This document shows positions 1-32,000 of a stretch of DNA of 32,000 bases, piece by piece (the first letter of the stretch is position 1; every line of letters begins with the position of its first letter). The translations under genes were made by a program, and so were the position numbers. Origin of the DNA: Candidatus Scalindua sp. (GTDB taxonomy: Bacteria; Planctomycetota; Brocadiia; Brocadiales; Scalinduaceae); the NCBI GenBank assembly GCA_031316235.1, contig JALDRA010000001.1, forward strand, positions 2,550,001 through 2,582,000. Direction: 5' to 3'. A model generated the notes under the pieces. That model searched no databases and was not told the origin of the DNA. It worked only from the letters and a program-made list of their open reading frames with translations.

Positions 1-215
1 ATGAAGTGAGGGGGCTCATAAATAAAATGGCAAAAGAGAAGTGTATTATTGTATCTACTCACATTCTCGAAGAAGTTGACGCCGTATGCTCCCGGACCAT
101 CATCATATCCAAAGGGAAAATATTGGTAGATTCAACACCGAATGAATTGAAAGAACAACATCAATGCAGCCTTGATGAAGTTTTTCGCAAAATTACAAAG
201 TCAAAAACGGATTAA
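1..215 (+). CDS. ABC transporter ATP-binding protein, C-terminal fragment (5' part outside the window)
   Basis: The frame is open from the window edge to TAA at 213-215. The tail ...KCIIVSTHILEEVDAVCSRTIIISKGKILVDSTPNEL... matches the H-loop (STH) and C-terminal region of ABC ATPases. An ABC-2 permease lies downstream. Confidence 0.7.
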   Translation, partial: EVRGLINKMAKEKCIIVSTHILEEVDAVCSRTIIISKGKILVDSTPNELKEQHQCSLDEVFRKITKSKTD

Positions 216-411
216 GCTTGTTTGACGGTAATACTGATGCACTGATTTAATTATAGAGTATTCACCTTTTAGCGGGTAATAAATCAATGGGTTATATTAT
301 TTTTGTGCGGAAGCACACATCCAAAAGGGCATGAAGCAACTAGAGGGAAGTAGCTGCAGCCATTTTGAAAGAGTTGTGCAGGAGGCATTAACTCGACAGA
401 GGAGCTGAAAT

Positions 412-1143
412 ATGAACAGTTTTGTAGCGGTATTCAAGAGAGAGTTGAAATCGTACTTTACGACACCTATTGCATATGTCTTTCTTGTTGTTTTCCTGTT
501 TTTTTCCGGTTACCTTACATTCAAGGACGGTTTTTTTGAAATGCGGCAGGCAGACATGGGTGTATTTTTTATGAATATACCTCTCCTGTTTGTTTTCCTG
601 GTTCCAGCAACATCAATGCGGCTGTGGGCAGAGGAACGCAGGATTGGTTCTATTGAGCTTCTCCTGACACTGCCGATTACCGTTACACAGGCGGTGCTGG
701 GAAAGTTTTTTTCTGCATGGCTTTTTCTTGTCATCGCTCTCGCCTTGACCTTTCCTATGGTTATTACTGTCTGTTTCCTGGGAGATCCGGATGTGAGCCT
801 GATAATTACGGGATACCTGGGAAGTGTCTTACTGGCAGGGGGATTTCTTTCGATCGGCTGTTTTTTTTCAATAGTCAGCAAGAACCAGGTCATCAGTTTT
901 GTTCTTTCGGTTGTTACCTGTGCAGTGCTTGTCTTTGCAGGGATGCCAACCACCTTAAACTATCTTTCAGCATTTTTACCTGCTGGTTTGGTCTCAGCAA
1001 TTGGAAATTTCAGTTTTCAGGTACACTTTGAATCCATCCAAAAAGGAATGCTGGAATTTAAAGACATCTCTTATTTCATATTGATGATCGTTGGCTGGAT
1101 TGTTGCTGGTACCTATATATTAGACGAAAGGAAGGCCTACTGA
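412..1143 (+). CDS. ABC-2 type transporter permease (GldF-like)
   Basis: 243-aa ORF with about 6 hydrophobic helices. ATG at 412 is preceded by GAGGAG. It sits between an ABC ATPase and a GldG-type protein. Its stop overlaps the next start (TGATG at 1141-1145). Confidence 0.75.
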   Translation: MNSFVAVFKRELKSYFTTPIAYVFLVVFLFFSGYLTFKDGFFEMRQADMGVFFMNIPLLFVFLVPATSMRLWAEERRIGSIELLLTLPITVTQAVLGKFFSAWLFLVIALALTFPMVITVCFLGDPDVSLIITGYLGSVLLAGGFLSIGCFFSIVSKNQVISFVLSVVTCAVLVFAGMPTTLNYLSAFLPAGLVSAIGNFSFQVHFESIQKGMLEFKDISYFILMIVGWIVAGTYILDERKAY

Positions 1144-3122
1144 TGAGTAAGACTATTCAAATGGTTATCGGTGTTATCCTTGTTCTGGTGATAATGTTTT
1201 CTTCAATTAGCGTTTGTCAGGATATCGGCAAATCATTGAAACTCGATGTGACGGAACAGAGGCTTTATACCCTTTCAGATGGAACAAGAGCCATTCTGGC
1301 CAAGCTCCGTCAGCCTGTTGCCGTAAAGCTGTATTATGCTGAAACGGCAGCCCTGAAAGGGCCTGACCAGATCAGGTTTTTCAACAACTATTACCAGTAC
1401 GTAAAGTCTCTGCTGGAAGAGTATGTATCGTCAGCAAATGGCATGATTGATTTCCAGGTGATTGACCCAAGGCCCTATTCCGAAAGCGAGGCAAAGGCAT
1501 TACAGTACGGACTAAGTAAATTCTCCATTACCGAAGAGGAGAGTTTTTTCTTTGGCCTTGTGGTCCAGACTCAGTTCGGGGTAGAAAAGGTTATACCGTT
1601 CTTTTCGCCTGACCGACAGAGTTTTCTTGAGTATGATATTAGCTACCTGATCGATACCGCCATCACTCGCCAGAAAACAAAAATTGGAATCATGAGTTCC
1701 CTGCCGGTGATGGGAGACGACCTGAGCGGATATATGGCTCAGATGATGAGGATGCAGGGGCAGCAACCAGAGCCATCATGGACGATTGTAAATCAGCTGA
1801 AAAAGCAGTATGAGATCAAGGCCGTTTCCACAGAAGTTGATGAGATAGAGGATGTTGATATCCTCCTTGTTATCCATCCAAAGGAGTTGCCGGAAAAAAC
1901 CCTCTTTGCCATAGATCAATTTGTGCTCAAGGGAGGCAGGACTATTGTTTGTGTCGATCCTCACTGCTATGCCGATCCGCCTGATCAAAAGGCTGCCATG
2001 TTAAGCGGGGCAGCACCTGCACAGAATTCTGATCTGAATCGCCTGTTTAAGACATGGGGTGTGGAAATGCCCGCAAACACTTTTGCCGGTGATCGCTCGC
2101 TGGCCTTGAAGGCGACGTTAATGCCGAATCAAAGGCCTGAAAAGCTTATTGGTTTTCTTGATTTAACATCACAATGCTTCAATCCCGATAGTGTTATTAC
2201 GGCAGAACTTAACCAGGTCAGGCTTCTCTTTGCCGGTGTATTGCAGGAAACAGGAGATTATCAAAAAGAGGAAGGGGTGGGTAATATTGAACGGAGAACT
2301 CTTCTATCGACTACCAATAAAGGAAACAGCTGGTCAGTCAGCAGCTCGTATGAGCTGCTTGTTCCAGATCCCTCACAACTTATGAAAAAGTTTGTTGATG
2401 GGAACAATCCCGTGGTAATGGGTTCTCTCATCACCGGCAAGTTTAAGAGCAGTTTTCCGGATGGTATTTTGATTGATGCCGTCAAAGGGGAGTCACCGGA
2501 GGAAACAGAAAAGCCGGAGGTCGAAAAGAAAAATATTACAGGTTTAACAGAAGCAACAGAAGAGTGTGTTGTTGCGATATTTACGGATGTTGATTTTATC
2601 AGCGATCTTGTTGCATACCAGGATACATTCTTAGGCAAGATAGTCATTGGAGATAACAGTACCCTGCTCTTGAATACCATTGACGACCTGAGAGGGTCCA
2701 GTGAATTAATTTCAATTCGATCACGAGGCAGCTACAAGCGGCCATTTACCGTGGTTGATGCCATAGAGCAGAAAGCGGAGAGAGAAACATCAGCGGAAGA
2801 GGATAAGATTAATGCAGAAATCGCTGGTTTTCAGGATGAATTAAACTCTATCATATCATCTGCTAAAGAGGGTGAGGAAGAGATAATTGGAAGCTCAATT
2901 CTGCAGAAAAAGAAAGATATAGAGTTAAAGATACACAAAGCCCAACGGGAATTACGACGTGTCAAGATGAAAAGAAGGGAACAGATTGAAAGCCTGGGGA
3001 ACGTGCTTCGAAATCTTAATATGCTGATGACACCCGGAATCATTTTAATCATTGCTATCGTTTTGGGTATACGCAGATCCGCCAGAAAGAGACACTATAT
3101 TAGTCATGCAAGCGATTCTTAA
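1143..3122 (+). CDS. GldG-family ABC-transporter auxiliary protein (ABC-type uncharacterized transport system domain)
   Basis: 659 aa with an N-terminal TM (VIGVILVLVIMFSSISV) and a C-terminal TM (MLMTPGIILIIAIVLGI) flanking a large exported domain. It has the LYTLSDGT...VKLYY opening typical of GldG-like proteins and is coupled to the permease gene. Confidence 0.65.
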   Translation: MSKTIQMVIGVILVLVIMFSSISVCQDIGKSLKLDVTEQRLYTLSDGTRAILAKLRQPVAVKLYYAETAALKGPDQIRFFNNYYQYVKSLLEEYVSSANGMIDFQVIDPRPYSESEAKALQYGLSKFSITEEESFFFGLVVQTQFGVEKVIPFFSPDRQSFLEYDISYLIDTAITRQKTKIGIMSSLPVMGDDLSGYMAQMMRMQGQQPEPSWTIVNQLKKQYEIKAVSTEVDEIEDVDILLVIHPKELPEKTLFAIDQFVLKGGRTIVCVDPHCYADPPDQKAAMLSGAAPAQNSDLNRLFKTWGVEMPANTFAGDRSLALKATLMPNQRPEKLIGFLDLTSQCFNPDSVITAELNQVRLLFAGVLQETGDYQKEEGVGNIERRTLLSTTNKGNSWSVSSSYELLVPDPSQLMKKFVDGNNPVVMGSLITGKFKSSFPDGILIDAVKGESPEETEKPEVEKKNITGLTEATEECVVAIFTDVDFISDLVAYQDTFLGKIVIGDNSTLLLNTIDDLRGSSELISIRSRGSYKRPFTVVDAIEQKAERETSAEEDKINAEIAGFQDELNSIISSAKEGEEEIIGSSILQKKKDIELKIHKAQRELRRVKMKRREQIESLGNVLRNLNMLMTPGIILIIAIVLGIRRSARKRHYISHASDS

Positions 3123-3160
3123 AAACCTTTTGTCAACACCATTAGTCAGGAGTCCAGTCA

Positions 3161-4261
3161 ATGAGTGGTAAAAAGCTTATGATTTTAGGTATTGTTACGG
3201 CCTGTATGATTGCGTGGGCTGTAGTCCAGTCGCACGTAGCGAAAAGGTATAGTTCAGAGCCAACGGTTCCGGTATATGTCATACAAGGTCTAGACCCAAC
3301 AGATATCGGAACTATTATATTGGGAAGTGGAGAAGACTCTTTAACCCTGAAGCGGGAGGGCTCGAATTTTGCCGTGTTGAACAAAGATAATTATCCGGCT
3401 GTCACAAAAGAGATAAACACGCTTATTACCTCGTGCATGGATATCCGTACCGCTGAGCTCTACACAGAAAATCCGGCAAATCACAAGGATCTTGGCGTAA
3501 CGGAAGAAGAGGCAACTTATGTGGTGAAATTCCTGAAACCAGATTCCGATTTCCTCGCCGGTGTTATCATAGGGAAAAATAAGGAACAGAGCAGCGGCTC
3601 TTTTGTGAGGATGCTTCCGGGGGATAAGGTGTACGTTTCACTTGAACGCCCCTGGATTAAGGACCAGGTAATGGATTATATAGACACGGAGATACTTTCT
3701 TTAGCCCGTGAAGATATTGAGTCCGTTACCGTTCAATCTCCTGATGAAACCTATACTCTGCATGCAGAAAACGGTAGAGAAGGCATTGTGCTGGAAAATC
3801 TCCCCGCCGGGAAAAAAGTGAAAGCTAGCGAATCTGAAAAAGTCTTCACCGCTTTAACAAATCTGCAGTTCCAGGATGTTAAGAAAAAATCGGCTGCAGA
3901 CGGAGAGTTGTCCTTTGAGAGAAGGTTCATCTGTAAAGAGAAAAACTCTACAGTTTATACCATCAAGATTGCTCAAAGGGATAACAAGACCTATGTAATG
4001 TGTGAATGCGAATTTACCGATAATACACCCGTCAAAAAGGAAAAAGGTGTTGAATCAGAAGAAGAGTTAAAGAAAAAAGAGTCTAAACTGCTTGCAATGG
4101 AGGATGCAAAGGGGTTTCTGGTAAGACACAGCGGATGGATATACGAGATTCCTGAAAATGCTGCAAAGAATCTGACAATCAAACTGTCGGCATTATTAGT
4201 AGACGAAGAAGATATCTCTCAAGAGGAGAATGAAGCAGAAAAAAGTGATGGAGAAGGATAA
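3161..4261 (+). CDS. DUF4340-like membrane-anchored protein
   Basis: 366 aa with a single N-terminal TM (LMILGIVTACMIAWAVV), an acidic C-terminal tail, and the position directly after gldG that DUF4340 proteins usually occupy. AGGAG lies 8 nt upstream of the ATG. Confidence 0.55.
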   Translation: MSGKKLMILGIVTACMIAWAVVQSHVAKRYSSEPTVPVYVIQGLDPTDIGTIILGSGEDSLTLKREGSNFAVLNKDNYPAVTKEINTLITSCMDIRTAELYTENPANHKDLGVTEEEATYVVKFLKPDSDFLAGVIIGKNKEQSSGSFVRMLPGDKVYVSLERPWIKDQVMDYIDTEILSLAREDIESVTVQSPDETYTLHAENGREGIVLENLPAGKKVKASESEKVFTALTNLQFQDVKKKSAADGELSFERRFICKEKNSTVYTIKIAQRDNKTYVMCECEFTDNTPVKKEKGVESEEELKKKESKLLAMEDAKGFLVRHSGWIYEIPENAAKNLTIKLSALLVDEEDISQEENEAEKSDGEG

Positions 4262-4415
4262 ATCCTGAGATGTCAGAAAAAGCATATTTAGGTCCTGAAC
4301 AAAAACCCTGTGGCTGAACCGAAATACCCGGACACAAGGTGCTGATTCCGTAACGGTAACTTCCTGAAGCACTTGGGGGGAGTTGTTACGGCAATGCAAG
4401 AGTGAGAAGTTCTGC

Positions 4416-6170
4416 TCAACCACCGCTATCACTTGTTTTACAGCCTGTTTCTCCCCTTTGCTTAACCTTTAATACTCGAAAGCGATTCAGCGTTGCAGCC
4501 AATTCATGGTACCTGAACAGAGCCAGATCACCTCTTAAATCAGGTTTCGTGAGACAATCCAAACCTTCTTTACGTATATCTTCCATTACTAATGTGCAGA
4601 TCTCCCGTATACTTCGTCGGCCGTCGATATAATGACGGGCATAATGGATGGCATAACCGATTGCCCGCAACTGGCTGGGATGTAGAAGCTGTTCCACTGC
4701 ACCCACCTGAACCTGCTGTTCACCAAAATGGAGCAGCGTACGCCCTTCAGGTCTGATATAAATCTGTTTTTTTCCCTTCGAGGCATTCATACTGTCTGGC
4801 AGAGGAATACGGTGAATTTCTGAAATAGGGTTAACATCATGATCAGCTGAAAGCGGGTACTTTTTCACTATTTGACGAGACTCCAAAGTTAAATCATGTG
4901 GACGATACTCTATCATGGCAATTACCAGATCCGCCACAGGAAAGTAGTCACCACTTCCTCCCATTACGAGCACCGTCGAAATCCCCTTTTTTTCATAGAG
5001 CCCTCTCACATGCTCAATGAAAGGTGTTATTGGCTCCTTGTCTTTGGCAATGAGGGCCCTCATCCGTTCATCGCGGATCATAAAATTTGTTGCAAGTGTA
5101 TCTTCATCCAGGAGAAGGGTGCTTGCACCAACCTCAAATGCCTCCAGGATATTTGCTGCTTGAGACGTACTTCCGCTGGCATTTGCAGTTGAGAAAAACC
5201 TGGTTTCCTGATTAAACGGCAGATTAGAGATAAAGGGGTTTATATTCAAGTTTTGTATGCTGCGCCCATCCTCTGCCCTGATCTTGACGGCATCAGCATT
5301 CGTAATCACAAACTCTCGACCATCACCAGGAATGTGGTTATAGACCCCGTGTTCCAATGCATGCAGCAAGGTAGATTTACCGTGATATCCACCACCGACT
5401 ATCAGTGTTACTCCACAGGGAATTCCCATGCCTCTTATCGTTCCATGGTTAGGCAATTCAAAGTCAACTTTCAGAGATTCACAACTCTTAAAGAGAACGA
5501 GGCTTTTTGAACTTAATGGTCGTGAGTCAATTCCACTCGCCCGAGGAAGGACGGCATTATCAGCCACAAATCCGATCAAACCTCTGTTTGTCAGGCTGTT
5601 TCTGATAAACTCAGCATCCTCAACGGTCTCAATATGCTGATAGAGCCTCTCTTTTTCCAATCTCTGGTAATATAATGAATCATGAACGATTCGAGTGATA
5701 ACCTTCGAAAATATATATGCAGCTGCTTTACCAGCAATCCTGCGACCATACGCAGGGAGGCCAACCAGAAAGCGGGCCTCAATGCATCTATCTTTTATTA
5801 TCAGTGATGAACGTGTTAGGATCTCCTGCCCCGGCAGATCCATCTCGATAATACCACTCTTCCCTGAACCTTCTCTTTGATTATTATGCTTTCTTATTGC
5901 TTGACAAAAACTCCTGGCCAGGAAATCACATAATGCAATACTCCTCTGTCGGGTGTTATAGGTGTCATCAGGAAATTTGGCTGCGGTTATCGGAATCCTC
6001 ACCCTTACCCTGCTGGGGATTGCAAATGGGTCTCCTTGTATGTGATCAAGCCACAGTTCGTAATCCATAAACTGATACCCGCCTTTAATGGTTTTATAAG
6101 CAGGGTACGGCTTCCCCTCCATGGTGAGTACTTTCTTTATCAGTTCATCGTCCATTCGCATTATTGACAT
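4416..6170 (-). CDS. ABC-class ATPase (COG3044 / PF09818 ABC_ATPase family, MRB1590-like)
   Basis: The Walker-A context GVTLIVGGGYHGKSTLLHALEHGVYNHIPGDGREFVIT and LLLDEDTLATNFMIRD (Walker-B-like) are characteristic of this family. The maximal ORF starts at TTG 6188. ATG at 6170 (MSIMRMDD...) is preceded by GGAATGGAAAG and is the more likely start. Confidence 0.75.
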   Translation of the reverse strand: MSIMRMDDELIKKVLTMEGKPYPAYKTIKGGYQFMDYELWLDHIQGDPFAIPSRVRVRIPITAAKFPDDTYNTRQRSIALCDFLARSFCQAIRKHNNQREGSGKSGIIEMDLPGQEILTRSSLIIKDRCIEARFLVGLPAYGRRIAGKAAAYIFSKVITRIVHDSLYYQRLEKERLYQHIETVEDAEFIRNSLTNRGLIGFVADNAVLPRASGIDSRPLSSKSLVLFKSCESLKVDFELPNHGTIRGMGIPCGVTLIVGGGYHGKSTLLHALEHGVYNHIPGDGREFVITNADAVKIRAEDGRSIQNLNINPFISNLPFNQETRFFSTANASGSTSQAANILEAFEVGASTLLLDEDTLATNFMIRDERMRALIAKDKEPITPFIEHVRGLYEKKGISTVLVMGGSGDYFPVADLVIAMIEYRPHDLTLESRQIVKKYPLSADHDVNPISEIHRIPLPDSMNASKGKKQIYIRPEGRTLLHFGEQQVQVGAVEQLLHPSQLRAIGYAIHYARHYIDGRRSIREICTLVMEDIRKEGLDCLTKPDLRGDLALFRYHELAATLNRFRVLKVKQRGETGCKTSDSGG

Positions 6171-6193
6171 ATCTTTCCATTCCTTCAATATAA

Positions 6194-6333
6194 TATACTC
6201 ATCTCATACTGGATTTCGGATAAAATCCGAGATAAAATTGAGCAAGTACAAGTCCTCGGCGCTTTTTGTCCGGGGATACCTTCACCAAGATCTGGTTTCC
6301 GGTAAAACCGAAAACCAGATCGGTTTTAGTATA
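6194..6333 (-). repeat. MITE-like structured repeat, copy A (reverse orientation)
   Basis: The reverse complement aligns end to end with copy C (10561-10693), with 8 substitutions and one 7-nt indel by manual alignment. The ends are TATACT...GAGTATA. It contains a long hairpin GATCTGGTTTTCGG/CCGGAAACCAGATC and the conserved core TCTCGGATTTTATCCGAAATCCAGTAT. Confidence 0.85.
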
Positions 6334-6385
6334 ATATTATAGTGTAAAATACTCTCAGAGCGTCCTGTTTTATTACTTTCTACAA

Positions 6386-7057
6386 TTATAGAGATGCTGA
6401 AAGAAATGTTCCTTCTTGATGAGTAAAGGTGATTGACTGGAAATGGGCCCCGATAGAGAAAAAAGACTTTCCGTTTTTAACTATTTTTTTCGAGCTTATC
6501 ACCTCTGCTATTGCGCGGAAAAGGGAGCTGTCAATTTTAATTATTTCCTGAGTATCTAACACTTTCCTGCAGAGAAAACGGATGCCTTTAGGTGAGAGAT
6601 CTACCATTGTAGCTTCGTATAGACGTTCTGAAGCGGATGTAATGAAGTGAAACTTTTCAAGTTTCTGTGTACGAATAAGAGAGCGTTTACAGCTCTCTCT
6701 TGTACTATTCAGGTTCTCAGTCTGAAACAGGTTATTGTGACAGACACAGTTTTTGTCAGAATGGTCCTCGCGTGTAAGCGGTCTTTTGCAAAAAGTACAG
6801 AAAGCTCTTACTCTTTCTTTTGAGTAAAAAGTTTTTTTATAATGCTGAAACAGTTTCCTGTCATATTCAGCACGTTTTTTTTCATCACTCAAAGTCTGGA
6901 AGGCTTCATTGAGAACTTTAGCATTCCAGTGATCACCACCAAGATCAGGATGTTGTTTTAATTTGTGCAGGAGTGTAAGATAGCTGGTACGAATGATTTC
7001 AAAAGGGGCATCAGGCTGTACCTGCAGAATTCGGTAATAGTTGCGTCGATTGTCCAT
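6386..7057 (-). CDS. J-domain (DnaJ N-terminal) protein with a central Cys4 cluster and a C-terminal PilZ-like domain
   Basis: The N-terminus NYYRILQV...LLHKLKQHPDLGG...AEYDRKL is a J domain with the HPD motif (aa 36-38). CTFC-x13-CVC lies at aa 87-106. The C-terminus carries RSLIR (RxxxR, aa 125-129) and DLSPKG (DxSxxG, aa 153-158) 23 residues later, followed by the beta-rich pattern EIIKID...AIAEVI typical of PilZ. Confidence 0.7.
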   Translation of the reverse strand: MDNRRNYYRILQVQPDAPFEIIRTSYLTLLHKLKQHPDLGGDHWNAKVLNEAFQTLSDEKKRAEYDRKLFQHYKKTFYSKERVRAFCTFCKRPLTREDHSDKNCVCHNNLFQTENLNSTRESCKRSLIRTQKLEKFHFITSASERLYEATMVDLSPKGIRFLCRKVLDTQEIIKIDSSLFRAIAEVISSKKIVKNGKSFFSIGAHFQSITFTHQEGTFLSASL

Positions 7058-7084
7058 AGGTGGGTGCAGGTGAATGATTGGTAA

Positions 7085-7224
7085 TATACTAAAACTGATC
7101 TGGTTTTAGATTTCTCTAAAAACCAGATCCTGGTTAAGGGTATCCCCGGACAGAAAACGCCGAGGACTTTCCCCGCTCCGTTTTTTCTCGGATTTTATCC
7201 GAAATCCAGTATAAGAGAAGTATA
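7085..7224 (+). repeat. MITE-like structured repeat, copy B (forward orientation, most diverged)
   Basis: It has the same TATACT...AGTATA ends and the same 27-nt core (7187-7213) as copies A and C. The hairpin stem GATCTGGTTTT/AAAACCAGATC is retained with a completely different loop (AGATTTCTCT). Confidence 0.8.
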
Positions 7225-7436
7225 CAAAGTATTACTATGTTAACAGTAAGATCTCTGGAAAGAGTGCCACGGTATTTTCTCCAGAGACCTGAGCTAAGGT
7301 ATTATCGACACACAATCAGAAAACTTTACCTTGGCATATCTTCTTAAAATATCATACATCACTATTCTCATGAGCCCTGTTTGTGTTTACCGACACTCAC
7401 TGTTTTTTTACTGTACTTACATTTTTTATTACAACA

Positions 7437-7739
7437 TCAAACCTCGTAATCTGCAACTCTCCGTTCACTGCAGACGGCAGACATGAATGGCAGGAGTAAT
7501 TTGTGTTCCGGGTGATTTTGGTAACATCTCAGCGCCTCCGGTGACTCAAATTCTGAGTAGAGAACCAGATCAGCCGAGGAATCACTCTTTGAATAATCAC
7601 ACCCGACTTCCAGGCGGCAAAGACCGGGAACTTTTCCGTTTAATGACTCAAGCCTCTCCTTCGCAATTTTTGCATTCTCTTCCTGATTATTCCCTTCAGC
7701 ATATTTATGTAATTTCCACATCACTATGTGTTTTATCAT
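7437..7739 (-). CDS. Dabb family stress-responsive alpha/beta-barrel protein
   Basis: 100 aa. The pattern MIKHIVMWKL...LEVGCDYS...DLVLYSEFESPEALRCYQNHPEH is the classical Dabb (PF07876) pattern. Confidence 0.75.
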   Translation of the reverse strand: MIKHIVMWKLHKYAEGNNQEENAKIAKERLESLNGKVPGLCRLEVGCDYSKSDSSADLVLYSEFESPEALRCYQNHPEHKLLLPFMSAVCSERRVADYEV

Positions 7740-7939
7740 GATTTACGGCCTTTCTCCACAATTCCCGCAATTAATCCTGCATTGAAGCATTTGATTAAAG
7801 AAGCGAACGAGCTTGTTTCTCTTTTTTACTGTTACACCAAAAACATCAAAAAAACCGCACTTCTCAAACCTGGAATCCTTTTCCGACTCGTTCGAGTCAG
7901 TAGTGTCTATTTTTTCACATTTATTACCGTTACCCTTTT

Positions 7940-9871
7940 TTATCCATTCCGTCCGGTTCTCCCTCTTCGTTGTGTTTTCAACCGTTGTGGTGTCCTCTTA
8001 TTGACTACTCCCTCCCGATTATGTAAGTCTCTTTTGGCAGAGCCCAGGAACCGTTTCAGCAAATCTGTTTTTTTTGCTTTCGTGAGCCTCTTTTTTATCC
8101 ATTCGTGATTCTCTTTCTTGTACCAGAAAAAGAAACGATGCTGATCTCTTCTCTCTTGTATTGATTTAGGAGTATAGTATCTTTTTAAGGTATAAGGATG
8201 ATAGCCGGAATAATAGATTACGGTAGCAACTGTCATTGGTGTGGGTGTAAAATCCTGGACGTGCTCAAGTTTAAAACCAAGTTCTTTCGTTTCAACTGCA
8301 AGGTTTGCCATATCTTCATCGCTGCAGCCAGGATGACTTGATATGAAGTAAGGTACAAGCTGCTGATTAAGGGAATAGTGTCTATCGATACGATCAAACA
8401 GTTTCTTAAATTCCTTAAAATGTTCAAATGATGGTTTTCTCATTAATTTGAGTGTATTTGCAGAGGTATGTTCCGGTGCAACTTTAAGTCTACCGGAAAC
8501 ATGGCGAGTCACAAGCTGTACCATATAATCATAAATGGAAGAATCGGCTTTGGTATTATAACTTTTTGTTATTAGATCATAACGAACTCCGCTTCCGACA
8601 AATGCTTTTTTCACTTTCGGATGATTGTCTACTTTTTTATAGATTTCGATTAATTGGGAATGGTTTGTGTCGAGATTTCCACATATTACCGGATAAATAC
8701 AGGAAGGAGCTACACATCTGTCGCAAACCTTTTGTTCCTTTCCCTTCATTTTATACATATTTGCAGACGGACCTCCGAGGTCAGAAATGTAGCCTTTAAA
8801 GTCTGGCATATTTACGATCTTGTCTACTTCATTCAGTATGGATTTTTGTGAGCGGCTTGCAATGAATTTACCTTGATGGGCTGAAATAGTACAAAAACTG
8901 CATCCTCCAAAACAGCCCCGATGCATGTTTATCGAAAATTTTATCATTTCATAGGCAGGAATACCACCGCGTTTTTTATATTTGGGATGAGGAAACCTTG
9001 TATAAGGCAAGTCAAAAGAGGCATCGATCTCCCTCTCTTTCATTGTTGGAAAAGGAGGATTAATTATCACGGATTTCCCCGAAATATCTTGTATAATCCG
9101 TTTTGCAGAGACCTTGTTTGATTCCTGCTCTATCTGTTTGAAGTTTGCGGCAAAGGATTTTTTGTCTGCTAAACAGGTCTCATGAGGCTGTATTGCAGTG
9201 TCCTGCCAGTGTTTGTTTTTCTGAATACCGCTGCTTTGGTCACGGATATAACCTGTCTGCCTGACCATTGTCAATTGATGGAAGGGTACCCCTTTTTTCA
9301 AAAGTTTGAGAATTTCTCTGATGGGCTGTTCTCCCATTCCGTACACCAATAAATCAGCCCCGCTTGTTTCAAGAATTGATGGCATCAATCTGTTTGACCA
9401 ATAATCGTAGTGCGTTACCCTCCTTAAAGAGGTCTCTATGCCTCCAATCACAACCGGAACATCAGGATAGAGAGATTTCAAAATCCTGGTGTAGGTGGTA
9501 ACAGCATAATCAGGACGATGACCAGCATTTCCTCCAGGAGTATATGCGTCTGTAGAACGAAGTCTCCTGTTCGCAGTGTAATGGCTCACCATGGAATCCA
9601 TGCAGCCAGAGGTTACTCCAAAGAAATATCTGGGCCTGCCAAATTTCTTAAAATCACGCAGATCATCTCTCCAATTTGGTTGCGGTACAATAGCAACCTT
9701 ATAGCCCTCACTTTCGATGATTCTGCCAATTACGGCAGCTCCAAATGAAGGATGGTCAACATATGCATCTCCTGATATGAGAATTACATCAAGTTCTTCC
9801 CAATGCCGCAATTCTGCCTCCTTTCTCGTAGTAGGAAGCCATTTGGTTATTTCCGGGTGTTTTTCTTTCAT
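7940..9871 (-). CDS. ygiQ: YgiQ-family (UPF0313) radical SAM protein
   Basis: The N-terminal LPTTRKE...LDVILISGDAYVDHPSFGAAVIGRIIESEGYKVAIVPQPNW is diagnostic of the YgiQ N-domain. The radical-SAM cluster motif is HRGCFGGCSFCTI (CxxxCxxC). It ends in a basic tail (KRTPQRLKTQRRGRTGRNG). Confidence 0.85.
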   Translation of the reverse strand: MKEKHPEITKWLPTTRKEAELRHWEELDVILISGDAYVDHPSFGAAVIGRIIESEGYKVAIVPQPNWRDDLRDFKKFGRPRYFFGVTSGCMDSMVSHYTANRRLRSTDAYTPGGNAGHRPDYAVTTYTRILKSLYPDVPVVIGGIETSLRRVTHYDYWSNRLMPSILETSGADLLVYGMGEQPIREILKLLKKGVPFHQLTMVRQTGYIRDQSSGIQKNKHWQDTAIQPHETCLADKKSFAANFKQIEQESNKVSAKRIIQDISGKSVIINPPFPTMKEREIDASFDLPYTRFPHPKYKKRGGIPAYEMIKFSINMHRGCFGGCSFCTISAHQGKFIASRSQKSILNEVDKIVNMPDFKGYISDLGGPSANMYKMKGKEQKVCDRCVAPSCIYPVICGNLDTNHSQLIEIYKKVDNHPKVKKAFVGSGVRYDLITKSYNTKADSSIYDYMVQLVTRHVSGRLKVAPEHTSANTLKLMRKPSFEHFKEFKKLFDRIDRHYSLNQQLVPYFISSHPGCSDEDMANLAVETKELGFKLEHVQDFTPTPMTVATVIYYSGYHPYTLKRYYTPKSIQERRDQHRFFFWYKKENHEWIKKRLTKAKKTDLLKRFLGSAKRDLHNREGVVNKRTPQRLKTQRRGRTGRNG

Positions 9872-10380
9872 CTCTTTTTCGATCCTGTCATCCTCCCTGT
9901 TGATTCACTGACAGTTTTGCTTCTTCCCTTCATATATTTCTGATAACGCTCTATGCCCACACACTCACTTCCAACGGGGCACTTCTCTATACAGCTTTCA
10001 GCTAATTCACGCTGAATCGTCTCTCCACAACTTTCACAGGAATACTCATTTTCGAAACCGGCTACTGATGCAGTACCCAACTTTCTGCAGTGTGGACACG
10101 TTACATCTATGATCTCCACCCTCTTTATCCTTTCAGCACCAGGACATTGAAAAACAGCGGGTTTTTTAAAGCCCGCTGTTGAAGCAGGAGAAACCTTTTT
10201 TATTTTTGCAATAGTTTGGGTGGCTAAGATACGAAGAGGCATTCGTTTCTCTTTTCTTAAGAATTCCTGCAGTGCTTTCATCGCTTCATGACTGCCTTTT
10301 CCGACCCTGCCAATCTCTCCGAGAGCCTCCACCACCATCTCTGAGTTCTCGTGATTCAATTTCTCCACTAGTGCTTTCAT
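9868..10380 (-). CDS. Small HEAT-like repeat / zinc-ribbon protein (hypothetical)
   Basis: 170 aa. The N-terminus EMVVEALGEIGRVG...AMKALQEFL...LRILATQTIAKI resembles PBS-lyase/HEAT-like repeats. CPHC-x16-CESC forms a zinc-ribbon signature, followed by CIEKCPVGSEC. Its TGA overlaps the ygiQ ATG (ATGA at 9868-9871). Confidence 0.5.
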   Translation of the reverse strand: MKALVEKLNHENSEMVVEALGEIGRVGKGSHEAMKALQEFLRKEKRMPLRILATQTIAKIKKVSPASTAGFKKPAVFQCPGAERIKRVEIIDVTCPHCRKLGTASVAGFENEYSCESCGETIQRELAESCIEKCPVGSECVGIERYQKYMKGRSKTVSESTGRMTGSKKR

Positions 10381-10560
10381 ATTCGTTACAGTCTAATTAC
10401 CTTCCGCTGTGCCATCACCGCCAAAAACCTGCCGCTCTCCCCGGAAGAATCCGTTTGAACGAAACAAGGTTCATTTGAACCTGAAGAGATTGAAAGGTTG
10501 CTATCCTTAGAGGGGTTTTACTTCATCGGGCATGTACTTAAAACGGGCTGTTGAATGTAA

Positions 10561-10693
10561 TATACTAAAACCGATTTGGTTTTACCGGAAACCAAGTCCT
10601 GGTGAAGGTATTCCCGGACAAAAAGCACCGAGGACTTGTACTCGTTCAATTTTATCTCGGATTTTATCCGAAATCCAGTATGAGATGAGTATA
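10561..10693 (+). repeat. MITE-like structured repeat, copy C (forward orientation)
   Basis: Near-identical to the reverse complement of copy A. The hairpin is GATTTGGTTT/AAACCAAGTC with a compensated stem change. It lies in the 366-bp gap between the batE-like stop and the HEAT-protein start. Confidence 0.85.
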
Positions 10694-10746
10694 CTATCAG
10701 TGAGTTGGAAATGATAAAAGAGGTTTTCAGCAGTGTTAATGTAAAG

Positions 10747-11607
10747 CTATATTTTTCCTACTTTGTCCTTCGGTATCCATCCCCGCTTAAACTCGGTATC
10801 TTTCTCCTTGTTTTCTTCGAGAGTATCCTCTATCTCAACATAAACGAACACCTTATACCATCCGTCTCTTTGCTCTTCTATCTTCAGCTCTGCGCCTTCG
10901 TGTATCTCAAATTTGGGTTCATACTCTTCTCCCGGTCCATACCTTATTTTACATTCTTTAGCTATGACTACACCTTTTTCATAGACATGTTCAGAATAAA
11001 TTTTTATTCCAAGAGACAGGACAAGGATAAAGAGGCTGATTGCAAATGCTATACTGGTATTTTTCAGCCATCGATGCGGTAAAAAAATCAATGACACGAT
11101 TGAGGCTATAAACGCGAAATAGATGTATAGTGTGAGGGCCGTAATTTCATTGAGATTAAGGAAAAAATACCAGAAGCATAATGTCTTGAGAAATTCCGGC
11201 AGAGGCCTTGTGCTCTCTTTATCTTCAAAATCGTCCTTCAATAAATCAATATTTGCCTTAATGTCTGCATTTCTCGGGAGCATTTTTTCTGCCTTACGGT
11301 AGGCAACTATTGATTTGCCAGGCATTCCCTGTCGGTAATACGAATTTCCCAGGTTGTAGTATATCTGGCCATTCTCAAACCTCGACTGTATCAACTGGTC
11401 ATAGAGCTGCGTTGCGTGCTGAAACCTTGCCAATGCATCTTTTTCCTTTTTTGCAGCCATTTCCTTTCGGGCAGCGTCATATTCGTTGTTTGCCTGAAAG
11501 AAAAGATCTACCGCCTCTTTATGGGAAAGATTTTCAGCAAATGCATCATACATGAAAAGGGAAATAATGAGAAGAGATAAAAACAAGGGTATCGATTTAT
11601 ATTTCAT
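10747..11607 (-). CDS. batE: BatE-like TPR + SH3 domain protein
   Basis: It has a signal peptide (IPLFLSLLIISLFMYDAFA), TPR-like segments (YYNLGNSYYRQGMPGKSIVAYRKAEKMLP), several TM helices and a C-terminal SH3b-like domain (GWYKVFV...GWIPKDKVGKI). It is the last gene of a Bat-type cluster, and its start overlaps the batD stop (ATGA). Confidence 0.65.
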   Translation of the reverse strand: MKYKSIPLFLSLLIISLFMYDAFAENLSHKEAVDLFFQANNEYDAARKEMAAKKEKDALARFQHATQLYDQLIQSRFENGQIYYNLGNSYYRQGMPGKSIVAYRKAEKMLPRNADIKANIDLLKDDFEDKESTRPLPEFLKTLCFWYFFLNLNEITALTLYIYFAFIASIVSLIFLPHRWLKNTSIAFAISLFILVLSLGIKIYSEHVYEKGVVIAKECKIRYGPGEEYEPKFEIHEGAELKIEEQRDGWYKVFVYVEIEDTLEENKEKDTEFKRGWIPKDKVGKI

Positions 11608-13445
11608 AGCTGTTTTTCTAAAAGTTCAATTACTCTTTCTGCTCTATTGGAAACGCTTTCCATCTGCGCTCTTGTATTATTGGCAATAGAAAATCTCGCA
11701 TGGTCACACAACTCAAGACACTCTTTTAATTCCTCAATTGTTTTGGATGAAACTCCACACCTGTCCAATGTATGCGATATATTGTCGCTTGTGACAGACG
11801 CTGGCGGTATGTTGAGTTTATCGGCAACAAGTTCCGTCAAGGTTTTTGCAAGCATTGAATAAAAGTCGGTGGATTTTTCGCTGTGAATAAGGTGTTTTGT
11901 GTTCAAAAGCTGGCTTTTTGCCTGTGACAGTGCCCTTCTTTTCCTCGCATAACTGGTATCTGTTTGAAGCCGTTCTCTATGCCTTTGTAAAAAGAGGCAG
12001 AAGAAAACAAGAAGTATTGGTGAAAAGAAAATAAAAGCCAGCAATACCGGCCTCTTCAAAATACCCTTACCCTGGTTAGTGAATGAGTCTATATTTGTCA
12101 TTATGGGCAGGATGTCTTTAGTCAATATTTTTACCTCTCCTTTAGTTTTTTCACTATCATTTAAGGTAAAGCGAAGGGGGGTTTCCGTTTCAGGGTTGTT
12201 TACCGAAATAGGTATTGCTTCGTAAGTTATGTTTTGGTATTTTTTCATTACAGGGTCAAAATAGCTGAATGATACCCTTGGTGTCGCATTCACATTTTCG
12301 TGTTGGGGTTCGATTACCTTGTTAAACACTTTTTCACCCGTAATCCCCTCTTTTTTGTCAGTAATTGCAGTGCTCGCTTCAGTAGAATAGAATTTAAAAT
12401 CTTCTTTTTCTTCAGGAATCAGAGCAGGTTCTCCCAATGTTTTTATGTTTCCTTTCCCTGCAATCTTAATCGTGACTGTTATGGGATCTCCTACGTTTAC
12501 TTTGGTGGGTTTTACGGAAACATCCATCGTGAAATTTCCAACTGCACCGGCAAAGTCAACAGGTTTGTCTGTTTCCGGCAAGGCCTTGATCACTAACTTA
12601 ATCGGGTTTGTATCTCTTTCCACGGGGTATCTATAGTTCTTTCTTCCAAGGAACTCATCAAATAATGAGTCTCCATAAGAATCTTCGAAAGGGTCCCAGC
12701 TGCGTGACGATTGCTGTCTGACCAGGATATTACACTTGAATTTTGCCGGGGGTATCTCTAAGGTGTCGGAAACGAGGGGGAAAAGGGCGGTCTGCAATTC
12801 TATTACACTATAGAGTATTCCATCCCTGACCTCTTCGTAACGTCTCTCATCACCAAGCCTTTCAGCAAGAAAGTTCTTGGTTGAGGGCGGGACATAATCG
12901 AGATTTTCAACGGGTAATCCTTTCTGGAAAAAAAACTTAAAAGACAAAACTATCTGTTCGTAAATGTAAGCTTCTTTTTTGTCAGTTGTGAGCTCGATGA
13001 ATAATCTTTTGTTGATGTCGAGGTCCTCACTCCTCTCTTTTCTCCTCTCAACAGGTTTTCTTTCGAGTACCTCAATCTCGACAGGATTCGATGTATAGGT
13101 GCTGCCTTTGTATTTCAGTGTTGCAGGGGGTATTGTGAATTTTCCTATTCCTTTTGGTACGAGCATGTACGTGAATCCGCGATTAACTGAAACAACGTTG
13201 TTGATTATTCTTGTTTGGGTGGTGACACTTGGGCCATATTTCAAAGAGAAGCCTTCAAGCTCAGGTAGCTTTGGCTGGTCTGTGTCAAATGCACCATGGA
13301 TCTCAATCGTTAAGCGGACATGATTACCGATTTCAATCCTGGTATTATCAACGCTCGCGGTAAGTCTCAGCTCCTCTGCGTAAACCTTCCCAAAGTGGCC
13401 AACAAGTAAAAAAAATGCAATAACATATATGAAAAAAATCTTCAT
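11604..13445 (-). CDS. batD: BatD-like oxygen-tolerance protein
   Basis: It has a large exported protein, then a TM (PVLLAFIFFSPILLVFFCLFL) and a cytoplasmic helical tail, which is the BatD layout. The maximal ORF starts at TTG 13496. ATG 13445 (MKIFFIYVIAFFLLVGHFGKVYA, a signal peptide) is the probable start. Confidence 0.7.
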   Translation of the reverse strand: MKIFFIYVIAFFLLVGHFGKVYAEELRLTASVDNTRIEIGNHVRLTIEIHGAFDTDQPKLPELEGFSLKYGPSVTTQTRIINNVVSVNRGFTYMLVPKGIGKFTIPPATLKYKGSTYTSNPVEIEVLERKPVERRKERSEDLDINKRLFIELTTDKKEAYIYEQIVLSFKFFFQKGLPVENLDYVPPSTKNFLAERLGDERRYEEVRDGILYSVIELQTALFPLVSDTLEIPPAKFKCNILVRQQSSRSWDPFEDSYGDSLFDEFLGRKNYRYPVERDTNPIKLVIKALPETDKPVDFAGAVGNFTMDVSVKPTKVNVGDPITVTIKIAGKGNIKTLGEPALIPEEKEDFKFYSTEASTAITDKKEGITGEKVFNKVIEPQHENVNATPRVSFSYFDPVMKKYQNITYEAIPISVNNPETETPLRFTLNDSEKTKGEVKILTKDILPIMTNIDSFTNQGKGILKRPVLLAFIFFSPILLVFFCLFLQRHRERLQTDTSYARKRRALSQAKSQLLNTKHLIHSEKSTDFYSMLAKTLTELVADKLNIPPASVTSDNISHTLDRCGVSSKTIEELKECLELCDHARFSIANNTRAQMESVSNRAERVIELLEKQL

Positions 13446-13620
13446 GGTATAAATTTTTTGTCTGACAGTTTTCCTCTCCAGGTAAATCTCTGTCAAAGGA
13501 TCATTTGAGAATCAATGATAAATAAAGGTAATTATAAACGAGAATGCACAAAAGTAAATTTGAATATCAGGATTTTTGATTTGTAAGAATAAAGCCTTAA
13601 ACTCTCCTGATAGCAATTCT

Positions 13621-14499
13621 TTACCAATCCTTAAGGATGCCGTACGTTGCTGATTTATCTTCCTTTTCCGGTAAATCACGTGCACTCTTTTCTGATTGTT
13701 TCATAGCGTCCAGTATTCTTTCTGCTTCTTCCTTAGACATTTCTCTTTTTTCATGAGGCTGTGGAGCTGGAGGTTTATCTGTCTCGTTTTCTTGTGAAGG
13801 TTTTTGTCCGTTTTTTTGTTCTTCCTCTTTATTCTCATCCTTTTCCTGTTGATTTTGATCCTGTTCCTGCTGTTCCTGTTTCTTTTCCTGCGGCTTTTGA
13901 TCCTGCTCCTGCTTCTCCTGTTCCTGGTCTTCTCCCTTCTCTTCCTGGTTCTCCTCTTTGTCCTGCTCCTCTTTTTCCTTGTCTTTCTCTTCTTGTTCCT
14001 GTCTCTCCTTCTGTTCTTTCTGCATCTCTTCTATCTTCTTTTCTACAAATTCGTAATTAAACTTTGCGTCTTCTCTTAATGCATCAAGCTCTTCGTCATG
14101 AATATTTTGATGCTCTCCTGAAAGTCCAATTGCCTGTTTATAGAAATCGAGAGATTCTTTTAATTTTCCCTGCTTATAGAGGGTGTTACCCATATTGTAA
14201 TTCCCTTTTGCCTTCAGGAGTATGTCATCGCTCTTTATGGCATCTTGATAAGATTTTTCAGCTTCTGGGAATTTACCTTTTTTATAATGGGTATTTGCGA
14301 TGTTAAACTTTAACTGATCTGATTCCGGTACAAAGGATTGTGCATCAGTAAACCTGCTTGCCGCTTCATCAAATTTGTTTTCATTGTAAAGAATGATTCC
14401 TTCTTCATTGTGTTCTGCTGCAGGATCAATCCAGCCTAATGATAGTAAGCAGATGATGAAAACTGTAAAGGCTTTCAGCTTTGTATTAAACATTTCCAT
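13621..14499 (-). CDS. batC: BatC-like TPR protein with a long E/Q/K-rich low-complexity region
   Basis: It has a signal peptide, TPR motifs (NIANTHYKKGKFPEAEKSYQDAI; YNMGNTLYKQGKLKESLDFYKQAI), and then about 80 aa of EQK-rich sequence. It sits between batB and batD. Confidence 0.65.
   Translation of the reverse strand: MEMFNTKLKAFTVFIICLLSLGWIDPAAEHNEEGIILYNENKFDEAASRFTDAQSFVPESDQLKFNIANTHYKKGKFPEAEKSYQDAIKSDDILLKAKGNYNMGNTLYKQGKLKESLDFYKQAIGLSGEHQNIHDEELDALREDAKFNYEFVEKKIEEMQKEQKERQEQEEKDKEKEEQDKEENQEEKGEDQEQEKQEQDQKPQEKKQEQQEQDQNQQEKDENKEEEQKNGQKPSQENETDKPPAPQPHEKREMSKEEAERILDAMKQSEKSARDLPEKEDKSATYGILKDW
13795..14037 (-). repeat. Low-complexity coding tract (poly E/Q/K/D) inside batC
   Basis: The plus strand is a pyrimidine-rich run of CTC/CTT/CTG/TTC units that encodes ...EEMQKEQKERQEQEEKDKEKEEQDKEENQEEKGEDQEQEKQEQDQKPQEKKQEQQEQDQNQQEKDENKEEEQK... 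on the minus strand. Confidence 0.8.
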
Positions 14500-14600
14500 G
14501 GGTATTATTTTGTACAGTCTCCGTTTTACCCTTCAGTAAAAATGAACAGTGAGGGTATATGTTAAAGCGAAATTTTATCTGTTGTTCTCTCTGCAAAGAC

Positions 14601-15611
14601 TTAAGGGTTTTCCTCTTTCTCCCTTATTCCCCACAAAGATTCTAACGTAATAAAGATAAGGGCTATAAATAAAGGAATCTGGTATCGATTTTCATATAAT
14701 TTTATCTTTTTGCTGCTTAGTTGTTTCTCTTCCATCTTGGCAATAATATTTTTGTAAATGTTGGCCAGGCCCCATTCGGTACCATAAGCAGGTGAATATG
14801 CGCCTCCTGTTTCCAACGCTATCTTATTTAAGGTTACTTCGTCAAGGTGTGACTTGATGACCTTTCCCTCGTTATCTTTCAGCAGTACTTCGTTGTTGTC
14901 TTCATCTCTTATTCTGATGTAAGCACCCTCTTTTTTCCCTACTCCAATCGTGTATATGATTATGCCCTGCTCTTTTGCCGCCTTAGCCATTTCTATTGCA
15001 TTACCACGATGATCTTCTCCATCAGTGATGAGCACGATAGCCTTATGTTTTTTTGATTTGTCACTAAAGGCGGTTATACTTTTATTTATCGCATCACCGA
15101 TAGCAGTGCCCCCTACCGGGATGAGATTTGTATTAAGGTCGTCAAGGAAAAGGCTAAAGGCTCCATAATCTAGGGTCAGCGGGCATTGAATAAATACGCT
15201 TCCGGCAAATGCCACCAGGCCGACTCTGTCACCGTCTATAATCGATAAAAGATCTTTGATTTCCCTTTTAGCGGCCTCAAGCCTGTTTGGTTTGATATCG
15301 TCTGCGAGCATACTTCGAGATGTATCCACGGCGACTACAATATCAATACCTTTCCTTTCTACCTCTTCCCAGTGATATCCCCATTTTGGTTGAATTAAAG
15401 AGAATATAATAAAGAGTATCGCTGAAACTGCAAAGGAGGCTTTTATAATTTGCGTCTTTTTGCTGACAGATTGAACCAACATATCTATCAATTGTGCCTG
15501 CACGAATTTTGTCAATGCCGCTTGTCTCTTTTTAAAGAAAACTCCATAGGCTGCAGCCATAATGAAGACAATTGGTAATAAATAAAGATAGTTAATGTTT
15601 TCGTATTTCAT
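14601..15611 (-). CDS. batB: BatB-like von Willebrand factor A (VWA) domain membrane protein
   Basis: It has two N-terminal TMs and a VWA/MIDAS signature DIVVAVDTSRSM...ITDGEDH...IYTIGVG. Confidence 0.75.
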   Translation of the reverse strand: MKYENINYLYLLPIVFIMAAAYGVFFKKRQAALTKFVQAQLIDMLVQSVSKKTQIIKASFAVSAILFIIFSLIQPKWGYHWEEVERKGIDIVVAVDTSRSMLADDIKPNRLEAAKREIKDLLSIIDGDRVGLVAFAGSVFIQCPLTLDYGAFSLFLDDLNTNLIPVGGTAIGDAINKSITAFSDKSKKHKAIVLITDGEDHRGNAIEMAKAAKEQGIIIYTIGVGKKEGAYIRIRDEDNNEVLLKDNEGKVIKSHLDEVTLNKIALETGGAYSPAYGTEWGLANIYKNIIAKMEEKQLSSKKIKLYENRYQIPLFIALIFITLESLWGIREKEENP

Positions 15612-15816
15612 AAATCAGTTCACTTCGTTAACTAATTTTGATTTTTTGCTTACGCAAAAAGGAAACAAGGATTTGTTTTCATTATCTGAAAAACACAACA
15701 CTATAGGTACTTTATGCATTTTTTGTTTCGTTGCAAGAGAAAAGCGCAACTCGCAGAGCGAAGTTCTTTTTGTGTGGCACAATACCATAAATTAGAGACC
15801 GAAGGGTGTTGATTTA

Positions 15817-16818
15817 TCAGGGGATCTTTCTGAACCTGGTGTTTGCAAGGACGATCTCAAAGATAAATATTCCTAAAGCAGGGAGTAACAGATAGTCGAA
15901 CAATTCATTATACTCAGTGTATCGAGCGATTTCCATTTCTGTCCTTTCCAAGCTGTCAATTTGTCTGTAAACCTCCTTTAGCGATTCTGTGTCTGTCGCC
16001 CTGAAATATTTTCCACCCGTAATATCTGCAATTTCTGTCAATCCTTCATCGTCAATGTCAATTTGTATTGACTGGTAAACGGTGAATCCAAAGGCACCTT
16101 TAGTTGGATATGGGGCAAGACCTTTCGTCCCTGCGCCAACCGTATATATCGTAATATCAAACGCTTTTGCTAATTCCGCTGCCGTTAAAGGGTCAATTTC
16201 ACCGCTATTGTTTCGGCCGTCAGTTAAAAGGATTATGACCTTGCTTTTTGCTTGAGAAGATTTTAATCTATTTACGCAAACACCTATTGCAGAACCAATT
16301 GCAGTCCCATCCTCCACCATTCCGATATTTACTTTGTCTAGAAACTGTAAAAGGATATCATAGTCAAGTGTAAGGGGACATTGGGTATAAGCCTGCCCCG
16401 CAAACACAACCATGCCGAGACGATCGTTTTCTCGCCATTTGATAAAATCCCTTACCACTTCTTTTGCAACATGAAGTCTGTTGTGTCGTTTTTCGTTTAC
16501 GATAAAGTCTTCCGCCAGCATACTGCCGGAGACATCCAATGCCAGGACGATGTCTATTCCTTCTGTTTTTGCTTTGGAATGGGCCTTCCCTGATTGTGGT
16601 CGTGCGAGCGCAAATATCAGAAGGATAATAATCAGGATCCGTAAAGCTATCAGGGTATGTTTTAATCGGGAAGTCTTGCCCGGTGTAATATTTTTAAAAA
16701 GGTTAAGCGATGAAAACCTTATATTGCCGTTGTCTTTCCTCAAGACATAGTTGGCAAGTATAAGGGGTACCAGAATGATGATCAAGATAAGGAAAAGGGG
16801 ATCTTTTAAAAATATCAT
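15817..16818 (-). CDS. batA: BatA-like VWA domain membrane protein
   Basis: The N-terminal segment is the BatA type (FLKDPLFLILIIILVPLILANYV). The VWA/MIDAS signature is DIVLALDVSGSM...LLTDGRNNSG...IYTVGAG. It ends in a C-terminal TM. Its start overlaps the upstream stop (ATGA). Confidence 0.75.
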   Translation of the reverse strand: MIFLKDPLFLILIIILVPLILANYVLRKDNGNIRFSSLNLFKNITPGKTSRLKHTLIALRILIIILLIFALARPQSGKAHSKAKTEGIDIVLALDVSGSMLAEDFIVNEKRHNRLHVAKEVVRDFIKWRENDRLGMVVFAGQAYTQCPLTLDYDILLQFLDKVNIGMVEDGTAIGSAIGVCVNRLKSSQAKSKVIILLTDGRNNSGEIDPLTAAELAKAFDITIYTVGAGTKGLAPYPTKGAFGFTVYQSIQIDIDDEGLTEIADITGGKYFRATDTESLKEVYRQIDSLERTEMEIARYTEYNELFDYLLLPALGIFIFEIVLANTRFRKIP

Positions 16819-17810
16819 GGCAAAACCTTCTCCAAAACCTCTTTTGTTTCATCAATAAGCCTTTTTGCTGAGCAGTAAGAATCCTCTATTTCCTGGTTTT
16901 CAGGGGCGTAGCCTGCAAATTTCACCAGATCACTGTGCTCAAGAAAATTCCTGATAAGTTCTTTGTGCATCTCATCTAATTTGTGTGTGGTAATCATTTC
17001 TGTCAGAAATTCTTCTGTTGTTCTTTCCGGAGCCATAAGTTCAAATCGATTTTCAATATAGTGTCGTACAATATTCGAGAGATAGTAATAGTATTCCCTT
17101 ATCTGCCTTTTTGATGTCAATCCTAATAACTGCAATTTTTCCAGCTCTTTGTATGCGATTTCATGGGCTGATAGAGGCGGCGGGACAGGGACCGATTTTT
17201 CCCGTTTTTTTCTAAAGAAGAGGAAGAACAATATACCGATAAGTGCCAGAATTCCAAAAATAATTGTCAGGAGAATATACAGTCTGTGGTAGCTCTTTCT
17301 TAAAAACACTGGTGGATTTATATCCCGTATGTCAGCAGCTTTTTCATCTAACGTACTCATAATTTCGATATATATTTCAGGAGTCACTGTATCTCCTTCT
17401 TCTTTCGTCCTTTTGAGCCTGTAATGTAGCGTAATTGCGGGAATAATGTAAGATCCGGTCTTAAACGTTTCCAGTAAGAACCATCTCTCCTCTCTTACCC
17501 TTCCTTCTCCACTCTTAATGAATTCAGCACCGGAGTCGATTACATTAAACCCTGCAAGCTCTTCTTTCATTTCCGGAAAAACCATCTCTGTGTCTTCCGG
17601 GGCATCGGCTGTTATTGTATATTGTATTCTGTCCCCAATTGTTACTTTCGCCTTATCAACGGTCGCGTTGGCATTCACAGGCGATTCGGCTTTGCCGTAG
17701 TCTGCATCTTTTTTGTCTGCGTTATCACCAGTACAAATGTTACCTGTACAGGATAACAAAATAACGATACAAAGCATATATTCTAAAATATTTCTCATAG
17801 TAACAACCAT
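16815..17810 (-). CDS. Bat-cluster membrane protein: BatD-like N-terminal exported domain + TM + DUF4381-like cytoplasmic tail
   Basis: It has a lipobox-like signal (ILLSC), a domain visibly similar to the BatD N-terminus (see findings), a TM (LYILLTIIFGILALIGILFFLFF), and then PPLSAHEIAYKELEKLQ... as in DUF4381 proteins. An alternative start is ATG 17798. Confidence 0.55.
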   Translation of the reverse strand: MVVTMRNILEYMLCIVILLSCTGNICTGDNADKKDADYGKAESPVNANATVDKAKVTIGDRIQYTITADAPEDTEMVFPEMKEELAGFNVIDSGAEFIKSGEGRVREERWFLLETFKTGSYIIPAITLHYRLKRTKEEGDTVTPEIYIEIMSTLDEKAADIRDINPPVFLRKSYHRLYILLTIIFGILALIGILFFLFFRKKREKSVPVPPPLSAHEIAYKELEKLQLLGLTSKRQIREYYYYLSNIVRHYIENRFELMAPERTTEEFLTEMITTHKLDEMHKELIRNFLEHSDLVKFAGYAPENQEIEDSYCSAKRLIDETKEVLEKVLP

Positions 17811-17988
17811 TTTGTTTCGGACAGGGAAAAACAGAAAATATAAGATATGAAGCGATTGGAATTTATTGAACCATCAGTTTATAAGCCTGTAACAAAATTA
17901 CATTTTCTTCGGTTAAATCTTGAGAACGGTGTTTGATGTGTTTTCGTTTATGGTGAAAAATTGATAATTTTTCTGAAACGCACAATCA

Positions 17989-18870
17989 TCAGTATTTGAG
18001 TCTTTTTTCCCTCATTCTGAAAAAATTCATGATTGGTTCAACGTAAGAACTGTCCGTCCTTAAATCAATCATATCTACGCCAACAGCCCTGAACATTTTC
18101 TTTCTTTCTTCTCTGTTTTTTGTGTTTTGCCTGTAAAACTCTCTCCTTAATTTCTGGTCAGACGTGTCAATAAGTCTGATTTCACCTGTTTCAGCATCTT
18201 TCAATTTAATGAAACCAACATTCGGTATTTCAAGTTCCCGAGGATCTGTTATGGAAACGGCGATCATGTCATGCCGCTTGTTCGTAATGCGTAATGTCTT
18301 TTCAAAACCCGATGTGAGAAAATCAGACATAAGAAAGCAGACCGTCTTACGCTTCGTAATCTTTATAAGATATTCAAGGGCTATCGAAATATCAGTGCCC
18401 TTCCTTTCCGGTTTAAAATAAAGAACTTCTCTTATTACCCGGAGTACATGGGTTTTCCCCTTCTTCGGAGGGACAAATTTTTCTATTCTATCGGTGAATA
18501 GAATAAGCCCGACCTTGTCGTTATTCCTGACAGCAGACAGCGCAAGCAGTGCGCACGCCTCGGTCGTTATCTCATTCTTGAATTGATTCACACTTCCAAA
18601 TTTTCCAGAAGAGCTCAGGTCTACCAGGAACATTATGGTTAATTCCCTCTCTTCTGCAAATCTCTTGATATACGGATGGCCAAGGCGGGCGGTAACATTC
18701 CAGTCAATTGATCTGATGTCATCACCAATCTGATATTCTCTGACTTCCTCGAATTCCATTCCTCGACCTTTGAAGACGCTTACATATTCGCCGGCAAGGA
18801 CATCATTCACCAGGCGGCTTGAACGTATCTGTATCTGCCTTACCTTTTTTAATATTTCCTTTGGGATCAT
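17989..18870 (-). CDS. DUF58 domain protein (VWA-like, MoxR-system partner)
   Basis: VREYQIGDDIRSIDWNVTARLGHPYIKRFAEERELTIMFLVDLSSS is the hallmark DUF58 block. Confidence 0.8.
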   Translation of the reverse strand: MIPKEILKKVRQIQIRSSRLVNDVLAGEYVSVFKGRGMEFEEVREYQIGDDIRSIDWNVTARLGHPYIKRFAEERELTIMFLVDLSSSGKFGSVNQFKNEITTEACALLALSAVRNNDKVGLILFTDRIEKFVPPKKGKTHVLRVIREVLYFKPERKGTDISIALEYLIKITKRKTVCFLMSDFLTSGFEKTLRITNKRHDMIAVSITDPRELEIPNVGFIKLKDAETGEIRLIDTSDQKLRREFYRQNTKNREERKKMFRAVGVDMIDLRTDSSYVEPIMNFFRMREKRLKY

Positions 18871-19096
18871 AAAATTTGTAACTTGCCTTTACCGGATGAA
18901 CGAATAATTCAGCACGGCCTTCCTGAGATACGGTGCAAAAGCGGTATTGTCGTACCGGAAGATCATCGCTCAGAAATTCGATTAACTTTATAAATAAAAC
19001 AGTATCAAAAATTTACCCGTGAACACGTATCATAATAACTAAAGAATAAATTTTCAAGCATAAGTCGGAAATGTTTGTTTTTGCTGAAGCCGGCAG

Positions 19097-20353
19097 CTAT
19101 TCATATCTCAGTGTTTGTATCGGGTCTAACCGTGCGGCTTTTTGTGCCGGGTATATACTGAAGAGGAGGCTGCACATGATAGAGATGCCGGCAATTATGA
19201 TTATGCTTTTTGGATCAATAGCAGTTGGTATTTCATTGAAATAATACACTTCCGGTGGAAAAGGCCTCCATCCTGAGTACCTGTATACGGTGGTTTCTAT
19301 CCAATTGATTCTGTTTATAAACACAAGACCCAGACCCGTGCCGATTGCGGAACCGAAGATGCCGATAAGGAGACCGTTAAGGAGGAATATCTGCATGATA
19401 CCCCAGGTAGTAGCCCCTAATGCCTTGAGTGTACCGATATCCTTGGTTTTTTCAAAGACAATCATTGTTAAAATTGCGAGGATGTTGAAACCTGCTACAA
19501 TTATGATAAAAAATAAAATAAAAGCCATGACCCGTTTTTCCAAAGCAACAGCTTTCAGGAAGGTTCCCCGCGCCTCTTCCCAGGTCTGTACATGAAAACC
19601 GAAACCGAGTTCTTTCTTGATGCGATCGCGAACCAGAGGTGCGTTTTTGTAACTATCTAACCGTACACTAATTGCGGTAATAGAATCTTGTGAGCCTGCT
19701 AATCCTTGAGCGATTTTTATAGGTATGTAAATGTAATTTTTATCAACATCATACATGCCGGATTTAACTTTTCCCGTGAGAATAAATGACTTTACGCTTA
19801 TCTTGTCCCACCCCTTGATTGCAACAAGAACAATTTTTTCTCCATTGTTTACAAAACTTTCCGGGTTGGCTTTATAGTCACCGAGATTTGTTCGCAGTAG
19901 TTCGATTCCACCAAAAGCACTTGGTGTATTTTTATCACCATGGAGGAGCAGTAAATCTTCTGGCTTGTTATTAAATTCCTCCAGATACAGATCCAGGTCA
20001 CCGACCTTTGATTCCAAGATAGGGTCTATGCCTCTGAAATAGACGAATTCTTTTGTACCTCTGATGTTAATGAGTGCGGGGCCTTCGATATAGGGCGCGC
20101 ACGCCTCAACATGATCAAGTGATTGGATTTTTTTTAAGACTTCTTCATAATTATTCAGGCCATACATACCCATTTTCGACACAATGATATGAGCTAGTGT
20201 ACCTCTGATTTTTGATCGCAGCTCCTTGTCGAAACCGCTCATTACTGATAAAACCACAATGAGCGTCATAACACCAACTGCGACCCCGGCAACTGCAAAA
20301 AAAGCAATTTTCTTTCTTCGTAAGTATCTAAAGCTTATAAAAAATTTGTACAT
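19097..20353 (-). CDS. LolC/LolE-family (FtsX/MacB-type) ABC transporter permease
   Basis: The opening MYKFFISFRYLRRKK...SVMSGFDKELRSKIRG is typical of LolC/E. It also has a periplasmic domain between TM1 and TM2 and a C-terminal FtsX-like 3-TM bundle with ...DIGTLKALGAT... and ...AARLDPIQTLRYE. Confidence 0.75.
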   Translation of the reverse strand: MYKFFISFRYLRRKKIAFFAVAGVAVGVMTLIVVLSVMSGFDKELRSKIRGTLAHIIVSKMGMYGLNNYEEVLKKIQSLDHVEACAPYIEGPALINIRGTKEFVYFRGIDPILESKVGDLDLYLEEFNNKPEDLLLLHGDKNTPSAFGGIELLRTNLGDYKANPESFVNNGEKIVLVAIKGWDKISVKSFILTGKVKSGMYDVDKNYIYIPIKIAQGLAGSQDSITAISVRLDSYKNAPLVRDRIKKELGFGFHVQTWEEARGTFLKAVALEKRVMAFILFFIIIVAGFNILAILTMIVFEKTKDIGTLKALGATTWGIMQIFLLNGLLIGIFGSAIGTGLGLVFINRINWIETTVYRYSGWRPFPPEVYYFNEIPTAIDPKSIIIIAGISIMCSLLFSIYPAQKAARLDPIQTLRYE

Positions 20354-20831
20354 GGTTGTTTAATAAACAGGGGCGCTGATAGAGAAGTATTCATATTTTT
20401 ATTGTGTGTAATCAATGTACTGCAGTTTTTTTCTTTAATTTCAAAGTACCTTGAAAACTTTTTTCGTTTCCGTCTGTCAGGACACAGGCATTGCACCATG
20501 TAATTGGTGAGGGGAGAATACCTTTAATTCGATAAAGTAAAAAATAGTATCATAAGGACATAAGCATAAGCAATGAAAAACCCTATAATTTTTCTAGAAA
20601 AAACAGAGTAAAACAGTTATATTTGTGGAAAATGCGAAAAAACTGATTTTACAGCCCGGGGGGCAGGTCCGGGTTTTCCCAAAGAGTAAAATACCTTTCT
20701 GCTCAAAATTTTTTTGAAGGCTTTTTTTTACAATTTTAAGAAGCAACACTTGAAATCCTGTATCTTCAAACAGTTTATTTGGCCTACTTGAGACAGGATG
20801 GGCGGATTTCTCTATTAAAGGATGTACTTAT

Positions 20832-21977
20832 ATGCTGACATTTACAACAGCCGGTGAATCACATGGCGAGTGTCTTATTGTTATCATGAGCGGTTTTCCT
20901 GCCGGGGTTCTGCTGGATGAGTCCGTAATCAATGAGGATTTGAAGATGCGGCAGGGCGGATACGGCAGGGGCGGCAGAATGCAGATCGAAAGAGACCAGG
21001 TTTCTATTTTGTCGGGGATAAGAAAGAAGACATCCATAGGCAGTCCGATTTGTCTGAAAATTGAAAATAAGGACTACAAGATTGATACATTGCCTGACGT
21101 GACCAGTCCAAGGCCCGGTCACGCGGATCTGTCCGGGGTGATGAAATATGGCCAGGATGATATACGGAATGTCCTTGAGCGTGCAAGTGCGAGGGAGACC
21201 GCTGCCCGGGTTGCCGCAGGTTCTCTGGCTAAAGTGCTGCTTTCAAAATTCGGTATAAATGTTTTAGGCTACGTTAAGGGAATTGGAGGTGTGAATTCCC
21301 GTAAAACAATACTAGACCAGGACGAGATACGGAGGAGAAGAGTTAAAAGCCGGGTGTATTGTCTGGATGAATCGATAGAAATGGAAATTATTAAAAAGAT
21401 TGATGAGGCCAAGAAGAATGGTGACTCTCTTGGTGGAATTATTGAGATAGTGTCATTTGGTGTGCCGACAGGATTGGGGAATTATACCCACTGGGATTTG
21501 CGATTAGATGGGGCGATAGCAAAGGCCTTGATGTCTATTCAGGGAATTAAGGGGGTAGAATTCGGTTTGGGGTTTCAATTTGCTGAAAAATTTGGTTCAC
21601 AGGTGCATGATGAGATTTCATACGACCCTTCAACCAGAGAAACTTCCGTTTCCGGAGGATTTGGGAGGGTTTCTAATAATGCAGGTGGAATTGAAGGCGG
21701 TATGTCCAACGGTGAAGTGATCGTTTCCAGGGCGGTTATGAAACCGATACCAACACTGATGAAACCGTTGAAATCGATAGACATACACACGAAAGAGACA
21801 ATTGATGCATCTGTAGAGCGTTCTGATACATGTGCTGTTCCTGCAGCATCCATTATAGGAGAATCTGTGGTTTCGTTTGAAATAGCACGATGTTTTCTGG
21901 ATAAGTTTGGTGGAGATAGTCTTGGTGAAATAACACGGAATTACCATGGATATTTGAAGCAACTTCGAGAGATGTAA
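20832..21977 (+). CDS. aroC: Chorismate synthase
   Basis: FTTAGESHG...RQGGYGRGGRMQIE...RPGHADL...ERASARETAARVAAG...GGIEGGMSNGE are canonical AroC blocks. Confidence 0.9.
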   Translation: MLTFTTAGESHGECLIVIMSGFPAGVLLDESVINEDLKMRQGGYGRGGRMQIERDQVSILSGIRKKTSIGSPICLKIENKDYKIDTLPDVTSPRPGHADLSGVMKYGQDDIRNVLERASARETAARVAAGSLAKVLLSKFGINVLGYVKGIGGVNSRKTILDQDEIRRRRVKSRVYCLDESIEMEIIKKIDEAKKNGDSLGGIIEIVSFGVPTGLGNYTHWDLRLDGAIAKALMSIQGIKGVEFGLGFQFAEKFGSQVHDEISYDPSTRETSVSGGFGRVSNNAGGIEGGMSNGEVIVSRAVMKPIPTLMKPLKSIDIHTKETIDASVERSDTCAVPAASIIGESVVSFEIARCFLDKFGGDSLGEITRNYHGYLKQLREM

Positions 21978-21997
21978 ATGTTATTTAAGGTTTTGGC

Positions 21998-22026
21998 TTG
22001 CTATAAATATTTATTTTTGCTATATA
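21998..22026 (+). promoter_or_regulatory. Candidate sigma70-type promoter for the tRNA cluster
   Basis: TTGCTA (21998-22003), 17-nt spacer, TATATA (22021-22026), about 20 nt upstream of the first tRNA. Recognised by motif only. Confidence 0.3.
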
Positions 22027-22045
22027 TTGCGCATTGTTTTTTCTG

Positions 22046-22118
22046 GCTGGCGTAGCTCAATTGGCAGAGTAGCTGTCTTGTAAACAGCAGGTTGTGGGTT
22101 CGAGTCCCACCGCTAGCT
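22046..22118 (+). tRNA. tRNA-Thr (anticodon UGU)
   Basis: Manual cloverleaf: acceptor GCTGGCG/CGCTAGC, anticodon stem GCTGT/ACAGC with loop CTTGTAA, T-arm GTGGG-TTCGAGT-CCCAC. No encoded CCA. Confidence 0.9.
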
Positions 22119-22161
22119 TTATACTGTCTATTATCTCTCTCTGGAGAGTAGTCAGAAAAGT

Positions 22162-22246
22162 GGGGAGGTACCCGAGTGGCCAAAGGGGACAGACTGTAAA
22201 TCTGTTGGCGTAGCCTTCGGAGGTTCGAATCCTCCTCTCCCCACCA
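22162..22246 (+). tRNA. tRNA-Tyr (anticodon GUA), long variable arm, CCA encoded
   Basis: GGGGAGG...CCCGAGTGGCCAAAGGGG...loop CTGTAAA...variable arm...GGAGGTTCGAATCCTCC...TCTCCCC-A-CCA. Closely resembles bacterial tRNA-Tyr. Confidence 0.9.
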
Positions 22247-22280
22247 TATGTATCAGGATATATCAGGATTATTGCAAAGT

Positions 22281-22351
22281 GCGGGCGTAGCTTAATGGTA
22301 AAGCCCTAGCCTTCCAAGCTAGTTATGTGGGTTCGATTCCCGTCGCCCGCT
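22281..22351 (+). tRNA. tRNA-Gly (anticodon UCC)
   Basis: Acceptor GCGGGCG/CGCCCGC, anticodon stem CTAGC/GCTAG with loop CTTCCAA, T-loop TTCGATT. Confidence 0.9.
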
Positions 22352-22407
22352 TTTTATGCCACGATTCCATTAATTCGAGGATATATTTTTTTTATTTAAA
22401 AAAAGTT

Positions 22408-22435
22408 TTGACTTTTTTTTTAAAAATGATAGATT
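22408..22435 (+). promoter_or_regulatory. Candidate internal promoter (UP-like A/T tract, -35 TTGACT, extended -10 TGaTAGATT)
   Basis: TTGACT at 22408-22413, 16-nt spacer, TG at 22427-22428, TAGATT at 22430-22435. An A/T-rich tract lies at 22381-22404. It sits in the unusually long 148-nt spacer before tRNA-Thr(GGU)/tuf. Confidence 0.35.
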
Positions 22436-22499
22436 ACTAGGCCTGCTGTTTTTGGTGGTTTGGTATTGCATTTGCCTGTGGTTCTGGACCCGGGCTTAT

Positions 22500-22571
22500 G
22501 CTGCTGTGGCTCAGGGGTAGAGCACGTCCTTGGTAAGGACGAGGTCATGGGTTCAAATCCCATCAGCAGCT
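22500..22571 (+). tRNA. tRNA-Thr (anticodon GGU)
   Basis: Acceptor GCTGCTG/CAGCAGC, anticodon stem CGTCC/GGACG with loop TTGGTAA, T-arm ATGGG-TTCAAAT-CCCAT. Confidence 0.9.
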
Positions 22572-22683
22572 TGATTATTTGCTATTGAACAATTAATAGC
22601 TGAGCATGTATAATAAGACTTGTTTGCTGGAGAATTGTAATTCTCAGTAAGAGTAATTTGCAGGATGTTAGGAGTTTTTATCT

Positions 22684-23886
22684 ATGGCTAAGGAGGTATT
22701 CAAGAGGACGAAGCCGCATGTGAATGTGGGAACGATTGGGCATGTGGATCACGGTAAGACGACGTTGACATCGGTGATAACGAACACACTTGCTGCAAAG
22801 GGTTTTGCCAAGGCGAGGGCATTTGATTCGATAGACAATGCGCCGGAGGAGCGGGACCGCGGGATAACGATAGCGATAGCGCATGTGGAGTATGAGACGG
22901 AAAAAAGGCATTATGCCCATGTGGATTGTCCCGGTCATGCTGATTATGTAAAGAATATGATAACCGGGGCTGCGCAGATGGATGGTGCGATCCTGGTGGT
23001 GAGCGCACCGGATGGTCCGATGCCGCAGACTCGAGAGCATATACTGCTTGCAAGGCAGGTGGGCGTTCCGAGAATTGTGGTTTTTTTAAATAAGCTGGAT
23101 CAGCTGGAAGATCCCGAGCTGCTTGAGCTGGTAGAGTTGGAGATAAGGGAGCTGTTAAGCAAGTATGAGTTTCCGGGAGATGATATCCCTGTGATAAAGG
23201 GGTCGGCTCTCAAGGCGGCGGGATGTGGCTGTGCGAAGGCTGAGTGTGAGAACTGTGGGCCGATATTGGAGTTAATGGATGCGCTGGATAGCTACATACC
23301 GGATCCGGTCAGAGAGATAGACAAGCCGTTTTTGATGTCCCTGGAAGATGTCTTCAGTATCAAAGGGCGGGGAACGGTAGGTACGGGTCGGGTCGAGCGG
23401 GGTATCGTGAAGGTGGGAGATGAGGTTGAGATAGTTGGGATGACAGAGGTGGTACGTAAGACGGTGGTGACAGGGGTAGAGATGTTTAATAAGACGTTGG
23501 ATCAGGGGCAGGCTGGCGATAACCTGGGTGTTTTGTTGAGGGGGGTCGAGAAGGATGATCTGGAGCGCGGACAGGTGCTGGCAGTTCCGAAGAGTATAAC
23601 TCCGCACACGAAGTTTGAGGCGGAGGCGTATATATTGACAAAAGAGGAGGGTGGAAGGCATACTCCGTTTTTCAATGGTTACAGGCCTCAGTTTTATTTT
23701 CGAACAACAGATGTGACTGGTTCGGTGAATTTGCTGGGAGGTGCGGAGATGGTGATGCCGGGGGACAATGCGAAGCTGGAGATAGAGCTGGTGACGCCCA
23801 TAGCGATGGAGCAGGAGTTGAGGTTTGCGATACGGGAGGGTGGAAAGACCGTGGGTGCAGGTGTTGTTACTAAAATTATAGCATGA
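22684..23886 (+). CDS. tuf: Elongation factor Tu
   Basis: [22 protein letters not shown] and the rest are canonical EF-Tu blocks (400 aa). It follows the Thr-Tyr-Gly-Thr tRNA cluster, as in the E. coli tufB operon. Confidence 0.97.
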
Positions 23887-23908
23887 TTATTGGGTTGGAA
23901 GCTGGATA

Positions 23909-24058
23909 ATGAGGGATTATATAACGTTAGCCTGTACGGAATGTAAAAATAGGAATTATAGGACGAGTAAAGAGCTGAAGCAGGCTGTTCGGTTGGAATT
24001 GCAGAAGTTCTGCAGGTGTTGTAGAAAACATACGTTGCACAAGGAACAGAAAAAATAA
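23909..24058 (+). CDS. rpmG: 50S ribosomal protein L33 (zinc-ribbon C+ form)
   Basis: A 49-aa ORF missing from the supplied track because it is under 60 aa: [49 protein letters not shown], with CxxC...CxxC. It has the classic position between tuf and secE. Confidence 0.85.
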
Positions 24059-24063
24059 GAAGA

Positions 24064-24141
24064 AGGTCTGTAGCTCCAATCGGCTAGAGCACCGGATTCC
24101 AAATCCGGGTGTTGGGGGTTCGAATCCCTCCAGACCTGCCA
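24064..24141 (+). tRNA. tRNA-Trp (anticodon CCA), 3' CCA encoded
   Basis: Acceptor AGGTCTG/CAGACCT, anticodon stem CCGGA/TCCGG with loop TTCCAAA, T-loop TTCGAAT. It starts 5 nt after the rpmG stop and ends 21 nt before the secE start. Confidence 0.9.
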
Positions 24142-24162
24142 AATTGTATTTAATATAAAACT

Positions 24163-24621
24163 ATGGCTTTTGGAGTTTATAAAAAAGGACTGGGTGTATA
24201 TTCGAGATGTGCTGTTGCGGGCCTGTTTGGTCTTGCTTCGCTATTTGCCTCGTATTCGCTTTATGGTACCCTGGTGAATCTGCCCGAATTTTTCGGGGGA
24301 GTGAAAATACCGTTGCTGGGGGTTGATCTGACATGGGGCCTTGTGTGCTCTTTTATTCTTTTTCTGTTTTGCGGATTTTTTATCTGTCTCATTACGACAG
24401 GTTTTGAGGTTGGGCTCGGACGGCTTGACAGGATGTCGAAGAGAGCAGTTGAGTTTTTTATAGACACTCAGGGTGAGCTCCAGAAAGTCTCCTGGCCGTC
24501 TAAAAATGAATTGGTGGGATCGACCATCGTGGTGATTGTTTGTCTGCTGCTCATGTCTCTGTACATTTTTGGTGTTGACTGGGTGGTTTCGACTGTTATG
24601 GAAGCTATTGGTCTTTTGTGA
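24163..24621 (+). CDS. secE: Preprotein translocase subunit SecE (3-TM form with N-terminal extension)
   Basis: The C-terminal block ELQKVSWPSKNELVGSTIVVIVCLLLMSLYIFGVDWV is the conserved SecE segment. Two extra N-terminal TM helices are present. It lies upstream of nusG. Confidence 0.8.
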   Translation: MAFGVYKKGLGVYSRCAVAGLFGLASLFASYSLYGTLVNLPEFFGGVKIPLLGVDLTWGLVCSFILFLFCGFFICLITTGFEVGLGRLDRMSKRAVEFFIDTQGELQKVSWPSKNELVGSTIVVIVCLLLMSLYIFGVDWVVSTVMEAIGLL

Positions 24622-24825
24622 TGTGAAACAGAAGCGTGGTGAGGGGGCGTTTTGTTGGGTTGACTGGAATAAATCACTTCTAACGTAACTATTTCGCTTA
24701 TATACGAGTGTATATCCTGCCTTTTCTGCCTCAGGAAATAAAAGATTCATTATATGAAAGAATCAGACTGGTATGCGAGGGGTGCTGTCTGATAGTGTGG
24801 TAATGGTTGTCTATAGAGTTAAGTC

Positions 24826-25374
24826 ATGGGGAAAAAATGGTTTGTACTGCGGGTTCAAAGTAATAAAGAGGATAGGGTAAAGAGGGAACTGGAGCGGGTT
24901 GTCCAGCTTCAGGATCTGGGGGACCTTGTATCGAAAATTCTGGTGCCGAGCGAAAAGGTTACAGAGATTAAGGGTGGTAAAAAGAGAGTCGTAGAGCGTA
25001 AGATTTATCCGGGTTATGTGATTATGGAGTTGGAGGTGGATGAGAGTGGGCAGATACCGGATAAGGTCTGCTTTGTAGTGAGGGAAACGTACGGAGCAAC
25101 CGACTTTGTTGGTGGTCAGCGCAAGCCTATTGCGATGACAGACCGGGAGGTGGAAAAGCTGCTCCAGAAAGCTGAGTCCGAAGAAGAGAAGCCCAGGACT
25201 GAGATTGGATTTTGTAAAGGTGACAAGGTTCGTATTAAAGAGGGGCCATTTGAAAATTATGACGGTGTTGTCGAAGAGGTTTTTCCTGCAAGTGGATGTG
25301 TAAAGATAATGCTTACAATTTTTGGAAGGCCGACGCCGGTTGAGCTGGAATATTGGCAGGCCGAAGTGGTCTAA
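24826..25374 (+). CDS. nusG: Transcription termination/antitermination factor NusG
   Basis: KKWFVLRVQSNKEDRVKRELE is the NGN domain, and GDKVRIKEGPFENYDGVVEEV is the KOW motif. Confidence 0.92.
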   Translation: MGKKWFVLRVQSNKEDRVKRELERVVQLQDLGDLVSKILVPSEKVTEIKGGKKRVVERKIYPGYVIMELEVDESGQIPDKVCFVVRETYGATDFVGGQRKPIAMTDREVEKLLQKAESEEEKPRTEIGFCKGDKVRIKEGPFENYDGVVEEVFPASGCVKIMLTIFGRPTPVELEYWQAEVV

Positions 25375-25406
25375 TTTTTGGTAAATTTATAGTTTGAAAA
25401 AAATTC

Positions 25407-25832
25407 ATGGCAAAAGAAATTCTAGCTAAAATTAAGTTACAGGTTGTGGCGGGGCAGGCTACACCGGCTCCTCCGGTGGGACCTGCACTGGGGCAGCATG
25501 GTGTTAATATTGGCCAATTTGTATCACAATTCAATGAGCAGACAAAGAGTTTGCAGGGGATGGTAACGCCGGTTGAAATTTCTGTATACAAGGATAAATC
25601 TTTTACGTTTATCATTAAATCTCCACCGGCGGCTGTGCTGCTGAAAAAGTCGGCTGGAGTGGCGAAAGGTGCGTCGGAACCAAACAGGGGGAAAGTCGGC
25701 AAGGTAACCCGGGAGCAGGTTGAAGAAATTGCAAAGACAAAAATGCCTGATCTTAACGCGAAGAATTTGGAAATGGCGGTAAGGATTATTCAGGGCACTG
25801 CGCGATCTATAGGGCTGGAAGTTGTAGGCTGA
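25407..25832 (+). CDS. rplK: 50S ribosomal protein L11
   Basis: [34 protein letters not shown] is a canonical L11 block. Confidence 0.95.
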
Positions 25833-25877
25833 TACAGGCAGTCAAGGGCTATTTTTTTGTTTAAGGGAACATTAGAT

Positions 25878-26561
25878 ATGAAATTTAGAAGTAAGCGTTA
25901 CGCTGCGTCAAAGAAGATCTCACAGAAAAAAAGTGAATACGAATTGAATGAAGGTGTATCTGTCTTGAAGACTTTTGAAAAACCAAAATTTGATGAAACG
26001 GTTGATATAGTAATGAAGCTTGGTGTGGATCCTAAGCGTTCAGATCAGCTTGTCCGTGGGTCAGTTTCCCTGCCGAAGGGCATCGGGAAAGAGTTGAGGG
26101 TGATTGTTTTTGCTGAAGATGATAAAGCTGAGCTGGCTCGAAAAGCTGGTGCGATAGCAGTTGGCAGCGATGATCTTATAGAAAAAGTTGTTGCCGGTTG
26201 GTCAGATTTTGATGTGGCGATATCAACTCCCGACATGATGCGTAAAGTTGGAAAGCTGGGTAAGACTCTAGGGCCGCAGGGGAAGATGCCTTCTCCAAAA
26301 TCGGGGACGGTTACAGACGATGTTTATGGGGTTACAAAAGAGTTCCGGGAAGGTAAAATTGAGTTCAGGTGTGATGCAGGTGGCAATGTTCATGCTCCAG
26401 TTGGAAAGCTCTCTTTTCCAGTTGAGGATCTGGTTGAAAATATTCAATCCTTTATGAAACATATTAAGAACAGCAAGCCGCCGGCAGCGAAAGGTGTATT
26501 TATTCAGAAGGTATTTATTTCGTCTACTATGGGGCCAAGTGTAAAGATCCTGCAGGTCTAA
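25878..26561 (+). CDS. rplA: 50S ribosomal protein L1
   Basis: FDETVDIVMKLGVDPKRSDQLVRGSVSLPKG is a canonical L1 block. The track ORF begins at TTG 25857, but ATG 25878 (MKFRSKRY...) has AAGGGA 10 nt upstream and gives the usual L1 N-terminus. Confidence 0.92.
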   Translation: MKFRSKRYAASKKISQKKSEYELNEGVSVLKTFEKPKFDETVDIVMKLGVDPKRSDQLVRGSVSLPKGIGKELRVIVFAEDDKAELARKAGAIAVGSDDLIEKVVAGWSDFDVAISTPDMMRKVGKLGKTLGPQGKMPSPKSGTVTDDVYGVTKEFREGKIEFRCDAGGNVHAPVGKLSFPVEDLVENIQSFMKHIKNSKPPAAKGVFIQKVFISSTMGPSVKILQV

Positions 26562-26619
26562 TGAATGCATTCGGTTTTGTCGGGATTTTACACATTTTTA
26601 TATATAGGAAACAGTTCAA

Positions 26620-27153
26620 ATGTCGAGAAAAATGAAAAGTTTGATTGTGGATGAACTTGTGAAAGGTTACGGAGGGGGCGCTACGGGTTTCGTTGTTCTT
26701 GGTTATAAAGGGTTAAATGCGCAGCAGGCTGATTCGTTTAGGAGGGATTTGAATGAGAATGATATACAGGTAAGGGTAGTAAAAAATACTTTGGCGTCTA
26801 TAGCATTTAAAGAGGTAGGGGTTCCTGAATTAGGGAAGGTTCTTGATGGGCCCTCAGCTGTTGCGACGACCAGCAAAGATCCGGTTGAATTGGTAAAAGT
26901 ATTGGACAGGTGGTCTGGAAAGATTACGGAATTAAAGCTTTTGGGTGGATTGGTGGAAGGGAAGCTGCTGTCGTTGGATGATGTGAAGACTTTGGCTGCA
27001 ATTCCATCCAGGCAGGATGTTTTTGCGCAGATTCTCTTTGGTATTAATGCGCCTTTGATGCAATTGGCCAATGCTTTTAATGCTGTTGTGAAAAATATAT
27101 ATATTATTTTGGTGTCCATAGAGCAGAAGAAAAAGGATGCTGAAGTAAAGTAA
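26620..27153 (+). CDS. rplJ: 50S ribosomal protein L10
   Basis: The L10 pattern ([16 protein letters not shown]...VRVVKNTLA) and its position between rplA and rplL. Confidence 0.9.
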
Positions 27154-27184
27154 TTTTGAAAAATGCAAAAAGGGGGTAATTATT

Positions 27185-27607
27185 GTGACAGAAACAGAAG
27201 TCAAGGATGTTGAGCCGACAGGAAAGATAGCAGAGGTTTTGGGGTTGGTAGAGGGAATGAGTTTGCTTGAGGCTTCTCAGCTGGTAAAGGCGTTTGAGAA
27301 AAAATTTGGAGTTTCTGCTTCTGCAGCAATGGCTTTTCCTGCTGGGGGTATGGCATCAGGGGCCGCAGGACAAGGTGCAGCAGTTGTCGATGAAAAAACC
27401 AGTTTTACTGTTGTTCTGAAAGAGGTAGGTCCTAACAAAATCCAGGTTATCAAGGCCGTTCGTGCTCAGACAGATCTTGGATTAAAAGAGGCAAAAGCTC
27501 TTGTTGACAGTGCGCCAAAGCCTGTTAAGGAGGGGGTATCTAAAGAGGAAGCCGAAAAGATTAAAAAATCTATTGAAGAGTCGGGGGCTGTAGTAGAACT
27601 AACCTAG
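27185..27607 (+). CDS. rplL: 50S ribosomal protein L7/L12
   Basis: GTG start preceded by AGGGGG. It has an Ala/Gly hinge and the C-terminal block [55 protein letters not shown]. Confidence 0.93.
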
Positions 27608-27669
27608 GCCTGGTTTAAAGCTTTGCTGGTGAGTGGTATATTTGTATGAAGGTGTAGAGGATACTGGAT

Positions 27670-30600
27670 ATGAAAATAAGAAATTTTAGTAAGATCATGG
27701 AAGCGTTTGAAATGCCGAATCTTGTTGAGATTCAAACAAACTCTTACATCGCCTTTTTACAAGAAGATGTTCCATCTCATAAACGGAAAGATCAGGGGTT
27801 GGAAGGTATTTTGCGGGAAGCTTTTCCCATTAAAAATTACGATGAGACAATCTCATTGGAGTATATAAAGTATGAGTTGGGAAAGCCGCGCTATAGTGCT
27901 GATGAGTGCAGGCAGTTAAAGTTGATTTATGGGAAACCATTGAGAGTCTGGCTTCGTCTCAACCGAGAAAGCCCTGTCGAGGAAGAGGTGTATCTGGGTG
28001 AGATTCCCGTCATGATAGGCGGGGGCGAATTTGTAATAAACGGCACTGAAAGGGTCATCGTAAACCAGCTCCATAGATCTCCAGGAGTTGATTTTTCGGA
28101 AGAGTTGCTGGCGGAAAAGAGGATGCATTCGTGTAGGATTATTCCTGAACGTGGCAGTTGGATTGAGATTGAGGTCGGGAAAAAAGATGTGCTGAATATC
28201 AGGGTTGATCAAAGTGGGAAATTTCCGGCTACATGTTTTCTGCGGGCTATGTCAGAGGAATTTTCTGATGATGAAGATATCATCAGACTCTTTTACGAGA
28301 CGGAGACTCTAAAGTGCGGGACGGATGGATCGGCAGCAAAACTAAAGGAGAGGTTTTCAGTTTCACAGCTTGTGGATCCGCAGACAGGTGAGGTTCTGCT
28401 TGATGCCGGCAAGCAGATTACCGAAAGTGTTGTAAAAATGATTATTGATCTGGGTATTGAGGAGTTTGAGGTTATAAAGGATATGGACGATCCTTTAATA
28501 TTAAATACCCTGGAAGCCGATTTTACGGATTCGCATGAAGATGCGTTGTTGAAAATATACTCAAGATTCAGGCCCGGTAATCCCCAGCATCTTGATAAGG
28601 CAAAGCAGTTGTTTTATGATAAATTTTTTGATTATAAACGATATCGGCTCGGTCTGGTTGGAAGGTTTCGGTTGAACAGGAAGCTTGGGCAGGTTATAAA
28701 GGCCGATGAGATGGCACTCTGTTCTGAGGATTTCATTAATTCCATCAAATATATCATTAATCTGAGGAATGGTAAGGGGAGTATTGATGATATTGACCAC
28801 CTGGGTAACAGAAGACTCAGGACTATAGACGAGTTATTTGGTGAGGAGTTGAGAAAAGGCTTTTTAAAGTTGAGAAGGACTGTTCAGGAGAGAATGAATG
28901 TTAAGGACCATGACCAGTTGACACCGAGAATTCTCATAAATTCAAGAACAATCTTTTCTACTATCGAGTATTTTTTCAGCCGTGGTGAACTGTCCCAGGT
29001 TCTGGATCAGACAAATCCTCTTGCTCAGCTTACGCACGAGAGGAGATTGAGCGCTTTGGGTCCGGGGGGTCTTAACAGGAAGAGAGCGGGGTTTGATGTT
29101 CGAGATGTTCATTTATCTCATTATGGAAGAATCTGCCCGATTGAGACACCAGAAGGAACCAATATCGGTCTGATTGCGTCGTTAACCATTTTTGCTGCAG
29201 TCGATAGTTACGGTTTCCTGACTACACCTTATATGAAAGTCGAAAATGGAAAATTAACGAATAAATTTGTCAGCTTGAGGGCGGATGAGGAGGAAAATAA
29301 GATTCTCGCTCCGGCGGATTCGCAAATCCAATTTACTGAAAAAGGTAACCAGAATGAGTTGCTTGCACGTTGGAATGGTGATTTCCGACTGGTAAATTCA
29401 ACTGATGTTGATTATATAGATGTGTCTACGAAACAGCTGGTAGGTGTTTCTACCAGTTTGATCCCGTTTCTGGAGCATAGTGATGCTAACAGGGCATTGA
29501 TGGGTGCAAACATGCAGCGTCAGGCTGTCCCGTTGCTTGAAACTGAACCACCACTTATTGCAACCGGTATGGAAAAAGTTGTGGCGAGGAATTCAAGCAT
29601 GGTAGTGTGTGCGAAAAATGGTGGAGTGGTTACGAATGTGACTGCAAAGCAGATAGAGATTAATGGAAGCGAGGTTTATACATTAAGGAAGAATGTTGGC
29701 TTGAACGAGGGCACCTGTCTGAATCAAAAGCCGGTTGTTAAAGAGGGGCAGAAGGTAAAAAAGGGTGATGTGATTGCTGATGGTGCTGCTACGTGTAATG
29801 GTGAATTGAGTCTGGGGAAAAATGTTTTAGTTGCCTTTATGACGTGGGATGGTTATAACTTTGAAGATGCCATTGTGGTAAGCGAGAGCCTGTTGAGGGG
29901 AGATAAGTATACATCTGTTCACAGAGATGAATTTGAGGTTGAAGTAAGGGAAACGACACTTGGACGGGAAGAATTTACGAGAGATATTCCAAATGTCTCT
30001 GAAAAAGCCTTGAGTAACCTCGATGAAAATGGGATAGTTCGAGTTGGTACTAAAGTCAAACCTTCTGACATTCTTGTTGGTAAAATAGCTCCGAAAAGTC
30101 GAAGTGAGCTTTCTCCTGAAGAGAAGTTGCTGCATGCCATTTTCGGTAGAGCGGGTGAAGATGTGAAAAATGTCTCGCTTGAAGTTCCTTCTGGTGTGGA
30201 AGGTGTTGTTATTGACACTAAGCTGTTTTCAAGGAGGGCACATCTCTCTGACGATAAGAGGCAGAAAATTGTAGATGATATTAAAGAGGTGGAAACCCAG
30301 ATGAAGGAGACAATTTCCCAGGAGTTTGTTAAGATGGTTCGAAGACTGGAGGTTGTTTTTGGTGGTGCACTTGTTGATGTGGGTACTGGTCAACAGTTTG
30401 AAGTGTCTGATGAGACCGATGGTGAGAGCATATTCTCCTTGTACGAGCAATTTAATATAAAAAATTACGATAATGGTGCTGACGAACATAAAACCAGCGG
30501 TGCGGTAAAAATATGTGAGCAGTATCAGGTGAAGTTTGAGTCGTTGAAAGAAGAAGCTGACATCAAAAAAAGTCAATTAAAAAGGGGTGATGAGCTGCCG

Positions 30601-31347
30601 AGTGGTGTGTTGGAGGTGGCAAAGGTGTCCATTGCAACAAAAAGAAGGCTATCAGTTGGTGATAAGATGGCCGGGAGGCATGGTAATAAAGGAGTGATTG
30701 CTAAAATATTGCCAGTTGAAGATATGCCGTATCTGGAAGATGGAACGCCGGTTGAGATGATTTTAAATCCGCTGGGAGTGCCTTCCAGGATGAACCTTGG
30801 TCAGCTTCTCGAAACACACCTGGGTTGGGCATCTAAAAAGCTGGGTTTTCAATCAGTTACTCCGATTTTTGATGGGGCTAAAGAGGCCGATGTTATCAGC
30901 GCGTTACAGGAGGCGGGACTTCCGACGGATGGTAAAGCGGTTTTGTATGACGGACGTACGGGAGAGTCTTTTGAGCAAAAAGTTACCGTAGGGTATATGT
31001 ATATGTTAAAACTGCATCATCTGGTTGATGAAAAAGTGCATGCCAGGGCTACTGGACCTTATTCATTGATAACGCAGCAACCGTTGGGCGGAAAGGCCAG
31101 GTTTGGAGGACAGAGATTCGGTGAAATGGAAGTCTGGGCTCTGGAAGCGTATGGTGCGGCTTATAACCTTCAGGAGCTTCTCACCGTTAAGAGTGACGAT
31201 GTTGAGGGACGTACGAGAATCTATGAATCTATGATAAAGGGAAATAATACTCTGGAAGCAGGCACACCGGCTTCGTTTGAAGTGCTTTCCAAGGAGATTG
31301 AGGGGCTCGGTCTCTCATTAAAACTTGAAAAGGAATCAAGTATATAA
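27670..31347 (+). CDS. rpoB: DNA-directed RNA polymerase subunit beta
   Basis: 1225 aa with canonical blocks: [85 protein letters not shown]. Confidence 0.97.
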
Positions 31348-31382
31348 GATTTTGACATTAAACCTTATCCAAGGCTTCTGTT

Positions 31383-32000
31383 ATGTATGAAAAAATTAAT
31401 GAGTACAGTTCTGCAAGGATAACCCTGACTTCAGCAGAAGAGATAAGAAACAAATCTTATGGTGAGGTAAAAAAACCGGAAACTATTAATTACCGGACTT
31501 ACCGTGCCGAAAAGGACGGTCTTTTTTGTGAACGTATTTTCGGCCCGGAACGTAATTGGGAATGTTTTTGCGGCAAGTATAAAGGGATCAAGCATAAAGG
31601 GATAGTTTGCGACAGATGCGGTGTAAAGGTGACTCATTCTCGAGTGAGAAGGAAAAGAATGGGCCATATTAATCTGGCAACACCAGTTGTTCACATATGG
31701 TTTTTTAAGGCAATGCCCACGAGGATTGGTACCCTTTTAAGTATTAAAACCCGTGTCCTTGAAAGGATTGTCTATTTTCAAGACTATGTGGTGATAGATC
31801 CGGGTAGTACGGAACTTAAAGAGGGGCAGGTTTTGACTGAAGATGAGTATCGGGATGCCAAGGAGACGTTCGGCGAGACAGGTTTCAAGGCTGATATGGG
31901 TGCAGAGGCTATACGGAAGCTGCTTATGAATCTGGACCTGCAGCAGTTGTCTGATGATCTGAGGCTGGAGCTTAAAGAGACAAAATCCAAGCAGCGGGCA
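31383..32000 (+). CDS. rpoC: DNA-directed RNA polymerase subunit beta' (N-terminal 206 codons; continues past the window end)
   Basis: ATG at 31383. The translation [39 protein letters not shown]...[10 protein letters not shown]...[10 protein letters not shown]...CDRCGVKVT...[21 protein letters not shown] contains the beta' zinc-binding N-terminus. It is open to the last base and is absent from the ORF track because no stop lies in the window. Confidence 0.93.

What the first reader, a model, noticed from the sequence alone, without database searches (positions are those of the whole stretch)
6194..7224. Inverted pair of a ~140-bp MITE-like element brackets the J-domain/PilZ gene
Copy A (6194-6333, reverse) and copy B (7085-7224, forward) belong to the same repeat family and face each other. 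Between them lie only the 672-bp J-domain/PilZ ORF and short spacers. Both copies carry the ends TATACT...(G)AGTATA. The left end (TATACT-N9-CTGGTTTT) and the reverse complement of the right end (TATACT-N9-CTGGATTT) form an imperfect terminal inverted repeat of about 25 bp. All three copies are flanked so that a TA target duplication is possible, though it cannot be separated from the TIR itself. No transposase is present, so the elements look non-autonomous. The arrangement has three possible consequences. (i) It resembles a composite cassette that could have mobilised the gene. (ii) Recombination between the inverted copies would flip the gene relative to the downstream COG3044 ATPase. (iii) Copy A ends only about 20 nt from the likely ATPase start codon, so it supplies that gene's 5' UTR or promoter-proximal region.
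Basis: seen in the sequence. Interest (0 to 1): 0.7.

Follow-up and report, generated by a model that had tools for sequence, protein, structure and literature searches.

The report
Small modular repeat family in Scalindua
The two facing 140-bp repeats around the J-domain gene are real copies of a previously undescribed, hairpin-rich, MITE/BOX-like interspersed repeat family of marine anammox bacteria (Scalinduaceae), but the gene between them sits in its ancestral place, so the pair is two separate intergenic insertions rather than a gene-moving cassette.

Summary
Copies A (6194-6333, -), B (7085-7224, +) and C (10561-10693, +) share 85-95% identity and sharp ends, TATACT...GTATA.

The family occurs in several Candidatus Scalindua MAGs and in 66 marine metagenome contigs, at about 45 distinct sites. 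I found no match in Rfam or the searched literature.

The elements are modular:
- a left hairpin module (L);
- 0-2 copies of a 27-nt unit (M), which also occurs alone elsewhere;
- a right palindromic module (R).

Length ranges from about 106 to 170 nt. The ends form an imperfect 26-bp terminal inverted repeat (18/26 matches). A sister subfamily has a perfect 20-bp one. No target duplication exists outside the terminal TA/TATA. No transposase or long autonomous copy was found in about 490 kb of held sequence.

Copies are intergenic and lie in either orientation relative to genes. At orthologous sites they diverge less than their flanks (4.0% vs 9.8%).

The composite-cassette idea is not supported. 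A distant Scalinduaceae genome has the J-domain gene between the same neighbours in the same orientation, with no element in the J-ATPase spacer. Inversion is untested and looks unlikely, because A and B share only a 27-nt exact run. The geometry of claim (iii) holds: A ends 23 nt before the ATPase ATG. No promoter signal was found.

Verdict: a new member of a known kind; modest interest.

The parts
6194..6333 (-). Copy A of the repeat (140 nt). Modules on the - strand: L 6333-6277, M 6276-6250, R 6249-6194.
   Evidence: nhmmer E=1.8e-48 and 5e-34; alignment; M core located.
7085..7224 (+). Copy B of the repeat (140 nt). Modules: L 7085-7142, M 7143-7169, R 7170-7224. It is the most diverged of the three copies. 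The tip of its hairpin 1 carries compensated changes (AGA/TCT instead of CGG/CCG).
10561..10693 (+). Copy C of the repeat (133 nt; hairpin 1 is shortened by 7 nt). Modules: L 10561-10610, M 10611-10637, R 10638-10693. It is 95% identical to A.
6386..7057 (-). J-domain (DnaJ) protein gene lying between A and B. It is not part of the element and sits in its ancestral syntenic position.
   Evidence: Pfam DnaJ 3e-11; 879 homologues across phyla; synteny with L103.
4416..6170 (-). ABC_ATPase (PF09818/COG3044-type) gene. Its start is the ATG at 6170, 23 nt downstream of the R end of A.
   Evidence: Pfam 1.3e-118; tblastn of the L103 orthologue aligns residues 1-575 to 6170-4446; alignment.
7437..7739 (-). 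Dabb (stress-responsive A/B barrel) gene, upstream neighbour of B. Relative to L103, the window lacks a B12-binding radical SAM gene between Dabb and the J gene.
   Evidence: Pfam 4e-22; synteny.

Best explanation
A, B and C are three separate insertions of a non-autonomous, MITE-type small interspersed repeat. The family appears specific to Scalinduaceae (marine anammox Planctomycetota).

Architecture. Each element is a mosaic:
- L module: TATACTAAAACCGATYTGGTTTT-loop-AAAACCARATC..., a 14-17-bp hairpin.
- M module: 0-2 tandem copies of a 27-nt GC-rich unit, TCCCCGGAC-N8-CCGAGGACTT. This unit is itself an independent REP-like repeat.
- R module: TACTC...GAGTATA, a long imperfect palindrome.

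Mobilisation (inferred). The two ends form a bipartite imperfect terminal inverted repeat (TATACT plus TGGNTTTCGG). The elements are most likely moved in trans by a DDE transposase that targets TA or TATA in AT-rich intergenic DNA. That would explain why the invariant terminal TA cannot be separated from a 2-bp duplication.

After insertion (inferred). Copies persist for long periods. They exchange modules, gaining or losing M and changing hairpin tips, probably by recombination or gene conversion between copies and by slippage.

The A/B pair. The pair around the J-domain gene reflects a high local copy density, roughly one copy per 10 kb. It is not a functional unit. Any effect on neighbouring genes (A lying in the ATPase leader, B and C read in antisense orientation by flanking transcripts) is a by-product. 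Such effects could include mRNA hairpins that alter stability or attenuation.

Shown: family membership, architecture, ends, distribution, synteny and conservation. Inferred: the transposase type, the TA duplication and recombinational module exchange.
For: (1) Dispersed multicopy family.
- An 18-mer scan of 185,579 species genomes gave real matches only in three Candidatus Scalindua MAGs. Each 8-kb locus held two copies.
- A 22-mer scan of metagenomes gave 66 contigs, about 45 distinct flanking contexts.
- AMX11 locus L099 has 3 copies in 20.7 kb. The window has 3 in 32 kb.

(2) Sharp common termini, TATACT...GTATA, with unrelated flanks.

(3) Terminal inverted repeats.
- The left end and the reverse-complemented right end match at 18 of 26 positions (read).
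- L060's R module is a perfect 24-bp palindrome.
- The L103 subfamily has a perfect 20-nt TIR, TATACCCATCACGAATTGGT.

(4) No coding capacity. The elements are intergenic in nearly all cases and show no orientation bias relative to genes: 13 co-directional and 11 antisense in tandem contexts, 6 divergent, 2 convergent.

(5) Modularity.
- Orthologous sites differ by exactly one or two M units or by the hairpin tip.
- M occurs solo or in tandem at 13 distinct sites outside elements in the held loci; 2 further fuzzy matches were not M.

(6) J gene synteny is conserved without element A in L103.

(7) No Rfam family matches, so no described RNA family accounts for it.
Against: - No autonomous partner, solo TIR pair or transposase was found in about 490 kb of held sequence.
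- No empty site was recovered, so insertion polymorphism and the TA duplication are unproven.
- Every orthologous comparison available showed the element present on both sides, i.e. old insertions.
- Orthologous copies diverge less than their flanks: 4.0% vs 9.8%, Fisher p=1.5e-7 on six independent pairs. This is not expected of neutral junk and points to selection or concerted evolution.
- Non-Watson-Crick stem positions in hairpin 1 are G.T 33 vs A.C 5 cells. This hints that one specific strand folds, which a purely double-strand DDE mechanism does not predict.
Confidence: 0.65

Rival explanations
1. Composite transposon or cassette: the two inverted copies acted together to bring the J-domain gene into this locus.
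For: Geometry only. The two copies face each other with their R ends outward, and a single gene lies between them.
Against: - L103, a distant Scalinduaceae genome, has the J gene between the Dabb side and the ABC_ATPase in the same order and orientation. Its J-ATPase spacer holds no element.
- The J-domain protein family is conserved across many phyla at 40-50% identity.
- In other Scalindua contigs the J gene has either no flanking copies (L108) or one copy in the other orientation (L099).
- With 3 copies among about 30 intergenic regions, two in adjacent spacers is not improbable. My rough estimate is about 0.2.
Confidence: 0.03
2. Invertible segment: homologous recombination between the inverted copies A/B (or A/C) flips the intervening genes as a switch.
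For: Inverted repeats exist. A/B are 85% identical and 751 bp apart. A/C are 95% identical with a 48-nt exact run and 4227 bp apart.
Against: - The longest exact A/B run is 27 nt, at the lower limit for RecA-dependent exchange (established knowledge for E. coli).
- No site-specific recombinase gene is nearby (Pfam of neighbours).
- The observed orientation equals the ancestral one.
- No read-level data are available.
Confidence: 0.05
3. Domesticated cis-acting or RNA element: the repeats are retained because the folded transcript, or a protein-bound DNA form, does something for the host. Possibilities include mRNA stabilisation, RNase processing, attenuation or nucleoid-protein binding. This would work like BOX, ERIC or Correia elements and is not exclusive of a MITE origin.
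For: - Orthologous copies evolve about 2.4-fold slower than their flanks.
- Hairpin 1 is paired in 93.7% of cells, with 3 pairs showing compensated changes. Its covariation score was reached by 0 of 500 shuffles.
- G.T exceeds A.C by 33 to 5.
- Fold z-scores are -3.4 to -5.8.
- Elements sit within tens of nt of gene starts and stops.
Against: - Both orientations relative to genes are about equally common. A strand-specific RNA role in read-through transcripts is therefore not general.
- There is no excess of promoter-like or terminator-like sites.
- The covariation is weak: the number of pairs with compensated changes does not exceed shuffles (273/500). Part of the G.T excess is shared ancestry.
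- Gene conversion among copies would also slow apparent divergence.
Confidence: 0.2
4. Single-strand (HUH/Y1) mobilisation: the elements are REP/BIME-like units or IS200/IS605-derived palindrome-associated elements. A RAYT or TnpA would recognise the subterminal hairpins on one DNA strand and insert next to a TATA(C) target without duplication.
For: - Subterminal hairpins lie near both ends.
- There is no TSD outside the conserved ends.
- G.T-over-A.C asymmetry suggests one folding strand.
- The M unit behaves like a REP: a short GC-rich palindrome found solo, in tandem, or embedded.
Against: - Clear terminal inverted repeats exist, perfect over 20 nt in the L103 subfamily. These are not a feature of IS200/IS605 ends.
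- Copies within 4.5 kb of one another have opposite orientations (A vs B and C; also L099). This argues against the strong replication-strand bias of that family.
- No GTAG-type REP head motif is present.
- No Y1 transposase gene was seen in the held loci.
Confidence: 0.08

Closest known systems
BOX elements of Streptococcus pneumoniae (boxA-boxB(n)-boxC)
   Same: Both are composite small interspersed repeats. Fixed terminal modules flank a variable number of a short middle module, which varies between strains at the same locus. Both are under 200 bp, highly base-paired, intergenic, and have no transposase of their own (PMC3049150; compare).
   Different: There is no sequence similarity and the phylum differs. 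The middle unit here is 27 nt (boxB is about 45 nt), reaches only 0-2 copies, and also occurs alone elsewhere. The termini are TATACT/AGTATA.
Correia elements (CREE/NEMIS) of Neisseria
   Same: Both are about 100-160 bp and delimited by about 26-bp inverted repeats (PMC3049150). From my own knowledge: Correia ends begin with TATA and carry a TA duplication, long and short forms differ by an internal segment, no cognate transposase has been identified, and they are often co-transcribed with neighbouring genes.
   Different: The sequence and host are unrelated. The TIR here is much less perfect (18/26). RNase III processing and promoter creation, known for Correia elements, are untested here.
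RUP / IS630-type MITEs (TA-duplicating, mobilised in trans)
   Same: Both are small, AT-rich, bounded by TIRs and carry an invariant terminal TA compatible with a TA duplication. A trans mobilising IS is proposed on the basis of TIR similarity (PMC3049150).
   Different: No IS with matching ends has been found here, and the TA duplication is unproven.
REP/BIME mosaics of enterobacteria and pseudomonads
   Same: Both show mosaic combinations of short palindromic units. The M unit behaves like a REP, occurring solo, in tandem or embedded.
   Different: The whole element has fixed polarity (L-(M)n-R) and defined TIR ends. No GTAG head motif is present, and RAYT association is unknown.

Membership tests
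MITE (miniature inverted-repeat transposable element) | Small (<~300 bp), no coding capacity | tested here: met
   Full copies are 106-170 nt. Only chance ORFs overlap them.
MITE (miniature inverted-repeat transposable element) | Terminal inverted repeats | tested here: met
   The two ends match at 18 of 26 positions. A perfect 20-nt TIR occurs in the L103 subfamily.
MITE (miniature inverted-repeat transposable element) | Target site duplication | tested here: inconclusive
   No direct repeat lies outside the ends at 45 sites. The invariant terminal TA/TATA could be a TSD but cannot be separated from the TIR. No empty site was recovered.
MITE (miniature inverted-repeat transposable element) | Many dispersed copies in unrelated contexts | tested here: met
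   About 45 distinct flanks in metagenomes. Two or three copies per 8-32 kb in the L023, L025, L032 and L099 loci and the window, and two sister-subfamily copies in L103.
MITE (miniature inverted-repeat transposable element) | Cognate autonomous IS/transposase with matching TIRs | tested here: not met
   None was found in about 490 kb of held sequence.
MITE (miniature inverted-repeat transposable element) | Presence/absence polymorphism at orthologous sites | tested here: inconclusive
   All alignable orthologous pairs carry the element. The L103 J-ATPase spacer lacks it but is too diverged to serve as an empty site.
Composite transposon carrying the J-domain gene | Cargo absent from the ancestral locus, or the unit found in different contexts | tested here: not met
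   The J gene lies between the same neighbours in L103, where the J-ATPase spacer holds no counterpart of A and only a sister-subfamily copy sits upstream of J.
BOX-type modular repeat | Fixed end modules with a variable number of tandem middle modules that varies at orthologous loci | tested here: met
   L-(M)0-2-R. Orthologous comparisons: L073 vs L036, L035 vs L058 and L044, L038 vs L049. This is a resemblance of architecture, not homology.
REP/BIME (RAYT-associated) | 20-40-nt palindromes with a conserved GTAG-type head and an associated RAYT gene | tested here: not met
   No such head motif appears in the L, M or R consensus. A RAYT gene could not be searched for genome-wide.
IS200/IS605-derived palindrome-associated element | No TIRs; strand-biased orientation; insertion 3' of a fixed tetra- or pentanucleotide | tested here: not met
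   TIRs are present. Mixed orientations occur within 4.5 kb. A fixed TATA at the left end is compatible with the target rule but not diagnostic.
Any Rfam RNA family | Covariance-model match at or near the gathering score | tested here: not met
   Only tRNAs pass the gathering threshold. The best hit on an element is 19.7 bits against a gathering score of 50, E=6.5.

The most novel reading that the evidence does not exclude
The repeats may be more than passive MITEs. They could be a Scalinduaceae-wide set of constrained, single-strand-folding elements, acting as RNA or ssDNA of defined polarity. Supporting hints are that they evolve more slowly than their flanks, keep their hairpins through compensated and G.T-tolerant changes, and swap a REP-like middle unit. 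They might be mobilised by an as yet unknown mechanism with no identifiable transposase, or recruited as cis-regulatory hairpins next to many genes in a slow-growing, uncultured anammox lineage.
Probability: 0.15. Interest if true: 0.55.

Novelty: new member of a known kind. Interest (0 to 1): 0.3.

Why it matters
- Small interspersed repeats break MAG assemblies, mark synteny breakpoints and can alter expression of adjacent genes.
- A defined family for Scalindua gives a marker for strain typing and assembly checking in marine anammox bacteria, which cannot be grown in pure culture.
- It is a further example, from a phylum where none was described in the literature I searched, of the puzzling BOX/Correia/ERIC class: modular, conserved and with no obvious transposase.
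- For this locus specifically, the J-domain/PilZ gene should not be annotated as mobile cargo.

Tried and rejected
- Rfam at gathering threshold and at E<=10 on the elements found nothing.
- blastn of copy A against PLSDB plasmids gave no match.
- A viral-contig scan with the left end gave four hits. All are the same 20-nt match inside a 451-aa ORF, so it is chance.
- The look-up of encoding contigs with the window's own J protein and with P0024 found nothing on record, so the source genome could not be extended.
- Search for an autonomous partner:
  - regex for paired or solo TIRs in all loci;
  - clustering of 401 ORFs to find multicopy proteins;
  - the representatives were not scanned against Pfam; read by eye, their sequences resemble ordinary metabolic proteins such as a radical SAM enzyme and an M16-type peptidase.
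  No transposase was found.
- Empty-site search: the J-ATPase spacer and the region downstream of rSAM_N, window vs L103, are too diverged to align.
- RNAalifold on the full 48-sequence alignment recovered only part of hairpin 1, because modular gaps disrupt the alignment. I therefore tested hairpin 1 on its own.
- Terminator and promoter roles: the consensus scans show no excess over shuffles. The R module looks like a bidirectional terminator only in the metagenome subfamily, not in the window copies.
- From memory, the right end GATGTGTATA coincides with 10 nt of the Tn5 mosaic end. There the motif is internal rather than terminal, so I treated it as coincidence.
Full report
**Observation**

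The repeat finder reports the inverted arms 6194-6243/7175-7224, 6250-6289/7130-7169 and 6279-6336/7082-7139. It also reports a 123-nt, 93% inverted match between 6190-6312 and 10575-10697. A three-way alignment gives sharp common ends, TATACT...GAGTATA, with unrelated flanks.

nhmmer places the copies at 6194-6333 (-), 7085-7224 (+) and 10561-10693 (+), with E-values of 1e-26 to 1e-48. Pairwise identities and longest exact runs are:
- A-B: 85%, 27 nt.
- A-C: 95%, 48 nt.
- B-C: 84%, 27 nt.

All three copies are intergenic, and all neighbouring genes are on the - strand:
- ABC_ATPase (PF09818), 4416-6170.
- DnaJ-domain protein, 6386-7057.
- Dabb, 7437-7739.
- Radical SAM, 7940-9871.
- A 170-aa ORF, 9868-10380.
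- TPR protein, 10747-11607.

The rest of the window is core chromosome, including a tRNA cluster, an ORF at the tuf position and a 1225-aa ORF at the rpoB position (gene names inferred from layout, not scanned).

**Where else the element occurs**

An exact 18-mer from the R module was scanned against one genome per species (185,579 species). It gave 32 loci, about the number expected by chance. Only three of them, all Candidatus Scalindua / Scalinduaceae MAGs, match the whole element. Each of those 8-kb loci carries a second copy that lacks the 18-mer.

A 22-mer from the left end found 66 marine or sediment metagenome contigs. After removing orthologous duplicates these represent about 45 different flanking contexts. 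Some of these contigs encode proteins 61-74% identical to, and syntenic with, Scalindua loci.

The AMX11 locus fetched through the J protein has three copies in 20.7 kb. L103 has two copies of a sister subfamily in 20.7 kb. L108 has none in 9.3 kb.

A rough density of one copy per 10 kb in some genomes follows from these numbers. The sample is small and partly biased, so whole-genome counts could not be made.

No Rfam family matches. No paper in the searchable library links Scalindua or anammox bacteria with MITEs or palindromic repeats of this kind.

**Anatomy**

Reading all copies from their left ends and aligning 48 distinct full copies shows a mosaic of three modules.
- Module L is TATACTAAAACCGATYTGGTTTT, then a variable tip, then AAAACCARATCYTGGTTGCAGTTA. 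It forms a 14-17-bp hairpin.
- Module M is TCCCCGGAC-N8-CCGAGGACTT (27 nt). It is present 0, 1 or 2 times in tandem.
- Module R runs from TACTC to GAGTATA and is a long imperfect palindrome. It comes in two sequence subtypes. In L060 it is a perfect 24-bp palindrome.

Full copies are 106-170 nt. Deletion derivatives of about 60-70 nt also exist (L074 and L086).

The left end and the reverse complement of the right end match at 18 of 26 positions (TATACT, then TGGNTTTCGG). The sister subfamily in L103 has a perfect 20-nt TIR, TATACCCATCACGAATTGGT.

Short GC-rich hairpins are nested at various points in some copies.

M also occurs outside the elements, alone or in tandem, at 13 distinct sites in the held loci. 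In the window it is found only inside A, B and C. M is therefore an independent REP-like unit.

**Behaviour**

- Target sites. At 45 unique sites there is no direct repeat flanking the conserved ends. The flanks are A/T-rich: position -1 is A in 29 of 45, and +1 is A in 27 of 45. A 2-bp TA or 4-bp TATA duplication hidden in the invariant termini is possible but unproven.
- Orientation relative to genes. Using a simple ORF model, copies lie between tandem genes in both orientations (13 and 11), between divergent genes (6) and rarely between convergent genes (2).
- Module variation at orthologous sites. Orthologous sites in related metagenomic lineages all carry the element but differ by whole modules:
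  - L073 has one M, while L036, L072 and L043 have none.
  - L035 has two M, while L058 and L044 have none.
  - L038 has one M and a longer hairpin tip than L049.
- Rate of change. Over six independent orthologous pairs, substitutions are 4.0% in the element, 7.8% in the adjacent 50 nt and 10.3% in the next 250 nt. Fisher p is 1.5e-7 against all flanks and 0.004 against the near flanks.
- Hairpin 1. It is paired in 93.7% of cells, three pairs show compensated changes, and its covariation score was reached by 0 of 500 shuffles. The number of pairs with compensated changes does not exceed shuffles.
- Strand asymmetry. Non-Watson-Crick cells in hairpin 1 are G.T 33 against A.C 5. Part of this is shared ancestry, so I treat it as a hint that one strand is the folding strand, not as proof.
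- Fold energies. Both strands of all three window copies fold better than shuffles, with z-scores of -2.9 to -5.8.

(i) Composite cassette. L103, from a 2.28-Mb Scalinduaceae contig, carries these genes in the same order and relative orientation as the window:
1. ABC transporter genes
2. DUF4340
3. ABC_ATPase
4. the J gene
5. Dabb
6. rSAM_N

It has two extra genes: a B12-binding radical SAM gene between J and Dabb, and a BNR protein between Dabb and rSAM_N. Its 226-nt J-ATPase spacer is unrelated to element A. A sister-subfamily copy sits upstream of J in L103, in the same relative orientation as B, but about 80 nt from the start codon rather than 27.

The J-domain protein family has 879 homologues, spread over many phyla at 40-50% identity. 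The gene is therefore ancestral at this position and was not imported by the repeats.

(ii) Inversion. Nothing here can test it directly. The short exact matches, the lack of a recombinase gene and the ancestral orientation make a programmed switch unlikely. A/C is a better substrate than A/B. B/C are direct repeats that could delete 7225-10560.

(iii) Leader or promoter. The ATPase ATG at 6170 is fixed by homology, so A ends 23 nt upstream of it. If J and the ATPase are co-transcribed, or if transcription starts upstream of A, the whole element lies in the ATPase leader in its forward polarity.

The consensus scan finds no promoter-like site inside A and no excess of promoter-like or terminator-like sites in 5900-11000. 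The terminal hexamer TATACT is itself a 5/6 match to TATAAT. It pairs with flank-supplied -35-like hexamers at both ends of C. This is suggestive only.

**Mechanism**

The defined TIR-bearing ends, the perfect-TIR sister subfamily, the lack of coding capacity, the intergenic AT-rich targets and the many unrelated contexts together favour a MITE moved in trans by a DDE transposase. The invariant TA suggests a TA-duplicating enzyme.

The module swaps at orthologous sites and the low divergence are best explained by recombination or gene conversion among copies plus slippage of M. Purifying selection on a folded form cannot be excluded.

I found no autonomous partner or transposase in about 490 kb of held sequence. 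I also found no empty site. These are the main gaps.

An HUH/ssDNA mechanism is the main mechanistic rival. The TIRs and the mixed local orientations argue against it. The strand asymmetry and the REP-like M unit argue for it.

**Comparison with known systems**

- In architecture the closest analogue is the pneumococcal BOX element: boxA, a variable number of boxB units, then boxC. It varies at orthologous loci and the middle module folds independently (PMC3049150).
- In size, in its roughly 26-bp TIRs, in its TATA-starting ends and in the absence of a known transposase, it resembles the Correia element. The size and TIR figures are from PMC3049150; the other details are from my own knowledge.
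- It is not homologous in sequence to either.

It meets the MITE criteria that could be tested, except for a demonstrable TSD, a cognate IS and insertion polymorphism.

**Verdict**

The element is a mosaic rather than a simple 140-bp unit. The cassette reading is refuted by synteny, and the switch and promoter readings remain unsupported. This is a new, apparently undescribed member of a well-known class of bacterial small interspersed repeats, so interest is modest.

Noticed in passing
L037:5973-5996, L045:1513-1563, L058:7261-7284, L062:287-310, L048:2183-2206, L090:633-656 and others: The 24-27-nt M unit (CCCCGGAC-N8-CCGAGGAC) occurs on its own or in short tandem arrays outside any L-R element. 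It therefore behaves as an independent REP-like mini-repeat. In the window it occurs only inside A, B and C.
   Followed up: partly
L025:2740-2905 and 6222-6364; L099:9607-9776 and 19214-19352; L032:73-237; L068:419-540; L039:~930-965 (- strand, next to the truncated copy at 965-1011); L048/L054/L067: Short GC-rich hairpins of 20-30 nt (e.g. CCCGTCCGAACGGTTGACAGGCCGGGCGGGC and GCCTGCCCGACATGTC..CAGGCGGGCAG) are nested at different points in some elements: in the loop of hairpin 1, after hairpin 1, inside M and inside R. They appear to be a second family of tiny palindromic insertions. None matched the one pattern tried in the window.
   Followed up: partly
L103:3107-3288 and L103:9712-9920: A sister subfamily of about 182-210 nt has a perfect 20-nt TIR, TATACCCATCACGAATTGGT...ACCAATTCGTGATGGGTATA. 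One of its copies contains an M unit. It was found only in this Scalinduaceae genome. One copy sits upstream of the J-domain gene, in the same relative orientation as B.
   Followed up: partly
window 7058-7436 and 7740-7939 vs L103:7809-9674 and 3973-7095: Relative to L103, the window lacks a B12-binding radical SAM gene between the J gene and Dabb, and a 1040-aa BNR-repeat gene between Dabb and rSAM_N. Synteny also ends near copy C. Elements B and C therefore lie at or near synteny breakpoints. Whether the repeats caused these rearrangements is unknown.
   Followed up: partly
window 13802-14022: A CT-rich run of imperfect 9-21-nt periodic repeats (12 copies in the repeat finder family D1) lies inside the 292-aa TPR ORF 13621-14499 (-). 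It should encode a low-complexity acidic/Gln/Lys-rich stretch. The neighbouring ORF 11604-13496 has a BatD domain, so this may be a Bat-type aerotolerance operon.
   Followed up: no
L106:5623-5642 (also L104, L105, L107): Four related IMG/VR viral contigs share an exact 20-nt match to the element's left end (TATACTAAAACCGATTTGGA). The match lies inside a 451-aa ORF and no further similarity exists, so I judged it a chance match.
   Followed up: yes
window 22045-24141: A tRNA cluster (Thr-Tyr-Gly-Thr), a 400-aa ORF at the tuf position and tRNA-Trp are followed by ORFs laid out like a secE-nusG-rplKAJL-rpoB block. This is an ordinary core-genome context, and no copy of the repeat occurs in that half of the window. 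The gene names are inferred from the layout; these ORFs were not scanned.
   Followed up: no

Follow-up and report, generated by a model that had tools for sequence, protein, structure and literature searches.

Short non-coding mobile elements have been described in several bacterial lineages. Those tabulated as bacterial MITEs, including Correia/NEMIS, RUP and ERIC, are smaller than 200 bp, carry terminal inverted repeats with A+T-rich ends and 5'-TA-3' termini, are flanked by a target-site duplication, and give transcripts predicted to form long stem-loops (PMC2229807). The Correia/NEMIS elements of Neisseria are non-coding and about 100-160 nt long. They have termini that begin TATA..., terminal inverted repeats of about 24-26 nt and a duplicated TA target, and an optional internal segment gives rise to length variants; most are intergenic, and long stem-loops are predicted for them (PMC2229807). 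RUP of Streptococcus pneumoniae and the IS630-derived MITEs are small, intergenic elements with TA termini that insert at TA, and RUP also inserts into other repeats and IS elements (PMC2229807). Repeats of the BOX/ERIC type are highly base-paired and modular, some copies lacking internal blocks that others have between their conserved ends; BOX elements lack clear terminal repeats or a TA duplication. RUP has a partner, IS630-Spn1, with matching ends, whereas Correia elements, to our knowledge, are still without an identified cognate transposase. Host-co-opted roles are known for Correia, ERIC and RUP elements.

When we analysed a 32-kb stretch of a Candidatus Scalindua genome (the window, here always meaning the whole 32,000 nt), we found three segments that are very likely, with a probability of about 0.88, copies of a Candidatus Scalindua-specific MITE family (Scalinduaceae, anammox Planctomycetota). 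This identification follows from the terminal inverted repeats, the TA duplication and the presence/absence polymorphism of the copies, and the element is also small (less than about 300 bp), non-coding and dispersed in many copies. Its strict TA target and 2-bp TA duplication are those expected of an IS630/Tc1-mariner-derived MITE. That these properties coincide with the tabulated MITE properties supports the identification further.

Judged by its properties, the Correia element is the closest analogue, sharing with the Scalindua element all the features of build, insertion and position listed above for Correia/NEMIS. The two differ in that they have no sequence similarity and belong to different phyla, the Scalindua element being from Planctomycetota, and in that the window subtype has an additional internal inverted copy of its left end (hairpin H1) and weaker terminal repeats; as to an IHF site or promoter function, the Scalindua element is known from sequence alone. 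RUP and the IS630-derived MITEs resemble it in TA insertion, TA termini, small size and intergenic position, and like RUP it inserts into other repeats, but in contrast to RUP it has no partner in the approximately 1 Mb of Scalindua loci that we fetched. With BOX/ERIC-type repeats it shares the variable internal blocks between conserved ends and the extensive base pairing, while unlike BOX it has both terminal repeats and a TA duplication. We found no sequence relationship to Correia/NEMIS, RUP or ERIC, and no earlier account of MITEs in Scalindua or other anammox bacteria in the literature.

Three full copies (A, B and C; Table 1) were delimited in the window by nhmmer searches with family profiles and by pairwise and multiple alignment, and the profiles detected no further copy in the 32 kb. 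The exact 27-mer TCTCGGATTTTATCCGAAATCCAGTAT occurs three times in the window, once in each copy, where 100 shuffles give a chance expectation of none. All three copies are framed TA-TACT...AGTA-TA. The original prediction had recognized the segments as copies of a single repeat sharing an invariant 27-nt block, which both the profiles and the exact 27-mer matches bear out, and had correctly described them as intergenic, 5' of minus-strand genes and in both orientations. The genes downstream of the copies, all on the minus strand, encode an ABC-class ATPase, a DnaJ-domain protein and a 156-aa protein; nothing about the flanking genes is unusual, and others of them encode a Dabb protein, a radical SAM protein of the YgiQ type, and TPR and BatD proteins, with a tRNA cluster and the tuf-to-rpoB region further along.

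Table 1. Coordinates of the MITE copies, their parts and related elements (positions without a prefix refer to the window; L-prefixed positions refer to fetched loci)
Feature	Position	Strand	Description
MITE copy A	6194..6333	-	140 nt, type-a hairpin tip; family profile matched by nhmmer with E=1e-44; alignments
Copy A, presumed target-site duplication	6194-6195 and 6332-6333		outer TA
MITE copy B	7085..7224	+	140 nt, type-b hairpin tip; nhmmer E=6e-36
Copy B, right end			degenerate, AAGAGAAGTATA compared with consensus GAGATGAGTATA
MITE copy C	10561..10693	+	133 nt; nhmmer E=3e-38; sequence and alignment; coordinates are the exact element ends (TATAC...GTATA)
Copy C, left hairpin			carries a slippage-type 7-nt deletion
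Left terminal inverted repeat, copy C	10561..10582	+	TA + TACTAAAACCGATTTGGTTT; inner part is the left arm of H1
Central hairpin H1, copy C	10573..10598	+	GATTTGGTTT / AAACCAAGTC, loop TACCGG; repeat family D5
H1 equivalent, copy A	6289-6321
H1 equivalent, copy B	7097-7129
Module M, copy C	10611..10637	+	TTCCCGG-loop-CCGAGGACTT, short hairpin, variable loop
Module M equivalent, copy A	6250-6276
Module M equivalent, copy B	7143-7169
Module M within a sister-subfamily copy	L007:8868-8895
Exact 27-mer, copy A	6206-6232	-
Exact 27-mer, copy B	7186-7212	+
Exact 27-mer ('invariant 27-nt core'), copy C	10655..10681	+	right-hand hairpin loop and right arm, into the right terminal repeat
Right terminal inverted repeat, copy C	10668..10693	+	CCGAAATCCAGTATGAGATGAGTA + TA
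Sister-type elements at syntenic loci	L003:16054-16235, L003:19574-19756, L007:2191-2372, L007:8794-9005
Copy split by an IS110 element	L089:4439-6277
Copy split by a group II intron	L083:428-2506

The element is modular and 111-200 nt long, and its copies contain no ORF. In the orientation of copy C, the window subtype begins with TA and the left end TACTAAAACCGATTTGGTTTTCGG. After a short TTTTA loop the inner left end recurs in inverted form (CCGGAAACCAAATC), and the two arms make up hairpin H1. Downstream of H1 lie a linker, either TTGGTGAAGGTA or TTGGTTGCAGTTA, and, optionally, module M (TCCCCGG-loop-CCGAGGACTT) with a loop of anything between 3 and 14 nt; the right-hand hairpin TACTCGCTCAATTTTATCTCGGATTTTATCCGAAAACCATTATGAGATGAGTA and a final TA close the element. 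Module M is missing from copies of 111-113 nt and its loop length varies elsewhere, and some copies have additional GC-rich palindromes within the H1 loop or the right-hand loop. The tips of H1 are recurrent, with type a (CGG-TTTTA-CCG) found in window copies A and C and type b (AGA-TTT(T)C-TCT) in copy B.

Terminal inverted repeats are present in both subtypes of the family. The motif TATAC..TGG.TTTCGG is common to the left ends and to the reverse complement of the right ends, and the reverse-complemented right end TATACTCATCTCATAATGGTTTTCGG resembles the left end TATACTAAAACCGATTTGGTTTTCGG. This likeness identifies the 27-nt core as the right hairpin loop plus the inner part of the right terminal repeat. 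In the window subtype the repeats are imperfect, with TATACT and about 18 of 26 matches between the left and the reverse-complemented right end, while those of the sister subfamily include a perfect 23-nt repeat. The most conserved columns in an alignment of 56 copies from other genomes are those of the core region and the left end, and the core homologue is nearly invariant in these copies, with a species-specific difference of AAAACCATTAT versus AAATCCAGTAT.

Comparing the two rows in the family alignment, copies C and A differ by eight substitutions and one 7-nt gap, exactly as originally counted, and the hairpin arms had been quoted accurately for all three copies. The gap corresponds to the loss from copy C of one unit of the direct repeat GGTTTTCGGTTTT, which shortens the stem. 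The 10-nt loop of copy B, AGATTTCTCT, had been considered unrelated to the others; it is instead self-complementary (AGA-TTTC-TCT), so that the stem of copy B extends to about 14 bp with a 4-nt loop, and its tip is the recurrent type b that is present in other genomes too. The description of a central hairpin kept in all three copies stands as far as the arms are concerned, but the minimum-energy DNA fold of copy C does not contain it. Likewise, the paired change between C-G and T-A is genuine, but its direction had been read the wrong way round: the family consensus is GATTTGG/CCAAATC, so that the C-G pair of copies A and B is derived and copy C retains the ancestral T-A pair, with one A>G change giving a neighbouring T-G pair.

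Searching with a degenerate right-end pattern (CCGAAANCCANTNNGNGATGNGTATA) matched at least 120 stretches, nearly all in Scalindua MAGs (SCAELEC01, RBC_AMX3, CBDCUS01 and Maj_2_bin.27), in addition to three short or odd contigs binned elsewhere. From the matched loci we extracted 85 window-type copies (111-246 nt) and at least 37 copies of a sister subtype of about 182 nt. Complete copies number at least 56, 55 and 18 in partial samples of three Scalindua MAGs, compared with three in the window. The sister subfamily (TATACCCATCACGAATTGGTTTTCGG...CCGAAAACCATTTCGTGATGGGTATA) has the same termini, TA duplication and host genomes as the window type and differs from it in its interior and in its longer, near-perfect terminal repeats. 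Its elements were found at syntenic loci in two related Scalindua genomes (Table 1), where they measure 182-212 nt and have the termini TATAC(C/T)CAT...GATG(A/G)GTATA around a different interior; one of them has the 23-nt perfect terminal inverted repeat. No sister-type copy was found in the 32-kb window. Since the sister-subtype profile matches window copy A end to end (E=3e-15), the two subtypes constitute one family.

A 21-mer from the core had no matches in collections of genome and metagenome contigs that do not include the source genome; other species have AAAACCATTAT where the window species has AAATCCAGTAT. BLAST searches with both subfamilies against a plasmid collection also gave no match. 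The best homologues of the ABC-ATPase encoded in the window are Ca. Scalindua proteins with 83-86% identity, which points to a Scalindua-like anammox bacterium as the host. Short-read contigs from Logan that belong to this organism and are 100% identical to the window stop inside the copies: one (L001) corresponds to positions 7187-10607, from the core of copy B into copy C, and another (L002) ends in copy A, which is how assemblers are expected to behave at repeats.

To establish how the copies are inserted, we modelled the unoccupied site of each element by joining its two flanks through one TA, and compared this model with all of the fetched loci. Six independent insertions had matching empty sites, all aligning without gaps across the junction, and in 6 of 6 comparisons the empty site has a single TA where the filled site reads TA-[TAC...GTA]-TA. 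The element at L039:6843-7025, for example, interrupts a member of another repeat of about 150 nt that is intact, and 100% identical across the junction, in L065 and L010; the empty site is ...GGCGCGTAA-TA-ATTTCGTAACC... (...GCGTAA-TA-ATTTCG...) and the filled site is ...GTAA-TA[TACTCATCGC...GCGATGAGTA]TA-ATTTCG..., that is, TA[TACTCATC...GATGAGTA]TA. A window-type copy (L070:5564-5704) is absent from the corresponding sites in L082, L085 and L090, and the other four filled loci have their empty counterparts as follows: L029 in L032, L059 (SCAELEC01) in L034 (RBC_AMX3), L080 in L091 and L042, and L110 in L081. Across the family, TA occurs at both ends of 126 of the 136 complete elements in which the outer dinucleotide was left unconstrained, and abutting elements have one TA in common (L009 and L032). 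Insertion thus takes place at a TA dinucleotide with a 2-bp TA duplication. The syntenic loci L003 and L007, from the nearest available genomes, yielded no empty site for window copies A-C, as their intergenic DNA is too diverged to align. TA-duplicating insertion, including insertion into other repeats, shows that the copies spread as DNA.

As the element encodes nothing, it would have to be mobilised in trans by a transposase. Strict TA duplication is a hallmark of the IS630/Tc1-mariner superfamily, while the IS427 subgroup of IS5 makes duplications of 2-4 bp. The transposase is probably a DDE enzyme of the IS630/Tc1-mariner type, a link for which the TA duplication is the only ground, and the IS427 subgroup is a less likely source. 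An IS630-family transposase alone is reported to bind the terminal repeats and duplicate TA in vitro (PMC2170065). In the mechanism that we propose, a transposase supplied in trans would recognise the ends of about 25 bp, and the element would insert at TA with duplication of the dinucleotide to give TA-TAC...GTA-TA. The conserved ends are candidate transposase binding sites, and the 27-nt core stands out as the family's most conserved part, as a recognition end should. Conservation of the 27-nt core and the stems could then be put down to these putative terminal and sub-terminal recognition sequences together with recent common ancestry, and selection for an RNA fold would not be required.

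We searched for a parent transposon using inward-facing ends 0.45-3.5 kb apart, repeated ORFs, Pfam and a regular expression for the DDE motif, and in the approximately 1 Mb of fetched Scalindua loci identified neither an autonomous element nor a transposase flanked by such ends. Inward-facing ends more than 450 nt apart, which could have marked such an element, turned out to belong either to split MITE copies or to independent copies flanking ordinary genes; one copy is split by an IS110 element and another by a group II intron. There are no multi-copy ORFs in the fetched loci, the Pfam search of 29 ORFs adjoining orphan ends returned only housekeeping families and the IS110 transposase, and the Tc1/IS630 DDE-motif expression, a weak test, had no match in these loci. 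The family may be an orphan without an autonomous partner, as the Correia elements of Neisseria are so far known to be.

Could the copies instead represent a family of structured non-coding RNAs, either small RNA genes or cis-regulatory leaders, with hairpins selected for their RNA fold and a core that is single-stranded or switches between pairings? The palindromes themselves are real and conserved. In the 56-copy alignment, three helices with 42 pairs comprise 2085 cells, of which 86.7% are paired (94.9% in H1), against 36-53% when the partners are slid. The folds are also more stable than those of shuffled sequences, with z-scores from -3.1 to -3.9 in all six folds, but the folding energies of the forward and reverse strands are equal. 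Mismatches that would be compatible with wobble pairing favor the forward strand in H1 and the right-hand hairpin (H3), where G-T pairs would be G-U in forward-strand RNA, but the reverse strand in module M; these opposite preferences indicate no single transcript orientation. Selection on structure had originally been argued from stem conservation with loop replacement and from covariation. The covariation argument fails in the 56 copies. Double-sided changes occur in 5 of 42 pairs compared with 3.0 +/- 1.1 in 500 shuffles, 51 of which reach 5, and they account for 7 of 2085 cells while pair-breaking cells number in the hundreds. The covariation score of 0.049 compared with 0.045 in shuffles (11/500) is in the range reached by related sequences without structure. 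Two features of the window lineage are in keeping with an RNA fold. Both of its core substitutions turn mismatches into pairs (columns 107-129 and 112-125), and copies A and B have C-G where the family has T-A. The hairpins may thus be under some structural constraint. The C-G pair, as read from these sequences, could result from ordinary selection, from templated correction within a quasi-palindrome or from co-evolution of repeated transposase-binding motifs; the window lineage carries C at this position in the left end, in its inverted copy in H1 and in the right end (CTGG/CCAG), where other genomes have T or A. That all three window copies lie upstream of genes would also suit an RNA function, but across the family the downstream gene has the same orientation as the element in 37 cases and the opposite one in 26 (20, 17, 8 and 18 in the four arrangements), so the orientation relative to neighbouring genes is unbiased, and sites resembling promoters or terminators are no more frequent around the window copies than chance would give. 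Rfam gave no match to the copies at gathering thresholds or even at E<=10, with only tRNAs in the window reaching a gathering score, which agrees with the earlier failure to assign the element to any RNA family. Given also that the copies spread as DNA, we regard an RNA gene family as highly improbable. The element is, as first described, built of conserved palindromes, and of the three roles originally offered for these, namely an RNA structure, a cruciform and a palindromic protein site, the last comes closest. By the original prediction's own terms, an IS end or REP family that accounts for the palindromes would speak against it, and the MITE identity in substance provides such an explanation.

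It is conceivable, if unlikely, that some of these MITE copies, perhaps those of the window among them, have been co-opted by the host as terminators, as mRNA-stabilising hairpins or RNase III targets, as outward promoters or as protein-binding sites, as documented for other bacterial MITEs (PMC2229807). The three window copies lie within 30-60 nt of gene starts, the element ends generate TATACT hexamers, and on the reverse strand GGTTTTAG follows H1, with copy C flagged as terminator-like; yet the chance-level promoter and terminator counts and the unbiased orientation across the family speak against a general role of this kind. A related copy (L007:8794-9005) lies in the same intergenic region, 5' of the DnaJ-domain gene, in a genome whose proteins are about 83% identical, but it is located about 83 nt from the start codon instead of 28 nt and is of a different subtype, and is thus probably an independent insertion. 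Another kind of mobile DNA was also considered, namely a palindromic element resembling REP/BIME or derived from IS200/IS605 (PATE), which a Y1 transposase (RAYT/TnpA) would recognise by its hairpins and move in single-stranded form. Several imperfect palindromes do make up the element, and the GC-rich palindromic modules G1 and G2 in the hairpin loops, situated after TTTTA, resemble Y1-type insertions. Elements moved by Y1 transposases make no target duplication, however, and the terminal inverted repeats and 2-bp TA duplication found here show that the family is not of the REP/BIME or IS200/IS605-derived type; it also lacks the conserved GTAG head of REP sequences, and there is no RAYT/TnpA gene nearby in the window. 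We consider this origin extremely improbable.

Some narrower candidates were rejected as well. A riboswitch or other cis-regulatory leader does not fit an orientation that is inconstant both in the window and family-wide. A tracrRNA, omega-RNA or bridge RNA is at odds with the TA duplications and with the lack, in the window, of a nuclease or recombinase gene associated with the copies. Copies A and B do not form a composite transposon around the DnaJ-domain gene, because L007 too has this gene at the locus, but with the elements arranged differently. All of the copies examined across the family (82 of 82) are intergenic.

The MITE copies may themselves receive smaller insertions. Modules M, G1 and G2 are each 27-34 nt long, and G1 and G2, in the hairpin loops, always lie directly after TTTTA and show no visible duplication. 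These modules could represent a novel type of mini-element, or REP-like transposition of single strands in anammox bacteria. Together with the IS110 and group II intron insertions, the nested mini-palindromes suggest layered mobile-element traffic. The coordinated changes of the window lineage, T>C in the left end with the partner A>G in H1 and the equivalent change in the right end, produce CTGG/CCAG in all three copies of the end motif and could reflect co-evolution with a lineage-specific transposase or a function at the RNA level. We think it doubtful that the MITE is more than selfish DNA in either respect, as a landing pad for mini-palindromes or through a biological meaning of these coordinated changes.

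The family is an ordinary kind of genomic parasite and not a new RNA gene, and its copies should be annotated as MITEs and not as candidate small RNAs or riboswitches. Its biological value is modest, in an uncultured lineage that is important for the marine nitrogen cycle. The copies explain breakpoints in short-read assemblies of Scalindua. Its abundance, modular build and polymorphism from genome to genome could make the family useful for telling strains apart and for tracing transposase activity, and it bears on genome plasticity in Scalindua.

The loops of the MITE, a short non-coding Scalindua element, hold smaller GC-rich modules in many of the fetched loci, nearly all of which come from other Scalindua MAGs (see table). 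The palindrome G1 (CCTGTCTGCGTGC-loop-GCACAGGCAGG, ~26-34 nt) is nested in the loop of the central hairpin (H1) or in that of the hairpin running into the right terminal repeat (right-hand loop), and appears to be a REP-like mini-element in its own right. In these loops it is in every case immediately preceded by TTTTA, with no duplication visible. We counted 20 occurrences within MITEs and 12 elsewhere. The second GC-rich module, G2 (CCGTCCGAACGGCTGACAGGCCGGGCGGGC, also in longer variants), enters the H1 loop at the same point as G1, and the copies bearing it are extended to 142-223 nt. Module M (TCCCCGG-variable loop-CCGAGGACTT) is found in all three window copies (A, B and C) and in one element of the sister subfamily, which shares the termini and differs in the interior; 111-113-nt copies elsewhere do not carry it. 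The two mismatches in module M would become G-U pairs on the reverse strand only.

Copies A and B, inverted to each other with their right ends pointing outward, flank a DnaJ-domain gene in a layout resembling a composite transposon. Joint mobilisation of the two copies with this gene is nevertheless unlikely, because in L007, the syntenic locus of a related Scalindua genome, the gene keeps its place while the arrangement of elements differs. At the L007 site syntenic to copy A lies a 30-nt perfect hairpin (ATATACGAAGAG-GGATAT-CTCTTCGTATAT), both ends of which resemble MITE termini (TATAC...GTATA). This hairpin may represent a footprint or a mini-derivative of the element, or the resemblance may be coincidental.

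Another repeat family of ~150 nt, with ends TAGTGTYTGAACGAAAAC...GTTTTCGTTCAAACACTA, gave ~59 BLAST matches among the fetched loci; Scalindua SCAELEC01 is rich in it, and in L039 a MITE is inserted into one of its members. The window holds a degenerate ~34-nt fragment of this family (82% identity) between the DUF4340 and ABC-ATPase genes. Farther along, CT-rich repeats (a 47-nt unit in 12 overlapping copies, 9-21 nt spacing) encode a low-complexity stretch, probably rich in Glu, Gln and Lys, within a 292-aa protein.

Features and coordinates
Feature	Location	Remarks
G1, right-hand loop	L017, L020, L021, L026, L047, L050	
G1, H1 loop	L034, L041, L078, L082	
G1, stand-alone	L017:~1806, L003:~21284	
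G2, H1 loop	L061, L080, L112, L037, L083, L054, L019	and others
Module M, window	6250-6276, 7143-7169, 10611-10637	
Module M, sister subfamily	L007:8868-8895	
Copies A and B	window 6194-7224	DnaJ-domain gene 6386-7057
Perfect hairpin	L007:9930-9965	
~150-nt repeat, example	L065:5167-5315	
~34-nt fragment	window ~4283-4320	
CT-rich periodic repeats	window 13802-14022	within ORF 13621-14499 (-)
MITE family	L043	Oligoflexia MAG, 1.4-kb contig
MITE family	L096	Hyphomicrobiales MAG, two complete elements in 616-nt contig
MITE family	L036	Bacteroidetes MAG
MITE with IS110-family element	L089:4439-6277	
MITE with group II intron	L083:428-2506	

Family copies also occur on very short contigs assigned to unrelated phyla, most likely mis-binned Scalindua fragments, although the L036 match may be due to chance. 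Two MITE copies are interrupted. The insert in one is an IS110-family element, in which a frameshift divides the transposase into 283 and 121 aa; in the other it is a group II intron coding for a 415-aa reverse transcriptase/maturase. Other mobile elements appear to use MITE copies as landing sites.
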